Shown: one piece after another, positions 1 through 64,000 of the stretch | Position numbering within the stretch: the first letter of the stretch is position 1 | Layout of the letters: every line of letters starts with the position of its first letter | From: Candidatus Babelota bacterium | GTDB taxonomy: Bacteria > Babelota > Babeliae > Babelales > JAHIUU01 | Direction: 5' to 3' | Assembly: GCA_018817025.1 (NCBI GenBank) | Contig: JAHIUU010000006.1 | Span: forward strand, 6,831-70,830 | Length of the DNA: 64,000 bases | Notes under the pieces: model-generated | What the model was told of the DNA's origin: nothing | The model's input: only the letters and a program-made list of their open reading frames with translations | Database searches by the model: none | Translations under genes and position numbers: made by a program

Positions 1-898
1 CATTAGCTGGTTCAAGTGAACAGCCCAATAATGGCCTTCTAAGCAACCTTATTTTATGCAAATCTTTAATAGCACTCTTAACATCGTTTATTGGTATGAT
101 ATATCCAACGTTTTGCGCCTTACCCATCCCTGCAAAATTAATCCCAACAACTTGTCCTGCTGAATTTATCGCAGGACCACCAGAGTTACCTGGATTAAGC
201 GGCGCTGTAGTCTGAATACACGACTGCTTGATTAACGAAATTCGTTCGCGACCACTCACGATACCCTGCGTACTCTTAAGTGCCTGTACACCAAGGGGAT
301 ATCCTAGAGCCAAAACATCCTGCTCGCGACGAACCTCATCTGAGTTGCCAAACTTTAGAAATGGAATGTCACCAAGAACTTTCGCTATTCGCTCCTTCGC
401 ATACTGAGTCAAACGAAGCAGTGCAACGTCACGCTCTGGACTAATCCCTGCAACTTCAACCGTCAACCTCTCGGCACCAAGCGCAGGAATCTCTATCTGA
501 ACCAATTGTGCCTGGTTAACAACGTGCCAATTCGTAACAATATCCCCATCACTATTGATAAAGAAACCGCTTCCGCTTCCACTGCTTACCATCGGTGGGT
601 TATAAGGCTCTAGCCAATGAAACGCCGCAACATCACAAATAATTTTAACAACAGTGTTTTTTACCTGTCGCTGCACATCAATCCAAGTCGTCACCGAAGC
701 GCCATTTGCACGAATAATGGTTGGAGCAACAGTCACCGATTTTTTTTCTATGTCGATTGTTTTTGAAAGTTGATACAGCTGATATTGCACAACTTTGTCT
801 CGCTGGTATAAAAAATATCCACCAAAACCAACGCCCCCTAACATAACCAACCCAAAAAATAGTTGGAAAATCGAAAGTCTTCCTTGATTACGACTCAT
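1..898 (-). CDS. HtrA/DegP-family (S1C) serine protease, 5' part only (gene runs off the left edge)
   Basis: Not in the ORF track because it is truncated. The reverse strand from the ATG at 898 reads MSRNQGRLSIFQLFFGLVMLGG... (hydrophobic N-terminus). In frame around nt 160-200 it reads ...APLNPGNSGGPAINSAGQVVGINFAG..., the GNSGGP catalytic-serine motif of trypsin-like HtrA proteases. It starts 2 nt after the pssA stop. Confidence 0.8.
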   Translation of the reverse strand, partial: MSRNQGRLSIFQLFFGLVMLGGVGFGGYFLYQRDKVVQYQLYQLSKTIDIEKKSVTVAPTIIRANGASVTTWIDVQRQVKNTVVKIICDVAAFHWLEPYNPPMVSSGSGSGFFINSDGDIVTNWHVVNQAQLVQIEIPALGAERLTVEVAGISPERDVALLRLTQYAKERIAKVLGDIPFLKFGNSDEVRREQDVLALGYPLGVQALKSTQGIVSGRERISLIKQSCIQTTAPLNPGNSGGPAINSAGQVVGINFAGMGKAQNVGYIIPINDVKSAIKDLHKIRLLRRPLLGCSLEPAN

Positions 899-900
899 GA

Positions 901-1662
901 TTAGCCTCTCTCAATATTCTTTTTATAAAAGTTGTACCCCTGATAGCCAAACGACACTAATAGGTATCCTGAAAACAAAAAAAGCAACGACAGCTCAAGC
1001 CTCATAACAGTCAAAATAGCAAAAAGCACAACCGCACCAACAACAGGATAGTGCTTCTTTACGCGAAGAGAACCCCGTTTAAATGCAGGAAATCGAATCG
1101 AACTAATCATTAGCCATGAAAACAAAAGCAATAAGAAAGAAAGAAAAAAGCTAAACCATGGCCGATATACCAACCCATTCGCATTGAGTAAAACTATCAC
1201 AATAAAGCAACCTGCTATCGTTGTTGGCAATCCTATAAAGAAAACGCTCTGTTGATCATGCAACAAATTAAATCTTGCCAAGCGAACAATTCCGGCAATT
1301 AAAAAAAGCGCGCCAACCATCACCCCAACAAATCCCAATGTTCGTAAAGACCAAGCGTACGCCAAAAACGCCGGTGCCAAACAAAATGAAATCGCATCGC
1401 ACAACGAATCCATTTCCACCCCAAGCTCACTTTCAACCCTCATTAAGCGAGCAATTCGTCCATCAAGCGCATCCATCATAGCAGCAAGAAAAACACAGTA
1501 GATAGCGGCTATACGCTCACCTTCTATCGCAAGAGCAATGGAACAAAATCCAAAAAACGCGTTTCCTAGGGTAAAAAGAAAAGGGACAAAACGAATGCCC
1601 CGCTTAAAAAACTGCTTCTTTTCTCTCAATCTTCTGATAGGGTGAAATCTAAAACTTTTCAT
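901..1662 (-). CDS. pssA: CDP-diacylglycerol--serine O-phosphatidyltransferase (CDP-alcohol phosphatidyltransferase family)
   Basis: Contains the CDP-alcohol transferase motif DALDGRIARLMRVESELGVEMDSLCD and is a multi-TM protein. The track start at 1674 is a TTG overlapping grpE. The ATG at 1662 (MKSFRF...) lies just after the grpE stop and is preferred. Confidence 0.8.
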   Translation of the reverse strand: MKSFRFHPIRRLREKKQFFKRGIRFVPFLFTLGNAFFGFCSIALAIEGERIAAIYCVFLAAMMDALDGRIARLMRVESELGVEMDSLCDAISFCLAPAFLAYAWSLRTLGFVGVMVGALFLIAGIVRLARFNLLHDQQSVFFIGLPTTIAGCFIVIVLLNANGLVYRPWFSFFLSFLLLLFSWLMISSIRFPAFKRGSLRVKKHYPVVGAVVLFAILTVMRLELSLLFLFSGYLLVSFGYQGYNFYKKNIERG

Positions 1663-1663
1663 C

Positions 1664-2107
1664 TTACTTTGCAACGCTTACTTTTGCGTGCCGCAAAACC
1701 TGTCCTTGAAACAGGTACCCCTTAACCACAACCTCAACAATCTCTCCAGTCTCATGATCCTCAGACTCGACCTGAACCAACGCCTCATGCAGAGCAGGAT
1801 CGAACGTGCTCGAACAATCAATCTCCTCAACCCCCAAATCGCTAAACGTCTTTGCAACATTTTTGGAAACAAGCTCTAGACCGGCCAACACACTTGCACC
1901 ATCTACCGATTTCTGCTTTCGACAAGACTCCGTTGCCCGTTCAAGATCATCCATCACCATTAACAACGGTCGAATCACATCGCTTTTGGCCTGGGCAATC
2001 CAACTAGCCCGCTCCTTTTCAACCCGTCTTTTGTAATTCTGAAAATCTGCGCTCACGCGTGTGTACAAATCTTCATAGTCTATCTTAGACTTCTTTTTAA
2101 AAACCAT
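1664..2107 (-). CDS. grpE: Nucleotide exchange factor GrpE (short, 147 aa)
   Basis: Motifs DFQNYKRRVEKE and ...FDPALHEALVQVE...VVKGYLFQGQVLRHAKVSVAK are typical of GrpE. No dnaK or dnaJ is adjacent. Confidence 0.85.
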   Translation of the reverse strand: MVFKKKSKIDYEDLYTRVSADFQNYKRRVEKERASWIAQAKSDVIRPLLMVMDDLERATESCRKQKSVDGASVLAGLELVSKNVAKTFSDLGVEEIDCSSTFDPALHEALVQVESEDHETGEIVEVVVKGYLFQGQVLRHAKVSVAK

Positions 2108-2250
2108 ATGTTATACCCTTTCACCTAGCATTCTACCATAAAGAGTACATATTCCCAATTCACCCTCAGCGAACTCTTGAAATTGTAACTCTATTATTTA
2201 TAGCCTAAAATTGTAAATCTTATCAAAAATAAACTCTTAAGGGAGCACTC

Positions 2251-3597
2251 ATGAATTTTTTGCCTAAAAAGCGTCTCTTCTTACTCTTCTTACTCACCAA
2301 CACCTTCCGACTCTTCTCTATCGACAACTCACACTTTTACAAACCGCCATATTTTCATGCAACTAAATCATGGGAAACAAAAAACTGGCTTGCTGTTTTC
2401 GACGCGCACTACGCATATGGCAGCACCAATCATTCACGAGATAACAGGGGCCATCAAGCTGAAGCATTCGATCTGTATGGAAACCAAAACATACTGTATT
2501 TGACAGCCAACGTCCCTCGACCAACAAATCTTTCCGCTGCTCTGACCGGGTATATCGACGCACTCGAAACAACTAGAGCCGCATTTACTGCCGCTAACCC
2601 TGCCGATAAGCAGTTGTTTGGTCAGGTTGGCTTTTCAGGAAAATTCGATGTTAGCGAGTTTGTCCTCAATTATCGCCAGAATCTTATCTATAATTTTTTT
2701 ACGGAGCTTAACGTCCCCATCAGAACAATCAAGTCGGGACGGCGAACCCTGTGTGACAGAACACCAGTTGGCTCTGGCTCAGATCAAAATTATACACAAC
2801 AAGACGTCAGCTGGACCAATTTTAGAAACAACCTTCCCGATATTTTACGCGCATACGGCCTTGACCAATACACCCGTCGCTCAAAAAGCACCAATCTTGG
2901 CGACACAGCCCTTCTGCTTGGCCGGCAGGGACGCATCCCTTCTCTCGTTAATCTTTTTGAGTACTTCGACCTTGCAATCAAAGCAGGCATACTCGCGCCA
3001 ACAGGAACTAACAGAAAATACCAACAACCATTTTCAATCGAAACGGGATACAATGGACATTGGGGCTTTCCCGTCCGAGTGGACGCCATTTTTGGCTTAA
3101 GCAAAGACATGTACATCGGCACCTACCTTGGCTTGCTCTTCTTTTCATCAAGAACTCTCGACAGCTTTCCCGCTAGAACACACGAAAGCCAAAACGGCTT
3201 CATAAAGTTATACCGAACTACTATTCATGAAAAAAAAGGAACCATCTTTGATGTTGGCTCCTATCTGAAGTTGGACCATTTCATCAAAGGACTATCTATG
3301 TTACTTGGCTATTCATACAGCCATCAATCGAGAGATTCTGTCTCTATTCCAAAAGGATGCGACTATACACACACAAACAATGTAATTATCAACAATGACT
3401 GCCGGCTGAAAAATTGGCGCATGCACGTCATTCACGCGCTCGCTGAGTACGATTTTGGAGTTCACGACATTTGTAAAAAGCGTTTATGGCAACCTCGCAT
3501 CAGCATTTTCTACGATTATCCATTTAGTGGCAAAAGGGTTATGATGAGTTCATTGGTCGGGGGGGGAGTTGGGTGTGATGTTACGTGGGGATTCTAA
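2251..3597 (+). CDS. Hypothetical outer-membrane (beta-barrel-like) protein
   Basis: Has an N-terminal signal-like sequence (KKRLFLLFLLTNTFRLFS). It shows alternating aromatic/polar strands and a C-terminal ...GCDVTWGF ending in Phe, as in OM barrel proteins. A GGGAG RBS lies upstream. No family was recognised. Confidence 0.4.
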   Translation: MNFLPKKRLFLLFLLTNTFRLFSIDNSHFYKPPYFHATKSWETKNWLAVFDAHYAYGSTNHSRDNRGHQAEAFDLYGNQNILYLTANVPRPTNLSAALTGYIDALETTRAAFTAANPADKQLFGQVGFSGKFDVSEFVLNYRQNLIYNFFTELNVPIRTIKSGRRTLCDRTPVGSGSDQNYTQQDVSWTNFRNNLPDILRAYGLDQYTRRSKSTNLGDTALLLGRQGRIPSLVNLFEYFDLAIKAGILAPTGTNRKYQQPFSIETGYNGHWGFPVRVDAIFGLSKDMYIGTYLGLLFFSSRTLDSFPARTHESQNGFIKLYRTTIHEKKGTIFDVGSYLKLDHFIKGLSMLLGYSYSHQSRDSVSIPKGCDYTHTNNVIINNDCRLKNWRMHVIHALAEYDFGVHDICKKRLWQPRISIFYDYPFSGKRVMMSSLVGGGVGCDVTWGF

Positions 3598-3707
3598 ATC
3601 GCCCCATAAATCTTATTTTTTTAATTGTTTTTTTGTTTTTCGATTTATCGATTATCCTGACAGTAGGTTGAAAATTTCAAACGAACACAGAAAAGAAAAG
3701 AGAATCT

Positions 3708-4400
3708 ATGGATATCTTAGAGGTTAACAATCTCTCCGTCTCATTCGAAGAGAATCAGGTCATCTCAGACCTCTCCTTCAAAATCCCAGAACACGAGGTC
3801 ATGGTGGTCCTTGGCCCAAACGGCGCGGGCAAAACGACCCTACTTCGAGCGCTCTTAGGATTAATCCCATACAAGGGGGACGTTATCTGGCACACCAAAA
3901 ACATTAGCTACCTACCACCACAAGAGTTTTTGCAACGCAAAAATCTTCCGCCACTCAGCGTCCAAGAATTTTTTCATTTTAAAACAAAAGATGACCATGC
4001 AATCATAGGCATGCTCACCAAAGTTGGTCTTGACCCATCAATTCGCTCTCAACAATTCAATACACTTTCAACTGGCCAATTCCAACGCATGCTTATCGCC
4101 TGGGCACTAATCGATAATCCGAAAGTACTGTTATTCGACGAGCCAACCTCAGGCATCGACATTGGCGGCGAGGAAACAATCTATACGTTACTCCACAAAT
4201 TCTTGGAAGAACGCAACTTAACAATAATTTTGGTCACACACGACCTTAACATCGTCTGGGAACACGCCAACCAAGTGCTTTGTTTAAACAAACAAAAAAT
4301 GTGCTTGGGACAACCAAGTATCGTCTTGACCCCAGAGAAATTAAAAGAATTATACGGAACCGGATTAAAATATTACGAACACCATCACGATAACAGGTAG
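3708..4400 (+). CDS. ABC transporter ATP-binding protein (metal-uptake ZnuC/MntB-like)
   Basis: Walker A GPNGAGKTT, signature LSTGQFQRM and Walker B LLFDEPTSGID are present. It is followed directly by an ABC-3 type permease. No solute-binding protein gene is adjacent. Confidence 0.8.
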   Translation: MDILEVNNLSVSFEENQVISDLSFKIPEHEVMVVLGPNGAGKTTLLRALLGLIPYKGDVIWHTKNISYLPPQEFLQRKNLPPLSVQEFFHFKTKDDHAIIGMLTKVGLDPSIRSQQFNTLSTGQFQRMLIAWALIDNPKVLLFDEPTSGIDIGGEETIYTLLHKFLEERNLTIILVTHDLNIVWEHANQVLCLNKQKMCLGQPSIVLTPEKLKELYGTGLKYYEHHHDNR

Positions 4401-4404
4401 AATA

Positions 4405-5184
4405 ATGGTTATAAACTTATTTCTCGCAATCATTCTTGGCGCATTTGTTGGAGGAGTTGCTGGCTATGCCGGATCACTTATGCTCACCAAACGCATGTCG
4501 CTAATAGGCGGCCCACTCGGCCATCTAGCTATGCCGGGCATGGCTATCGCACTCACCTACAACTTCGATGTCTCTCTCGGAGCACTGTTATTTATTTCTT
4601 TTGGCACATTCATGATCTGGCTCATCCAACAAAAAACAAAACTCCCGTTCGAAGCAATCACCGCAACAGTTTTTGCTTCGTCATTGTCGATTGCACTCTT
4701 ACTTCTACGGAAAAAAAAGATTAAAGCCGCCCTTTTCGGTGATATTTCTCAAATCTCACTACTTACCGTCCTAACAACGATCACAATCGCAGCAATCGTT
4801 TTTATCATACTGCACTATATCTATTCAAAAATGCTCTTGATAACCATCTCTTCTAATCTCGCAAAAACAACAGGGGTCAACGTCAAACTATATAATTTTA
4901 TTTATCTGACTTGTGTGGCATTTGTTATTGCGTTAAGCGTACGAGTGGTAGGCGGTCTCATGACTGCAGCCCTAGTCGCGATCCCCGCCTGTACCAGCAA
5001 GAACGTAACCGGCACGCTCTCGCAATACAGGTACATTAGCCTCTTTGCCGGAGTAATTTCTTGTGTGACCGGGGTACTCGCATCAACAATAACCGGCCTA
5101 GCAATAGGGCCTTTAATTATCATTGTAAACGCAATTCTGTTTGTTGTTTCTATCTTTGTGAAACCAAAGTTTCTCTGGGGTTAA
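4405..5184 (+). CDS. ABC-3 family metal transporter permease (ZnuB-like)
   Basis: 259-aa polytopic membrane protein starting 4 nt after the ATPase stop. Its size and hydrophobic pattern are typical of ZnuB/MntC permeases. Confidence 0.7.
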   Translation: MVINLFLAIILGAFVGGVAGYAGSLMLTKRMSLIGGPLGHLAMPGMAIALTYNFDVSLGALLFISFGTFMIWLIQQKTKLPFEAITATVFASSLSIALLLLRKKKIKAALFGDISQISLLTVLTTITIAAIVFIILHYIYSKMLLITISSNLAKTTGVNVKLYNFIYLTCVAFVIALSVRVVGGLMTAALVAIPACTSKNVTGTLSQYRYISLFAGVISCVTGVLASTITGLAIGPLIIIVNAILFVVSIFVKPKFLWG

Positions 5185-5315
5185 AACTCCACTATTTGCT
5201 TACGCCCACCATCATTTTTTCTCTGAAAGACTGTGGTATCAATCTGTGGAAGCCCTAACGTTCTTGTGCTATGATTATTCTGCGGTTTTTTCCCTAAAAA
5301 TAAGGATCTGGTTTT

Positions 5316-5981
5316 ATGAGGCTTTTAAATTTTGACACTAAAGAGTGCTGGAACTATGAAAACGGTTTTTACTTGACGTCCGATATCAGACGAATAAGTA
5401 AGTTACTTGCCCACTATGAATTGTATAAAAAAATTGTGAATCTTCCAGGAGAGGTTCTTGAATTTGGGGTTTACAAGGGAAGCTCCCTAATTAGATTCTT
5501 AACGTTTCGCGAAATACTTGAAAGCCCGTACTCAAGAAAAGTGATCGGATTTGACGTCTTCGGAGAATTTCCAAAGTCGCAACATTTGGCAACAGATAAA
5601 AGCTTTGTGCAAAAATTTGAAACCGAAGGAGGAAACGGCATCCCAGAAAAAACACTTGAAAAAGCCCTGTTTAATAAAGAGTTTAAAAATTTTGAGTTGA
5701 TCAAAGGCGACATTCTGAAAACTCTTCCTAAGTATTTAAAAAAACATCCAGAACTAAAAATCTCCTTACTCCATATCGACGTTGATGTTTATGAGCCAAC
5801 CAAAATAGTACTGGAGCAATGTTATAATAAACTTGTTCCCGGAGGAATAATTGTATTTGATGATTATGGAACAGTACATGGCGAAACTAAAGCAATCGAC
5901 GAGTTCTTCTTAAACAAAGACGTTGAAATCCAAAAAAACCCTATCGCTCATATTCCAAGCTTCATATGTAAAAAACCGTAG
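5316..5981 (+). CDS. Class I SAM-dependent methyltransferase, TylF/macrocin-O-methyltransferase-like
   Basis: The SAM-binding loop is VLEFGVYKGSS. The motif LLHIDVDVYEPT...LVPGGIIVFDDYG is typical of the TylF/Methyltransf_24 group. Confidence 0.6.
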   Translation: MRLLNFDTKECWNYENGFYLTSDIRRISKLLAHYELYKKIVNLPGEVLEFGVYKGSSLIRFLTFREILESPYSRKVIGFDVFGEFPKSQHLATDKSFVQKFETEGGNGIPEKTLEKALFNKEFKNFELIKGDILKTLPKYLKKHPELKISLLHIDVDVYEPTKIVLEQCYNKLVPGGIIVFDDYGTVHGETKAIDEFFLNKDVEIQKNPIAHIPSFICKKP

Positions 5982-6000
5982 AAGCATTCCTACGCAATAT

Positions 6001-7383
6001 TTAGAACTCCACGTGGCCTGGATACCGAGGAAACGGGATCACATCCCGAATATTTTCCATGCCAGTCGCAAGCTGCACCAGTCTCTCGAATCCTAAACCA
6101 AATCCGGCGTGTGGTACTGAACCGTACTTACGCAACTCGAGATACCACCAGTAATCATCGAGACAAAGGCCTTGCCCCTCAATACGCTGCTTCAGAATAT
6201 CAAGGCGCTCTTCGCGCTGACTGCCACCTATCAACTCACCAACGCCGGCTACCAACATATCCATCGCAGCAACGGTCTTTCCATCATCGTTCAAGCGCAT
6301 ATAAAAAGATTTTATCTCTTTAGGATAGTCAACAACAAAAACTGGTGTTTTAAAGTGTTCCTCTGCCAAATAACGCTCATGCTCTGATTGCAAATCTTTG
6401 CCCCACACAACAGGAAACTCAAACGTTTTTCCAGATTTTTGCAAAATCTCAACCGCCTGCGTATACGTCACCCGTTCAAACGGGCTCTCAACAAGATGCT
6501 TTAATCGTCCAAGTAATCCCTCATCAATAAATTTATTAAAAAACTCAAGATCGTCCTGACAGTTTTCTAAAACATAAGAGATTATATATTTTACATATTT
6601 CTCTGCACAGTCCATATCATCGTTAATATCTGCAAATGCAAGCTCTGGCTCAATCATCCAAAACTCAGCTAGATGACGCGACGTGTTAGAATTCTCAGCT
6701 CGAAATGTTGGACCAAACGTGTAAATATCAGACATGGCACAGGCAAATGCCTCTCCTTCAAGCTGACCTGAAACAGTCAAGTAAGCACGCTTATCAAAAA
6801 AGTCTTGTGAATAATCTATTTCTCGATCTTTTTTAGGAACGTTATCAAAATCGAACGTTGTCACCTGAAACATCTGTCCCGCACCCTCGCAATCAGAACC
6901 TGTGACAATCGGGGTATTGATATAATAAAACCCCTCCTCGTTGAAAAATTTGTGTGTTGCAAAAGCAAGGGCGTTACGAACACGAGTCACGGCACCAATC
7001 GTATTGGTACGGGGTCGTAGATGAGCAATGGTTCGTAAAAATTCAAACGTGTGACGTTTTTTTTGCAGCGGATAGGTCTCAGAATCGCATGCACCGATAA
7101 GCTCAATCGATTGCGCCTTAAGCTCAAATGCTTGCCCTTTGCCAGGACTTTCAACGACCAACCCGTCAACAGAAACCGCAGCCCCTGTCGAAAGATTTGG
7201 GAGAACCTCTTCGTAACCTGCCGTATCATTATCAGCAACAACCTGTAACCCAGCCAAACAGGAACCGTCGTTAATAGTAATAAATGCAAATTGCCCCTGA
7301 TCTCGAACCGTTCTAATCCACCCCTTAATTGTAATCGCCTTACCAATATCTGCCTGAGAAATTTTATTTATTTTTACTCGCAT
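6001..7383 (-). CDS. asnS: Asparagine--tRNA ligase
   Basis: Class II motifs include FRAENSNTSRHLAEFWMIEPE and GFGLGFERL. The start was moved to the ATG at 7383 (MRVKINK...), which is preceded by GGAGAAAAA. The track start at 7437 adds 18 unlikely residues. Confidence 0.9.
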   Translation of the reverse strand: MRVKINKISQADIGKAITIKGWIRTVRDQGQFAFITINDGSCLAGLQVVADNDTAGYEEVLPNLSTGAAVSVDGLVVESPGKGQAFELKAQSIELIGACDSETYPLQKKRHTFEFLRTIAHLRPRTNTIGAVTRVRNALAFATHKFFNEEGFYYINTPIVTGSDCEGAGQMFQVTTFDFDNVPKKDREIDYSQDFFDKRAYLTVSGQLEGEAFACAMSDIYTFGPTFRAENSNTSRHLAEFWMIEPELAFADINDDMDCAEKYVKYIISYVLENCQDDLEFFNKFIDEGLLGRLKHLVESPFERVTYTQAVEILQKSGKTFEFPVVWGKDLQSEHERYLAEEHFKTPVFVVDYPKEIKSFYMRLNDDGKTVAAMDMLVAGVGELIGGSQREERLDILKQRIEGQGLCLDDYWWYLELRKYGSVPHAGFGLGFERLVQLATGMENIRDVIPFPRYPGHVEF

Positions 7384-7453
7384 TTTTTCTCCAAAGTACG
7401 CTGAAAAACAGATTTTGCTCATGCGAAAGCGTAGCATGCCTGGAAAAAAATCA

Positions 7454-8002
7454 CTATTTCTCGTACGTCCCTACCAAGACACTCTCAGCAAGAATATGTC
7501 CATTCATCGCTTCTTTAATATCATCTCGATCCACCAGCTTTTTGTCTTTTTTAATATCAAGCATAGAGACGTCAAGTGCGTAGATCGTGAAGTGATATTG
7601 ATGGAAACCACTTCCTGGCGGCGGGCATGCCCCCCCGTAACCAGTACTCCCAAACGTTGTTTTACCCTGAAAAGTACCATCACCTAGCTCCCAAACACCA
7701 CTCTTACCAGCCCCCTCTTCAAGCTGAACCGTTCCAACAGGGATATTATAGAGGACCCAGTGCACCCAATTGTTAGCAGCAGTATGCGTATCATGACAGA
7801 TAACGGCAAACGACTCGGTCCCCTCCGGAACCCCTTGCCACGAAAGGGCAGGAGAAACGTTTGCCCCATCACACGTGTATTTTTCTGGCATAACCATATT
7901 ATTCTTAAACCCATCAGACTTTAAAACAAATTTTTCTGGAACAGCCCCTGATACAGAACCTAATAAACACAAGCAAAGTACTATAGAACTAAAACACTTC
8001 AT
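7454..8002 (-). CDS. Secreted PEBP/YbhB-YbcL family protein
   Basis: Signal peptide MKCFSSIVLCLCLLGSVSGA is followed by ...YTCDGANVSPALSWQGVPEGTESFAVICHDTH...WVHWVLYNIP, matching bacterial PEBP (Raf-kinase-inhibitor-like) proteins. Confidence 0.8.
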   Translation of the reverse strand: MKCFSSIVLCLCLLGSVSGAVPEKFVLKSDGFKNNMVMPEKYTCDGANVSPALSWQGVPEGTESFAVICHDTHTAANNWVHWVLYNIPVGTVQLEEGAGKSGVWELGDGTFQGKTTFGSTGYGGACPPPGSGFHQYHFTIYALDVSMLDIKKDKKLVDRDDIKEAMNGHILAESVLVGTYEK

Positions 8003-8013
8003 ATTCGTCCCCC

Positions 8014-8619
8014 CTAACTACTAAAAATTGGCGTTGCCTCCGGCTCCTTGGTATAGCTACCCTTTAAAATCCCTGCCGCAAGCTCATGTCCCTTTATCGT
8101 TCTAAACACATCTTCTTTTAACACATCACTCTCTTTCAAGAAATTCAGTGTTGTATCAAGCGCAAATATAATAAAAAAATAATCCTGAGGCACAGGAAAT
8201 TTTTTGGGCAAATTAATACCCTCATATCCAATCTGCTTGATACCATCCCGTACCGTCGCTATTCCATCTCCATAATTGTGATTTGGATTAATAAACTTTT
8301 CAGGTAAACCTGTCACCACTGGTGGGATATTATAGACAATCCAGAGCACCGTATCACCGGTGGGCGCATCAGGATGAACACACATAACTACAAACGATGC
8401 CGTCCCACAGGGTCCAGGCTTCCAGGAAAGCGCGGGAAAAATATTCCCACCATCAATCGTATACTTAGCAGGCAAACACCCCCCATACTTAAAGCCACTC
8501 GAGCGTAAGGCCAATGTATCACCAGCAACTCGAGCCATTTGTACGCCACCAATACGCACACAAAAAATAGGCTGAAAATAAATAAGCAAAATAACAAAAA
8601 AGATATGTCGTTCGATCAC
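8014..8619 (-). CDS. PEBP/YbhB-YbcL family protein (paralog of 7454..8002)
   Basis: ...YTIDGGNIFPALSWKPGPCGTASFVVMCVHPDAP...WIVYNIP aligns with the neighbouring gene. It has a GTG start after a G-rich RBS and a hydrophobic N-terminus. Confidence 0.75.
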   Translation of the reverse strand: MIERHIFFVILLIYFQPIFCVRIGGVQMARVAGDTLALRSSGFKYGGCLPAKYTIDGGNIFPALSWKPGPCGTASFVVMCVHPDAPTGDTVLWIVYNIPPVVTGLPEKFINPNHNYGDGIATVRDGIKQIGYEGINLPKKFPVPQDYFFIIFALDTTLNFLKESDVLKEDVFRTIKGHELAAGILKGSYTKEPEATPIFSS

Positions 8620-8680
8620 AGCCCCCCCTCTTAAGAACTAGATCAGGTGGAGCCCCGAAGAGCTCCGCCTATATGTAAAA

Positions 8681-9151
8681 TTACAAACCAAAGTGTTTTT
8701 TAAGTTTCCCCTTGTACGTCTCTTTGTCCATCGCCCCAACATTTCGTTCAACTAACCTGCCGTCATTGAAAAATAAAAATGTTGGCACACCCTGAACCTC
8801 TTGCGACGAAGCCAAATCACGAGCTTGGTCAATGTTAATCACCAAAAAAGTCACGTCTGCATACTCTTTCGCTAGTTCTTCGTTAATTGGATGCATTCTC
8901 CTACATGGCGGACACCACGTTGCAGAAAAGTCTGCCACAACATTCTTTTTCGTCTTAATGTAACCGTCAAAATCTGACTTACTCGTAACATCTATGATCG
9001 TACCATTATGAGTTTCTATAACCTCAGTCTTGGTCCCGTTAGAATCATCCGCTTTTTCAGCTGATGAAAACCATGAGCAGCCTGGCACCACCGAAATCGC
9101 AAATACCATAACAAAAAACTTACCTGATCTTATCTTGCTCATATACTTCAT
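8681..9151 (-). CDS. Exported thioredoxin-fold protein (possible lipoprotein)
   Basis: The active site is WCPPCRRM in a thioredoxin-like context (...VVADFSATWCPPC...GVPTFLFF). The N-terminal signal ends in VVPGC, a weak lipobox. Confidence 0.75.
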   Translation of the reverse strand: MKYMSKIRSGKFFVMVFAISVVPGCSWFSSAEKADDSNGTKTEVIETHNGTIIDVTSKSDFDGYIKTKKNVVADFSATWCPPCRRMHPINEELAKEYADVTFLVINIDQARDLASSQEVQGVPTFLFFNDGRLVERNVGAMDKETYKGKLKKHFGL

Positions 9152-9206
9152 AAATAACTCCTACCTGTAAGCATTTTACTACAAACTCCTAACACAAAGT
9201 CAATAC

Positions 9207-10460
9207 TTAGCTCCCTTTCCTAACATACGAAACAACCTCACCCTGTTTGAGAACAACACTATCTCCCGTTATCATATTTTTTACCGACACCGTTCCATCC
9301 CGTTGCTCGGCTTCGCCAATAATCAACACATGTGATGCGCCCATCTTATTAGCCTTACGCATCATGCTTTTCATTGAACCACCTTCAAGCAAAACATCTA
9401 CACACAATCCGTTTGTTTGCATAACATCTGCCAGAAGTAACGCGAGCGGCTGCTGGTCGTCACCCATCGGAATAAGAACGTGAACTGCCGGTTCGTGTGG
9501 AACAGGTAATCTATCTTGTACAGAAGACACCAACATAAGCAGTCGACCAACACCCATCGCTGCTCCTATCGACGGATGTTCTTTTTTTGCTCCAAGCTGT
9601 TCACTCAAGTCATATCGACCGCCGCCACAAAATGCATCCTGCGCCCCAAGATCACGCGAGCTAAACTCAAATACCGTCTTATTATAATAATCGAGACCTC
9701 TGACAAGCGACGGATCAAGCACAACACTAACTGAAAGCACTTGAAGTAACGCTTGCAACTGAGCCCACTCTACGCCGCAGTCAACACAAAGATAATCGGT
9801 CAGCTTTGGTGCATCGCGATACACTTCCTGACAAGATTCGTTTTTGCAATCAAAGACACGAAGAATATTTTTCTCTTTTCTGACTCGACAGGTATCACAT
9901 ATCGTATCAGCAACCGTATCTAAATAAGCTTTTAACGATTTTTTGTGATTGTTTCGATCGTCGGGACACCCTAAAAAATTTAGCTTTATAACGTAATTCT
10001 CCAAAAACAGTTTGTCCTTGAAAAACGCATCCAGCATCTTGATAAAGTAAGCATCCTGCTGGATCGAATCATCATTAATCACCTCAATATTGATCTGTTC
10101 AAACTGACGCCACCGCCCCTTTTGCGGTCTTTCGTGCCGAAACATTGGCCCGTAGCACCAGACCTTCCAAGGCTTCTTTTCGATGTGATTCTCTAAAAAA
10201 GCACGCATCGTTCCCGCGGTTGCCTCCGGACGGAGACAAATGCTTTCACCGCTAGATGTTTCAAAAACATACATCTCCTTGGTCACCACATCAGTCTCCT
10301 GACCGAGCGAGCGAACAAAAAGATTGGTCTGTTCTAAAATTGGTGTTTGAATCTGAGAAAAATTATAGCGTTGAAGATGTTTTCCAGCCTGCTCTACAAG
10401 AAAATTATAGAGACGTAGGTCAAGCCAGTCCTGCGTCCCCCGAACTCGAGAAAATAACAT
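9207..10460 (-). CDS. hisS: Histidine--tRNA ligase
   Basis: VRGTQDWL, MFRHERPQKGRWRQFEQ and GGGRYD motifs of HisRS are present, with a C-terminal anticodon-binding domain. Confidence 0.9.
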   Translation of the reverse strand: MLFSRVRGTQDWLDLRLYNFLVEQAGKHLQRYNFSQIQTPILEQTNLFVRSLGQETDVVTKEMYVFETSSGESICLRPEATAGTMRAFLENHIEKKPWKVWCYGPMFRHERPQKGRWRQFEQINIEVINDDSIQQDAYFIKMLDAFFKDKLFLENYVIKLNFLGCPDDRNNHKKSLKAYLDTVADTICDTCRVRKEKNILRVFDCKNESCQEVYRDAPKLTDYLCVDCGVEWAQLQALLQVLSVSVVLDPSLVRGLDYYNKTVFEFSSRDLGAQDAFCGGGRYDLSEQLGAKKEHPSIGAAMGVGRLLMLVSSVQDRLPVPHEPAVHVLIPMGDDQQPLALLLADVMQTNGLCVDVLLEGGSMKSMMRKANKMGASHVLIIGEAEQRDGTVSVKNMITGDSVVLKQGEVVSYVRKGS

Positions 10461-10476
10461 AATTTATGTACCCCTT

Positions 10477-11283
10477 TTAAAATGCAACTCCCTTCTTGTG
10501 CATTTTGACAGCCATTCTGACAAAATTGAGAACCTTCTTTGAACGTTTCATGAGATACGAAGCATTACCCATGATAAACGCATCGTATTCTTTATCAAGG
10601 TATGGACGCAGTTGCTCAGGTGTTTTCGATCGATTAATTCTTGGATAGTCATACAAGAAACTTTTAAGAAAAAAGCTATATATAATACATTCTATTGTCC
10701 ACTTAGTAAGCTTATACCCAGCGACAGCCCATATTGCCAATAATGTCTTCTGCACAAACGGAGAATTCGCGGCTCGTTCCGAAATCGTTTTTACAGCATC
10801 CTTAACACAACCCCTTGGCGATAATCCTTCTGATGAAGCATTATCTTGTATAAGAAGTGAAAGGGCTCCCGCCGCACCAAGCCCCTTAAGTGGCGTCATA
10901 AATGCCGAAAGATAGCCCGGTCCAAGCAGCAACTCGTCCTCAATAAATTGCCACATCATTTTTTGAGACATTGACGGAGAAGGATCGATCATCTCCTCTG
11001 GCTTAGCCGGCTCTTCAGCAACTTCCTCAGCAACCTCTTCAGCTGCTGCCTCTGGCTCTGTCGTTTCTGGTTTTACCTCAGGTTCTACTTCTTCAACGGT
11101 GTTCTCAGGCTCTTCTTCTAAATCATAATCAAACTCATCATAATCAAAATCCTCATCGAAATCAGAATCTTCAAACACTTCTTCAACAACCTCTTGATCC
11201 ACTGAATACCCTTCTCCCATCACAACCGGAAAACGGACCCCAAATAACAAAATGCTCAGCAAAAACAGTACCATTTTTTTCAT
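10477..11283 (-). CDS. Hypothetical secreted protein with a strongly acidic repeat region
   Basis: Signal peptide MKKMVLFLLSILLFG is followed by a D/E-rich stretch (FEDSDFDEDFDYDEFDYDLEEEPE...AAEEVAEEVAEEPAKPEE). The track start at 11328 is TTG, and the ATG at 11283 is preferred. Confidence 0.4.
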   Translation of the reverse strand: MKKMVLFLLSILLFGVRFPVVMGEGYSVDQEVVEEVFEDSDFDEDFDYDEFDYDLEEEPENTVEEVEPEVKPETTEPEAAAEEVAEEVAEEPAKPEEMIDPSPSMSQKMMWQFIEDELLLGPGYLSAFMTPLKGLGAAGALSLLIQDNASSEGLSPRGCVKDAVKTISERAANSPFVQKTLLAIWAVAGYKLTKWTIECIIYSFFLKSFLYDYPRINRSKTPEQLRPYLDKEYDAFIMGNASYLMKRSKKVLNFVRMAVKMHKKGVAF

Positions 11284-11387
11284 TTCAGCTACCCTTTGTA
11301 TCGAAATCCTAGTACGATAAAACAACAAAATATCATGAACAGGTAAAGCCTAGCAGAATTATACGTATACTCAAAGGGAGTGTTGCT

Positions 11388-12425
11388 ATGAGAAAAACCA
11401 TATTAATCCCAGGGGGAGCGGGCTATGTCGGCTCTCATACCGCCTATCTTTTGGCAAAAAAAGGCCATGCGGTCATAATCGTCGACAAACGCATTCACAA
11501 TCAGAAATTTTCACCGTCGTGGGCAACGATAATTCAAGAAGACTTTTCAAACAAAACCATTCTCGATCAAATATTTACAACACATAAAATAGACGCTGTC
11601 ATGCACTTTGCGGCCTTTATCGAGGTTGGCGAATCGGTCAAGCATCCAAAAAGATTTTACCATAACAACGTCGTTAAAACGCTCACACTACTCGACCGCA
11701 TGCTAGCGCATGATGTAAAAAATTTCATCTTCTCATCCAGCTGCGCCGTCTACGGTGAACCGGTTACGGTCCCCATGGACGAGTCGAATCCATTCAGGCC
11801 TCTCAGTCCGTACGGAAAAAACAAGCTAATCGTCGAGTTTGCGCTTCAGGACTATGCAACAGCGTACAACCTTGATTCTGTTTCACTGCGCTACTTCAAC
11901 GCTGCCGGAGCTCTTCCCGAAGCCGGCCTTGGCGAGCAACACGATCCAGAAACCCACATCATCCCCCTCATGATTCGCGCAATAAAAAACCAAACGCCAT
12001 TCAAAATTTTTGGAACCGATTATGACACACCAGACGGATCGTGCATTCGAGACTATATTCACGTGCTTGACATCGCACAGGCTCACGTACTCGCGCTAGA
12101 ACACCTTGATCACAAGCACTCAGAATCAAGTAAAGCTAGCGCGTTTAATCTTGGGTCAGGCAATGGTTTCTCGGTTAAAGAAATGATCGGTGCAATGGAA
12201 AAAATTTGCGACAAAAAAATGGTGATCAAACATGAAAACCGCCGACCAGGCGACCCTGCAATTCTGCTCGCCAACCCTGCAAAAGCAAGCTCTGTTCTTG
12301 GCTGGAAGCCAACCCACTCAGATTTAGAAACTATTTTGAGAAGTGCACTCACTTTCGCCGAAACGTTTTCTCCAGATCCAGTTTACTCATACTCCACGTC
12401 GTCGGCCGACCGTGCACACAGATAA
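11388..12425 (+). CDS. galE: UDP-glucose 4-epimerase
   Basis: Rossmann motif GGAGYVGSH and catalytic SPYGKNK (YxxxK) are present, with GalE-like length. The 3' end overlaps the mutL 3' end by 77 nt. Confidence 0.85.
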   Translation: MRKTILIPGGAGYVGSHTAYLLAKKGHAVIIVDKRIHNQKFSPSWATIIQEDFSNKTILDQIFTTHKIDAVMHFAAFIEVGESVKHPKRFYHNNVVKTLTLLDRMLAHDVKNFIFSSSCAVYGEPVTVPMDESNPFRPLSPYGKNKLIVEFALQDYATAYNLDSVSLRYFNAAGALPEAGLGEQHDPETHIIPLMIRAIKNQTPFKIFGTDYDTPDGSCIRDYIHVLDIAQAHVLALEHLDHKHSESSKASAFNLGSGNGFSVKEMIGAMEKICDKKMVIKHENRRPGDPAILLANPAKASSVLGWKPTHSDLETILRSALTFAETFSPDPVYSYSTSSADRAHR

Positions 12426-14136
12426 ATCGATTATCAACCTCTTGTAGTTGAGACACAATGCTGTGCATCATCGTTTGCGAAAGAACATCACCCGCTTTGA
12501 CCGCCATTTTACACGCCATTTGCGCATGAACATGTTCGTTTAGCTTTTTGCGAAACGTCTCATGATCAAGATGCTCATTTTGCTCAACAAACTCGATCAT
12601 CTCAAAAACTAACGCTCGTAAAGAGTTCGATTGCAACTTTGGCGGCGATGTTTTAATCACAAGCTCCTCGGTTCCAATCTGTTCAACCTCAATTCCCTGT
12701 TGCTTCAGAAAATCCTGCTGCTCTAAAATCAACTTGCGATGAGATTCGTTCAGTCGAATAACTTCTGGAAACAGTAATCTCGTGCCATCTTTGTGCTCAA
12801 AGTTTTTTAAATATTTTTCGTACAAGATCCGTTCATGCGCCGCATGCTGATCGATAAGCAGCAAACCCTCTTTGTTCTCAACGACAATGTACATGTTTAA
12901 CAACTGCCCAATAATTTTACCCGTCTGAACATATGGTTTTGGTGCAACGGTCTCCTGTACAACAACTTGCTTAAAAACTGGTGCAACATAAGGCTCAGCA
13001 GCCTTACTTGGTAAAGAAATGGCTCGTGTGAGTGTCGTTGGCATGGGCATTATTGGTTCAGGTGTCATTGGTGAAGAAGTGGTTAAAGAAAATCTGTTTT
13101 CTTCCAAAACAGGCCCCAACTGTTGAGAAACTAACCCCTCAAGCGTCTTTGTAACATTTTGCTGAACTAAGTTAGCAACCGTCACAGGATTCGCAAATCG
13201 AACCTCTTCTTTTCTTGGATGCACATTAATGTCGACAAGCGACCGGTCAATCGTAATGAATAAAAACGCCGCCGGAAACCGTGCCGGTGGCAAAGCACTT
13301 CGATACCCCTTCATAAGCGCCTTACCCAACTCGCTATTTTTTACCCAGCGACCATTAACAAAAAAGAAAATTTGCTGCCGGCCATAGCGCCAGAAGTTAT
13401 GCCTTGAAATCAAACCAGAAATAGACGCTCCTGTTTTATTGTTCTCTTGTGCTATCTCAGTTACGTTTTGGCCAAAATTATGCCCCCAGATTTGCATCAC
13501 CCTATCTTTCATCCCGCTAACTGGCGGAGCGTTCAACATCAAACGCCCGTCACGATATAACTGAAAGTGAATATCCCGATGACTTAAGCAAAAAGCATGA
13601 CAAAAATTTTGTATCTGATTCCATTCCGTCTCGTCTTGCTTTAAAAACTTTTGACGAACCGGCGTATTATAAAAAATATCCCTGATTTGCAAATCAGTGC
13701 CAAGGGGGCAAGCAACTATTTCTTCTCGAACAACCCTACCATCAACATACTCGATTCGAACCCCTGTCTCCTCTTCGTAATTTTTGGCATTATGTCTGGT
13801 CTCAAGTACCACTTTGCTCACTGACGAAATACTTGCAAGAGCTTCTCCGCGAAACCCAAATGTGTCTAGTTTTTTTAGGTCGTCAAGAGATCTTACTTTG
13901 CTTGTTGCATGATTTTCAAAACAAGCTTTCGCGTCTTCTGGCACCATTCCAAAGCCATTATCAACCACACGGATCAACTGTCTCCCCGACTTTTCTAGGT
14001 AAAGAAAAATTCTTGTAGCCCCGGCATCAACCGAATTTTCAACAAGCTCTTTCACCACACTTGCCGGCCGTTCAACAACCTCACCCGCAGCTATTTTTTT
14101 CGCTTCTACATCAGATAATATTTGTATGACACTCAT
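12349..14136 (-). CDS. mutL: DNA mismatch repair protein MutL
   Basis: The N-terminal GHKL ATPase motif is IAAGEVVERPASVVKELVENSVDAG...DNGFGM. The C-terminal dimerisation region is present. The ATG overlaps the stop of the upstream gene (ATGA). Confidence 0.9.
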   Translation of the reverse strand: MSVIQILSDVEAKKIAAGEVVERPASVVKELVENSVDAGATRIFLYLEKSGRQLIRVVDNGFGMVPEDAKACFENHATSKVRSLDDLKKLDTFGFRGEALASISSVSKVVLETRHNAKNYEEETGVRIEYVDGRVVREEIVACPLGTDLQIRDIFYNTPVRQKFLKQDETEWNQIQNFCHAFCLSHRDIHFQLYRDGRLMLNAPPVSGMKDRVMQIWGHNFGQNVTEIAQENNKTGASISGLISRHNFWRYGRQQIFFFVNGRWVKNSELGKALMKGYRSALPPARFPAAFLFITIDRSLVDINVHPRKEEVRFANPVTVANLVQQNVTKTLEGLVSQQLGPVLEENRFSLTTSSPMTPEPIMPMPTTLTRAISLPSKAAEPYVAPVFKQVVVQETVAPKPYVQTGKIIGQLLNMYIVVENKEGLLLIDQHAAHERILYEKYLKNFEHKDGTRLLFPEVIRLNESHRKLILEQQDFLKQQGIEVEQIGTEELVIKTSPPKLQSNSLRALVFEMIEFVEQNEHLDHETFRKKLNEHVHAQMACKMAVKAGDVLSQTMMHSIVSQLQEVDNRFICVHGRPTTWSMSKLDLEKTFRRK

Positions 14137-14672
14137 GCTTTCTTCTTTTTCTTATTTTTTCGCAAGACACGCAACGTTCCTCCAAACTCGATCGTTGTAC
14201 TCACCGGATGAATTTCACTACCAACTAATTCGATCTCTTCAGAATCCCACTTTAGTCGCGCATGTTCACATTTGGTCTTCAGCGGCACATCATTCTCTTG
14301 CTCTTTCATTTGCTCAACCAACACATGCCCTCGCAACTCGCATCGCTTCTCTTCAACGAATAACTTAACAACATCAGCTCGAACTTTTTGGTTGTTGCGG
14401 TTCATACAAACATTACTCTTAAAAACAATTTTCTTTGCTTCATTCTTTTTAACAAAAATTTCAAGTGAATCTGCTGAAACAGTACTCGAATCAGCAAATG
14501 TTACATGTACATCATCTCTGTACTGCAAACAAATCATCGATGTATCAAGCCTATCTTTTTGAATTGTCGCGCTTTGACTTTTAACAATCACTTTTGAAAG
14601 AGGATCAACAGAAATCGAAGCCATAAGGGGACAAATAAAAAACAGTAAAAAAATATTAAAGATTTTTTTCAA
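14133..14672 (-). CDS. Periplasmic LptA/OstA-like protein (tentative)
   Basis: It has a signal peptide, and the pattern of repeated beta strands (...ADSLEIFVKKN...RADVVKLFVEEKRCELRGHVLVEQ...) resembles OstA_N/LptA-LptC folds. A Lys-rich tail is present. The start is TTG, and the gene lies between secA and mutL. Confidence 0.35.
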   Translation of the reverse strand: MKKIFNIFLLFFICPLMASISVDPLSKVIVKSQSATIQKDRLDTSMICLQYRDDVHVTFADSSTVSADSLEIFVKKNEAKKIVFKSNVCMNRNNQKVRADVVKLFVEEKRCELRGHVLVEQMKEQENDVPLKTKCEHARLKWDSEEIELVGSEIHPVSTTIEFGGTLRVLRKNKKKKKA

Positions 14673-14698
14673 GAAGATCCTACTTTTAGCTTAGGCCA

Positions 14699-17242
14699 TT
14701 ACCTTCCACAGCATTTCTTGTATTTCTTCCCAGAGCCACATGAACACGGGTCGTTCCGTCCGATCTTTTCTTCGATTCGTTTAACGGTCCTAGAATCTCC
14801 GCCACTCTCATCACCGCCAATCTTGAGAGAATCTAGCTCCTTTTCGTGTTCACTTTCAATCTGATGGAGATGCGACACGGTCAGATCGTCAGGCTTCATG
14901 CGGAAAACCCCTTGGACAACGTCCCACTTAATCTGAGACATCATACTCTCAAAAGTCGAGAACGATTCTTTTTTATATTCGACAAGTGGATTTTTTTGGC
15001 CGTATCCTCGTAACCCAATCCCCTCTTTAATCTGATCAATATTTTGTAAATGAATTCTCCATGCCCGATCAATCGTCTCGAGCAATACCCACTTTTCGGC
15101 TTCTCTAACAATTTCTTGTGTATTACTACGATACTGATCGTAGTAATACACAAGGTAGTCATATATCGCTTTTTCAAGATTAGTTGACGACGATTGGTCA
15201 AAATTCGCTTCTATGAAAGCCTCCTGCTTAACTCCCGTCATCTTCTCGAGAATCTTATACAACTCCACAACATATTCAGGGGCACACTTTGCTTTTGGAC
15301 AATAGATTGAGAACAATCGAGAAAGCCCGTCTGAAAGCATCTCTTTGATCACCTCTTGAATCTGTTCTTCACCATTGAGAACGTCGTGTCTATAGCGATA
15401 TACAACGGTTCGCTGCTGGTTAAGCACATCGTCATACTCAAGCAGATGCTTTCGAATATCAAAGTTATGTCGTTCAACTTTTTCCTGCGCACCCTCAATT
15501 CGTCTCGATACCATCTTGTGCTCAATGCTCTCACCAGGCTTCATTCCAATTCGTGTCATCGTCTTCTTGAGCCGCTCACCACCAAAGATTCTCATGAGAT
15601 CATCATCTAGCGAAAGAAAAAACTTTGATGCACCAGGATCACCCTGCCTACCTGCTCGACCCCGCAGCTGGTTATCAATACGACGACTTTCATGCCGTTC
15701 TGTACCAATAATCTTAAGCCCACCAAGCTCACGAACTCCTTTACCCAACTTAATATCGGTACCACGACCGGCCATATTGGTTGCGATCGTAATCTTACCT
15801 TTTTCACCAGCCTCTTTGACAATATCAGCCTCACGATCGTGCTGCTTAGCATTCAAAACATTATGAGGAATCCCGGCCTGATTAAGCAAATAACTAACGT
15901 ACTCAGAAGTCTCAACCGCAATAGTCCCAACAAGCACCGGCTGACCTCGGTCGTAGCAATCTTTGATATCTTCAACGACGGCCTTAAACTTATCATCCCG
16001 ACTTAAAAATATGGCATCCGACTGATCGTCTCTAATGATAGGCTTGTGCGTTGGAATAACGACCACATCTAATCCATAAATCTTATGGAATTCGAATGCC
16101 TCAGTTTCAGCCGTACCGGTCATACCAGATAGTTTTTTGTATAAACGAAAGTAGTTTTGGAGTGTGATTGTTGCAAGTGTCTGGTTCTCACGCTCGATAC
16201 GAGCACCCTCTTTTGCTTCAAGCGCCTGGTGCAGCCCGTCACTGTACCGACGACCTGGCAAAATTCGTCCGGTAAACTCATCAACGATAAGAACCTCGCC
16301 CTCACTAACAACATAATCAACATCACGTTTGAACAACGTTTGCGCTTTAAGAGCCTGAGTCACGTGATGAAGTGCTAGAATATTTTCAGGAGCATATAGA
16401 TTGCCAACTCCCATATTGTGCTCAACTCTGTCGTGTCCCATTTCCGTCAGCTGAACCGATCGAGACTTTTCATCAATCTCATAATCTTCATCCTTTTTCA
16501 ATGGTAGAACCGCACGATTCGCTGTGAAATACAGATCACTTCCCTTCTCGCTCGGACCAGAAATAATAAGCGGCGTTCTTGCTTCGTCAATCAAAATCGA
16601 GTCAACCTCGTCAACAATAGCAAAGCTCAACTCGCCTTGAGCATAATCTTCTCGATTAAACTTCATGTTATCGCGTAGATAATCAAATCCAAATTCGTTG
16701 TTAGTTCCATAGGTAACATCAGCTCGATACGCCTTCTTTCGCTCAGCGTCGCTCATCTGATTCTGAATAACCCCTATCTCTAGGCCCAGGTGATTGTAAA
16801 CCGGACTCATCCACTCCGCATCTCGCTTCGCCAGATAATCGTTAACAGTCACAAGATGCGACCCCTTGCCAGTCAAACCGTTCAGGTACATTGGCAACGT
16901 TGAAGTTAGCGTTTTCCCCTCACCGGTTCTCATCTCGGCAATACGCCCTTGGTGCAACACAATGCCACCAATAAGCTGTACATCATAGTGACGTTCGCCA
17001 AGTTTCCGACGCGCGGTCTCACGAACAACAGCAAACGCCTCGGGTAAAATGCTATCGAGCGACTCTCCTCGAGAAAGTCGCTCTCTAAAATGATTTGTTT
17101 TTGCAGTAAGATCGAGCTCACCTAGCGCAAGCATCTCTTCTTCAAGTTGATTAATCTTATGAACAATGGGACGCATTTTCTTGAGCTCTCGCTCATTTTT
17201 CGTCCCAAAAATTTTTGAGAGCACTTTTGTAACAAGCACCAT
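14699..17242 (-). CDS. secA: Preprotein translocase ATPase SecA
   Basis: 847 aa with DEAD-like motifs (MRTGEGKTL, VDEVDSILIDEARTPLIISG, TNMAGRGTDI). The C-terminal zinc-binding tail is CSCGSGKKYKKCCG. Confidence 0.95.
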   Translation of the reverse strand: MVLVTKVLSKIFGTKNERELKKMRPIVHKINQLEEEMLALGELDLTAKTNHFRERLSRGESLDSILPEAFAVVRETARRKLGERHYDVQLIGGIVLHQGRIAEMRTGEGKTLTSTLPMYLNGLTGKGSHLVTVNDYLAKRDAEWMSPVYNHLGLEIGVIQNQMSDAERKKAYRADVTYGTNNEFGFDYLRDNMKFNREDYAQGELSFAIVDEVDSILIDEARTPLIISGPSEKGSDLYFTANRAVLPLKKDEDYEIDEKSRSVQLTEMGHDRVEHNMGVGNLYAPENILALHHVTQALKAQTLFKRDVDYVVSEGEVLIVDEFTGRILPGRRYSDGLHQALEAKEGARIERENQTLATITLQNYFRLYKKLSGMTGTAETEAFEFHKIYGLDVVVIPTHKPIIRDDQSDAIFLSRDDKFKAVVEDIKDCYDRGQPVLVGTIAVETSEYVSYLLNQAGIPHNVLNAKQHDREADIVKEAGEKGKITIATNMAGRGTDIKLGKGVRELGGLKIIGTERHESRRIDNQLRGRAGRQGDPGASKFFLSLDDDLMRIFGGERLKKTMTRIGMKPGESIEHKMVSRRIEGAQEKVERHNFDIRKHLLEYDDVLNQQRTVVYRYRHDVLNGEEQIQEVIKEMLSDGLSRLFSIYCPKAKCAPEYVVELYKILEKMTGVKQEAFIEANFDQSSSTNLEKAIYDYLVYYYDQYRSNTQEIVREAEKWVLLETIDRAWRIHLQNIDQIKEGIGLRGYGQKNPLVEYKKESFSTFESMMSQIKWDVVQGVFRMKPDDLTVSHLHQIESEHEKELDSLKIGGDESGGDSRTVKRIEEKIGRNDPCSCGSGKKYKKCCGR

Positions 17243-17327
17243 AATTCTTCCCGTTTTTTTATACCAATTTTTTAGTTGAATTAATTATACCAAACTTTTG
17301 TCTTTTTCGGTATTAACAGGTCAATTT

Positions 17328-18491
17328 TTACAGTACAGCCAACCCCTCACCTCGTAACGTGTCAATGTCAACTGTTCTATTTGCCTGAAGCCCTGCTCTA
17401 CGCAAATCAAACACCCCCTTATTACCATCAACGTTCAAAAAATACAAGCCTGTTTTTTTATCGTCCGGTACCTCGAGAGCGTCAACCATCGCTATAACAG
17501 CAGGTGAAAATATTGAAAGTGGCAACGGATGAATTGACAAATCTTTTCTATAAAAAAAATAGGGTGGGCGCTTTCTACCCCAAAGCCATAGCTCATAATG
17601 AAACGGCTTATGATCACCAATCACAACCTCAATCTGGTTTACATTTTTTGGCACACAAATTGGCTTTTTCTTATTCGATCCAAACGTTTGCCGTGAAAAC
17701 CAATCCTTTGTCGAAACAAAATCGATTCGCTGTATATGATCGCCTCTTGAAAAGATATGGTAAATTTTTTTAAACACCCGACCATTCACAAACGTTTCTG
17801 TCTCCGTCTGAACCGGCCCACCAAAAAAGACCGCCTTATCAACAACTAAATCTTTCTTCTGCACCAACGCTTCTTTCTCCAAGTTGAGAATAACATTGGC
17901 ACCATGACTGTGACCCAACAACCAGATCTTTATCGGCTTTCCAGTAAGCTTATGTAATCGTTTTGCCTCATCATAAACCGCACCATACAGCTTCCCAGCA
18001 GCCTTCCCCCGCAACCGCTTACTCAATCGTCCGCTCCAGTTAAACGTGTAGAACATAAGATCGTCTTTGCTATCTAGATACGATGCATCAAATACCTTTT
18101 TATATAACTTGACCGTTTGCTGGCCAATGTACGCAAGATCGCTTTTTTTGAGCTCTTTAGATTGATCAATAGGATGAAGCCCCAACTCATCGATCGGTTG
18201 CAACCGGTGAAAACCATTCTGCTTAACCTGTTCAATATACCGCTGAAACGGGCTAAGTTTTCTCTTTTTTCTTTTAAAAAAAGAGAAAACCCAATTACCA
18301 ATAGCCTTAAACGAAAAATGCGGCCCGACGGTTCCATGGACAAACACCGTCATGATACAGTAATTTTTATTCACATCGCCTGATTCTTGCTGAACACGCA
18401 CTTCTTGTTTCAGCTTTGCGTTACAGCAAGCTATGAAAAAAACAACGACCATCGAAAAAAAAAGAATTGATATTTTTTTTGAATTTTTCAC
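17328..18491 (-). CDS. Secreted alpha/beta-hydrolase (lipase/esterase-like), paralog of 23786..25318
   Basis: It has an N-terminal signal/anchor and the oxyanion-like stretch VFVHGTVGP. The nucleophile elbow is LLGHSHGANV (GxSxG). It aligns block by block with the 512-aa ORF at 23786 (TFNWSGRLS / TFGWSGLLS; YHIFSRGDHIQRID / YHFYSDDDLVQRID). The start is GTG. Confidence 0.5.
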   Translation of the reverse strand: MKNSKKISILFFSMVVVFFIACCNAKLKQEVRVQQESGDVNKNYCIMTVFVHGTVGPHFSFKAIGNWVFSFFKRKKRKLSPFQRYIEQVKQNGFHRLQPIDELGLHPIDQSKELKKSDLAYIGQQTVKLYKKVFDASYLDSKDDLMFYTFNWSGRLSKRLRGKAAGKLYGAVYDEAKRLHKLTGKPIKIWLLGHSHGANVILNLEKEALVQKKDLVVDKAVFFGGPVQTETETFVNGRVFKKIYHIFSRGDHIQRIDFVSTKDWFSRQTFGSNKKKPICVPKNVNQIEVVIGDHKPFHYELWLWGRKRPPYFFYRKDLSIHPLPLSIFSPAVIAMVDALEVPDDKKTGLYFLNVDGNKGVFDLRRAGLQANRTVDIDTLRGEGLAVL

Positions 18492-18619
18492 AGAGAATCC
18501 CTACCCTAACGTAATACTGGGTTTTTTCCTTAAACAGTACCCCTTTCTACAAAGTTCGTGCTATTATAACATCTTTATAAAAGAGTAATCAAACCATGCA
18601 TAGGCGCATGTCTATTTGA

Positions 18620-20077
<1,458 letters not shown>

Positions 20078-20080
20078 ACG

Positions 20081-20335
20081 ATGGAACACACAAACGCTTT
20101 TGAATTGGAAATCATAAAACAAACTGAATCGAAAAAAGTTTCTATCCTGTGGGTCGAGATACAAAGCCCAACCGGAAACTTTGTCGTTGGCCCCGAACAC
20201 CACCCGCTTGTCTCGCTTCTCAAGCACCGCGGTAAACTAACCTACAAAGAATACAATGGCAATGAGACTTCTCTCGATACATATGGGGGCATTTTCAAGG
20301 TTGCCAACAACAAAGCAACGGCACTCCTTGATTAG
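20081..20335 (+). CDS. atpC: F-type ATP synthase subunit epsilon, N-terminal beta-sandwich only (84 aa)
   Basis: The gene starts 3 nt after atpD. The sequence (LEIIKQTESKKVSILWVEIQSPTGNFVVGPEHHPLVSLL...) fits the epsilon N-domain. There is no room for the C-terminal helical hairpin. Confidence 0.7.
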   Translation: MEHTNAFELEIIKQTESKKVSILWVEIQSPTGNFVVGPEHHPLVSLLKHRGKLTYKEYNGNETSLDTYGGIFKVANNKATALLD

Positions 20336-30780: not shown

Positions 30781-31410
30781 TCAACCACCAACTAAAGCGC
30801 CACCAAATAACCGCGTAGCAACTTCGTCTTTACCCACTCTCTTGATACCTTCGATCTTGTCCACCCGACGTAAAAAAACGGTAAATTTCGCGTATTTGTC
30901 GCCTCGCTTGAACTTATAGCCAAGCGACACGCGTTGGTCAACATAGAGATCTTCGTATGATTCTTTGCCCGCAGAGTCTATCGAAGTCAACCGCACTTTT
31001 AAAAATTGTCGATACTGCTCATTTTTTTTACGTTCCTCGTCTATGAAAAGCCGCGCTCCCGTCGATGGATCGCTCATCACCTCGAGTGCAACAATATCGT
31101 TGAGTCGAAATTCGGTCGTCCCGCTCTTGCCCACCGGAAACGCCTCTACAACGACACGTCCAATCGGATCACCATCTTTAAAGCAGTTGTCATCATTTGG
31201 ATTATGGAAGCAAAGCCCGTACCCATTTGCCCTATTACCTTCGTCAATAACCGTTGCAGCAAAAATGTTTCCGTCACGTCGTGCCCCCTCTTCCAGCTCA
31301 AAAAGTGGCGCTTCATCGCCAGCAACACTCCGTGAATACTCACCGCCCCCAAAATTGCTACAAAAAAAACCGACGACTAACAAGAGAAAAATATGATTAA
31401 TTCTTTTCAC
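30781..31410 (-). CDS. Hypothetical secreted protein
   Basis: The GTG at 31410 is preceded by AGGAGG at optimal spacing and gives VKRINHIFLLLVVGFFCS... (signal peptide). The track start at 31446 is an upstream GTG. No family call. Confidence 0.4.
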   Translation of the reverse strand: MKRINHIFLLLVVGFFCSNFGGGEYSRSVAGDEAPLFELEEGARRDGNIFAATVIDEGNRANGYGLCFHNPNDDNCFKDGDPIGRVVVEAFPVGKSGTTEFRLNDIVALEVMSDPSTGARLFIDEERKKNEQYRQFLKVRLTSIDSAGKESYEDLYVDQRVSLGYKFKRGDKYAKFTVFLRRVDKIEGIKRVGKDEVATRLFGGALVGG

Positions 31411-31494
31411 GACCACCCTCCTGCCGTAACAAAAAAACAAACGCACTTGCTACCAAAGGTAACAAAACAAACAAAGCCTATACAAGAAAAACCG

Positions 31495-31779
31495 CTAGAT
31501 ACTTTTTTGCAACTCAATCCCAAGCTTCAGAAAAAACTGCTCCAAAGTAAGATCGACATCAAATTTAAGTCGTTTTTTTCGTGTTGTTGCACCGGTCAAA
31601 ATCGTTATTTCACGCTTAGAGATCCCAAGCCTCTTGCTCAAAAAACCAACGAGCTCATAATTCGCCTTTCCCTTCTCGGGAGCACTTTTTAGATAGCACT
31701 TTATAGCACCTGACTTATCGACAGAACAACGCTGCCTGCCAGAAGATGGAACCACTTTAATCTCTACAATAAGTGACAT
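31495..31779 (-). CDS. YggU/DUF167 family protein
   Basis: 94 aa. ...VKVVPSSGRQ...KGKANYELVGFLSKRLGISKREITILTGATTRKKRL matches the UPF0235 (YggU) pattern. Confidence 0.7.
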   Translation of the reverse strand: MSLIVEIKVVPSSGRQRCSVDKSGAIKCYLKSAPEKGKANYELVGFLSKRLGISKREITILTGATTRKKRLKFDVDLTLEQFFLKLGIELQKSI

Positions 31780-31856
31780 AGTTTCACCATTTATTTTTTA
31801 CGAGACAATCGACTTCGAATCAATTATAATGGAAAACATATCTTTGATAAACTTAG

Positions 31857-31933
31857 GCGCCCGTAGCTCAATTGGATAGAGCGTCAGACTACGGATCTGG
31901 AGGTTAGAGGTTCGACTCCTCTCGGGCGCACCA
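31857..31933 (+). tRNA. tRNA-Arg (anticodon ACG), CCA encoded
   Basis: Acceptor GCGCCCG/CGGGCGC, anticodon arm TCAGA-CTACGGA-TCTGG, T arm AGAGG-TTCGACT-CCTCT, A plus CCA. Confidence 0.9.
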
Positions 31934-31937
31934 GAAT

Positions 31938-32029
31938 GGAGAGGTGGCAGAGAGGTCGAATGCGGCGGTCTTGAAAACCGTTATTCCGGGAGACCGGAAT
32001 CGTGGGTTCGAATCCCACCCTCTCCACCA
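31938..32029 (+). tRNA. tRNA-Ser (anticodon TGA), long variable arm, CCA encoded
   Basis: Acceptor GGAGAGG/CCTCTCC, anticodon arm GCGGT-CTTGAAA-ACCGT, long extra arm, T arm GTGGG-TTCGAAT-CCCAC. Confidence 0.9.
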
Positions 32030-32048
32030 GAAGCTTACTTGAGAGACA

Positions 32049-32140
32049 GGAGAGATGGCTGAGTGGTCGAAAGCGCTTGCCTGCTAAGCAAGTATTCCGG
32101 GAAACTGGAATCGAGGGTTCGAATCCCTCTCTCTCCGCCA
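32049..32140 (+). tRNA. tRNA-Ser (anticodon GCT), long variable arm, CCA encoded
   Basis: Acceptor GGAGAGA/TCTCTCC, anticodon arm CTTGC-CTGCTAA-GCAAG, long extra arm, T arm GAGGG-TTCGAAT-CCCTC, G plus CCA. Confidence 0.9.
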
Positions 32141-32168
32141 GAATATTAAAGTTCTTTTAGGCCAGTAT

Positions 32169-33350
32169 ATGCACCAGTATCACTGGAGAGGCATCGACTC
32201 TCAGGGTGCCTTTCACAAGGGCAGAATACGCCTCGAGTCGTCAGAAAAACTTCAAACTCATCTTTTGGAAAAAGAAATAGCTCTTCTTTCGTTTAGAAAA
32301 AAAAGTGCCAAAAGAATATTTCTACAAAAAACACAAACCAGTCCGCCTGACCTCTTTTACCACCTCAGCATCCTACTAGAAGGTGGAATACCTCTTGTAC
32401 AGGCACTCCAGCTAACCCAAAACTATACCGGCTCATCAAGACAACAAAACGAAGTCGAATCGACTATACGGGCGATTGAGCGAGGGAGCAGCTTCGCCGA
32501 TGCTATGGCTAGCCGCATGCCCTTTTTCTCGTCGCTCATGATTCAGATTATACGATCGGGCGAGCGGGCAAATAAGCTAACCGAGAGTTGCAAGACTCTT
32601 TCCATTTACCTAACAAGAAAACAAGAAACAATAAGAAATTTAAAACAAGCAGCGCTACTCCCAGCGATCACTCTTATGTTTTCTATCGCTATCATCATAT
32701 CACTCTTTTTATTCGTAATACCACAATTTCAGCCCATGCTCATAGAGCGATCCAACACACTCCCCCCCAGCACCAGGCTCATTTTTTCAATAAGCCAGAC
32801 TCTACGATCGGAACAATCCAAGTTCATCATTATTTTTGGACTCATAGTAATTCTTGGTACCACCAGGTTTTCTCGAAACAAAATAATGTTTCCCACACGC
32901 CTCATCCTACGACTTCCTTTGGTTGGGAGACTCGTCGTTCTGGTAAATCTCACCCAGTTCGCTCAAACGCTTTCGCTTTTGCTCAAGTCTGGCGTACCCC
33001 TGATTGAATCACTTCATCTTGCAGGCGACTGCTGCACCAACCAACACTTGCGCGGACTTGTGAAAAAAATCAATGTCCATGTCGAAGCGGGAAGTTCTTT
33101 ACACCTGGCCTGCTTATCAGTTGATACCCATTACTTTCCGGCAAGCCTACTTGCCGCTATAAAAGTTGGGGAACAAACAGGAAAACTTGAGTCTATGCTC
33201 GATAAGGGCGCCCAACTTCTTGAAACACAACTCCAAAGCCATCTTCAAACAATCATCTCTATGGCCCAGCCGATTTTACTCATTATAACCGGACTCATCA
33301 TTTCATTTCTTCTTCTCTCCATCTACCTGCCCCTTTTCAACTTTTCTTGA
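32169..33350 (+). CDS. pilC: Type II secretion / type IV pilus platform protein (GspF/PilC family)
   Basis: 393 aa with two repeats of the T2SS-F domain (…LSILLEGGIPLVQALQL…FFSSLMIQIIRSGERANKL… and …LSLLLKSGVPLIESLHL…ASLLAAIKVGEQTGKL…). It has 3 TM segments. No PilB/PilT ATPase is adjacent. Confidence 0.8.
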   Translation: MHQYHWRGIDSQGAFHKGRIRLESSEKLQTHLLEKEIALLSFRKKSAKRIFLQKTQTSPPDLFYHLSILLEGGIPLVQALQLTQNYTGSSRQQNEVESTIRAIERGSSFADAMASRMPFFSSLMIQIIRSGERANKLTESCKTLSIYLTRKQETIRNLKQAALLPAITLMFSIAIIISLFLFVIPQFQPMLIERSNTLPPSTRLIFSISQTLRSEQSKFIIIFGLIVILGTTRFSRNKIMFPTRLILRLPLVGRLVVLVNLTQFAQTLSLLLKSGVPLIESLHLAGDCCTNQHLRGLVKKINVHVEAGSSLHLACLSVDTHYFPASLLAAIKVGEQTGKLESMLDKGAQLLETQLQSHLQTIISMAQPILLIITGLIISFLLLSIYLPLFNFS

Positions 33351-33406
33351 CCTTATTCCTCCGTTTGATAGCATGAATGATGTGTTTAAATTGAGAATAT
33401 CGCATT

Positions 33407-33493
33407 GCCGAAGTGGCGAAACTGGTAGACGCACGGGACTCAAAATCCCGCGGTGGAAACACTGTGTCGGTTCGAATCCGACCTTCGGCACCA
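33407..33493 (+). tRNA. tRNA-Leu (anticodon CAA), CCA encoded
   Basis: Acceptor GCCGAAG/CTTCGGC, anticodon arm CGGGA-CTCAAAA-TCCCG, long extra arm, T arm GTCGG-TTCGAAT-CCGAC, A plus CCA. Confidence 0.9.
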
Positions 33494-33508
33494 TCTTGAG
33501 TTTTTATC

Positions 33509-33862
33509 ATGTCCACGTGTCTGTTTTGTAAAATTATAGAAAAAGAAATTCCAAGTGATTTTGTTGCCGAAAACGAGCACGTTATCGTCATTAAAGATAT
33601 TCAACCAAAAGCTCCAATTCACTACCTAATTATCCCAAAAATCCATGTGCCAACTATCAACGATATTCTGGATACCCACGAGCACACTATTGCTATTCAG
33701 GCAATGTGGGGCATGCTTCGAAACCTCGCAAAAAATCTTCCTGAGCCACAAGCTTTCAATCTCATCGTCAACAATGGCGCCGCATCTGGACAGCGCGTTT
33801 TTCACATGCATTGGCATTTTATATCAGGAAAAAACATTTACTCTTCTGGAATCAAACTGTGA
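33509..33862 (+). CDS. HIT-family (HinT-like) nucleotide hydrolase
   Basis: N-terminal CLFCKIIEKEIPS and the histidine triad VFHMHWHF are present. Confidence 0.85.
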   Translation: MSTCLFCKIIEKEIPSDFVAENEHVIVIKDIQPKAPIHYLIIPKIHVPTINDILDTHEHTIAIQAMWGMLRNLAKNLPEPQAFNLIVNNGAASGQRVFHMHWHFISGKNIYSSGIKL

Positions 33863-34803
33863 GTAAAAACAGGAGAAGCCTTTCTTTTTTCAGACTATTT
33901 GTCATCGCTTCCAGCATAACTCTTGTTATCGCCTACCTATCACTTCACAAGTTGATATTTATCAGCAAAAACATCATGATGGGAAAAGAAAACATGTATG
34001 TCGTCGCCAAACGCGTACGGCAGGACCTGATAGATCGTCTCGGCGCAAAATCGTTTACATGTAAGACAAAAGACAAAATTTCTCTGAACGGTTTAGTCAT
34101 CAAACGCAAAAATCCTGTTGCAACGGTGCTCATCTGTCATGGCTATCGATGCTGCAAAGAACTTGGGGCCGGCTATATCGACATGTTTCCAAATTACAAC
34201 ATCGTGTTATTTGACTTCAGGGCACATGGCGAAAATAAAAAAAGCATCACAACAATAGGGTGTCACGAGCACAAAGATATAGAAACGGTTTCCAGTTGGC
34301 TCAGGGAGCATGAACCTGAGCTGTATACCGTTCCATTTGTTATCCTTGGAGTCTCAATGGGCGGCGCAGCCGCCCTTAGAGCCGTTGAACATAATTCAAA
34401 TGCGTGCGACGCTCTCATCATCGATTCATCATTTTCAAGCCTAAAATCTGTCTTGTACAATACCTTCGCAACAAAATCAGGACTTCCAACTTTTCCATTT
34501 TTGCCTATCATGGAAAAAATGTTCAACTACCTCGGCTCATGCAACCTCGATGCAATGAAACCTCTCGAATCAGTAAAAAAAATCAAGCAGCCACTTTTGC
34601 TCATACATTCTTGTATCGACAAGGTTGTTCCGGTGCAAGAATCGCTACTTATGTATGCACAGGCAGCAAAAACCGGAGCAAAACTGTGGATAGCCCCAGA
34701 ATGCAAACATGGCTGGCTTCACAGGAAGTATCCTGATTTGTACAAAAAGAAAGTAAGCAAGTTTTTGTCAAAACGATTGTCTAACAAACAATTTGAAAAC
34801 TAA
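33859..34803 (+). CDS. Membrane-anchored alpha/beta hydrolase
   Basis: Nucleophile elbow GVSMGGAAAL, HG oxyanion motif LICHGY and a C-terminal ...CKHGW His are present. An N-terminal TM is present. I prefer the GTG at 33859, which overlaps the HIT stop (GTGA), over the ATG at 33811, which overlaps the HIT gene by 52 nt. Confidence 0.65.
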   Translation: MSKNRRSLSFFRLFVIASSITLVIAYLSLHKLIFISKNIMMGKENMYVVAKRVRQDLIDRLGAKSFTCKTKDKISLNGLVIKRKNPVATVLICHGYRCCKELGAGYIDMFPNYNIVLFDFRAHGENKKSITTIGCHEHKDIETVSSWLREHEPELYTVPFVILGVSMGGAAALRAVEHNSNACDALIIDSSFSSLKSVLYNTFATKSGLPTFPFLPIMEKMFNYLGSCNLDAMKPLESVKKIKQPLLLIHSCIDKVVPVQESLLMYAQAAKTGAKLWIAPECKHGWLHRKYPDLYKKKVSKFLSKRLSNKQFEN

Positions 34804-35501
34804 CGCGGCTGATTATTCTCCATCATTGCCCGAGCCTCATTCTCAGAACGAGCTTTGGCACGTTCATTCTCTTGTTGAACACGGTCCAAAAGCGCCTTAA
34901 GTCTATCCGAAACAAACCCCATCCGATTAATGTACTCATTCAAAACTAGCGATGTGTATCGTGTTGCTTTTTTTCGTCGCCCTCTTACCGATAAAGCCGC
35001 ACGATTACTCTGAAAGGCGGAATCACTATCAACCGAATAGCGGCACTTCCCTTTTGAACAAACGTAACGAACCCCGTCTGATCCATGAGCCATTTCAACC
35101 CCAGAAATGTGTCTGGTAAATCGGCTCTTCTCCTCCTTTAACTTCTGAACAAGTTTCGAAGACTTTTCAAATAACTCCATTATACCATCAAGTTGTCCAA
35201 TCTGATCTGTAGCAATATCGACTTTGCCAACACGAAACTCCGATTCAATCGAACGACACTGCTCAATTAGATTCATCATTTTAGCATAAGGATAGATTTG
35301 CTTTTTCCCAGAGCCATCCTCTGAAGACAACCCAATCTCAGTTACCATTCCATTAAGATTTTGAACAACAGAATCAACAGAATGCTCGTCATACTTTTGC
35401 TCGTTCTGCATACTCGGACAATGCAACAAAGCGATCAAAAGGCCATAGATTATAAGCGTCTTGATATAAAACAGGAAATTTGACTTGCCTAGTTTCTTCA
35501 T
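34800..35501 (-). CDS. Hypothetical secreted protein
   Basis: 233-aa ORF with an N-terminal hydrophobic segment (FLFYIKTLIIYGLLIALLHC). No recognisable domain. The 3' end overlaps the hydrolase stop by 4 nt. Confidence 0.35.
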   Translation of the reverse strand: MKKLGKSNFLFYIKTLIIYGLLIALLHCPSMQNEQKYDEHSVDSVVQNLNGMVTEIGLSSEDGSGKKQIYPYAKMMNLIEQCRSIESEFRVGKVDIATDQIGQLDGIMELFEKSSKLVQKLKEEKSRFTRHISGVEMAHGSDGVRYVCSKGKCRYSVDSDSAFQSNRAALSVRGRRKKATRYTSLVLNEYINRMGFVSDRLKALLDRVQQENERAKARSENEARAMMENNQPR

Positions 35502-35712
35502 TCAAACCACCAAAGGTATTGATTCCTAAACGCTCAAAGTAACATTTTACCACATTTCTGTGTATACTCAACCAGCCTCATTTCTAATTGTAAATTATTT
35601 CCACCTATTTACACAAGAATTTAACCCATTTCTACAGGCAGTTGCCTCATTGTAGAGGAAAAGGTAATCTTTTTAAATAAACTGGGCAAGAAACCATACC
35701 ATTGGGGTTTTT

Positions 35713-37329
35713 ATGAGTATATTTAACCTGACCTTAAGCGTTGTTCTGACGATGTTTTCGTCAGTCGTTCTGTCATATATATCCATGGCGACCATGATTG
35801 GCCCATGGATCGCCCCTACTCTCGTTCTAATCGCAGGTTTAGCTCTCAGGCTAAAGAAAAAAAGCATTTCGTCGCAAAAACAAAATCAGGAGATAGCACT
35901 TATCCAAACTGTCGGCTCAATTGGAGGTATCATTGCGACAGCAGTAGGTTTTACGCTTCCTACCCTATACTTCCTAGACAAGCCAGCATTTGAACAATTG
36001 CTCGAAAATCCAGCCACATTCTGCATATTAATTGGTGCTATTGTTCTCGGTTCTGGCAGCCTTGGTATACTTCTCGGCCGAGCGTTCGGCCGCAAGTTAC
36101 TCGTGAAAGAAAATCTTCCCTTCCCAATTGGTCACCTAATCCACAAAACAATCACTTCACAAAGCCAGACAAGCCAAGCAAAACGAATGCTTACAGGGTT
36201 CTCAATAACAGGGCTCTTTTGTGCGTTACGGGACAGCCTCAGCCTTCCATCACTCATTCCAGCAGGGTTCCCTATAACACTGATGCCCATGCTCTGGGCG
36301 ATAGGTTTTATTGCCGGAACCGCTATCGCTTACCCCCTTCTTGTCGGTATGATTTCCAAATATCTTGTCCTATATCCAATCAACAACCACGCTTCCTATC
36401 TCCCTATAAAACTGTTTCCTGTCCTCGATAAAGCCCTCTTCTCAATGGCTTTCTGCTCTGGACTGATACTCGCCCAGGTTTTGCCGGGCCTCCTTAGGTA
36501 TCCGTCAATCATCTGGGGCAGCATCAAACAATACTCAGGCTACACCTACCTCCACCGATTTCGCTCTGGAAAAAGCTTTATAAGAAAACTAATGGCAGGC
36601 GCCCCTAAACTCCTGACCAATCTCGAAGCAATTTTTGCACTCGCTATCACCGCTGCACTTTTTACCTACCTAAAATTCCCTCTATCAATAATCTTTGTCA
36701 TGATCCCTCTCACCGTAGTCTCCGCCTACCACATAAGCTATATCGCAGGTAAAATAGGTCTTGCTCAAATTGGCCGCTTTACGACATTCGTCATGATCCC
36801 AATCATGCTACTCTTCAAATTAACCCCTCTTCAAATCACCGTTCTCTGTGTTTTCGTTAGTAGCTGCATCACCGTATCAACCGACCTCCTAATTGATTAC
36901 AAAGTTGGGGAACTCTGCAATATTAATCTCGAACGAATCAGACGATATCAGTGGTTAGGGTTAATCGTCACCGCAGCCTGCCTCGGCTATTTCCTGTGGA
37001 TCCTGCTCACAAACCTTCAAGTAGGTTCGACAGAACTATTTGCTCAAAGAGGAAAAGCTAGAGCTCTCCTCATCCAATCATTTAATTTTAATTGGGTCGT
37101 CGTAAGCCTTGGCTTTTTATATGGACTTATTCTAAAAAAATTGAAAATCAACCCCACCATGGTTTTTGGCGGAATTCTCATGCCAAATGGCTTAACAATT
37201 GGTCTTGTTTTCGGCGCGACGCTCTCGCTTTTTGTAAAAAACAAAGAGAACTATATGCCATTTTGCTCGGGTATCTTTGCCAGTGAATCTCTCTGGATGA
37301 TCATACGAATAGCAGCAGGAATTATCTAA
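35713..37329 (+). CDS. Polytopic membrane transporter, OPT (oligopeptide transporter) superfamily-like
   Basis: 538 aa with about 14 predicted hydrophobic segments. The size and N-terminal pattern resemble bacterial OPT-family proteins. This call is from memory of the family only. Confidence 0.45.
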   Translation: MSIFNLTLSVVLTMFSSVVLSYISMATMIGPWIAPTLVLIAGLALRLKKKSISSQKQNQEIALIQTVGSIGGIIATAVGFTLPTLYFLDKPAFEQLLENPATFCILIGAIVLGSGSLGILLGRAFGRKLLVKENLPFPIGHLIHKTITSQSQTSQAKRMLTGFSITGLFCALRDSLSLPSLIPAGFPITLMPMLWAIGFIAGTAIAYPLLVGMISKYLVLYPINNHASYLPIKLFPVLDKALFSMAFCSGLILAQVLPGLLRYPSIIWGSIKQYSGYTYLHRFRSGKSFIRKLMAGAPKLLTNLEAIFALAITAALFTYLKFPLSIIFVMIPLTVVSAYHISYIAGKIGLAQIGRFTTFVMIPIMLLFKLTPLQITVLCVFVSSCITVSTDLLIDYKVGELCNINLERIRRYQWLGLIVTAACLGYFLWILLTNLQVGSTELFAQRGKARALLIQSFNFNWVVVSLGFLYGLILKKLKINPTMVFGGILMPNGLTIGLVFGATLSLFVKNKENYMPFCSGIFASESLWMIIRIAAGII

Positions 37330-39684
37330 CTATTTTTTGTATCCACATTCTTTATCTGGACACGAGTAACTCTCGCTCTCATCCTTGCCTTTGGTGACTA
37401 GCAGGTACGGCGATTTACACTTTGGACAAGGCTCTTCTAGAACCTGGCCAAAAATAGCAAACCGACACTTTGGATAGCCTGAACAACCCCAAAAACTACC
37501 GCCTCGCCACTTTCGTTTTACCAGCTTACCTTGACACTTCGGACAAACCATCTTGAGCACTTCTTGGTGGATGTATTTACACTCCGGATAACCTGGACAG
37601 GCCCAGAACGGACCATACTTACTCATTTTCTGAGCAAGGGTCTTGCCGCAATTCGGACAGGCAAGCTCGCTACTTATCTTCGTTCCGGTTTGCTTTTGAA
37701 GAACAACCGCCCCAGATTCATCTCGGGTGAAATTTGAGGTGAATGTACATTCTGGGTATCCGGAGCAACCGGCGAACTGACCTGCTTTTCCAAACCTTAC
37801 AAGTAAATCGCTTTTGCATTTCGGACACTGCAGGCCTGTCTTGACCGCCTCTTTCTTGCCGTCTTTGCCAGCAAACTCTTTTAAATCTTTTTTGAACTCT
37901 TTATAGAACTCATTAAGCACGTTATCGCGCTCAATCTTGCCGTCCGCAATCTTATCAAGATCCTCTTCCATATGAGCCGTGAACGAAACATTGATAATAT
38001 CAGGGAGATTTTTGACAAGCAAACTGTTAACCGTTTTGCCTAGATCTGTTGGGAAGAACCGTTTTACCTTAGGATCTTTTTCGACATACTTTCGATTTTG
38101 AATAGTCGAAAGAATCGCGGCGTACGTACTTGGTCGCCCAACCCCCTTCTTTTCAAGCTCTTTAACAAGGGTTGCCTCTGAATATCGAGGTGGCGGTTGC
38201 GTAAAATGTTGTTTCCCGGCAGCTTTCTTCAGCTCAACATCATCTTTCTCTTTGATATCTTTTGGAATGTTTACAACATTCTTACTCTCTGCGTCTTCAA
38301 CTGCGTACACCTTTAAAAAGCCATCGAAAACAAGCGTCGAGCCGGTCACCCGAAAGAGATACTTTCCGCCCTTCAGAGAAACCTGTCGTTGAAAATATTC
38401 AGCCTTGCTCATCTGACAGGCCATAAAACGCTTCCAAATAAGTGAATACAGTTTTGTTGAAGCCGAATCAAGATATTTAGCCGCAACCTCTGGTGTCACC
38501 TCAACGTTAATTGGACGAATCGCCTCGTGCGCATCCTGTGCGCCCTTCTTTGAATAAACGTTAGTCACCTTTGGCAAATACTTTTCTCCGTAATTTTTGG
38601 AAATGAACGCTCGCGTCTCTTTAAGTGCCGTATCAGAAATCCGAAGTGAGTCAGTACGCATGTAGGTGATAAGTGCTTCCGGCTTGGATGGATCAGAAAG
38701 AGGAAGACCTTCATATAATTTTTGCGCAATCGTCATCGTTCGACTAACCGAAAATCCCAATTTATTATATGCGTCCTGCTGCAACGTACTGGTCATAAAT
38801 GGAGGAAGCGACGATTTAAGCCGATCTTTTTCGGAAATCTTATCAATAATAAAAGACTGTTTTTTTGCATCAGCAAGTACTTTGTCCGCCTCCCCCTTAT
38901 TTTTTAATGCGCACTTCTTCCCGTTTATGGTAACAAGTTCAGCTTCAATGTCAGTCTTTGCCATATAAAAGACACCATGAATCGACCACGACTCTTCCGG
39001 CTTAAAATTAACAATCTCTTCATCGCGGGTACAAACAAGAAGAAGGGCCACCGACTGCACTCGTCCAGCCGAAAGCCCTTTCATAATTTTTTTCCATAAG
39101 ATAGGTGATACCTCGTACCCAACCCATCGGTCTAATACTCGCCGGGCCTGCTGCGCCCGAACCAAGTTCATGTCGACGGTCGATTTATCTTGAATCGCCT
39201 GAGTAATCGCAGGTTCTGTTATCTCGTTGAATGTAATTCGATAAATCTTCGACGGATCCTTGATAACCTTCTCAATCTCTCCGCCAATGTGCCACGAAAT
39301 AATCTCACCCTCACGGTCAGGGTCAGAAGCCAGATAGACCTCCTTGGCACGACTAGCCTGTTTGCAAATATCAGCAATCACAACCGCTTTATCTTTAATC
39401 GGCACATAGGTCAATGTAATTGATTTACTTTTTGGATCAACCTCAACACCAAGCTTACGCGCAGGCAAATCTTTAATGTGTCCAAATGTCGACATAATTC
39501 GAACATCTTTACCCAAGAACTTTGATATTGTTTTGATTTTTGCAGGAGATTCTACAATGAGAAGTTTTTCCACGTCACCAGCCACCTTCTGACGAAGCGC
39601 ACCAGCCCTCCGTGTCATTCGTTTGGTTATTTTTTTGGTTGTTTTCTTCGCAACCGCCTTCTTTTTCGTTTTCTTTTCCGCCAT
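37330..39684 (-). CDS. topA: DNA topoisomerase I
   Basis: The Toprim start is LLIVESPAKIKTISKFLG, and the active-site region is ...ITYMRTDS. There are four C-terminal C4 zinc-ribbon repeats (CPKCKSDL...CSGYPEC etc.). Confidence 0.95.
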   Translation of the reverse strand: MAEKKTKKKAVAKKTTKKITKRMTRRAGALRQKVAGDVEKLLIVESPAKIKTISKFLGKDVRIMSTFGHIKDLPARKLGVEVDPKSKSITLTYVPIKDKAVVIADICKQASRAKEVYLASDPDREGEIISWHIGGEIEKVIKDPSKIYRITFNEITEPAITQAIQDKSTVDMNLVRAQQARRVLDRWVGYEVSPILWKKIMKGLSAGRVQSVALLLVCTRDEEIVNFKPEESWSIHGVFYMAKTDIEAELVTINGKKCALKNKGEADKVLADAKKQSFIIDKISEKDRLKSSLPPFMTSTLQQDAYNKLGFSVSRTMTIAQKLYEGLPLSDPSKPEALITYMRTDSLRISDTALKETRAFISKNYGEKYLPKVTNVYSKKGAQDAHEAIRPINVEVTPEVAAKYLDSASTKLYSLIWKRFMACQMSKAEYFQRQVSLKGGKYLFRVTGSTLVFDGFLKVYAVEDAESKNVVNIPKDIKEKDDVELKKAAGKQHFTQPPPRYSEATLVKELEKKGVGRPSTYAAILSTIQNRKYVEKDPKVKRFFPTDLGKTVNSLLVKNLPDIINVSFTAHMEEDLDKIADGKIERDNVLNEFYKEFKKDLKEFAGKDGKKEAVKTGLQCPKCKSDLLVRFGKAGQFAGCSGYPECTFTSNFTRDESGAVVLQKQTGTKISSELACPNCGKTLAQKMSKYGPFWACPGYPECKYIHQEVLKMVCPKCQGKLVKRKWRGGSFWGCSGYPKCRFAIFGQVLEEPCPKCKSPYLLVTKGKDESESYSCPDKECGYKK

Positions 39685-39896
39685 CCCTTTATCCCCCGAG
39701 CAAGTACCCTCGATAACTACGCGTATCTCTGTTTTTACTGATTAAAAAGTTTTTGTCAAACAGAGAGCCAAATCTTCTCCCAATCCAACTACCCCCAGTG
39801 TATGGAGATAATTTTCTAAATGTCAAGACAAGACAAATAAAGCTATGCAATTATTATTGCTAGCAACAAATATTATCTCAGGGCCAATCTTGCTGA

Positions 39897-39926
39897 TTAG
39901 ACTTTTGAGCAGGCTAGCACTATAAT
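39897..39926 (+). promoter_or_regulatory. Candidate sigma70-type promoter for the 39995 gene
   Basis: TTAGAC - 18 nt - TATAAT (perfect -10 at 39921-39926), about 70 nt upstream of the ATG at 39995. Confidence 0.3.
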
Positions 39927-39994
39927 ACACAGGTGTGCTACTGAAATTACTGTGGAGTTGGGGGCAAAACAACGAATAAAAGCAGGCGTATCTC

Positions 39995-40720
39995 ATGGTA
40001 TCAAAAAAAGAATTACAAATTTTTCTGTTTAGTTGGATTCAAACATTTAAACGATCGTTTCTTGTGTTCATCAAATATTTTTGGTGGCTCATCGCTCTTG
40101 AACTTATTCTTACATCATACACAACCATAATGCCAAAAATCCAAATCATCACCATAGCTACATCTGTGATCTCTTACTATCTTTACCTTCTATCAATACG
40201 AGCATCGGTTGAAACAAAAACACTTAGATACTTTCTTGTCAACCTAAAGAATATCACCGTGTTTATACCTCTAACTATAGCTCTAGCCTTAGCCTTAGCC
40301 TTACTAGCTTTCCCAATAATGATGCTTTTTCCCATGTATCAAGTCGCCGCCACAATCATATTTTTCTCCCTGTTTATGTTATTAGTCTATCCCGTAGTCC
40401 TGATAGCAGTGTTTTTCTTTCTTGATAGCGCCCCAAAAACCACGTGGCTTAGGCGCGTATTGAAAGCCTCCTCCAACTCTTTCAAGGGGACCACAGCAAA
40501 CTTCCCCATCGTTCTTCTCATATCATCGCTCATCATAGCATCCACACAGCTCTCGACCCTCCTATTAACGACTCTACTCTCGACTTTTCCAAGAACACTA
40601 ACTATAGCCATCACCATAGACATGATATTAATTAATTTCTCATCCATCTGCGCATTTTCAATTCTATATCTCAAGATGAAACACGAAAACCCGCAACTCT
40701 TTCACAAAAAAAACTCTTAA
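39995..40720 (+). CDS. Hypothetical polytopic membrane protein
   Basis: 241 aa with 5-6 hydrophobic segments. Contains an (AGCCTT)x3 run encoding ALALAL. No family call. Confidence 0.4.
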   Translation: MVSKKELQIFLFSWIQTFKRSFLVFIKYFWWLIALELILTSYTTIMPKIQIITIATSVISYYLYLLSIRASVETKTLRYFLVNLKNITVFIPLTIALALALALLAFPIMMLFPMYQVAATIIFFSLFMLLVYPVVLIAVFFFLDSAPKTTWLRRVLKASSNSFKGTTANFPIVLLISSLIIASTQLSTLLLTTLLSTFPRTLTIAITIDMILINFSSICAFSILYLKMKHENPQLFHKKNS

Positions 40721-40724
40721 CTAT

Positions 40725-41459
40725 ATGTCAGCCTTGTCGTATCTAAAAACGCCAATATCCTTTGCTGGCTGGTTCGCCGTATCTCTTTTTTTCACCATTA
40801 TCTGTATTCCATTAACGCTTATACCAGCACCTCAGCGACATAGAAACCGCCTTTACTTCTGTATAACGACTCTTTGGGGAAAGTGTTTAATGTTTTTCTC
40901 ATTTATTTTTGTCAAAAAACATGGTCTTGAAAACCTCCCAGAGCACCCCGATTCACCGTCAATTTTTGTCGTCAACCACACTTCATGTCTTGATATCTTC
41001 ATTATGGAAAGCATCATGAAAGGCTATCCCCACATCTGGCTTTTCAAAGACGCATACGCAAAAGTCCCCCTGTTCTCCATACTTATCAAACGGATGCATA
41101 TACCGGTCAAGAGAGATAGCACCGTAGCTGCAGGAAAAGCGCTTCTCAAATCTTACAAGCTAGCAAAAAGCCTAACTAGCCACGTAATTATGTTCCCCGA
41201 GGGCACACGACATCATGATGGAAAAGTACATGAATTTAATTCTGGGTTTGCACTTCTTGCAAAAAAGCTCAATCGCCCAGTCATCCCGATCGCCATCTCA
41301 GGCTTTAATAAAATTATGCCTAAAAAATCAATCTTCATAGACTATCACGCAACACAGCCCACTATGACAATTGGAAAACCACTAACAATTGGAAAAAGCG
41401 AATCGGTCGAGGATTTTGCACAACGAACACACAACTGGTTCAAGCAGCTTCTCAACTGA
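40725..41459 (+). CDS. plsC: 1-acyl-sn-glycerol-3-phosphate acyltransferase
   Basis: Acyltransferase motifs NHTSCLDIF (NHxxxxD) and MFPEGTRH are present, with an N-terminal TM. Confidence 0.8.
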   Translation: MSALSYLKTPISFAGWFAVSLFFTIICIPLTLIPAPQRHRNRLYFCITTLWGKCLMFFSFIFVKKHGLENLPEHPDSPSIFVVNHTSCLDIFIMESIMKGYPHIWLFKDAYAKVPLFSILIKRMHIPVKRDSTVAAGKALLKSYKLAKSLTSHVIMFPEGTRHHDGKVHEFNSGFALLAKKLNRPVIPIAISGFNKIMPKKSIFIDYHATQPTMTIGKPLTIGKSESVEDFAQRTHNWFKQLLN

Positions 41460-41486
41460 CCAAGTTTTTTATACACTCTATCTATT

Positions 41487-42485
41487 ATGTATTACTTTCG
41501 TTTTGCCTATCCACAAGTTTTTTATCTGTTTGTCCCTCTCCTGATCGCCGCAATTGTCTATCGTATAAAATTTCATCGATATCCTACATACCAATACCCC
41601 CTTACAAATCAAATAAAAAAATCCGGTCTCACGAAAAACAAATCTTATAAAACCGTTCTATTACTGCTTCGCAGCATGACCTTGCTCTTTCTTATCGTTC
41701 TCATTGCTCGCCCTCAATGGACCGACGCACGTTCGAAAATAACGGTCGATGGGGTCGACATAATGCTCGCTCTTGACGTCTCAGGTAGCATGCAACTTTT
41801 TGACGACCTTCAGGATCGCCGTCAACGAATCGCCATCGCAAAAAAAGAAGCTATCAACTTTGTAAAAAAGCGACCGGAGGATCAGATAGGAATTGTTATT
41901 TTTGGCGCAGAGGCAATTGCTCGATGCCCACTCACTCTCGACAAAGAAATTCTTATAAAAATCATCGACAACACCAACCTCGGTATCATTAGTCCAAGCG
42001 GAACCTCTCTCGCAACCGGCCTTGCAACAACAATCACCAAGCTCAAGAACTCAAAAGCAAAAAATAAAATTATTATCTTACTCACTGATGGTCAACCAAC
42101 ACCTGAAACCGAAAGCGTATCAATCGAAACCGCCCTTGAACTTGCAAAAAAATTTCAGACAAAAATCTACACCGTCGCTATCGGAAACAAGCGCGGTGGC
42201 TATGGACAAAATAGCTTCGGATTTGTCCAACAGATTCCCGACAGTGTAAACGAGCTGCTTCTCCAAAACATTGCTCAGCAAACCGGGGGGAAATTTTTCA
42301 GGGCAAACAATCCAAAAGAGATGAGAGCCATCTATAACACAATCAACAAACTTGAAAAAACCCAATACGAAACAAGTCTATTCTCACGCCACTATGAAGC
42401 TTTTGCCTCGTTTATCTGGTTTTTTCTCTTTTTACTATGTTTTGAATTGCTTTTTAGACTGTTCATCTGGAGGGAACTCGTATGA
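41487..42485 (+). CDS. batA: vWA-domain membrane protein BatA
   Basis: Two N-terminal TMs and a vWA domain with MIDAS DVSGSM...TS...TDG are present, plus a C-terminal TM. It is followed by batB with an ATGA overlap. Confidence 0.75.
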   Translation: MYYFRFAYPQVFYLFVPLLIAAIVYRIKFHRYPTYQYPLTNQIKKSGLTKNKSYKTVLLLLRSMTLLFLIVLIARPQWTDARSKITVDGVDIMLALDVSGSMQLFDDLQDRRQRIAIAKKEAINFVKKRPEDQIGIVIFGAEAIARCPLTLDKEILIKIIDNTNLGIISPSGTSLATGLATTITKLKNSKAKNKIIILLTDGQPTPETESVSIETALELAKKFQTKIYTVAIGNKRGGYGQNSFGFVQQIPDSVNELLLQNIAQQTGGKFFRANNPKEMRAIYNTINKLEKTQYETSLFSRHYEAFASFIWFFLFLLCFELLFRLFIWRELV

Positions 42486-43486
42486 CCGAATTCCTAGGGA
42501 TCTTTTGGCACGCAACCAACCGAATCTTCTTACTCCCGTTTTTTTTAGCGGCAATATTCTTGGTAATCAAAAAGCATCGAATGGCAAAATTCTTCTTAGC
42601 CAAACTTGCCAGCGCAACTCACCAAACAACTGTGTTTAAAAATTTATCGCCAAGAAAACAACTCGCAAAACTTGTTTTCTTTTGCACAGCCCTCTTCTTC
42701 CTCTTTGTCGCCATACTCCAACCACAATGGAACAAAAAGAATCAACCGATCGATCAGAAGGGGCGAGACTTACTTGTACTACTCGACATTTCTCGCAGCA
42801 TGCTCGCACAGGACTTGAAACCAAATAGACTAGAATTCATAAAGCTCAAGCTCAAAACATTGCTTAGAAAGATGTCCTGTGAACGAGTCGGGCTTATTCT
42901 TTTTTCTGGAACCGCTTTCGTCCAGTGCCCACTTACCGTTGACTATCAAACATTCCTTATGTTTCTCGATCAGGTAGACGTTGAAAGCATCTCATCCGGA
43001 ACCACCGCAATAGACTCAGCACTTCAAAAAGCAATCGACCTCTATAAAAACTATCCTACTCGTAAAAACAAGCTTGCTCTTCTCGTCACCGACGGAGAAG
43101 ATTTTTCGCTCAATCTTGAATCGATCAAGAAAAGCGCAAAACAAGATGGCATCACCGTTCTTGCCCTAGGGACTGGAACCGCCCAGGGAGCACCTATTCC
43201 AAAAGTTGACCTCGTTGGAAAACACACAGGATATGAAACTGACCCGACCGGCAAAATCGCACTCTCAAAGATCAATGAGTCTCTTCTTAAAGATATTTGC
43301 CGAACGCTCAATGGCGCGTATGTTCGCACAACGTATGACGACTCAGACATCGATTATCTCATTCGACTTATCAACAAGTTTGAGAAAGAAAAATTCAACG
43401 ACAAAAGACTTTCGACGCACGAAGACCAATACCCATGGCTTTTGGGAGTCTCTTGGTTTCTGTTTGCACTGGAGTGGGTGTTATGA
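42482..43486 (+). CDS. batB: vWA-domain membrane protein BatB
   Basis: The vWA domain has MIDAS LDISRSM...GT...TDGED. It has the same architecture as batA. Confidence 0.75.
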   Translation: MTEFLGIFWHATNRIFLLPFFLAAIFLVIKKHRMAKFFLAKLASATHQTTVFKNLSPRKQLAKLVFFCTALFFLFVAILQPQWNKKNQPIDQKGRDLLVLLDISRSMLAQDLKPNRLEFIKLKLKTLLRKMSCERVGLILFSGTAFVQCPLTVDYQTFLMFLDQVDVESISSGTTAIDSALQKAIDLYKNYPTRKNKLALLVTDGEDFSLNLESIKKSAKQDGITVLALGTGTAQGAPIPKVDLVGKHTGYETDPTGKIALSKINESLLKDICRTLNGAYVRTTYDDSDIDYLIRLINKFEKEKFNDKRLSTHEDQYPWLLGVSWFLFALEWVL

Positions 43487-44208
43487 TCACACTATTTTTC
43501 TTCTTACCTTTTTCGTTTTTACCATCGTACAACGCGCATAAAGCATACCAACAAAACGAATTCCTCAAAGCACAAGAGATTTTAGAGTCAGAGCAGGTTG
43601 AAAAACCAAACGACCCACTCATCAACTACAACCTTGGCGCAACCTACTACAAACAGAAAAAGTATGATTTATCAAAAAAAAATTTTGAACGCGCCGCTAC
43701 CCACAAGTCTCTAGCAGAAAAATCCCAATTCAATCTTGGCAACTGTTTTTATAAAAACACACTCGATCTACTGCCAGAAACGTGGGAACACAAGCAGCTT
43801 GATCCTCAAATCACTCAACGAGCAATAAAAGAAGTCAAGCTGTCAATAGAACACTACAAAAGCAGTCTGTCAATCAACAAGAGTAAACAAGCCCAAACAA
43901 ACAAGCGGGCGGCAGAAAAGCTGCTTACTAAACTAAATAAGAAACAAAATCAAGAGAACAAGCAAGACAAGCAAAAGAAACAAGAACAAGAAAGAAACCA
44001 AGATAACAAACAAAAGAGGCAAGAAAAAAAAAGCAAACCAAACAAGCAAAACAAAAAAGAAAGCTTAGAAAAAAGCATGGAGAAGAGAAGAACACAAGTT
44101 CTCCTCAAAAAGCTCCAAGAGCAAGAAAAAAAATTACAAAAACAGTTACTCAAGAAAAAAGTGAATACAAATGCAAAGCCGAAAAATTCATATCAAAAAC
44201 CTTGGTAA
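43483..44208 (+). CDS. batC: TPR protein BatC with K/Q-rich tail
   Basis: N-terminal TM and TPR-like repeats (YNLGATYYKQKKYDLSKKNFERA, FNLGNCFYKN) are present. The low-complexity tail reads KQNQENKQDKQKKQEQERNQDNKQKRQEKK. The ATG at 43483 overlaps the batB stop (ATGA) and is preferred over 43435. Confidence 0.6.
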   Translation: MITLFFFLPFSFLPSYNAHKAYQQNEFLKAQEILESEQVEKPNDPLINYNLGATYYKQKKYDLSKKNFERAATHKSLAEKSQFNLGNCFYKNTLDLLPETWEHKQLDPQITQRAIKEVKLSIEHYKSSLSINKSKQAQTNKRAAEKLLTKLNKKQNQENKQDKQKKQEQERNQDNKQKRQEKKSKPNKQNKKESLEKSMEKRRTQVLLKKLQEQEKKLQKQLLKKKVNTNAKPKNSYQKPW

Positions 44209-45994
44209 TATACGAGTAATCTTCTTTTGTCTTATTCTTATTAGTGCTCTGGCGCAAACAGTTCGCTGTGATAGCCTGTCCATCTCGCTTGAACTATCAG
44301 ACATTCACTACATCAAAGACGAGACTGGAGCAATAAAGCCAACAGTCTTTGTCAGCGATTCATTCGAGCTCAAGGCAATCGTTTCAGGAACCAAGCAGGC
44401 CCCTGAAGAACTACAGATTAAAGGGCTTGAGCAATTTCTTATCCGGGGGCAAAGTTCCTCAAGCAATATATCGATCAACAACTCATCACTTCTGGCTGAA
44501 AAAACAACCGCCTACACAATGCTCCCCCGACAAGTTGGAACATTTGTCATAGGACCGGCAACGGTCAATCAAAACGGAAAAACCTATGAATCAAACACGA
44601 TAACAATTCTCGTAACGCAACAAAGCGACACTCAAAACAAGCCGGTCTCAGGTCAGACAAATACATCAGAAAGCGATCTTTTCTGCAAATTAACCGCTGA
44701 TAAGCAAACAGCCGTAACCGAAGAACCGATTACCATCACCATCTCAATCGTTAGGCCAGAAAAAAATCCTCGGATACGAGGGCTGATCCCTCCAAAGTTT
44801 CCTAATTGCACGGTCAAAGAAATCGAACATGCGAAAGAATACCGCCAAAAAAAGGATGGTCAGACGGTCACCGTAACCCAAAAACAATATCTTATCTTCC
44901 CACAAAAGACCGGGACACTGACCTTACAGCCAGCACAGGCGGTCTACACAGTACAAGAAAAAAGAAATAATAGAAAAAGTGGGTTTCGTTTTTTCGATAA
45001 CGATTTTTTCTCCGACTTTTTCCCAACTCAGGCTAAACAAAAAGTTTCAGCCTCGAACTCCCTCTCGTTAACCATAAAAGACCTGCCATCGACTCAGGAC
45101 TATGTCGATGCAGTAGGAAGTTTTCGTTCATTTACCGCTAAAATCGACAAAACAACCGTGGTCGCTAACGAGCCAATAAAATTTACCCTTGAGCTAACCG
45201 GTCACGCAAACTTCGACATTATCTTGCCTCCAAAGCTCTCTCTTCCAAATTTTTTTAAAACATACGATTCAAAAACAGAGCTCTCTCAAGACTTAACCCA
45301 CAACGACTCGCCGGGAGTTAAATCTTTTGAGTTCATCTTTCAGGTTCCAGAATCAGGAAAATGGGAGATACCTGCGCAGTCACTTCACTACTTCGATACT
45401 AAGACAAAAAAATACCAAACCATGCAAACCGCCCCAATCCCTATCACCGTCTCGATACCGTATGGGGCACAGTCAGCACCAATGCCTATGCCGAAACAAG
45501 TGAAAGCAACAGCGCCAACACCTACAACCAGTGACATTCACTTTATTGAAGAACATGCGCAAGCAACAGAACAACCACCTACAAAAATACCCATATGGGG
45601 TTTCGCGTTACTATTACTTCTTATACCGGTACTTTCTTCGCTCTCACCACGTGGTCTTGCTCTAACCAATCGAAAAAGCAATCTAGCCCTATATCAAAAA
45701 AAATTAATCGACCTGATCGAGTACGACGAGTTTGAAAAGCTCTACTCACTGTTTTGCAATTTTTTTGCTGAAAATTCTGACTTGTCAGTCAGTATGGTCA
45801 ACGAAGAAACAATCACAAAAGCATTAACCAAAACAGATCTTAGTAGAGAAAAAACAGACTCGTTTCTAGATTTCTTGAACGAATGTGCTCACTATTCATT
45901 TGCATCAAAAGAGATGACAACAGAGCGCCTTCAGAAGCTGAAAAAAAAAGCTGAATATTGGTTAATCGTTATCTCTAAAACATTTAAAAAATAA
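44171..45994 (+). CDS. batD: BatD-like (oxygen-tolerance family) protein
   Basis: 607 aa with a signal peptide, a long beta-rich ectodomain and one TM near the C-terminus (IPIWGFALLLLLIPVL). The position after batC is as in Bacteroides/Leptospira bat operons. Confidence 0.55.
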   Translation: MQSRKIHIKNLGNIRVIFFCLILISALAQTVRCDSLSISLELSDIHYIKDETGAIKPTVFVSDSFELKAIVSGTKQAPEELQIKGLEQFLIRGQSSSSNISINNSSLLAEKTTAYTMLPRQVGTFVIGPATVNQNGKTYESNTITILVTQQSDTQNKPVSGQTNTSESDLFCKLTADKQTAVTEEPITITISIVRPEKNPRIRGLIPPKFPNCTVKEIEHAKEYRQKKDGQTVTVTQKQYLIFPQKTGTLTLQPAQAVYTVQEKRNNRKSGFRFFDNDFFSDFFPTQAKQKVSASNSLSLTIKDLPSTQDYVDAVGSFRSFTAKIDKTTVVANEPIKFTLELTGHANFDIILPPKLSLPNFFKTYDSKTELSQDLTHNDSPGVKSFEFIFQVPESGKWEIPAQSLHYFDTKTKKYQTMQTAPIPITVSIPYGAQSAPMPMPKQVKATAPTPTTSDIHFIEEHAQATEQPPTKIPIWGFALLLLLIPVLSSLSPRGLALTNRKSNLALYQKKLIDLIEYDEFEKLYSLFCNFFAENSDLSVSMVNEETITKALTKTDLSREKTDSFLDFLNECAHYSFASKEMTTERLQKLKKKAEYWLIVISKTFKK

Positions 45995-46005
45995 AGGGCC
46001 AAACC

Positions 46006-46767
46006 ATGAAGCGTCACAATATGCTCATAACAATATTCGGACTACTATTCTCCTTACCAGTCGGCCTCTCAGGCAACAGCCATCAAGACCAGTTTGAACA
46101 TGCAAACACCCTTTATAAAAAGGGACTTTTCGATGAAGCAATGAAGTTGTATGAGCAAATTCCAAACAAAAGCGCCCGGGTCAACTACAATCTTGGGAAC
46201 TGTGCGTATAAACTAGAAAAATATGGTTGGGCATTATTATATTGGCGGCGCGCCGAGAGAACATGGGGATTTTTTAATAGAAACGAGCTGATTGAAAACA
46301 TCTCTCTTCTCAAGAAAAAACTCAATCTAACCTCAGAGCAGGGGCCTCCCATCATCAAAAAAATAAAACAACTCGTACTCTCATGGACCTACGCAATACC
46401 ACTGCTCGTCCTCCAGCTTCTCTTCCTGCTGCTCTGGTTCTTTCTGTTTGGCTACATTCGATTCCTATACAAAAAACGCAAAAATGGGGCTATTCTGTTG
46501 CTTTTTGCCCTCATAGCATTATTTGGTATACTGCTTACCCTGCGCTATAGCCTTGAAGCAAGACGAGACGCCATCGTAGTCAGCCAACAAAGTAGTCTCC
46601 TATCGGGACCGGGAGAAACGTTTCAAACGCTCATACAACTTGATCCTGCCTCTGAGGTCATAATCAAAAAAGAAACCACTGGCTACTATAAGATTAAAGC
46701 GCAACAAAAAGTTGGATGGATAGACAAAAAACATGTTATGGAGGTTTTATTATGGAAAAAAACATAA
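46006..46767 (+). CDS. batE: BatE-like TPR + SH3b protein
   Basis: Signal peptide and TPR repeats (ANTLYKKGLFDEAMKLYEQ, YNLGNCAYKLEKYGWALLYWRRA) are present. It has TM segments and a C-terminal SH3-like end ...GYYKIKAQQKVGWIDKKHV. Confidence 0.55.
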   Translation: MKRHNMLITIFGLLFSLPVGLSGNSHQDQFEHANTLYKKGLFDEAMKLYEQIPNKSARVNYNLGNCAYKLEKYGWALLYWRRAERTWGFFNRNELIENISLLKKKLNLTSEQGPPIIKKIKQLVLSWTYAIPLLVLQLLFLLLWFFLFGYIRFLYKKRKNGAILLLFALIALFGILLTLRYSLEARRDAIVVSQQSSLLSGPGETFQTLIQLDPASEVIIKKETTGYYKIKAQQKVGWIDKKHVMEVLLWKKT

Positions 46768-47237
46768 GCTCAGGTGTTATTGCAACATGCTTACTCACCG
46801 CGGTCATCATAATGGCTGGTTGCGGAAAAGATGAAACGGCCGGCGGAGCCGCTGGTGCCGCAAGTGGTGCGATGCTCGGAGCTGCCGTCTCGGGAAGACA
46901 CAGCAAAGGGGAAGGCGCGCTTGTTGGAGGTGTTATTGGAAACTATATCGGACGAACGTTGGGCTGCTCAAGCGATAATAAACGAGAACAAAGCAAACAC
47001 AAAAAAGAAGTTGCTGAGCTTAAAACGCAAAACCGCAATTTGCAACGGCAACTCACTAAGTGGTGTGGCGATTGCAACCGACAGGTCAGAATGAAAGGCG
47101 CGAGAAGCTGTCCTGACTGTGGTGGCAGCCTAATCCAAGAAAAGTTTTGTGAACGTTGCAAAACAGTCTTTACCCCAGACAGCGGCTATCGATACTGTCC
47201 GTACTGTAGCGTACGAGCAGCACTAAAAGGACGTTAA
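46752..47237 (+). CDS. Lipoprotein with glycine-zipper region and C-terminal double zinc ribbon
   Basis: GGAGG RBS, then MEKNISSGVIATCLLTAVIIMAGC (lipobox). The Gly-zipper is GGAAGAASGAMLGAAVSG...GGVIGNYIG. It ends with CGDC...CPDC...CERC...CPYC. The track start at 46716 lacks an RBS. Confidence 0.5.
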   Translation: MEKNISSGVIATCLLTAVIIMAGCGKDETAGGAAGAASGAMLGAAVSGRHSKGEGALVGGVIGNYIGRTLGCSSDNKREQSKHKKEVAELKTQNRNLQRQLTKWCGDCNRQVRMKGARSCPDCGGSLIQEKFCERCKTVFTPDSGYRYCPYCSVRAALKGR

Positions 47238-47242
47238 TCGAA

Positions 47243-47268
47243 AGGGGCCTTCCAGAGGCCCCTTTTTT
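47243..47268 (+). terminator. Rho-independent terminator closing the bat cluster
   Basis: AGGGGCCT-TCCAG-AGGCCCCT (8-bp stem) followed by TTTTTT. Confidence 0.75.
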
Positions 47269-47482
47269 CTTCCTGAATCGATACTTATAAATATTCTATA
47301 AAAATATTCCATTTTGTAATTATTTTCTTGTACACTGAGTATAGAACTTGTAATCGCTTGGTTACGAGTGAACCATCTGAGGCATGGCCTTGTCAGGCAG
47401 TGACTGCAAAGCCATGCACACAGATGGGCCTATACAGGTGGTACGTGTTGTAATAGAAAAACCGTTGTAGGAGGGTAAAAAA

Positions 47483-47713
47483 ATGAAACGTCTTGCCGCA
47501 TTATTTCTCATCTTGGGCCTTATTGGATCCGCTTGCGTCTTAAGTAGCTGCTCTAAAGAAGAAAAGACTATCGCCGGAGCATTAATTGGCGCCGGAGCCG
47601 GTATTGGTATCGGTTCTGCAGCAGGTAATACTGAGGGTGGCGTCATCGGCGGAATTCTTGGCGCCGGCGTCGGTGGACTCATCGGAAACAGCATGGGTGA
47701 CGATAAAGATTAA
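47483..47713 (+). CDS. Small glycine-zipper lipoprotein (Pcp/SlyB-like)
   Basis: AGGAGGG RBS, signal peptide plus lipobox LSSC. The Gly-zipper is GALIGAGAGIGIGSAAGNTEGGVIGGILGAGVGGLIG. Confidence 0.6.
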   Translation: MKRLAALFLILGLIGSACVLSSCSKEEKTIAGALIGAGAGIGIGSAAGNTEGGVIGGILGAGVGGLIGNSMGDDKD

Positions 47714-47726
47714 TACATCATCTTTC

Positions 47727-47759
47727 ATCTCCTGAAGGGTCGCGGCTCCAACACCGCGA
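47727..47759 (+). terminator. Rho-independent terminator
   Basis: GGGTCGCGG-CTCCAACA-CCGCGACCC followed by CTTTTTT. Confidence 0.75.
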
Positions 47760-47805
47760 CCCCTTTTTTCTTGCGAAAAGAACCAGTTCCTGGCAGACTA
47801 TTTCC

Positions 47806-48537
47806 ATGCAAAAATTACTCTCTATCAATAACCTTCATGTTTCTATTAAAGAGTCTGAGATTCTCAAAGGGGTTTCTCTAGAAATAGCCTCTGGCGAAAT
47901 TCATGCCATCATGGGGCCAAATGGGTCCGGTAAGAGCACGCTTGCGCTCACGCTCATGGGACACCCGAGATACGCTATAAACAACGGCTTAATAAACTTT
48001 GACGGCAAAAACCTACTCGCTCTTCCAGTCGAAAAACGGGGTCTGTCAGGAATCTTTCTCGCATTTCAAACACCATTTGAAATAGAAGGTATATCGTTGC
48101 GGGAATTTTTGTATCAGATCTATCTGGCCAAACACCCGGGCTCTGGCGTCACCGAATTCGAAACGCTTCTTATCGAAAAGCTCAAAATACTTAACCTAAA
48201 ACCAAAATTCGTCGAACGACACTTGAATGTCGGTTTTTCTGGAGGCGAAAAAAAGCAGGCCGAAATCCTTCAACTCGCTATACTGCAACCAAAGCTTGCT
48301 ATTCTTGATGAGATCGACTCTGGGCTAGACGTCGATGCCCTCAAAACGGTTTGCTCGTGCATAAACAAAATAAAAGCTACCAACCCAAACCTCACGCTCA
48401 TCATCATCACCCATTATCCGCGTATTCTTAGCTACTTGGTCCCTGATGTTGTTCACATCATGCAAAATGGGACCATCGTACAATCAGGCACAAAAGAACT
48501 TGCTCAAGAAATAGAACGAGGAGGATACTCGTTATAG
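47806..48537 (+). CDS. sufC: Fe-S cluster assembly ATPase SufC
   Basis: Walker A GPNGSGKST and the SufC-type signature NVGFSGGEKKQAEILQL are present, with LDEIDSGLD and the H-loop ITHY. No sufB/sufD is adjacent. Confidence 0.85.
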   Translation: MQKLLSINNLHVSIKESEILKGVSLEIASGEIHAIMGPNGSGKSTLALTLMGHPRYAINNGLINFDGKNLLALPVEKRGLSGIFLAFQTPFEIEGISLREFLYQIYLAKHPGSGVTEFETLLIEKLKILNLKPKFVERHLNVGFSGGEKKQAEILQLAILQPKLAILDEIDSGLDVDALKTVCSCINKIKATNPNLTLIIITHYPRILSYLVPDVVHIMQNGTIVQSGTKELAQEIERGGYSL

Positions 48538-48594
48538 CTCTTGGGCATGAACTCATCGTATAAAAAATTAAAACAGAAAGGTCTTGTCGTGAAT

Positions 48595-49251
48595 ATGAAA
48601 AAAAACTTTTTATTTATTGTATTTATTTTGGTTCTAAATTCTGGCCACCTCACCCCTATGGGCAAAGCTGCTAACGAGAAATCTGATAGCCCGGTTGATT
48701 ACTTTCTCAATCAAGTCTGCAAAATCATTACCAATAACAATCTAACTCATCGCCCAAAAACAGATCTTATAATAGACATTGATATCGAAATAGAAGCACT
48801 ATTCATAGAGCAAGAAAAACTGTTTACCATAGCCCGTGAAACAAGGTGTACGAACACACCCCCGTTACTCAGACGTATGATCGATACATACACAAATCAA
48901 ATTCAACAGCTCTATACCATAAAAAATTTCTTTGATGGACAAATACAATCGGAAATTAGCTTATACCCAACATCTGTGGATCAAAAAAATCATATAAATC
49001 ACTGGTATAAAACCTCGATCATCCAGTGGGTTAAAAAAAGAACACCCCTCATTAAACTTCTCATCTCAAAAAAACGAACTTATATCGCAAAACTCTATGC
49101 CAAAAGATTAAAAACCATACTCAGAACGACCATCGACTTGATTGGTTTTGACTTAAAAACCACGTTCGGCGTTAGGATCCTCAATCTTGACAACAAAAAA
49201 CAAGAGGCTAAACAAGCATTAAATACCTTATCCAACGTTTTTTGCCCATGA
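48595..49251 (+). CDS. Hypothetical secreted protein
   Basis: The ATG at 48595 gives the signal peptide MKKNFLFIVFILVLNSG (the track start at 48541 is TTG). No domain recognised. Confidence 0.35.
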   Translation: MKKNFLFIVFILVLNSGHLTPMGKAANEKSDSPVDYFLNQVCKIITNNNLTHRPKTDLIIDIDIEIEALFIEQEKLFTIARETRCTNTPPLLRRMIDTYTNQIQQLYTIKNFFDGQIQSEISLYPTSVDQKNHINHWYKTSIIQWVKKRTPLIKLLISKKRTYIAKLYAKRLKTILRTTIDLIGFDLKTTFGVRILNLDNKKQEAKQALNTLSNVFCP

Positions 49252-49334
49252 TTTTCTAAGCACTTTACTTCCACAAACTAACCTCTGTACGCTTAAAAGA
49301 GAAAACGTTAAACCACAATCCTGGGGGGGGGACC

Positions 49335-50438
49335 ATGAAGGTGGAACAATATCTCTTTTATCTTTTGTTTTTACTCGTTGGAACGCCAGCACTTCAAAGC
49401 GAAGTGAACCTTAACAATACTGGTGACCTCTTAGCCCAGTCGGCCGTCTCAATCTCGCAGCTCAATCTTCTCCACAACTCTCTTACTGAACTTAACCAGC
49501 AAGCGCCATCGCCAAAGATCGAGGGCGACATCGCTATGATCGAAGCAATTCTCGAGACAATCCAGGTGTCCATTCATGAACTCAACAGCGTAGAACAACT
49601 TGACCTACGACCAAACGACGAAAAAGACAACGAAGAAAACCAACAACCAACCCCTGAACAAATCGTTCAGGCAAACCAACAACAGATCATTGATAATCTT
49701 ATCAATGCAATCGAACAATCAAATGCAACCATTGAAAAATTAACGCGGCCAAACCGATGGAAAAATATAAAAATTGGTATATACCTAGTCTCCGGCACCG
49801 CTGCCGCTATAGGGGTAATCGTCCTTGGCTACCAGGCCTATAAAAAAATAAAATCGTTCTTCATGGCCCCAATCGAGGAGATGGACAAAGAGATCGAACA
49901 ACAAATAAAGGAAGTCTCCAAACTAGGCGACCAATTAACAGAAAACGTCGAAAACCTCAAAGACAATCTTCAACCTATAAAAAAAAGAACAAACGAAATA
50001 AAAAAAGCCGTTAAGGGAGGAATAAAAGTCCTCGATAATGTTCTTAAAAACGACTTTCCCAAACTCAAGGACGAAATTAACGAGAAAATTGCAACATTTC
50101 GAATTCTAGAAGAACTACGCAACATACGATTACGCGAAAAAGAAAAAATAGACGAGCTCGAACAAGAAATAAAGCGCCTGAAAAAACAAACTCAAACAAA
50201 TGATCAAGAACAAAACAAAAAAATCAGCGAACTAAAACAAAAAATGAAACGAGAAAGCTCTCACATGAAAGTTCACAGTCAACGATTGGATCTTTTGCTA
50301 GAAAACGATTTGATCTTAGCCAAGGAGCATTTTTCAAATAGACTTAAACTCTGCGAAGCCAGAGAAAAAATGGGGCTTAACAACTCGCCAATAGAACGAA
50401 CAGAAAATCAGCTAGAGAAGATTGTTGGTCCTAAATAG
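49335..50438 (+). CDS. Hypothetical signal-peptide / single-TM / coiled-coil protein
   Basis: G-rich RBS, signal peptide MKVEQYLFYLLFLLVGTPALQS and a central TM IGIYLVSGTAAAIGVIVLGY are present. The C-terminal half is a K/E-rich coiled coil. Its TAG stop is the first triplet of repeat copy A. Confidence 0.4.
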   Translation: MKVEQYLFYLLFLLVGTPALQSEVNLNNTGDLLAQSAVSISQLNLLHNSLTELNQQAPSPKIEGDIAMIEAILETIQVSIHELNSVEQLDLRPNDEKDNEENQQPTPEQIVQANQQQIIDNLINAIEQSNATIEKLTRPNRWKNIKIGIYLVSGTAAAIGVIVLGYQAYKKIKSFFMAPIEEMDKEIEQQIKEVSKLGDQLTENVENLKDNLQPIKKRTNEIKKAVKGGIKVLDNVLKNDFPKLKDEINEKIATFRILEELRNIRLREKEKIDELEQEIKRLKKQTQTNDQEQNKKISELKQKMKRESSHMKVHSQRLDLLLENDLILAKEHFSNRLKLCEAREKMGLNNSPIERTENQLEKIVGPK

Positions 50439-50470
50439 CCTAGGGCTTCCCGTCATGGGTTTTAAGGGCG
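50436..50470 (+). repeat. Repeat copy A (TAGCCTAGGGCTTCCC...GGTTTTA...)
   Basis: TAGCCTAGGGCTTCCCGTCATGGGTTTTAAGGGCG. The first 16 nt are identical to copy B, and about 28 of the first 34 positions match without gaps. It begins on the TAG stop of the preceding gene. Confidence 0.7.
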
Positions 50471-50502
50471 GGTCACGCCCATCCCAATCCCGTTCGCCTA
50501 GC

Positions 50503-50534
50503 TTGTCCGCCTGCCCCGAGTGTCCTCCGTAGCT
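50503..50534 (+). repeat. GC-rich motif copy 1 (TTGTCC...TGCCCCGAGTGTCC...CGTAGCT)
   Basis: The 14-nt core TGCCCCGAGTGTCC at 50512-50525 recurs at 50629-50642. The flanks TTGTCC and CGTAGCT are also shared. GC content is visibly higher than in the surrounding sequence. Confidence 0.6.
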
Positions 50535-50612
50535 CGAAGAGCGCAATGTCATCAACTTAAGAGATTTGTCCCAATTCTATGACAATGTTATTCTGGTTAT
50601 GATCAATCTCGT

Positions 50613-50652
50613 TTGTCCCGAGCCCGCTTGCCCCGAGTGTCCCCACGTAGCT
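50613..50652 (+). repeat. GC-rich motif copy 2
   Basis: TTGTCCCGAGCCCGCTTGCCCCGAGTGTCCCCACGTAGCT has the same core and flanks as copy 1 with an 8-nt insertion. One frame reads VCPEPACPECPH, compared with SLSACPECPP in copy 1. Confidence 0.6.
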
Positions 50653-50719
50653 TTAGCGTAGTGGGATGTATCGAGGGGTCTAGAAATTCTAAACAGTAAA
50701 CCAGGCCACCAGTTTCGCC

Positions 50720-50747
50720 TTGACATAAAACTTTCCCGTTTCATACT
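50720..50747 (+). promoter_or_regulatory. Candidate sigma70-type promoter of the toxin-like gene
   Basis: Perfect -35 TTGACA (50720-50725), a 16-nt spacer, then CATACT. It lies about 40 nt upstream of GGGAGG and the ATG at 50786. Confidence 0.4.
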
Positions 50748-50785
50748 AAGCCAAGTTTGTATGCTATTTTATGGGAGGTTTTGCC

Positions 50786-51415
50786 ATGAGAGAGCCTATC
50801 TTATATCAAAAGAACATTGTCACGGCCCGCTTGAAGCGGGCTCTTTTTTTTGTCCAAATAATTTTTCTATCTGGCACATGCTTCGCAAATTTTGATCGTT
50901 ACATGACCGCAATTACCCAAGCAAATTGGACCGGTTCTGTTCTTTGCACAAATAATTTGAGATCGTTTATGCGCGAAGGACACGAAACCCTGGGGAGCCC
51001 TGGTTGGGCACAAAGTCAATCCTGCCACACAAACTCCCATAAACAACATGAATTCAAAACCCCACAAAGCTTGCTGGTCAAAAACCATATCAACCCAAGT
51101 ATCTTTTTAGAGTTACAAAACGTTGCCTATCGCAATATGCCAACCGTCCTGAAAAACAAGTTGCCAAGCAAGCTCGTCGAAATGAAACAGTTGTTGCAGA
51201 AGTTTTTCGATAAATTCGATTCCTGCGAAGAATTCAGAAAACACGCTTCTCAGTTTTTACGGGGTTGGAATCTACAAATCGAAAAAAGTCGGCAAGAAAA
51301 AAGTGTTTGGTCATCGCAAAAAAATTCCCGCACTCAAGCACTATGCAGGCCATGCATTCAGAGCCGCCTGCGAAGCAATAAAAAATATAAAAATCTCTTT
51401 GACAACTCTCTGTAA
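50786..51415 (+). CDS. N-terminal fragment of a secreted toxin-like protein (frame 2)
   Basis: GGGAGG lies 7 nt before the ATG at 50786. The product starts MREPILYQKNIVTARLKRALFFVQIIFLSGTCFA (Sec-type signal). The reading is sensible up to ...FLRGWNLQIEKSRQEK, then turns to low-quality sequence where frame 3 becomes sensible. Confidence 0.45.
   Translation: MREPILYQKNIVTARLKRALFFVQIIFLSGTCFANFDRYMTAITQANWTGSVLCTNNLRSFMREGHETLGSPGWAQSQSCHTNSHKQHEFKTPQSLLVKNHINPSIFLELQNVAYRNMPTVLKNKLPSKLVEMKQLLQKFFDKFDSCEEFRKHASQFLRGWNLQIEKSRQEKSVWSSQKNSRTQALCRPCIQSRLRSNKKYKNLFDNSL
50825..50851 (+). terminator. Intrinsic-terminator-like hairpin inside the signal-peptide codons
   Basis: GCCCGC-TTGAA-GCGGGC followed by TC and T8. 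It lies 39 nt downstream of the ATG at 50786, inside the codons for ARLKRALFFV. Confidence 0.4.
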
Positions 51416-52172
51416 CAATCTTCTACAGACTGAGATTGGCGAACCAGCCCGGTATTTTCTCGGTCGATTTATGATGGGGCTCAGTGAATCTGGCATTGAT
51501 ATTCAAACTGTTCTAAAAAAAGAACTCATAGAAAACCGAAGCAACTTTGCCCCAGGATTTCTACAAAAAGTAAAATTTCAATCAGTCAAAGAACGCCTTG
51601 GAGACGTCATACAGCTTCTATCAAGGACAACCGTTCATGCGTCTGTCATCATAGTTTCAGTAGCAGCAACTGCAATAATAATAGAAGCCGGCGTCACAGC
51701 CGCCACGGGAACACTAGGCGCCATCGCCGCCAAAAATTTATTCGAACCACTCGCTCTCAGCATAAATCCAGATGGTACCGCAGCTATAGCGCAAGCGGCT
51801 TCATCAGGTGGTTCCGTATGGCAGGCAATCGCGACCTCAATTGGACAGGCAGCTCAAGCCGTTTATGGAGTTCTAGAACAAACAGGTAATTTCTTTGCAG
51901 CTATCGGTGATGGCAGACAAAAACCACCTTCCACGCCAATAGGAAGAAGGGGGCAACCACTGAATTGCTCTGGTTCCAATTCTGCAAAAATAATTAATGG
52001 TAGAGTCTTTACAGGTCACGCTCTTGATAGAATGCAGGGACGGGGCATAACGCCATCGATAGTTGAAAGCGTCATAAAAAATGGCGTGGCTCTTGCTGGC
52101 AAAACCCCTAGTACAACTGCTTATACATTTAAAAATGTTAAGGTTATTATTAATAATCAGGTGATGTTGTAA
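51303..52172 (+). CDS. C-terminal fragment of the toxin-like protein (frame 3) ending in an HAxDRMxxRGI module
   Basis: This frame is open from 51186. It overlaps the previous ORF across the A-rich tract 51281-51325. It has an Ala/Gly-rich hydrophobic segment (ASVIIVSVAATAIIIEAGVTAATGTLGAIAA). The C-terminus reads ...INGRVFTGHALDRMQGRGITPSIVESVIKNG...VKVIINNQ. Confidence 0.5.
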   Translation: MFGHRKKIPALKHYAGHAFRAACEAIKNIKISLTTLCNNLLQTEIGEPARYFLGRFMMGLSESGIDIQTVLKKELIENRSNFAPGFLQKVKFQSVKERLGDVIQLLSRTTVHASVIIVSVAATAIIIEAGVTAATGTLGAIAAKNLFEPLALSINPDGTAAIAQAASSGGSVWQAIATSIGQAAQAVYGVLEQTGNFFAAIGDGRQKPPSTPIGRRGQPLNCSGSNSAKIINGRVFTGHALDRMQGRGITPSIVESVIKNGVALAGKTPSTTAYTFKNVKVIINNQVML

Positions 52173-52199
52173 CCGTTATACCACAATAGGATTTGTATT

Positions 52200-52484
52200 A
52201 TGAAAGAAAAAAACAAAGAGCACTTGAAAATGATGGTAAAGCAAATGGAAAAATATCAAACAGGTTCGGTAACATTAAAAACAATGCACGAAAATTTATT
52301 GGGGCTATACGAGTCAACTGACCTCCCGAACGAGGCAAAAGAATTCAGTAATCTTTTTCATCAATACTGGGACCAAATTGAAGAAATAATTGCAATCAAA
52401 AAAACAAAACAGTATTTAGAAGAAATTAATAACGTTATAATTCCTGGTTTTAAACAAAAAATTTTAGATTTGATAAAAGCCTAG
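52200..52484 (+). CDS. Small cytoplasmic helical protein, candidate immunity protein
   Basis: 94 aa with no signal peptide. It starts 27 nt after the toxin-like ORF on the same strand. Its TAG stop is the first triplet of repeat copy B. Confidence 0.4.
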   Translation: MKEKNKEHLKMMVKQMEKYQTGSVTLKTMHENLLGLYESTDLPNEAKEFSNLFHQYWDQIEEIIAIKKTKQYLEEINNVIIPGFKQKILDLIKA

Positions 52485-52812
52485 CCTAGGGCTTCCCTGC
52501 AGAGGTTTTAGCGGCAAAATCAATAGCGTGCCAGACAAAGCCTATGACGTTTTGAACATTATAAATGAAACAGGAGCAGCCCCCGACGGATTTAAAGGAG
52601 GAAGACAGTTCTTGAACAATGGGAGAGGGGATGGACAGGCGTTTGTCAAAATTGGACTTTCATGGTCCTCTCCAAGCATAAAAAATATAATTTCGACAAA
52701 CACCTCTTTTGGAAGATCAAACAATATCGGCTTACATAGAGACGGACACTTTTTTTGTTCTTGCATTGAATTCATGGAAAGCAAAAAAAGAACACCTCTC
52801 AATAACTATTAA
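52477..52812 (+). pseudogene. Start-less fragment with barnase/RNase-Sa-like N-terminal motif (orphan toxin module?)
   Basis: The frame is open from 52477 with no ATG (the track start is the GTG at 52528). It reads KPSLGLPCRGFSGKINSVPDKAYDVLNIINETGAAPDGFKGGRQFLNNGRGDGQ.... The x-TL-x-I-x-x-G-x-x-P-x-G-(F/Y)-x-GG-x-x-F-x-N pattern recalls microbial RNases of the barnase/Sa/T1 family. The distal half is poorly conserved, with no obvious catalytic Glu. Confidence 0.35.
52482..52516 (+). repeat. Repeat copy B (TAGCCTAGGGCTTCCC...GGTTTTA...)
   Basis: TAGCCTAGGGCTTCCCTGCAGAGGTTTTAGCGGCA. See copy A. The spacing from TAGCC to GGTTTTA is the same 22 nt. Confidence 0.7.
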
Positions 52813-52913
52813 AAAAATAATAAAAATCGTACAAATAACTTTTTTGATTTTTTGTCCCAAACCCGTTACGTTTAAAAAAGTCATTTTTTCACCTTCTCGT
52901 AAGGGGCGTCGTT

Positions 52914-54299
52914 ATGAACCAATGTACCTTTGTCATCCTGGGCGCAACCGGCGACCTGACAAAGCGCAAACTAATTCCAGCAATGTATCACCTCATAAAA
53001 AAGAACAAAATTAAAAACTTTGCGCTTGTCGGTGCCGCAATCACCGATACAACAATACAAGATGTCTTACAAAAATCTCAAAAGTTTATTCAAAAACCTG
53101 ACCGTAAAGTATGGAAACAGCTTGAACAATCATCATACTACTGCCAACTCGACTTTCATAACCAAAACGATTTTCAAAAACTACAAAAATTACTAATACG
53201 TGTTGAAAAAAAACATAAATTACCAGGGAATCGAATCTTCTATCTCGCAACGCTTCCAGAACACTTCGAAACAATTACCGCAAATCTCTCTAAAAACAAA
53301 ATCGTTCAAAAAGGCAAACAAACGCTCTGGTCTCGAGTCGTATACGAAAAACCATTCGGACACGACTTAAAATCTGCACGAAAAATTAATCGCTGTATCG
53401 CAAAACTATTCGATGAATCTCAGGTGTATCGAATCGACCACTTCCTATTGGAAGAACTCGTCACCAACATCGCCCTCGTTCGATTCTCTAATCTCTTTTT
53501 CGAGCCTCTCTGGAACAATAAATATATAGAATCTGTGCAGATAGTTTTGCATGAAAAAATTGGCATCGAAGGTCGGGGAGCTTTTTACGATCACTACGGC
53601 GCGCTCAAAGACGTTGTCCAAAACCACATGCTTCAGATGCTCGCTCTCATCGCCATGGAACCTCCTAAAAAACTTAGCGGCGAATATATCAGAGACGCAA
53701 AAGTCCGAGTATTAAAAAGAGTACAACACAACGACATTTTACTAGGACAATACAAAGAGTATCAAGACGAACGAGGCGTCAATCCAAAGTCTCGTACCGA
53801 AACTTTTACCGCACTTCGTCTAGAAATTGCAAACAGGCGATGGAAGGGCGTACCATTTTTTTTAAAAACCGGAAAATGCTTATCAAAAAAAGAAACCAGT
53901 ATTCACATAAAATTTAAAAACCCAACATGCCTACAACAAGACTGCCCCGCAGAAAGCAACTATCTCACGATTCAGATTCAACCGCGAGAAGGATTTTACC
54001 TGCAGGTCAACACAAAAATTCCTGGAGAAACGCATAATGTAACACCGGTCAAGATGGACTTTTGTCACGCCTGCCACTTTGGGCCGAACACCCCTCAAGC
54101 ATATGAAACTCTCCTCTCAGAGGTTCTTGAAGGTGACCACTCTGTTTTCGTTCGATTCGATGAGATCGAATATTCATGGAAACTAATCGATAAAATCTTG
54201 GCAAAAAAACACCCTATCTATACATACAAAAAAAATACTGATGGGCCAAAACAGTTAGCTATATTTAATAAAAAAAATAATATCAGGTGGCGAACATGA
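52914..54299 (+). CDS. zwf: Glucose-6-phosphate 1-dehydrogenase
   Basis: The N-terminal NADP motif is FVILGATGDLTKRKLIPA. The active-site region is YRIDHFL. Confidence 0.9.
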   Translation: MNQCTFVILGATGDLTKRKLIPAMYHLIKKNKIKNFALVGAAITDTTIQDVLQKSQKFIQKPDRKVWKQLEQSSYYCQLDFHNQNDFQKLQKLLIRVEKKHKLPGNRIFYLATLPEHFETITANLSKNKIVQKGKQTLWSRVVYEKPFGHDLKSARKINRCIAKLFDESQVYRIDHFLLEELVTNIALVRFSNLFFEPLWNNKYIESVQIVLHEKIGIEGRGAFYDHYGALKDVVQNHMLQMLALIAMEPPKKLSGEYIRDAKVRVLKRVQHNDILLGQYKEYQDERGVNPKSRTETFTALRLEIANRRWKGVPFFLKTGKCLSKKETSIHIKFKNPTCLQQDCPAESNYLTIQIQPREGFYLQVNTKIPGETHNVTPVKMDFCHACHFGPNTPQAYETLLSEVLEGDHSVFVRFDEIEYSWKLIDKILAKKHPIYTYKKNTDGPKQLAIFNKKNNIRWRT

Positions 54300-55207
54300 G
54301 TATTCACAAAAAAAAATATATAGGGTTAGTTGGTCTTGGACGTATGGGACTCGCGATCGCCCATCGATTAATACAAGCAAACTTCACGGTACTAGGGTTT
54401 GACCAAGACAAACAAGCCCGAGAAAAGCTTGAACTGTTGGGCGGTGCCCCCGTCGACGCCATAACAGAGATCCCAAACAAGTGTGACATAATGTGGCTCA
54501 TGGTGCCTGCAGGAAAAGTAATCGATAGCGTTATTGCTCAAATAAAATCCAATGTAAAAGAATCTAGCATTATTATCGATGGGGGTAACAGTCACTTCCA
54601 AGATACCATCAGACGGTCACAAGAACTTGCTAAAGACAACATCTTCTTACTTGATTGCGGAACATCTGGGGGGCTGCGTGGTAGCGATATAGGGTTCTCC
54701 CTTATGATCGGCGGCGACCATAACTCATATAAAAAAGCAGAACCAATTTTCAAAGCTATCGCAGCACCGAACGGCTACGCCTACCTAGGGCCATCTGGCG
54801 CCGGCCATTACGTTAAAACAGTTCACAACGGCGTCGAATATGTAATTCTGCAATCGTACGCTGATGGATTTAATTTGCTCAAACATGGACAATATAAAGA
54901 TCTTGATTTACATAAGATCTCTAAAGTCTGGAATAATGGATCAGTTATTAGATCATGGATCTGCGAGCTACTCGAAGAAATTTTCGCACAAGACCAAAGT
55001 TTTACCGATATTTCTGGCTTTATAGACGAAAACCTTACCGGACAATGGACTATCGAAGAAGCGAACAAACAAAACATATCCATGAAACTCTTGGAAATTT
55101 CGCTCGAAATCAGGGCGCAATCGAGACAAACCGGGGGCGATTATGCAACAAAAATCGTCGCATTACTTCGAAATAAATTTGGCGGTCACGAGGTGAAAAA
55201 AACATGA
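54296..55207 (+). CDS. gnd: 6-phosphogluconate dehydrogenase, short (~300 aa) decarboxylating form
   Basis: Rossmann motif IGLVGLGRMG is present, followed by ...DGGNSHFQDT...DCGTSGG...HYVKTVHNGVEY. The ATG at 54296 overlaps the zwf stop (ATGA). The track start at 54287 is GTG. Confidence 0.8.
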   Translation: MSIHKKKYIGLVGLGRMGLAIAHRLIQANFTVLGFDQDKQAREKLELLGGAPVDAITEIPNKCDIMWLMVPAGKVIDSVIAQIKSNVKESSIIIDGGNSHFQDTIRRSQELAKDNIFLLDCGTSGGLRGSDIGFSLMIGGDHNSYKKAEPIFKAIAAPNGYAYLGPSGAGHYVKTVHNGVEYVILQSYADGFNLLKHGQYKDLDLHKISKVWNNGSVIRSWICELLEEIFAQDQSFTDISGFIDENLTGQWTIEEANKQNISMKLLEISLEIRAQSRQTGGDYATKIVALLRNKFGGHEVKKT

Positions 55208-55824
55208 AAATTATCGATATCAGTTGGCCAATATCTAACGAAATGACAACCTACAAAGACGGAGACGATATCTCTATCGAAAAAATCCAGTCGTTCAAAA
55301 CAAACAGCGTTCGCGAGCACAGGCTATCTATTAGCTCTCATATCGGCACCCATATCGACGCCCCAGCGCACTTTCTACAAGACGGAGCAACGCTCGACCA
55401 AATAGCTCTTGAAACGTTGGTCGGCCCCTGTCGTGTTCTCGATTTCACAAATATAAAAGAACAAATAACAGAAGAAGCCTTGATACCTCACACCATCAAA
55501 ACAAACGACCGAATCTTGCTCAAAACAAAAAATAGTCTTTTATCTTCAACAGATTCTTTCAACTATAGCTTTGTCTATCTCGATGAAACCGGCGCACATT
55601 ATCTTGCCAAACAAAAAGTACGATGTGTTGGAATCGATTATCTTGGTATCGAGCGCTGCCAACCTAATCATAAAAGTCATATCGCACTTCTCTCAAAAAA
55701 AATACCTATTATTGAAGGACTAAGACTCGAGCAGGTAGAACCGGGAAATTACCAACTCTATTGTCTCCCGCTTCTTATACCAGGCCTAGAGGGCTGTCCA
55801 GCACGAGCGGTGCTTATATCTTAA
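55204..55824 (+). CDS. Putative-cyclase / arylformamidase (KynB-like) family metal hydrolase
   Basis: HIGTHIDAPAHF (the HxGTHxDxPxH metal motif) and a C-terminal ...GLEGCPARAVLI are present. The ATG overlaps the gnd stop (ATGA). The 3' end overlaps the aspS 3' end by 11 nt. Confidence 0.75.
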   Translation: MKIIDISWPISNEMTTYKDGDDISIEKIQSFKTNSVREHRLSISSHIGTHIDAPAHFLQDGATLDQIALETLVGPCRVLDFTNIKEQITEEALIPHTIKTNDRILLKTKNSLLSSTDSFNYSFVYLDETGAHYLAKQKVRCVGIDYLGIERCQPNHKSHIALLSKKIPIIEGLRLEQVEPGNYQLYCLPLLIPGLEGCPARAVLIS

Positions 55825-57571
55825 TTCCCAATTCTTTAAGCTGCTTTTTATCAACCTGTGATGGGCTCTGTGTCATCAGGCATGAACCGGTCGTTGTCTT
55901 TGGAAACGCAATAACGTCACGTATAGAATCTGTTTTCGCCAGCGCCATAACCAATCGCTCTATCCCAAGCGCGATGCCACCATGCGGCGGAAACCCGTAC
56001 TGTTGAGCCTCAAGCAAGAAACCAAACTTGTCCTGTGCTTCTTTTTCAGAAATCCCCAATAACTTAAATATTTTTTTCTGTGTAGCAGGATCATAAATAC
56101 GAAGCGATCCACCAGCCAACTCCTCGCCATTACAAACTAAGTCATATGCATGCGCTTTGATCTTAGCAATCTCCTGGTTCTCCCATCCCTTCCTTGGCAG
56201 CGTAAACGGGTGATGCTTCGCATACCAACGCTTATCTGCTTCGTACCACTCCAATAATGGAAAATCGGTCACCCACAAAAAATTATATTTTGACTCGTCA
56301 ATCAGATTGAACGCTTTACCGAGCGCATTGCGTAGTCGACCAAGCGCGGTCCATGCCGCTTGATATGAACCAGCAACAATAAAAAGTGTATCGCCTGGCG
56401 CAATGGTTGGGATAACATCACGAATCTGTTTAAAAAAATCTTCTGGCAAAAGCTTGGAGACAGGCGAATCAAACGATCCGTCCTGCTTAAACGATACCCA
56501 CAACAACCCGCTCGCACCAAAATACTTTTTTGCCTTTTCCTCCCAGCCCTTAAGAGCTGACCGAGAGAATGCTTGATCCTTAACACACAGTGCGCCAATC
56601 TTCCCATTGTCATCAATAACTTTTTTTAAAAACCTGGCATCTGTATTTTCGAAAACAATCGTAATATCTTGAATCTCAAGATCAAATCGCGTGTCAGGCT
56701 TGTCTGAACCAAACCGTGCAAACGCTTCCTCATACTTCATATGTGAAAATGGCAATCTTATTGTTTCACCAAAAACCCGTCTCCACACAGTCTCAACAAC
56801 ACCTTCCATGACACTTTGTACGTCATCCTCATGCACGAACGACATTTCTAAATCAAGCTGGGAAAATTCTGGTTGGCGATTGGACCGAAAATCCTCGTCT
56901 CGAAAACAACGAGCAATCTGGAAATATTTCTCCATGCCGGCGGACATCAAAAGCTGTTTATAAATCTGTGGCGATTGAGGCAAAGCATAAAACGACTCTT
57001 TTTGTAATCGTGATGGAACCAAAAAGTCTCGTGCTCCTTCAGGCGTGCTCTTTGAAAGCAGCGGCGTCTCAATCTCATAAAACTCAAGCTTATTCAGATA
57101 CTCTCGTACCGAAAGAATTACTTCATGACGAAGTTTTATATATTGATGCATCTTGGGTCGGCGTAGGTCGAGATAACGATATTTGAGACGTAAATCTTCG
57201 CACGCCTGTACATCATCTTCAATCTCGAACGGCGGCGTTGGCGAGCTGCTCACAATCGACAAATCAAGAATCGATACTTCAAACGAACCGGTTAATATCT
57301 TTTTGTTAATCGACTCAGGTGACCGCTCGACAACCGTTCCACGAACGGAGATAACAAACTCACTACGAAGCGTATGTGCTTGCTCTGCAAGCTGCTTGTT
57401 CTTCTCAGGATTGAAAACAAGCTGAATGATCCCACTTCGATCTCGCAGATCAATAAAAATAAGGCCGCCTAAATCTCGACGGCCTTGCACCCAGCCACAT
57501 AAAAATATTTCTTTACCAACAAAATCCTGTGACACGTGACCACAATATACTGAGCGTTTAAATAGTTCCAT
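55814..57571 (-). CDS. aspS: Aspartate--tRNA ligase
   Basis: 585 aa, bacterial type with the insertion domain. Motifs FRDEDFRSNRQPEFSQLDLE and GGIALGIERL are present. Confidence 0.95.
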   Translation of the reverse strand: MELFKRSVYCGHVSQDFVGKEIFLCGWVQGRRDLGGLIFIDLRDRSGIIQLVFNPEKNKQLAEQAHTLRSEFVISVRGTVVERSPESINKKILTGSFEVSILDLSIVSSSPTPPFEIEDDVQACEDLRLKYRYLDLRRPKMHQYIKLRHEVILSVREYLNKLEFYEIETPLLSKSTPEGARDFLVPSRLQKESFYALPQSPQIYKQLLMSAGMEKYFQIARCFRDEDFRSNRQPEFSQLDLEMSFVHEDDVQSVMEGVVETVWRRVFGETIRLPFSHMKYEEAFARFGSDKPDTRFDLEIQDITIVFENTDARFLKKVIDDNGKIGALCVKDQAFSRSALKGWEEKAKKYFGASGLLWVSFKQDGSFDSPVSKLLPEDFFKQIRDVIPTIAPGDTLFIVAGSYQAAWTALGRLRNALGKAFNLIDESKYNFLWVTDFPLLEWYEADKRWYAKHHPFTLPRKGWENQEIAKIKAHAYDLVCNGEELAGGSLRIYDPATQKKIFKLLGISEKEAQDKFGFLLEAQQYGFPPHGGIALGIERLVMALAKTDSIRDVIAFPKTTTGSCLMTQSPSQVDKKQLKELGIKI

Positions 57572-57610
57572 GAATTTCGCCTTTCTCTTTAAACTCCATT
57601 ATATCATGTT

Positions 57611-57648
57611 AAAAAAAAAGGGCCGCCCTTGAAAGAGCGGCCCTTTTT
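57611..57648 (-). terminator. Rho-independent terminator downstream of the 57660 OMP gene
   Basis: GGGCCGC-(10-nt loop)-GCGGCCC. It is flanked by A9 on the + strand (U9 for the minus-strand transcript) and by T5 on the other side. Confidence 0.7.
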
Positions 57649-57659
57649 AATCTCGGCTT

Positions 57660-59675
57660 TTAGAACTTGTATTCAAGCACCGCTTGCGCATAGTACGCAA
57701 CGTCATCACCAAGTCGGTATTTTGATGAAGGAAGATCAGCTTTATCAGCCTCTTCAAGCTTGTTAAAGACATCGCCCTTCAAAGGAACACCCTTGATGTC
57801 CTCGTAGTATGAACCAGGGAAAAAGACCGCGAAGAAACTCTTAATCGAAAGATCCTTCAAAATATCATACTGTGTGATCAAGTTGAACTCAGTTCCCATG
57901 AACTTACGAGCTTTCAAGCACTCAGAAACACCGCCTTCACCTTCATTAAGCGAGCAATCATACTTATTTGACTCATGCTCCTTCCAAAAGAACAACAGGT
58001 TTGAGTTAATCTTGAAGTTATTTTCTTCCCATCTCTTTGGCTCCCAGGTCAAACCAAACCCGAAATGATGCATATCGGTAAATGATGGATCTGATTGCGC
58101 TTCGGTTTCGTTTTGATCTAATGTCAAAGGACGTCTGATCTTGCGAGCATCAAGAATGAAGATACTAGGAACTCGTTTGCCAGAGTATAATTCATACAGA
58201 CCAACAAAACCCTTGTAGTTCTTGTCACACTCAGTCGCATGAGGATTCTTGTCACCAGATGCGAAGCCATATGCAGCGGCAGCCTTAAGGTCTATGCAAT
58301 CAATCAGGTAAGATGCGTCAGCAACAAACATCCAACCACGATAATTGTTTTTGTATGAACAACGATATCGGTCAGCTGCATTTTTAAAACTGTCAACAGC
58401 CCCACCAATAAGCGCCCCTGCTTCACTTGGAGCCCACACTTTATCGTTGTACGAAGAACCACACTGAGCGTTACGATTGTTAATAAGAGAGGTCTCTGTA
58501 TCTGTACCCACGACAACATTTTTGCCGTTGTATTGGGTGGTAGCATCAGGATTTTTTACATAGGTCACATGACTGTACACTTCACGAACAGACTCTAGAG
58601 GCTCTGTGCCATACTTCTCGTTTTTCAAAACAACTCTGTTTCGATCGATTGCGAAAAGTCTTTCGTGACCGTAGTTAACTGCTGCCTCTGCACCAAACTC
58701 AAAGTTCTTTCTTGCGTACTCTAAACCTGCACCAACTGCGCCAAGCATGCTCTTGCTATCGGCATTCATCTCAACCTTTTGGTCGGATGCTTCGTTGTAC
58801 ATGACATACGGTTCCAACTCCAGGGTTCCATACTTTTCGTCTTCAAGAGGCTTGAACTTCAAACGGGCGGCAAACACATCGCTGTCTTTCGCAACACCTG
58901 ACCATGGTGTTCGTCGTCGGCCCAAAACTTTTTCTTTATTTGAGTTGAACACATCACTGAACGTTGCACTCTTGTCTTCGAACTTTGCATAGTAAAGATC
59001 ATACCAGAGGGTATCTTTGACAATTTCACCATTTATTAAAATTCCTGGAGCTGAGTAGTCGGTATCTCTGCTATAGATAGCAAGGAAGCTAGGCGAAACT
59101 AATCCGTAAAACGGACCAAACGCGATACCGCGACCAAGCTGAAATGGGAACATCCCCAGTTTAACCGTGTGGACTTTTTCTGATTCAATGTCAAAAACTG
59201 CATTCAAACTTGCTTTGATCCAAGCGTTTTTAATCCAAACGAGAGGCCGCGTAATTGCATGGCAGTGTTCACCGAGCGCTGCATCAACAACCTTGAACTC
59301 GTCATTCGTTTCTGTTCTTGCTTGATGCCCAATCTTTCCCCAGATTGTCTTGAATCGAAGATCTGTTCCAAGTTCAATTGCTTTGTGCCCAAACTTTTTC
59401 TCTCCGTATGCAAAACCCAAGTCCAAATCAACAGTCTCTCTAAAATGACTGGTCTCATCCGGAAGACACTTGTTGAGCATGACCGCATTTTTTTGGAAAC
59501 GATGTTCCGTAACCGATTTACCCCCGAATGTCCAAACCGTATCACCACGACGAACGGTTAACGCTTGCTTCTCCCCCGCTTCGACCGCCTTCATCTCCCC
59601 TGCTCCAACCGGAGCTCCCGCAAAAGCCACTCCGCTCAAACCAAGCGCAACAACAAAACCGATGGTTTTTCTCAT
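57660..59675 (-). CDS. Large hypothetical outer-membrane beta-barrel protein
   Basis: Signal peptide MRKTIGFVVALGLSGVAFA; the ATG at 59675 lies 6 nt after AGGAG, and the track start is 6 nt upstream. The sequence is rich in alternating aromatic strands. The C-terminal ...AVLEYKF ends in Phe. Confidence 0.45.
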   Translation of the reverse strand: MRKTIGFVVALGLSGVAFAGAPVGAGEMKAVEAGEKQALTVRRGDTVWTFGGKSVTEHRFQKNAVMLNKCLPDETSHFRETVDLDLGFAYGEKKFGHKAIELGTDLRFKTIWGKIGHQARTETNDEFKVVDAALGEHCHAITRPLVWIKNAWIKASLNAVFDIESEKVHTVKLGMFPFQLGRGIAFGPFYGLVSPSFLAIYSRDTDYSAPGILINGEIVKDTLWYDLYYAKFEDKSATFSDVFNSNKEKVLGRRRTPWSGVAKDSDVFAARLKFKPLEDEKYGTLELEPYVMYNEASDQKVEMNADSKSMLGAVGAGLEYARKNFEFGAEAAVNYGHERLFAIDRNRVVLKNEKYGTEPLESVREVYSHVTYVKNPDATTQYNGKNVVVGTDTETSLINNRNAQCGSSYNDKVWAPSEAGALIGGAVDSFKNAADRYRCSYKNNYRGWMFVADASYLIDCIDLKAAAAYGFASGDKNPHATECDKNYKGFVGLYELYSGKRVPSIFILDARKIRRPLTLDQNETEAQSDPSFTDMHHFGFGLTWEPKRWEENNFKINSNLLFFWKEHESNKYDCSLNEGEGGVSECLKARKFMGTEFNLITQYDILKDLSIKSFFAVFFPGSYYEDIKGVPLKGDVFNKLEEADKADLPSSKYRLGDDVAYYAQAVLEYKF

Positions 59676-59841
59676 AATCATCTCCTACTACGTACAACAT
59701 TTATACAAACAACACAAATACGTACAACACAAAAATGCCAATTCATAACGCGAAGACTTGCATACACCGAAGGTGCAACAAAAAACAATAATTGTTTATT
59801 TTCACAGCTTTGTCAACAATAAAGCTTTATTTTCGCGATGT

Positions 59842-61053
59842 TTAAAAAACCGTTTTCGTCCACTCAAGCGGGTCAACCGGCACACCGTTAATTGTTAGCT
59901 CCCAGTGTAAATGATAGCCATTCGCGTAACCAGTCATACCAAGACGACCAACAGGCGCGCCCTTCTTAACCAGGTCACCAACTTCAATATCAGCAAAATC
60001 ATCTAAGTGGAAATATTTTGTAAAAACCCCAAGGCCATGATCCAAAACAATTGTATTGCCGGTCATTAGGTATCTATCTTTGATAATCACTTTTCCATTC
60101 TGACTTGCCCACACGACACTTTTTGGAGTATTAACAATATCAATCGCCCGATGGAGATACCGACCCTTCTCAGGTGTTATGCGAATTTCACCATACGGTG
60201 TCGAAATCCGTCTGACCACCGTCGGCTGCTCGAATGGACCGCTCCAAAGCTTGTTTTTTGGAGAATTTGAAAGCCATTTTTCTAGCGCCTCCGATAAAAT
60301 TTTGTTGTTCATACTTATCTCTTTTTCATCATTAAGCTTTTCTGGTGGAACGTAAAAACCTTTTTGCTTTGGAAAACTAACCTCATTAATCTTGATAGCA
60401 TTCGCAAGCGTAACCGTATTTCCAACTTTATCAGTCACATCAAGCGACATGATATATTCATCGCTACTTTGTTCACAGTCGATTGGAATGAAACTTTCGT
60501 ATACCGTCGAGCCTTCTGTATCAGGATAGCAGTCGTACGTCTTAGAAAAAACTTTAACCTTAGCATTTACCACGGTTTTATTTACCTTAAATTTCGGGTG
60601 GAGCGTTCGCCCTTGATCAACTCTAAGTTCTTGCTGTAAAAATGCTGCTTTCAATGGAACGTTGTCAACAAAAAACTCTATCTGTTCACTGCTCCTATTC
60701 GCATTGTAACTTGAATCAACAGATTCGATTTTTAAAAGATGCCTCCCCTGACTCAACTCGGTCGTATCAAGCTCGAATGGAATCGAAAACTCTTTCGCTC
60801 GCACCGACCTCACCCCTTCAACCTCAAACGGCTTATCGTCGATTGTTATCGATACTGAAGCAATTTTATATCCGGTATTTGCGTGAATAGAACCATGCAT
60901 CGTCCCCTTGTAGACCCCTCCCTGTTCAAGCCCCTCAATCCTAACATCAGGAACAATATTGTATGTAAAATAACTGAATAACGAACTACCAACCCACAGC
61001 CCAACAAGACCTAGAAAAACAAAAACCACTGGCCGCATATATCTCTGATACAT
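59842..61053 (-). CDS. M23 (LytM-type) peptidoglycan metallo-endopeptidase
   Basis: N-terminal TM is present. The C-terminal motifs are HRAIDI...GYANGYHLHWELTINGVPVDPLEW (HxxxD and HxH of M23). Confidence 0.8.
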   Translation of the reverse strand: MYQRYMRPVVFVFLGLVGLWVGSSLFSYFTYNIVPDVRIEGLEQGGVYKGTMHGSIHANTGYKIASVSITIDDKPFEVEGVRSVRAKEFSIPFELDTTELSQGRHLLKIESVDSSYNANRSSEQIEFFVDNVPLKAAFLQQELRVDQGRTLHPKFKVNKTVVNAKVKVFSKTYDCYPDTEGSTVYESFIPIDCEQSSDEYIMSLDVTDKVGNTVTLANAIKINEVSFPKQKGFYVPPEKLNDEKEISMNNKILSEALEKWLSNSPKNKLWSGPFEQPTVVRRISTPYGEIRITPEKGRYLHRAIDIVNTPKSVVWASQNGKVIIKDRYLMTGNTIVLDHGLGVFTKYFHLDDFADIEVGDLVKKGAPVGRLGMTGYANGYHLHWELTINGVPVDPLEWTKTVF

Positions 61054-61141
61054 AACAACACACCCTTTCTTATAAAGCTTCTAAACAAGTTTAAATAATA
61101 CTTTATAACTATAGACTTTCTGCGCTGTTTTACAAGAAAAC

Positions 61142-61591
61142 CTACAGTTCTTCGTACTCTTCGCAAAAGTCTGGCAAACCAAAGAACATAAGACAGCACA
61201 TACATGGGCAACAAAATCTTTTGACCAGTTTCATCAGTCTTTTATACTCCTGTTCTTCTTCTGTTTCTTTTATCCTATACCCAACACAATTTTCTTCTGA
61301 CTGTTTTTGTCGAAGTAGAGCAAGTTGTTGATCCTCCCATTTTTTCCGAACAGCCCGGCACGGTTTGCCATCATGATCGATCTCACCCTTGACATTAACA
61401 AAAAGTATTTTTGCAGGCGTTTTCTTTTTGCTAACAACTGTTCCCCCAAGCTTCTTCCCACGCTCTTCAGGCTCGTCAAAAGATGTCTCATCACCGTTCC
61501 CACCAGCTCGCCTCTCCATTTCCATATTCATCCCAAAAACAGAAGAGTTCCCTATAAACATTCCCAGAAGCACAAAAACCAAACAAGTCAT
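61142..61591 (-). CDS. Hypothetical secreted protein with Cys-rich C-terminal tail
   Basis: The ATG at 61591 gives the signal peptide MTCLVFVLLGMFIGNSSVFG (the track start at 61606 is TTG). The tail reads ...RFCCPCMCCLMFFGLPDFCEEYEEL. Confidence 0.35.
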   Translation of the reverse strand: MTCLVFVLLGMFIGNSSVFGMNMEMERRAGGNGDETSFDEPEERGKKLGGTVVSKKKTPAKILFVNVKGEIDHDGKPCRAVRKKWEDQQLALLRQKQSEENCVGYRIKETEEEQEYKRLMKLVKRFCCPCMCCLMFFGLPDFCEEYEEL

Positions 61592-61727
61592 GACAAACCC
61601 TTTCAAATAAAAACAATGTAGCGCCTAGAAAAAACCGTTCGCCCCGAATACTTCACGCAGTGAAATGCATCGATGGGTTGTTTTTTACAAAAATATTCAC
61701 AAACAAACAGGCCTCATGTCACGTTAA

Positions 61728-61832
61728 AGAGCAAAAATTATTGGTTCTTTTGACATTTCGCTTTAGGGCTCATCGCCTTTGGCTCTTCGGCCACGCTTTC
61801 CGGTTAAGCCGTCGGCCCGTTCCGGGACTCAA
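61728..61832. other. GC-rich structured intergenic element closed by a 12-bp long-range stem
   Basis: 61728-61739 (TTATTGGTTCTT) pairs with 61821-61832 (AAGAACCAGTAG), 10 Watson-Crick plus 2 G.U pairs. The stem encloses about 80 nt of unusually GC-rich sequence with local hairpins (TGGCT-CTTC-GGCCA). The strand is undetermined. Confidence 0.3.
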
Positions 61833-61897
61833 GAACCAGTAGCGGATTTGATGAAATATCAAAAAACATAAACTCCAAACCTTATCAGGAGAAACGT

Positions 61898-63739
61898 ATG
61901 AAAAAAACAGTTTTGCTACTTACCATACTTTTCTGTAAGACCATTCATGGAGATCTTGCAACAACAAAGCTCATCATCACAAACGAGCATCTGGTGCCAG
62001 AAAAATTCGATGCCATAATTGACATGTATTATCAATCAAAGAACCCCATAAAACTCTCTTTCTCCGAATCAAATGTAAACGAGCTTCATTTGGCAAAACT
62101 CCTTCGGTTGCACGATCACATTATCTCGCTAGACTTGTCCGGCTGCAAAGCGGTAACCGATAGCAACATCGGACTCATCGCCGAAAGTTTGTTAAATCTT
62201 GAATCTCTCAACATAGCTCACACAAACATAACAGACCTATCGCTTATTGAAATATCAAAGCTAACAAAGTTAAAAAAGCTATCTATCGAACAGTGTAACA
62301 TAACCGATAAGGGTCTCGAAAATCTCACTAAACCAACAAAAACTACCTGGTTCATGGGGCTATTTTCATCGCCTGAAAAAAAACCGGCAACTAACTCACT
62401 TGAAGAACTCAACATATCAGACATTCCACAAATTACTGATAAAAGTCTTGGCTATCTAAAAGAAATTACTAATCTCAAAAAAATTCTTTTAAACGAATGT
62501 ACAAACATAACAAATCGGGGGGTTGAAAAACTGCTAAAAAACGCCACAAACCTAAGCTACCTAGATGTATCACGGTGTAAGAACATTAACGTCAAATTGT
62601 TCAAACAGGTCAGCGACACTATTAATAAAAAGATCTCAACAGAAAACAAAAAAATTTATCACAGCACCATCACTGACGAAATCGACTTTACAACAAAAAA
62701 ATTCCAGCCAAATAAAGTGATCGTCAGCCATAACACACAAAACCTCTTCACACTCATACACAATGGCTTCGACGCAACCGATGAGGGAGTCATGCAGATT
62801 CTCTCAAAAAACATCCAGTCTTTTAACGAGATCAATCTGTCTGGATGCGAACAGGTAACAAATAAAATATTTAAAATCATCACCAATTCGCTTCACACAA
62901 ATAACGTTTCTAAAAAAATATTTTCGTGTAAAACAACAACAAGAAAACTGACCTATTTCGATAAAAACGATCAAGCATTGCTGCGCATACTGCTCCCGCA
63001 GCTCGATATCGACCAAAAAGAAACAGTCACAGTCATACCCGCGATAACACACAACATAACCAACCTCCAAGTACTCACGATCCCAGCCAACCTAAAAACA
63101 AACAATAAGACCTTAGAAAAACTTTTCTCGCAAAACAAAAACCTATCTAATCTTACATTTTATCCCCTTCGTAGCGACATTAACGCTATTATCGAAGCAC
63201 TCATAAACGCTCTCGAGATTATTGAATGTGAAGTACGAGAAGATAAACTCGTGCACTCGCTTACGCTTTACAACAGAGACCAACAAAAACAAGCAACCAT
63301 CCTGATCAAGCTGCAGCCAGATGGAACAGACTTCGAAAAACTTCTTGAACAAATCACACCAGCTCTTAAAGATAACCTTGAAGCACTAAAAATACACCGC
63401 TCAGCAGAAGGCGGCTCACTCAGGCCATTAGCAAAATTTACGAATCTAAAAAAGCTAACACTCTCATACTACGCAAAGCAAGAAGGCCTTCATGAAACAA
63501 AACTAAACGACGCTGAATTCGAACCTCTCAAAACCCTCGTCAATCTAGAAGAACTCAACCTAGCCGGAACTGACATAACCGATAAAACACTTGGGCTTAT
63601 CACCGAAAATTTCAAAAAGCTTCACAAGCTTAATATAAAGAAAACAAAAATTACTGAAACGGGACTTGGCGTGTTAAAAAAACTTGAAAATCTCAAAGAT
63701 ATCAACTATAAAAACACAAATATAAAACCTGCGCCATGA
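61898..63739 (+). CDS. Secreted leucine-rich-repeat protein of the cysteine-containing (FBXL/RNI-like) LRR class
   Basis: GGAG RBS and signal peptide MKKTVLLLTILFCKTIHG are present. Repeated ~25-aa units have L-x-L-S-G-C-x-x-(I/V)-T-D-type cores (LDLSGCKAVTDSNIGLIAESLLNLESL, LSIEQCNITDKGLENL, LLNECTNITNRGVEKLL, LDVSRCKNIN, INLSGCEQVTNKIF, LNLAGTDITDKTLGLI). Confidence 0.8.
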   Translation: MKKTVLLLTILFCKTIHGDLATTKLIITNEHLVPEKFDAIIDMYYQSKNPIKLSFSESNVNELHLAKLLRLHDHIISLDLSGCKAVTDSNIGLIAESLLNLESLNIAHTNITDLSLIEISKLTKLKKLSIEQCNITDKGLENLTKPTKTTWFMGLFSSPEKKPATNSLEELNISDIPQITDKSLGYLKEITNLKKILLNECTNITNRGVEKLLKNATNLSYLDVSRCKNINVKLFKQVSDTINKKISTENKKIYHSTITDEIDFTTKKFQPNKVIVSHNTQNLFTLIHNGFDATDEGVMQILSKNIQSFNEINLSGCEQVTNKIFKIITNSLHTNNVSKKIFSCKTTTRKLTYFDKNDQALLRILLPQLDIDQKETVTVIPAITHNITNLQVLTIPANLKTNNKTLEKLFSQNKNLSNLTFYPLRSDINAIIEALINALEIIECEVREDKLVHSLTLYNRDQQKQATILIKLQPDGTDFEKLLEQITPALKDNLEALKIHRSAEGGSLRPLAKFTNLKKLTLSYYAKQEGLHETKLNDAEFEPLKTLVNLEELNLAGTDITDKTLGLITENFKKLHKLNIKKTKITETGLGVLKKLENLKDINYKNTNIKPAP

Positions 63740-63854
63740 TAAAAAGCCAGATTCATACCCAAAAACACCTTCCAGCTTTACAAACCTGCAACTTCTTTTT
63801 AAAATTTTACTTTATTGCTCATTTCTGTATCAATCTTATCTCAGGAGACTTTTC

Positions 63855-64000
63855 ATGGAACTTGTATCATATATGCTCATCTGGGGCGGCGTCGCCCTTC
63901 TCGGTCTGATCATGACCGCCGGCCTTTTCGCAAAAATCCTCAAACTAAAAGTTACCAATAAAAAAGCGGCCCATATCGCTTCGCTGATCCAAGGCGGAGC
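63855..64000 (+). CDS. hppA: Possible membrane-bound pyrophosphatase (H+/Na+-PPase), N-terminal 48 codons only
   Basis: AGGAG RBS upstream. The product starts MELVSYMLIWGGVALLGLIMTAGLFAKILKLKVTNKKAAHIASLIQGGA. The first TM followed by ...(M/A)xxIAxxIQxGA resembles the conserved N-terminus of V-PPases. Truncated by the window edge. Confidence 0.4.
   Translation, partial: MELVSYMLIWGGVALLGLIMTAGLFAKILKLKVTNKKAAHIASLIQGG

Follow-up and report, generated by a model that had tools for sequence, protein, structure and literature searches.

Short interspersed repeats of the REP/BIME type (REP, ERIC, BOX) are 15-40 nt long, GC-rich, multi-copy and intergenic, and they often lie just after genes in bacterial genomes. 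Dependentiae are bacteria reported as living inside protists. Short interspersed repeats at the ends of genes are well known, and the Babelota family described here is without a match in Rfam or in the collections that we searched. It is an undescribed repeat of this kind from the little-studied, uncultured and host-dependent phylum Dependentiae/TM6. The stretch of DNA that we analysed (64,000 nt, hereafter the window) is part of a contig of ~322 kb found in the ENA, JGI and Logan assemblies. A further 17.5 kb of this contig, from outside the window, was fetched as well, which brought the readable sequence to 81.5 kb.

The 16-mer TAGCCTAGGGCTTCCC occurs exactly at 50436 and at 52482 and nowhere else in the 64-kb window, both times on the + strand (copies A and B, Table 1). 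The 16/16 identity that the first-pass annotation had claimed for these two positions is therefore exact, and no further match with up to three mismatches was found on either strand within the window. Aligned without gaps, the two copies have sharp edges. Identity per 10-nt block is 0/10 directly upstream, then 10, 8 and 7 of 10, and then falls to background (at most 3/10 from 30 nt downstream onward), in agreement with the earlier statement that the similarity ends after about 35 nt. Gapped alignment of 880 nt around each of A and B revealed no additional similarity. Copy B is repeat-like across its 34 nt only and its flanks match no other copy. Within the repeat, the conserved blocks are separated by a variable stretch of 6 nt. 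The leading TAG is indeed the stop codon of both preceding ORFs (49335..50438 and 52200..52484), TAG being the rarest stop among the long ORFs of the window (7/45). Furthermore, the +1-frame peptides of the two copies, NSLGLPVMGFKGG and PSLGLPCRGFSGK, reproduce the SLGLP-x-x-GF-x-G reading that had been described for them, and the codons that differ between A and B are all non-synonymous, whichever frame is read.

On its own, the A/B pair barely exceeds what chance would give in 64 kb. When the window was simulated with an order-3 Markov model, 14.5% of the simulations reached an ungapped score of at least 22 (3% within 2.1 kb), and a second, unrelated exact 16-mer pair is present at 1440 and 57943. 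If the similarity were fortuitous, as these simulations and this second pair might suggest, the 12 extra matches among the 18 positions that follow the 16-mer would have a binomial P of 3e-4, and both copies would by accident lie exactly at ORF ends. Searching for more copies revealed a third one 2.4 kb outside the window, and the chance expectation of a third exact 14-nt core in the 17.5 kb of flanking contig is ~4e-5. Therefore, the repeat is a genuine multi-copy sequence of the source genome, and chance similarity is an extremely unlikely explanation.

The third copy (C, TCGCCTAGGGCTTCCC) is located at L080 5376-5391, on the same contig and to the left of the window, and its bases L080 5378-5391 reproduce the 14-nt core GCCTAGGGCTTCCC without a mismatch. 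Its first three bases are TCG instead of the TAG of A and B; the description of the repeat as beginning on a TAG stop codon is thus correct for A and B but not for C. Copy C is found between two minus-strand genes, which encode a 248-aa secreted protein and a MIP (aquaporin-family) channel, on the strand opposite to both and beyond the MIP terminator hairpin. It reads RLGLP-stop in non-coding DNA, and no toxin was found near it. Right of the core, C shares 3/18 bases with A and 6/18 with B, and the GGTTTTA part is not conserved. Since A and B share 12/18 bases over the same interval, they are each other's closest relatives.

A module of ~70 nt located 40 nt downstream of C (L080 5430-5496) is 77% identical to window positions 61764-61833 (BLAST E = 0.002, with profile hits as well), which form part of the diverged relative D. 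A weaker relative had been suspected at 61752-61815. Compared directly with copy A, D is not significant, but the third copy provides a link that places it in the family. Consensus RNA folding of the 70-nt module gave no convincing structure on either strand. Upstream of the core, the modules of A (ATTGTTGGTCCTAA), C (ATTGTGGACCTAA) and D (AAAATTATTGGTTCT) are weakly alike (p ~0.04 per pair), and similarities outside the core are weak overall (p 0.04-0.08). The intergenic cluster that holds copy A also contains two GC-rich units, R1 and R2, whose shared 14-mers are 117 nt apart. The census in 81.5 kb of one genome thus amounts to at least three exact cores plus one diverged relative, with (T)TCGCC/TAGCC-TAGGGCTTCCC as the conserved core of the family. 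This family is a mosaic of small GC-rich intergenic repeats, with A embedded in a complete cluster and B standing alone as a 34-nt fragment. All four copies (A-D) lie on one strand, an arrangement for which an orientation-dependent function could also account.

Table 1. Features at and around the repeat copies (window coordinates).
Feature	Position	Strand	Remarks
367-aa coiled-coil/transmembrane ORF	49335..50438	+	NCBI locus tag KKA53_02030, hypothetical protein; ends on TAG of A
Upstream module of A, ATTGTTGGTCCTAA	50421..50434	+	inside last codons of 367-aa ORF
Repeat copy A	50436..50469	+	core GCCTAGGGCTTCCC at 50438-50451; leading TAG closes ORF 49335-50438
GC-rich repeat unit R1 (TTGTCC..GCCTGCCCCGAGTGTCC..CGTAGCT)	50503..50534	+	same intergenic cluster as copy A
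GC-rich repeat unit R2, partner of R1	50613..50652	+	starts 110 nt downstream of R1
Sigma-70-type promoter TTGACA-16-CATACT	50720..50747	+	conserved upstream of toxin paralogues in related contigs
Predicted polymorphic-toxin gene, one gene split by frameshift	50786..52172	+	T5/G4 run near 51245-51258
94-aa ORF (called as 84 aa from 52230)	52200..52484	+	ends on TAG of B
Repeat copy B	52482..52515	+	28/34 identical to A (ungapped); first TAG is the stop of ORF 52200-52484
Barnase-type RNase toxin domain, truncated N-terminal half	52522..52653	+	orphan remnant, few codons after copy B
Diverged relative D	61734..61833	+	core-like CTTTAGGGCTCATC at 61761-61774; ~70-nt module 61764-61833

Copies A and B bracket, as direct repeats, a 2,046-bp module composed of a promoter, a frameshifted toxin gene and a putative immunity gene. 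The promoter is the best promoter-like site of the region, and copy A is located 284 nt upstream of it. ORFs 50771-51415 and 51303-52172 are the two halves of a single toxin gene, as homologues P0003-P0007 align over both. These intact homologues are 400-500 aa long and share ~330 N-terminal residues ending with GVVEQxGNLFCA; the tips that follow this motif are unrelated to one another and include Colicin D (PF11429). The tip of the window toxin is DUF4258-like (Pfam E = 1e-4, below cut-off) and recurs, as STPIGRRG...GHALDRMQGRGI, on unrelated N-terminal regions in P0009-P0012. The gene between A and B is a predicted member of a polymorphic toxin family whose tips are swapped. Each of the related contigs has two or three toxin paralogues, and immunity genes and HEPN/MNT pairs follow them. 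By its position, the 94-aa ORF is the putative immunity gene of the module; it does not resemble WapI, the immunity protein that goes with a related toxin tip.

An open frame of 110 aa (52480-52812) follows copy B and has no Pfam or PDB match of its own. Exhaustive HMMER searching with this frame returned 34 proteins, about 30 of which match within residues ~10-60 with 40-59% identity, and PF00545 Ribonuclease was found at the matched place in 8 of the 10 proteins scanned; the part of the frame that aligns with such ribonuclease carriers is residues ~15-58. The RNase-like fragment noticed after copy B by the first-pass annotation is thus real. Because the homology starts at VPDKAY (52528 at the DNA level, 12 nt after the repeat) and stops after NNGRGDGQ, half-way through the domain, the RNase piece is an orphan toxin remnant truncated at both its 5' and 3' ends. 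In one intact RNase relative the toxin gene is followed by a barstar gene; no barstar was found at the window remnant.

The 81.5 kb are housekeeping DNA, with genes for SecA, BamA, ATP synthase, topoisomerase I, SufC, zwf-gnd, AspRS and GroEL. The nearest zwf genes are those of Babeliales (57% amino-acid identity), in which the downstream zwf-gnd-cyclase block is syntenic and everything upstream is not; the Babeliales comparison is too distant for dating an insertion. No homologue of the 367-aa protein KKA53_02030 was found. We also considered a decayed coding sequence downstream of A, where two ACPECP motifs give a zinc-ribbon look, and discarded it as the best Pfam match reached only E = 0.17.

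Searches of public collections that do not contain the source genome returned no relative of the repeat. Scanning species-representative genomes for CCTAGGGCTTCCC-N6-GGTTTT gave 0 matches, while a metagenome scan for TAGCCTAGGGCTTCCC-N6-GG gave 6 and a viral scan for the 16-mer gave 2. All eight of the latter were rejected as chance matches in unrelated, mostly high-GC or phage-coding contexts. The motif is also absent from proteins P0003-P0012 and from the RNase-tip homologues. A kinship with the leader AAGCCCTAGCAGCCTGAGGTTT in the 5' UTR of related toxins, proposed by eye, received no support from a profile search, for which the underlying alignment was poor. No inverted copy of the core was found with up to three mismatches in the window or up to two mismatches in the 81.5 kb, and neither terminal inverted repeats nor a flanking target duplication was identified at the copies. 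A MITE was therefore rejected.

We propose that the 34-nt sequence is a member of a short, GC-rich, non-coding dispersed repeat family in intergenic Dependentiae DNA, an interpretation whose chance of being correct we put at about even. Of the earlier suggestions, the small mobile repeat agrees better with the census in 81.5 kb, as a DNA-level dispersed repeat whose mobility would be hypothetical. Within its first 8 nt, the element has stops in two of the three frames: every copy has a TAG at position 6, and A and B have another at position 1. A reading frame that adjoins the element or runs into it would then usually be closed at its edge, and because stops in two frames are carried by the element itself, two unrelated ORFs could both come to end on the repeat. 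Their stops would in this case be supplied by the element, and, given the weak similarity upstream of copy A, the last few codons of the 367-aa ORF may be element-derived as well. Even under the dispersed-repeat model, the termination of both ORFs at the first triplet of the element is a coincidence of ~1 in 9. Stop-codon readthrough was also considered, as a second in-frame stop follows 9 codons on in both copies (PRASRHGF-stop, PRASLQRF-stop), and was rejected for lack of a synonymous-change signature; the third copy is without this feature.

Copy B looks like a partial duplicate of A, made locally when a rearrangement put the 2,046-bp toxin-immunity module in place or reshaped it. We read it in this way because B is a 34-nt fragment closest to A, lies in direct orientation 2,046 nt away and is positioned at the joint between the module and the RNase remnant. 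This may have happened by insertion, or by a duplication and a later deletion mediated by short homology. A and B would then be the joints of that event and would carry no functional signal.

The same arrangement could be produced by a cassette, if a site-specific or short-homology (Campbell-type) integration had used the 16-nt identity as its crossover core. The module would then be a non-autonomous cassette, with A as its attL-like joint and B as its attR-like one. The direct repeats flank the self-contained 2,046-bp module exactly, and the module interrupts DNA that is otherwise housekeeping. In addition, the identical 16-nt block is followed by right arms that are 67% similar while the left arms are unrelated, and a large serine recombinase is encoded 2 kb from the homologous toxin module in the related contigs L071/L072. 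However, Pfam detected no transposase, integrase or recombinase domain in the 81.5 kb, the third copy is unpaired and far from toxins, and the motif is missing from five related toxin loci. Furthermore, the flanks of copy A resemble those of a dispersed element rather than a cassette arm, and no empty-site or pre-rearrangement allele was observed, exact-protein look-ups of zwf and of the 367-aa protein having returned the same locus only. We regard this integration as doubtful. The more specific proposal that the core is the attachment or crossover site of an undescribed, non-autonomous Dependentiae cassette system, whose toxin-immunity modules and perhaps other accessory ones would end exactly on a site-embedded stop and be inserted, excised or shuffled in trans, is in our judgment improbable.

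Readings that assign a function to the repeat itself meet with other difficulties. A 3'-UTR element acting at the RNA level from the stop codon, be it a terminator, a processing or stability site, or a binding site for an sRNA or a protein, would agree with the position of A and B at the stops of co-oriented ORFs, with the presence of all copies on one strand, and with a short hairpin followed by UUUU that can be drawn by eye in both. Yet fold z-scores are close to zero (-0.05 to -0.87 against shuffled sequence), A and B fold differently, and a terminator scan was empty at both copies, so that the terminator or processing site suggested earlier received no support. Rfam passed only tRNAs on the window, with nothing overlapping the repeats at E up to 10. 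Moreover, copy C is not in a sense 3' UTR and does not keep the GGTTTTA part. An RNA element is accordingly unlikely. A site for a DNA-binding protein, either a regulator or a nucleoid protein, would explain why the 14-nt core is kept exactly while its flanks drift, and the core contains the palindrome CCTAGG. The whole core has no dyad, though, promoter distances are inconsistent, two of the three sites are at gene 3' ends, no candidate regulator was found and the site is not conserved in related genomes, which makes this reading quite unlikely. As for the peptide junction SLGLPxxGFxG, put forward as a recombination handle for swapping toxin C-terminal tips, copy B does lie a few codons before the truncated RNase domain in the same open frame. 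But the conserved/variable boundary of the toxin family is GVVEQxGNLFCA, copy A precedes the toxin promoter and belongs to no toxin ORF, and stops located just 5' of each copy close the SLGLP frame. The RNase homologues have no SLGLP linker, their homology beginning only from VPDKAY; the differing codons, as noted above, are non-synonymous in every frame, and the third copy is non-coding. Such a handle is very unlikely, and we abandoned it.

If the repeats were nevertheless sites where toxin modules move, the way in which these cassettes are transferred would be new, a possibility to which we attach a small probability. As a dispersed element, the repeat illustrates how the ends of genes can be set, and the joints of rearrangements marked, by such sequences. 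Of greater use than the repeat is its context, namely a predicted polymorphic toxin family in which tips (Colicin D, DUF4258-like, RNase) have been swapped, together with its orphan remnants. We found no literature on a polymorphic toxin family in Dependentiae.

Comparison with described systems reveals partial likenesses. The small module bracketed by short repeats that begin at or near a stop, with conserved blocks around a variable 6 nt, is reminiscent of integron attC cassettes and of Acinetobacter pdif modules. Unlike attC sites, the Babelota repeat has no inverted arms and no GTTRRRY core, no integrase is encoded in the 81.5 kb, and a solitary copy occurs elsewhere. Xer dif/pdif sites are 28 nt long, with two partly inverted 11-nt arms and a 6-nt spacer; here, the arms are not mutual inverted repeats and the third copy does not keep the right block. 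The Dependentiae cassette system considered above would be functionally akin to integron cassettes and pdif modules, but its site would be unrelated. With the cdiA-CT/cdiI orphans of CDI systems and with Rhs orphan tips, the locus shares a toxin-immunity pair followed by a 5'-truncated tip without delivery domain, and a short repeat at the 5' edge of the orphan. The repeat kept by CDI and Rhs orphans is a conserved coding piece located just upstream of the tip (VENN or PxxxxDPxGL), whereas the Babelota repeat is outside the toxin coding sequence and the orphan RNase has no link to GVVEQxGNLFCA.

The Rickettsia palindromic elements and the Neisseria Correia elements offer another parallel, as the Babelota repeat overlaps ORF 3' ends, appears to supply the stop and belongs to an intracellular host. 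It differs from them in that it is much shorter and shows neither terminal inverted repeats, nor a TA duplication, nor in-frame insertions in conserved proteins. Compared with REP/BIME sequences, it shows at best a partial palindrome, a 5-of-7 Watson-Crick stem (GGWCCTA / TAGGGCT) that can be drawn by eye in A and C but has no counterpart in B or D; it has one orientation, 3-4 copies in 81.5 kb and no RAYT-type transposase in view. In its general features rather than by a database match, the Babelota repeat nevertheless resembles REP/BIME repeats in being short, multi-copy, intergenic and richer in GC than the genome, in its frequent position just after genes, and in lying within mosaic clusters, as copy A and the third copy do.

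The split gene at window positions 50786-52172 and the related loci on contigs L069-L073 form a polymorphic toxin family in Dependentiae. Its members are conserved over some 330 N-terminal residues, a region that contains a hydrophobic segment and ends in GVVEQxGNLFCA, after which the C-terminal tips are swapped (Colicin D, DUF4258-like and others of unknown type). Two to three paralogues are present per related contig, accompanied by immunity genes and HEPN/MNT pairs. On L071 (4247-5425), 2 kb away from one toxin module, a large serine recombinase is encoded. Our literature search found no paper joining "Dependentiae" with "polymorphic toxin". Babeliales genomes share synteny of the zwf-gnd-cyclase block (window 52914-55824), and nothing upstream of zwf is syntenic with them. 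Since synteny begins only at zwf, the toxin locus lies at a synteny breakpoint.

A frameshift at a TTTTT/GGGG run (51245-51258) breaks the toxin gene of the window in two, and the Logan and ENA assemblies yielded the identical split gene call. The gene may be a true pseudogene, or the split may reflect a homopolymer error. The 5' coding region also contains a terminator-like hairpin followed by a T-run, with counterparts at positions 685-709 and 5499-5523 of the related contig L073, revealing DNA-level conservation in the paralogues of related contigs. Among these copies, a T-to-C change converts a G-U pair to G-C. The hairpin may act as a transcriptional attenuator of toxin expression.

An RNase homologue, P0017, is truncated after NDGR, and the RNase fragment of the window is truncated too. 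The contig encoding P0017 (L077) is in its entirety a mirror-image palindrome, in which genes 3-734 and 736-1101 recur inverted at 2012-3110; this is probably an assembly artefact.

Repeats and hairpin in the window and related contigs
Feature	Sequence or identity	Coordinates	Location
Terminator-like hairpin and T-run	GGCCCGCTTGAAGCGGGCT-CTTTTTTTT	window 50824-50852	toxin gene 5' coding region
Second, GC-rich direct repeat	TTGTCC..GCYTGCCCCGAGTGTCC..CGTAGCT	window 50503-50534, 50613-50652	spacer between copy A of the 34-nt repeat and the toxin promoter
~70-nt repeat module	77% identity	window 61764-61833; L080 (same contig, with flanks) 5430-5496	intergenic
26-nt dispersed repeat	TGGCGGGGCTTAGTTGACGCGTTTCG	L071 5709-5734, 7199-7224, 8672-8697	intergenic

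Several other repeats were found. Each GC-rich unit reads ACPECP in one frame, with two synonymous differences between them, a reading that obtained no Pfam support. The two copies of the ~70-nt module lie 64 kb apart, one of them directly upstream of an LRR protein gene; the module had no Rfam match, and consensus folding of either strand was unconvincing. On the related contig L071, which comes from the same metagenome, copies of the 26-nt repeat flank genes for an LRR protein and an AAA-ATPase. That this contig carries a repeat of its own suggests that these genomes commonly contain small interspersed repeats.

Follow-up and report, generated by a model that had tools for sequence, protein, structure and literature searches.

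A truncated guanyl-RNase toxin tip, probably a non-functional remnant, behind a decaying polymorphic toxin locus

Results

Organization of the locus

The features of the locus are given in Table 1, with positions counted in the window, that is, the whole 64-kb stretch of DNA that was analyzed. A predicted polymorphic toxin gene is followed by a 94-aa gene and then by an open reading frame, the first part of which encodes a ribonuclease-like fragment. The locus is bounded by the housekeeping gene zwf, which starts after 266 nt of AT-rich DNA past the fragment; no further conserved ORF was found between the two.

Table 1. Positions of genes, motifs and sequence segments at the locus.
Feature	Position	Strand	Basis or remark
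Motif copy 1 (TAG CCTAGGGCTTCCC..GGGTTTTAAGGGCGGGT)	50436..50472	+	Starts at the stop codon of a 367-aa coiled-coil gene
Sigma-70-like promoter, TTGACA-16-CATACT	50720..50747	+	10/12 matches
Predicted polymorphic toxin gene: uncharacterised carrier and DUF4258-like tip, two frameshifts	50771..52189	+	P0003 mapping, translations
C-terminal toxin tip, DUF4258-like, last 9 codons (GDVVTVIPQ) out of frame	51921..52189	+	PF14076, related tips
94-aa gene, putative immunity	52200..52484	+	By position only; no Pfam match
Motif copy 2, degenerate after GGTTTTA	52482..52515	+	Translates as SLGLPCRGFSG
N-terminal half of PF00545-type tip, ~44 codons (KINSVPDKAYDVLNIINETGAAPDGFKGGRQFLNNGRGDGQ)	52516..52647	+	Profile, tblastn, phmmer
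Non-homologous tail of the open frame	52648..52812	+	No profile match in any frame; contains ATG 52774
zwf (glucose-6-phosphate dehydrogenase)	52914..54299	+	PF00479/PF02781 on the identical L001 gene

The upstream gene and its immunity candidate

Upstream of the fragment, two overlapping ORFs (50771–51415 and 51303–52172) together form one gene: with tblastn, residues 1–191 of the homolog P0003 map to 50786–51346, and residues 156–383 to 51264–51953 in a different frame. The first frameshift is an additional G in the G4 run at 51261–51264 (GGG to GGGG), and the frame from 51264 reads VGIYKSKKVGKKKVFGHRKKIPALKHYAG, matching the homologs. The second lies close to the 3′-end. The gene finishes with ...VIINNQVML*; because the adjacent frame carries GDVVTVIPQ*, the canonical end of related tips (e.g., P0009, ...VIINNSGDVITVIPQ), a single base appears to have been lost at ~52158–52160 (GGG to GG). 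An independent Logan assembly (L001, from SRR6514274) matches the window without a difference across 6,774 nt (100% identity), both frameshift sites included. The frameshifts in G runs could reflect either pseudogenisation or slipped-strand phase variation.

The window protein is 51–58% identical to homologs P0003–P0008 as far as ...GVVEQAGHLFCA (in the window: GVLEQTGNFFAAIG), beyond which their tips and that of the window diverge completely (alignment A1); the carrier/tip junction lies at ~51890–51920. P0003 and P0008 bear Colicin D tips (PF11429) followed by Colicin_immun (PF09204), and the other members of the carrier family have tips of unassigned type, each with a small gene directly after. 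Since a conserved carrier is combined with divergent tips, each followed by a small gene, we regard the locus as a genuine polymorphic-toxin system, and the upstream gene is predicted to be a polymorphic toxin with exchangeable C-terminal tips.

The tip presently carried by the gene scores 22.8 bits against PF14076 (DUF4258), under the cut-off of 25. Its relatives are tips found on Rhs-type and other toxins (P0009–P0012); two of these, P0011 and P0012, are followed by WapI-family genes (PF24716). The 94-aa gene that follows the window tip has a single homolog, 61% identical, on a 643-bp contig. It shows no similarity to WapI, and an assignment as WapI-type immunity was rejected; it is an immunity candidate by position.

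The region around the start of the toxin gene has two further peculiarities. A strong terminator-like hairpin followed by T8 (GGCCCGCTTGAAGCGGGCT CTTTTTTTT) is found at 50824–50852, inside the 5′-end of the toxin ORF, where it encodes ARLKRALFF, a peptide that the family conserves in its signal-peptide-like N-terminus; the hairpin is possibly an attenuator, or else a coding coincidence. Between motif copy 1 and the toxin gene (50470–50770) there is a 300-nt GC-rich (∼50%) non-coding stretch with an internal 19-nt repeat (50507–50525 and 50624–50642, 95% identity). The last part of this stretch, including the promoter, is conserved upstream of carrier paralogs on L003: the 34 nt around the promoter are 79–82% conserved in front of two of them.

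An open frame lacking its own start

The frame that contains the fragment is open from 52477, just 3′ of stops at 52471–52476, to a TAA ending at 52812, a total of 111 codons. It shares the last 8 nt of the 94-aa gene, in another reading frame; its translation begins KPSLGLPCRGFSGKINSVPDKAYDVLNIINETGAAPDGFKGGRQFLNNGRGDGQAFVK and in full reads KPSLGLPCRGFSGKINSVPDKAYDVLNIINETGAAPDGFKGGRQFLNNGRGDGQAFVKIGLSW...NNY*. The sequence-only reading had described this frame as devoid of ATG: this holds for everything before and inside the RNase-like part, but there is one in-frame ATG, at 52774, 12 codons short of the stop. The only start candidate for the RNase-like frame is GTG 52528, which would give a product of 94 aa (52528–52812). 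Inspection of the sequence revealed no usable Shine-Dalgarno for this codon, the closest GAGG being ∼22 nt upstream. Thus, with no ATG before 52774 and no Shine-Dalgarno for the GTG, the fragment lacks a translation-initiation signal of its own. An open frame of 111 codons is in itself unremarkable, since several spurious ORFs of 100–120 aa occur nearby; such ORFs are common in the window.

Homology to guanyl-specific RNases

The fragment had been said to recall the N-terminal half of microbial guanyl-specific RNases. Direct comparisons returned nothing: the 111-aa translation matched no Pfam family with hmmscan even at E≤10, and so did not reach the gathering score of PF00545, it matched no PDB chain with phmmer at E≤10, and BLASTP gave no alignment with RNase Sa or barnase. 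An exhaustive phmmer search of 1.84 billion (1.84e9) representative proteins, listed at E≤1e-3, returned 34 proteins, including the ORF itself (P0001). Four (P0013, P0019, P0020 and P0028) were rejected as spurious: these are repeat-rich proteins with multi-stretch matches, which for three of the four fall in the ORF tail; P0013, for instance, is a 3477-aa fn3/TSP3 protein. The remaining 29 all match query residues 12–60, with 45–59% identity and E values from 3.1e-8 to 8e-4.

Each of the 24 complete homologs continues for another 39–54 residues between the match and its C-terminus, and the proteins themselves are of very different lengths and have very different N-termini (Rhs/YD-type, PAAR-like and hydrophobic carriers). 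Such a placement behind varied N-termini is characteristic of the C-terminal toxin modules that polymorphic toxins carry. PF00545 (‘Ribonuclease’) was found above the gathering score in 9/9 homologs scanned, at profile positions ∼15–97. The search with PF00545 that had been suggested as a check therefore succeeds on the homologs and fails on the fragment itself. An intact homolog, P0034, matches RNase Sa2 (1py3, 9e-8), barnase (∼1e-4), binase and RNase Sa in the PDB, and through these alignments the window sequence DKAYDVLNIINETGAAPDGFKGGRQFLNNGRGDGQ aligns with SQAQDTLALIAKNGPYPYNRDGVVFENRES of Sa2 and with GGDIFSNREGK of barnase. The equivalences proposed from the letters alone, to barnase GGDIFSNREGKLP and to RNase Sa TLNLI...DGVVFQNRE, are the same pairings that HMMER gives with the intact homolog.

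A custom profile was built from the last 105 residues of the 24 intact homologs (106 positions; consensus ..VPqKA.DTL..I..TG.AP.GYKGGR.F.NDGRGGGQVLPktDa.GnPITYkEWDVNPYqkGVNRGaERlVtGSDGsAYYT.DHY.TF..i.). With filters off it scores 50.2 bits on the window at 52516–52647, covering profile positions 11–54 only. The closest intact tip, P0014, is 61% identical over 52522–52644 (tblastn). Nearly all of the positions that are invariant in the family are retained (P..a.d.L..i..tG.aP.G[FY]kGGr.F.N.GR..Gq), and the surviving segment corresponds to the helical part plus the base-recognition loop F-x-N-x-G-R. Both the N-terminal helix and this loop (F-x-N-R-E / F-x-N-D-G-R ... L-P) are homologous to those of bona fide PF00545 members. 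With some 30 phmmer homologs, PF00545 in each homolog scanned and the profile score, the proposed resemblance is borne out. Because the direct tests were negative, the link to PF00545 is transitive, running through the homologs; judged on these comparisons, the fragment is homologous to PF00545, yet functionally it would not be a member.

One apparent close relative was discarded. P0016, 60% identical, is encoded on L013 (3112 nt), a contig that is a perfect palindrome about the middle of the tip and thus an assembly artefact; the second half of P0016 is a reverse-complement translation.

The catalytic half and a barstar gene are missing

Profile positions 55–106 hold the Glu of Y-x-E-x-D, the Arg residues of RG-x-ER and the His of DHY-x-TF, which in the PDB alignments of P0034 correspond to Glu73, Arg83/Arg87 and His102 of barnase. 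All of these fall beyond the point at which window similarity ends in the P0034 alignment. No match to positions 55–106 was obtained in the six frames of 52400–52950 or of the whole window, in agreement with the earlier statement that the distal Y-x-E-x-D and D-H-Y-x-x-F features have been lost; the translated searches proposed for frameshifted remnants thus came back empty. Two stretches in the frame of 52472, RLSKLDFHG and QTISAYIETD, were considered as a frameshifted second half (compare VLPKTDAAG and PITYKEWD), but were rejected: neither gave a profile score, even with filters off. Since positions 55–106 find no match in any frame, the distal half is deleted, neither frameshifted nor merely mutated. 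About 42% of the toxin domain survives. The surviving 44 codons contain no stops and show no obvious decay, so the truncation may be recent.

In L002 the P0014 gene is directly followed by a Barstar gene (PF01337). No barstar-like sequence was found in the 64-kb window by tblastn with two barstar queries, which extends the earlier observation that no such ORF follows the fragment. Nor does the window contain a second RNase copy.

What remains of the open frame is of a different nature. GC content is 45% in the RNase piece, as against 33% in the ORF tail (52646–52812) and 31% in the spacer before zwf (52813–52913); in composition, the tail thus resembles intergenic DNA. Library matches to the tail involve only repeat-rich unrelated proteins (P0013 and others), and it is probably non-coding DNA upstream of zwf. 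The frame outside the RNase piece is translated non-coding DNA: a 3′-intergenic motif on the left and the AT-rich pre-zwf spacer on the right.

A 35-nt motif at the 3′-ends of unrelated genes

The motif takes the form CCTAGGGCTTCCC-N6-GGTTTTAAGGGCGGGT, with ∼35 nt conserved. The two copies at the locus (50436–50469 and 52482–52515) are 82% identical over 34 nt and contain a 16-nt exact core, similarity overall extending across ∼29–34 nt at 82–86%. A repeat shared with the upstream gene had been claimed: a second copy does exist, but it is not inside the toxin gene. Copy 1 is situated upstream of the promoter of that gene, outside both its coding sequence and its carrier/tip junction.

When JGI metagenome contigs were scanned for the pattern, the same motif appeared twice in a related genome, directly after the stop codon of lon (L018, 6626–6660, − strand) and 23 nt past the stop codon of an SbcC-like gene (L019, 546–580, − strand). 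The motif is thus located at or within ∼25 nt of the stop codons of four unrelated genes (the coiled-coil protein gene, the 94-aa gene, lon and the SbcC-like gene) in two related uncultivated genomes. No consistent stable structure was predicted that would make it a common RNA fold or terminator (z-scores near 0), and Rfam has no match in the locus. Because it also follows lon and the SbcC-like gene, the repeat is a general, lineage-wide 3′-intergenic motif, and the ‘peptide’ read from it is translated non-coding DNA.

The motif offers no route for grafting the RNase tip onto the carrier, since recombination between its copies would remove or insert the whole cassette. The suggestion of a tip swap at the repeat is not supported, given the position of copy 1, which precedes the promoter rather than the junction. 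Copy 2 ceases to resemble the other copies no more than 1–2 codons from where RNase homology begins, which indicates that the remnant, at its left breakpoint, either borders the motif or cuts it short.

Discussion

Origin of the fragment

We consider 52516–52647 to be a non-functional truncated remnant of a PF00545 polymorphic-toxin tip (a secreted guanyl-RNase) behind a decaying toxin/putative-immunity locus, and place the probability of this reading at about 85%. The locus as a whole appears to be decaying, since the toxin gene carries two frameshifts beside the truncated remnant. The history that we infer is one of orphan-tip displacement followed by deletion: the remnant would be an ancestral tip module displaced downstream as the DUF4258-like tip and its immunity gene arrived, and a later deletion would have removed the second half of the tip together with a barstar-type gene, up to the region upstream of zwf. 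The sequence-only reading had likewise spoken of a displaced, decaying toxin tip. That the fragment is start-less, truncated and placed behind a toxin/immunity pair stands; its former link to the carrier is hypothetical. No carrier-derived sequence precedes it (tblastn with carrier proteins matches only 50786–51953), and no member of the carrier family bearing an RNase tip was found. P0014 was considered as a sharer of the window carrier and rejected, its carrier being unrelated (hhalign probability 0.6%).

It is possible, although we think it unlikely, that the remnant was never joined to the upstream carrier at all, and either pre-dated a promoter–toxin–immunity cassette (50470–52484) inserted at the motif or hitch-hiked with incoming DNA. 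The lack of carrier homology in front of the fragment fits such a course of events, as does the fact that the nearest RNase-tip relatives are on unrelated carriers. The direct repeats of the motif, moreover, flank exactly this cassette, at 50436 and 52482, each from a stop codon. The case for insertion of a cassette is nevertheless weakened by the presence of the motif behind unrelated housekeeping genes in a related genome: two copies 2 kb apart are possibly plain 3′-ends. Only ∼29–34 nt are shared (82–86%), with copy 2 losing similarity after ∼30 nt, and no recombinase gene is found nearby in the window. More specifically, the motif could go beyond a passive 3′-UTR or terminator element and act as a lineage-specific recombination site for the insertion and excision of promoter–toxin–immunity cassettes; a mobile toxin cassette would then be delimited by the repeats at 50436 and 52482, and the RNase piece would have been left behind by an earlier occupant. 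This proposal is quite improbable. In barnase and RNase Sa the N-terminal helices of the fold cannot cleave RNA without the catalytic β-sheet. Because the half that contains this sheet is absent, the fragment would be non-functional whether it was displaced from the carrier or was never part of it.

That the GTG-initiated 94-aa ORF (52528–52812) is a real, independently expressed small protein is very improbable. The frame stays open for 111 codons and the ORF is present in public gene calls (P0001, predicted by one gene caller), but it is a singleton: a word-indexed search of 5.8e9 proteins retrieved only the ORF itself, which answers in the negative the question, raised earlier, of whether it is conserved. 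There are no full-length homologs, and all homology ends at about residue 60 of the open frame. The start lacks a Shine-Dalgarno, the GC content of the tail is intergenic, and spurious ORFs of 100–120 aa are frequent in the window. Half a barnase fold without the β-sheet is, in addition, unlikely to fold. For annotation this means that P0001 should not be treated as a protein-coding gene.

A spurious ORF might also resemble RNases by chance or through its composition, which would accommodate the negative Pfam, PDB and BLASTP tests and the low-complexity matches drawn by ORF residues 49–85 (P0013 and others). This idea has next to no probability and is effectively already refuted by the phmmer and profile results: ∼30 independent matches converge on one 45-residue segment of a single domain, with E values down to 3e-8 for the whole library, the profile score is 50 bits and nearly all family-invariant positions are retained.

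Comparison with known systems

Orphan CT modules are known downstream of CDI (cdiBAI) and Rhs loci, where they represent ancestral tip/immunity pairs displaced downstream upon acquisition of a new pair (Poole et al. 2011, reviewed in PMC9086364). Like these, the fragment is directly 3′ of a polymorphic toxin/immunity pair (it begins 32 nt past the stop of the 94-aa gene), has no translation start, differs in tip type from the main gene and plausibly descends from an older module that had to make way for a newer tip/immunity pair. Classical orphans, however, retain 5′ carrier homology (VENN or PxxxxDPxGL), encode an intact domain that has kept its toxicity and have an immunity gene of their own behind them, whereas the fragment has neither carrier homology nor immunity gene and keeps only ∼42% of the domain; moreover, the neighbouring carrier is neither CdiA nor Rhs.

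Relative to the PF00545 guanyl-RNases (barnase, binase and RNase Sa), residues 12–60 of the open frame correspond to the N-terminal helix and base-recognition loop. Unlike members of that family the fragment lacks the catalytic Glu (Y-x-E-x-D), the Arg residues, the His (D-H-Y-x-x-F) and a Pfam score. PF00545 tips of Rhs and other polymorphic toxins pair with barstar (PF01337), which the fragment lacks. Tips of the Colicin D and DUF4258/WapA-CT-like types belong to the family of the upstream gene and to relatives of the window tip, not to the fragment; they are accompanied by Colicin_immun or WapI immunity, which the 94-aa immunity candidate, not being WapI-like, does not match on the WapI side.

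The fragment adds one case to a familiar class of genomic debris, the truncated and orphan tips left over when polymorphic toxin loci exchange their tips. Its presence shows that a barnase-type toxin module was once available to this uncultivated diderm lineage. With two frameshifts in the main gene and a truncated orphan beside it, the locus is a polymorphic toxin locus being lost, and affords a small view of toxin turnover. Mild novelty is confined to the periphery, to an apparently undescribed carrier family and to the 35-nt motif at 3′-ends.

The carrier family and other observations

Attention is drawn to the carrier family, which bears Colicin D, DUF4258-like and other tips. No Pfam domain is recognized in the carrier, which starts with a signal-peptide-like stretch and contains a double hydrophobic segment at its centre. 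Two samples, JGI 3300014656 and ENA ERZ27247128, account for all the members found; one related genome has at least five paralogs, whereas the GTDB species genomes scanned yielded none, and the family is apparently small and undescribed.

Two more carrier paralogs, both on L003 (3447–4906 and 10001–11451), are split by frameshifts, one near the N-terminus and the other just before the Colicin D tip; frameshifts thus seem recurrent in the family. Also in L003 (5460–5519), a 20-residue piece (LPIDMNDQRWPSTEGWINAKM) of a P0007-type tip lies just 3′ of the P0006 immunity gene, fused to an otherwise unrelated 139-aa ORF; it is a second truncated tip fragment in the carrier family. In the related genome, MNT/HepT toxin–antitoxin pairs (PF01909/PF01934) repeatedly follow the toxin–immunity pairs of the family (L003 11951–12773; L014 and L017 2686–3454, 7896–8646), a recurrence that suggests a conserved larger cassette.

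The best AspRS match among the GTDB species genomes reached only 51% identity, with matches scattered over several phyla, and is uninformative as to lineage. Elsewhere in the window, TopA (37330–39684, − strand) scores 630 bits against NF004966, the chlamydial-type model of the topoisomerase I/SWI-domain fusion (cut-off 868); taken with the BamA and BatD/TPR genes, this is a hint of a diderm lineage that is chlamydia-like or related.

Follow-up and report, generated by a model that had tools for sequence, protein, structure and literature searches.

A PF04199 hydrolase linked to zwf and gnd as a candidate 6-phosphogluconolactonase of Dependentiae and other bacteria

The window analysed here, meaning the whole 64-kb stretch of DNA, originates from a Candidatus Dependentiae MAG. 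It carries a three-gene operon in the order zwf, short-form gnd, and a gene for a PF04199 hydrolase, chained by two ATGA overlaps. The question is which reaction the third product catalyses beside Zwf and Gnd. The original prediction placed it in the slot of a missing 6-phosphogluconolactonase (Pgl).

The operon and the product of its third gene

Features are listed by their positions in the window:

52813..52913, + strand: AT-rich, non-coding upstream stretch, presumed promoter region of the operon
52914..54299, + strand: zwf, glucose-6-phosphate dehydrogenase, 461 aa (PF00479 and PF02781; TIGR00871)
54296..54299, + strand: ATGA start/stop overlap of zwf and gnd, read from the sequence
54296..55207, + strand: gnd, short-form (~300 aa) decarboxylating 6-phosphogluconate dehydrogenase, 303 aa (PF03446 and PF00393; NF007161; TIGR00872)
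55204..55207, + strand: ATGA start/stop overlap of gnd and the hydrolase gene, read from the sequence; the conserved hydrolase N-terminus confirms the start
55204..55824, + strand: PF04199 'cyclase family' binuclear-metal hydrolase, 206 aa, proposed 6-phosphogluconolactonase (from PF04199, fold, and linkage)
55252..55257, + strand: Y17-K18 codons, clade signature where KynB has Trp20-Pro21 (W-P); no variation within the Dependentiae and Bacillaceae clades
55339..55371, + strand: codons of the metal-binding motif H46-I-G-T-H50-I-D52-A-P-A-H56, invariant in 39 homologues
55651..55671, + strand: codons of the loop E150-R151-x-Q153-P-x-H156, clade signature replacing the KynB loop that bears pocket residue Leu158
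55678..55716, + strand: H159-to-E171 codons, remaining metal ligands, invariant and aligned with KynB His161 and Glu173 (PMC4243253)
55814..55824, no strand assigned: 11-bp overlap of the 3' ends of the hydrolase gene and convergent aspS (55814-57571, - strand), end of the operon

The original prediction had the coordinates, the family calls, and the HxGTHxDxPxH metal motif right, with exact ORFs and supporting Pfam and NCBIfam scores. Zwf reaches 505.2 bits against the TIGR00871 equivalog (cut-off 400.6), and both G6PD domains (PF00479 and PF02781) were found. The short-form Gnd has 333.1 bits with NF007161 (cut-off 271) and 311.7 bits with TIGR00872 (cut-off 297.2). Its 303 aa are counted from the ATG, and an in-frame GTG is located at 54287. 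The two predicted overlaps were read directly at 54296-54299 and 55204-55207; both junctions are ...ACATGA... on the + strand, with TG common to the downstream ATG and the upstream TGA. By themselves, these overlaps suggest translational coupling of the three genes. Overlaps of 4 bp are frequent in bacterial operons and therefore unremarkable alone; it is the recurrence of the linkage elsewhere that exceeds chance. A consensus scan revealed no + strand sigma-70-like site above shuffle expectation in 52813..52913. The promoter and terminator scan of 52100-56200 also gave no signal exceeding shuffle expectation. Genes for thioredoxin and thioredoxin reductase are present in the window, too.

One metagenome gene caller starts the hydrolase at M14 (193 aa). 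Since the N-terminus MKIIDISWPI is kept across 39 homologues and the NCBI protein (MBU1007838.1) has 206 aa, the overlapping ATG at 55204 is the real start. The protein matches PF04199 with 92.2 bits (cut-off 23.1), in an alignment that runs from profile position 1 to 141 of 142. It contains the motif H46-x-G-T-H50-x-D52-x-P-x-H56, and the KynB-type ligand set is completed by H159 and E171; H46, H50, D52, H56, H159, and E171 do not vary among the 39 homologues and correspond to the metal ligands of KynB in the alignment. The motif corresponds to the Zn ligands His50/His54/Asp56 and the active-site His60 of B. anthracis KynB (PMC4243253). An AlphaFold2 model (pLDDT 95.2) compared in Foldseek gave TM-scores of 0.94 to PDB 8HMO, about 0.9 to KynBs, and about 0.86 to isatin hydrolases; the predicted fold is that of KynB and isatin hydrolase. 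The hydrolase belongs to a distinct PF04199 subfamily including the solved proteins 8HMO, 1R61, and 3KRV.

Against the TIGR03035 arylformamidase equivalog, the hydrolase scores 135.5 bits, below the cut-off of 223.05, and all linked clades score 122-163 bits, while the B. anthracis KynB control reaches 327.5. Unlinked distant homologues from Pyrinomonadaceae were considered as true KynB controls adjacent to kynA/kynU, but they adjoin futalosine-pathway menaquinone genes instead, and the control was therefore drawn from PDB sequences. The hydrophobic substrate pocket of KynB consists of Trp20, Leu158, and Val40/Val42 of the partner subunit (PMC4243253). Pocket residues were placed by alignment to this published description, without coordinates: Trp20-Pro21 corresponds to Y17-K18, Val40-Asn41-Val42 to V36-R37-E38, and the Leu158 loop to E150-R151-x-Q153-P-x-H156. 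In the core clades (Dependentiae, Bacillales), the alignment thus places polar or cationic residues where KynB has its hydrophobic pocket. The signature varies among linked clades, with Y-P and S-x-K-Q/K-x-G-S in the Patescibacteria type versus Y-K and G-x-E-R-x-Q-P.

Recurrence of the linkage to zwf and gnd

At about 56 independent loci, a homologue of the hydrolase gene is found no more than 3 kb from zwf and/or gnd; the set spans five or more sequence clades and seven or more gene orders. These loci come from Dependentiae, Patescibacteria, Bacillales, and soil-metagenome clades. Among Dependentiae-type loci outside the window, 15 of 16 have the order zwf-gnd-hydrolase. The nearest genome loci, 41-54% identical and carrying the labels Babeliales/Dependentiae, Patescibacteria, and others, all have gnd (15/15), plus zwf where the contig permits, in unchanged order and strand; the contig of one, L020, ends before zwf. 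A further Dependentiae genome has pgi-zwf-gnd-hydrolase, and many Dependentiae have a glk-pgi-zwf-gnd-hydrolase operon, which encodes all steps from glucose to ribulose-5-phosphate but the lactonase. A single Dependentiae homologue carrying the full signature (L005) has neither zwf nor gnd inside 8 kb.

In Bacillales, the hydrolase is beside zwf at all eight loci. Seven of these, chromosomal or on contigs and including the orthologue of PDB 8HMO, have zwf directly upstream of the hydrolase and a convergent long-form gnd. The eighth is Exiguobacterium plasmid NZ_CP040675.1, where hxlA-hxlB-hydrolase-HAD is divergent from zwf-pgi-gndA and the hydrolase lies about 2 kb from zwf. This gene set is a cyclic oxidative ribulose-monophosphate route with Pgl alone missing, and the annotation of the 68.7-kb plasmid lists no pgl. 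Three sequence clades beyond Dependentiae and Bacillales (Patescibacteria, metagenomes) are linked with differing gene orders. The Patescibacteria-type clade is linked at 14 of 21 loci, and at 7/7 of those flanked by 3 kb or more in both directions. The soil-metagenome clade has hydrolase-HAD-gnd-zwf (10 loci). Further arrangements are gnd-hydrolase-zwf, hydrolase-zwf, and hydrolase adjoining gnd alone, and at one locus (L065) a true Zwf-Gnd fusion gene is followed by the hydrolase 41 bp downstream.

Many distant subfamily members, e.g., from Pyrinomonadaceae, are unlinked to zwf or gnd, and a part of the linkage could be due to transfer of the whole operon as a unit. Linkage across about 56 loci cannot be due to chance, and the hydrolase is almost certainly coupled to the oxidative pentose-phosphate pathway. 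The survey of relatives proposed with the original prediction was strongly positive.

The lactonase step and other explanations

Neither a DevB nor a YbhE homologue was found in the 64-kb window in a six-frame search, as originally predicted, and the flanking sequence of all loci, about 1.9 Mb (up to 10 kb on each side of a locus), likewise showed no canonical pgl. For DevB, an HMM built from four DevBs was run against six-frame translations of the window and all loci, with no match at E<=10; in a leave-one-out control, held-out DevBs were recovered at E 1e-22 to 1e-39. For the YbhE type (PF10282), phmmer with E. coli Pgl found nothing significant in the window and loci, in a search less sensitive than that for DevB because the query is a single sequence. 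Three kinds of neighbour were considered as overlooked lactonases and rejected. A Dependentiae neighbour cluster of 330-370 aa proteins (c4, e.g., L002:10856-11959), tried as a divergent YbhE-like propeller, is rich in hydrophobic membrane-like segments, has no Pfam match, and is missing from the window. In the soil clade, a DevB-sized ORF (about 210 aa) separates the hydrolase gene from gnd; it has HAD-phosphatase-like motifs by eye and no DevB match. Genes inserted between gnd and the hydrolase at some loci encode ankyrin proteins, a clostripain-like peptidase, and proteins of no known type.

On a Thermus plasmid, the order is zwf-gnd(short)-DevB, the stops overlapping, and thus a canonical lactonase fills the slot held by the hydrolase here. 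DevB adjoins zwf or gnd on four of seven zwf-bearing plasmids, a small and non-systematic sample, versus none of the about 56 hydrolase-linked loci. In the proposed scheme, Zwf would convert glucose-6-phosphate to 6-phosphoglucono-1,5-lactone, the third gene product would hydrolyse it to 6-phosphogluconate, and Gnd would decarboxylate this to ribulose-5-phosphate. If the mechanism follows that of KynB, the C1 carbonyl of the lactone would be attacked by a metal-bridged hydroxide. The subfamily would then be a non-homologous substitute for 6-phosphogluconolactonase of the DevB or YbhE type. Ester and lactone chemistry has precedents in PF04199, namely carboxylesterase MGS0169 and trans-dienelactone hydrolase (PMC5341072). 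TM6/Dependentiae are described as turning glucose into pyruvate by combined glycolytic and pentose-phosphate enzymes (PMC4776705). The literature searched has no link between PF04199 and Pgl, nothing on zwf-cyclase operons, and no description of 8HMO, for which another activity may have been published.

Recurrent linkage, the lack of a nearby pgl, and the DevB slot of Thermus support the original prediction that the hydrolase replaces the missing Pgl. From genomic context and active-site composition we infer its substrate and reaction, and the hydrolase is probably a 6-phosphogluconolactonase. It is a strong candidate for a third type, unrelated to DevB and YbhE. Against this role, 6-phosphoglucono-lactone hydrolyses spontaneously too, and therefore a missing pgl needs no replacement. 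A canonical pgl may also be encoded elsewhere in these genomes, beyond the window and flanks searched.

A conserved zwf neighbour also need not be a lactonase, as OpcA, a conserved gene downstream of zwf for an assembly or activator protein, demonstrates. A non-catalytic or regulatory partner of glucose-6-phosphate dehydrogenase resembling OpcA is nevertheless scarcely credible here, because all six metal ligands and many residues of the pocket stay unchanged from phylum to phylum, which is the pattern of an active enzyme, and 8HMO has bound Mn. Equally improbable is a genuine kynurenine formamidase (KynB/arylformamidase) adjoining zwf-gnd by chance. TIGR03035 is the best NCBIfam match, homologues in JGI and UniRef are named arylformamidase or kynurenine formamidase, and the metal ligands are identical, but the scores of the linked clades stay under the cut-off that real KynB exceeds, hydrophobic pocket residues appear to be replaced, and the number of linked loci excludes chance. 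As the original prediction held, kynurenine genes are missing nearby: Pfam families of tryptophan dioxygenase and kynureninase (and likewise of Pgl and SMP-30 lactonase) had no match among the window ORFs scanned, and neither tryptophan 2,3-dioxygenase nor kynureninase was present among annotated neighbour genes of related loci. Dependentiae are moreover described as host-dependent, with no complete amino-acid biosynthetic pathways (PMC4776705). The hydrolase is not a kynurenine formamidase.

Two explanations that keep the enzyme active near the pathway are unlikely rather than negligible. In one, it serves damage control in the oxidative pentose-phosphate pathway: its substrate would be the dead-end gamma-lactone isomer or, for an amidase reaction, the 6-phosphogluconoyl adducts that the lactone forms with amines. 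6-Phosphogluconolactone is a reactive electrophile, the linkage speaks equally for this explanation and for the lactonase, and a DJ-1/PfpI-family gene is conserved nearby in other Dependentiae; KynB and isatin hydrolase, the relatives with established activities, are amidohydrolases (PMC4243253). However, the operons resemble minimal pathway sets with one step absent (glk-pgi-zwf-gnd-X; hxlAB-X with zwf-pgi-gnd), the main lactonase fills the same slot in Thermus, and a repair enzyme would be expected together with pgl, which was not seen nearby. If true, organisms routing most glucose through Zwf would keep the hydrolase for repair, and the activity would be a new kind of metabolite or protein repair rather than a new fold for a known step. 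In the other, also unlikely, the hydrolase cleaves a different ester or lactone of a sugar or sugar phosphate, for instance as a general aldonolactonase or as a phosphoesterase, and is tied to zwf and gnd by shared carbohydrate regulation. In MAG loci from Chloroflexi/Actinomycetes, a homologue follows glucose dehydrogenase and a glycogen-debranching enzyme, which suggests unphosphorylated gluconolactone; a HAD phosphatase adjoins the hydrolase in two linked contexts, and the superfamily includes phosphotriesterase 8F9X. The partner is, however, specifically zwf and/or gnd in at least seven gene orders, with two gnd types and the Zwf-Gnd fusion. A general aldonolactonase would also cleave 6-phosphogluconolactone, and this explanation therefore overlaps with the main one.

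If the hydrolase is a 6-phosphogluconolactonase, it represents a third, metal-dependent family, structurally unrelated to DevB and YbhE. It would fill the lactonase gap that automated reconstructions leave in Dependentiae, some Patescibacteria, many Bacillales, and several uncultured soil lineages, and the orphan crystal structures 8HMO, 1R61, and 3KRV would gain a function. Subfamily proteins are currently named 'cyclase family protein' or, wrongly, 'arylformamidase/kynurenine formamidase', and kynurenine-pathway calls set off by them in annotation pipelines would be corrected. The assignment would also touch a central energy and NADPH step in Dependentiae, described as catabolising glucose via the pentose-phosphate route (PMC4776705).

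Comparison with known systems

DevB/Pgl/SOL (PF01182) shares with the hydrolase the proposed reaction and the operon slot, as zwf-gnd(short)-pgl in Thermus and zwf-pgl in Vibrio, Ralstonia, and Shewanella. It is unrelated in sequence and fold, the DevB HMM has no match to the hydrolase, and DevB is metal-independent. The YbhE/YkgB type (PF10282), a beta-propeller of about 330 aa, would also share the reaction, but the hydrolase does not have its fold; this type already exemplifies how Pgl can be replaced by a non-orthologous enzyme.

KynB (TIGR03035; PDB 4CO9, 4CZ1, 4COG, and 4COB) has a common fold with the hydrolase (TM about 0.9) and identical metal ligands. It differs by identity of only 27-32%, by genomic partners, and by the equivalog cut-off, which the hydrolase does not reach; according to the alignment, its pocket (Trp20, Leu158, Val40', Val42') is mostly swapped for polar or basic residues. 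MGS0169, trans-dienelactone hydrolase of Pseudomonas reinekei MT1, cyclase-phosphotriesterase 8F9X, and isatin hydrolases belong to the same superfamily and carry out metal-dependent ester, lactone, or lactam hydrolysis (PMC5341072). They are 14-22% identical to the hydrolase, larger, and act on hydrophobic substrates, and some have the altered motif Q-x-x-x-Q-x-D-x-x-x-H.

The closest known proteins are PDB 8HMO, a Bacillus smithii 'metal-dependent hydrolase' crystallised with bound Mn, and 1R61/3KRV, a predicted metal-dependent hydrolase of Geobacillus stearothermophilus. With 39-45% identity and TM-scores of 0.87-0.94 they are in the same subfamily, and their profile scores are 227-246 bits versus 124 for KynB. 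They share with the hydrolase Y-K, K-T-K-N-S, and G-I-E-R-x-Q-x-x-H. Their PDB titles give no function, and a 2017 paper still listed 3KRV as uncharacterised (PMC5341072). Their Bacillales orthologues differ in pairing with long-form gnd on the opposite strand and in having T37/R40 where Dependentiae proteins have R37, but they, too, are linked to zwf, which lies immediately upstream.

The zwf-gnd-hydrolase operon and its surroundings

The three plus-strand ORFs predicted originally at 52914-55824 were recovered there and encode proteins of 461, 303, and 206 aa. Of these, the first is glucose-6-phosphate dehydrogenase (TIGR00871, 505 bits, cut-off 400.6) and the second is a short-form decarboxylating 6-phosphogluconate dehydrogenase (NF007161, 333 bits, cut-off 271; TIGR00872, 311.7 bits, cut-off 297.2). 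The third, at 55204-55824, matches PF04199 with 92 bits and is designated here as the hydrolase. The chain of two ATGA overlaps was found as claimed. Both junctions read ACATGA, so the downstream ATG shares a four-base overlap with the upstream TGA:

54296-54299, plus strand, zwf-gnd overlap, 4 bases
55204-55207, plus strand, gnd-hydrolase overlap, 4 bases

At the operon end, the 3' end of the hydrolase gene overlaps the convergent aspS by 11 bp. A metagenome gene caller placed the hydrolase start at Met14, giving 193 aa without the ATGA-overlapping start. The 13 residues dropped (window 55204-55242) include the conserved DISWP segment. Aligned against 38 homologues, the hydrolase has a conserved N-terminus, MKIIDISWPI, and MBU1007838.1, the protein in NCBI, has 206 aa. 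Judged by this conserved N-terminus and the length of the NCBI protein, the overlapping ATG, and not Met14, is the true start.

The successive ORFs ahead of zwf (48541-52812, plus strand) have no Pfam family or, at 51303-52172, a weak DUF4258 match. Downstream, an ORF of 673 aa (57660-59681, minus strand) has a signal-peptide-like N-terminus and no Pfam match. All of these proteins seem to be lineage-specific. GC skew is below zero (about -0.08 to -0.30) in every 2-kb bin of window 1-64000 except one, despite genes on both strands, which suggests that the whole window is part of one replichore. Thioredoxin and thioredoxin reductase, which use up NADPH, are both encoded in the window and are likely consumers of NADPH made by the operon. 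Two tandem PEBP-family paralogues adjoin thioredoxin, and the reductase is 11 kb away:

7454-8619, minus strand, PEBP-family paralogues
8681-9151, minus strand, thioredoxin
20332-21264, minus strand, thioredoxin reductase

Canonical lactonases and linkage of the hydrolase to zwf and gnd

Queries for 6-phosphogluconolactonase (Pgl) were an HMM from four annotated DevB proteins and E. coli YbhE, taken from plasmid and E. coli records. The DevB HMM recovered every held-out DevB (E 1e-22 to 1e-39) and had no match across the window and all hydrolase-bearing loci, which together span about 1.9 Mb. Together with the empty YbhE search, this bears out the claim that the window has no DevB- or YbhE-type gene. 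Pgl and SMP-30 families were likewise absent from the window in Pfam scans of ORFs and precomputed Pfam annotation of the last 19 kb. In seven zwf-bearing plasmids, a small and non-systematic sample, DevB adjoins zwf or gnd in four. On Fischerella plasmid AP018300.1 (locus L094, 2416-5913), tal-gnd-zwf precedes a gene annotated "alpha/beta hydrolase fold protein", which occupies a position often taken by pgl and may be another non-canonical lactonase candidate.

About 2,000 homologues of the hydrolase were found, the best 120 all at least 52% identical. A scan with one genome per species gave 80 loci. In all 15 loci at 41-54% identity, gnd is upstream on the same strand, and so is zwf wherever the contig is long enough (one contig, L020, ends before zwf). 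Two loci at 39-43% identity, L029 and L065, are also linked. Records of linked loci are labelled Babeliales/Dependentiae, Patescibacteria, one "archaeon", and "Pseudomonadota" or unclassified MAGs. According to neighbour-ORF clustering and Pfam annotation, the usual order in Dependentiae is glucokinase-pgi-zwf-gnd-hydrolase, which is a full route from glucose to ribulose-5-phosphate with the lactonase alone unaccounted for; one further Dependentiae chromosome has pgi-zwf-gnd-hydrolase. The sole unlinked member of the core clade is a Dependentiae homologue (L005:8001-8627, 58% identical) with the full Y-K / E-R-x-Q-P-x-H signature; its neighbour is guanylate kinase, and neither zwf nor gnd lies within 8 kb of it. 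Three further genes conserved near the operon in other Dependentiae (L002, L009-L016, and L022) are all absent from the window, exemplified here from L002:

9538-10101, DJ-1/PfpI gene
10856-11959, protein of 330-370 aa with many hydrophobic segments
13711-15570, transketolase

A metagenome scan seeded with Patescibacteria-type sequences added 80 further loci, and all were clustered together. The Patescibacteria-type clade is linked in 14 of 21 loci, and in all 7 whose flanks reach 3 kb or more on each side. Another clade has gnd alone as neighbour (4 of 5 loci), and a soil clade has the order hydrolase-HAD-gnd-zwf in all 10 loci with enough downstream sequence. The orders gnd-hydrolase-zwf and hydrolase-zwf are single cases. 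In L065, a MAG labelled Gammaproteobacteria, a true Zwf-Gnd fusion of 786 aa (7585-9945, plus strand; G6PD_N, G6PD_C, NAD_binding_2, and 6PGD) precedes the hydrolase (9986-10612) by 41 bp. The ORF between hydrolase and gnd-zwf in the soil clade is about 210 aa long, with HAD-like motifs (FDIGGVLG..., ...VFVDDREQNL) read from the sequence:

L123:8591-9244, HAD-like ORF
L124:3066-3764, HAD-like ORF
L138:8629-9258, HAD-like ORF
L139:1009-1671, HAD-like ORF
L162:2259-2894, HAD-like ORF

Among solved structures, the closest are 8HMO from Bacillus smithii and 1R61/3KRV from Geobacillus, named only "metal-dependent hydrolase"; true kynurenine formamidases (KynB) score far lower. Orthologues of 8HMO are widespread in Bacillaceae. 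In every Bacillales context examined (Bacillus sp. FJAT-52991, Evansella cellulosilytica, a second Bacillus sp., a contig 98% identical to 8HMO, Lentibacillus, Aeribacillus pallidus, and Paenibacillus cellulosilyticus), the hydrolase follows zwf directly, and a long-form gnd is convergent or close by. The mobilizable 68.7-kb plasmid of Exiguobacterium mexicanum (L182, NZ_CP040675.1, 47563-55414) carries hxlA-hxlB-hydrolase-HAD divergent from zwf-pgi-gndA. These genes are the cyclic oxidative ribulose-monophosphate pathway, complete but for Pgl, and the annotation of the whole plasmid includes no pgl. The module is a compact formaldehyde-oxidation set, the HAD downstream of the hydrolase is Cof-type, and an alcohol dehydrogenase is encoded elsewhere on the plasmid.

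The predicted recurrence of the linkage in relatives was thus confirmed, with about 56 non-redundant loci having the hydrolase at most 3 kb from zwf and/or gnd. In these loci, at least seven gene orders occur, gnd is of two types, and the hydrolases belong to at least five sequence clades. A neighbourhood kept while gene order varies points to functional coupling and not to inherited synteny.

Relation to KynB and to more distant homologues

Public annotations name these proteins "cyclase family protein" or "arylformamidase". KynB identity was rejected, as the window hydrolase reaches just 135.5 bits on TIGR03035 against the cut-off of 223, and the linked clades all score 122-163 bits, compared with 327.5 for B. 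anthracis KynB. Tryptophan dioxygenase and kynureninase families were absent from the same Pfam scans and annotation of window ORFs, in agreement with the claim that no kynurenine-pathway genes are nearby. The six metal ligands of KynB are conserved in the hydrolase, and its structure model (pLDDT 95.2) has a TM score of 0.94 to 8HMO. The substrate pocket of KynB combines Trp20 and Leu158 with Val40/Val42 from the partner subunit (PMC4243253). Aligned with it in Dependentiae are Y17-K18, the loop E150-R151-x-Q153-P-x-H156, and V36-R37-E38. Y-K and E-R-x-Q-x-x-H are common to the Bacillales proteins too, and other linked clades have different yet also basic loops, such as S-x-K-Q/K-x-G-S-x-D-x-R. 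To judge from this alignment, the pocket would be polar and cationic and would suit an anionic sugar phosphate.

In closely related Chloroflexi/Actinomycetes MAG contigs (L038, L045, L049, and L059; e.g., L049:6935-10633), a distant PF04199 homologue ends a same-strand run of glucose dehydrogenase (Glu_dehyd_C), glycogen-debranching enzyme, and hydrolase, which hints at a role as gluconolactonase on the unphosphorylated substrate. Unlinked Pyrinomonadaceae homologues (within L023-L082; e.g., L030:221-1024 and L060:4469-5614) share synteny with menaquinone genes of the futalosine pathway (VitK2_biosynth and a radical SAM protein of CofH/MqnC type), as well as with a thioesterase and YbjQ. No kynurenine genes adjoin them, and so "arylformamidase" may be wrong for these proteins too.

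Predicted function

This PF04199 subfamily is almost certainly coupled functionally to the oxidative pentose-phosphate pathway. The simplest reading of its activity, and the rather more probable one, is 6-phosphogluconolactonase, as suggested by routes in which only this step is unaccounted for. Most of the remaining probability falls to a repair activity related to the lactone, or to an aldonolactonase or esterase activity of broader range. PF04199 members include a metal-dependent carboxylesterase and trans-dienelactone hydrolase (PMC5341072), and also a phosphotriesterase. TM6/Dependentiae are reported to convert glucose to pyruvate by glycolytic and pentose-phosphate enzymes combined (PMC4776705), so flux through Zwf should be high.

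No earlier assignment of 6-phosphogluconolactonase to this subfamily was found in full-text literature; the reaction is known and the superfamily is known, and their combination is without earlier description. Thermus thermophilus has zwf, short gnd, and DevB in this order with overlapping stops. The window has the same architecture, with the hydrolase in the third slot, where Thermus has DevB.
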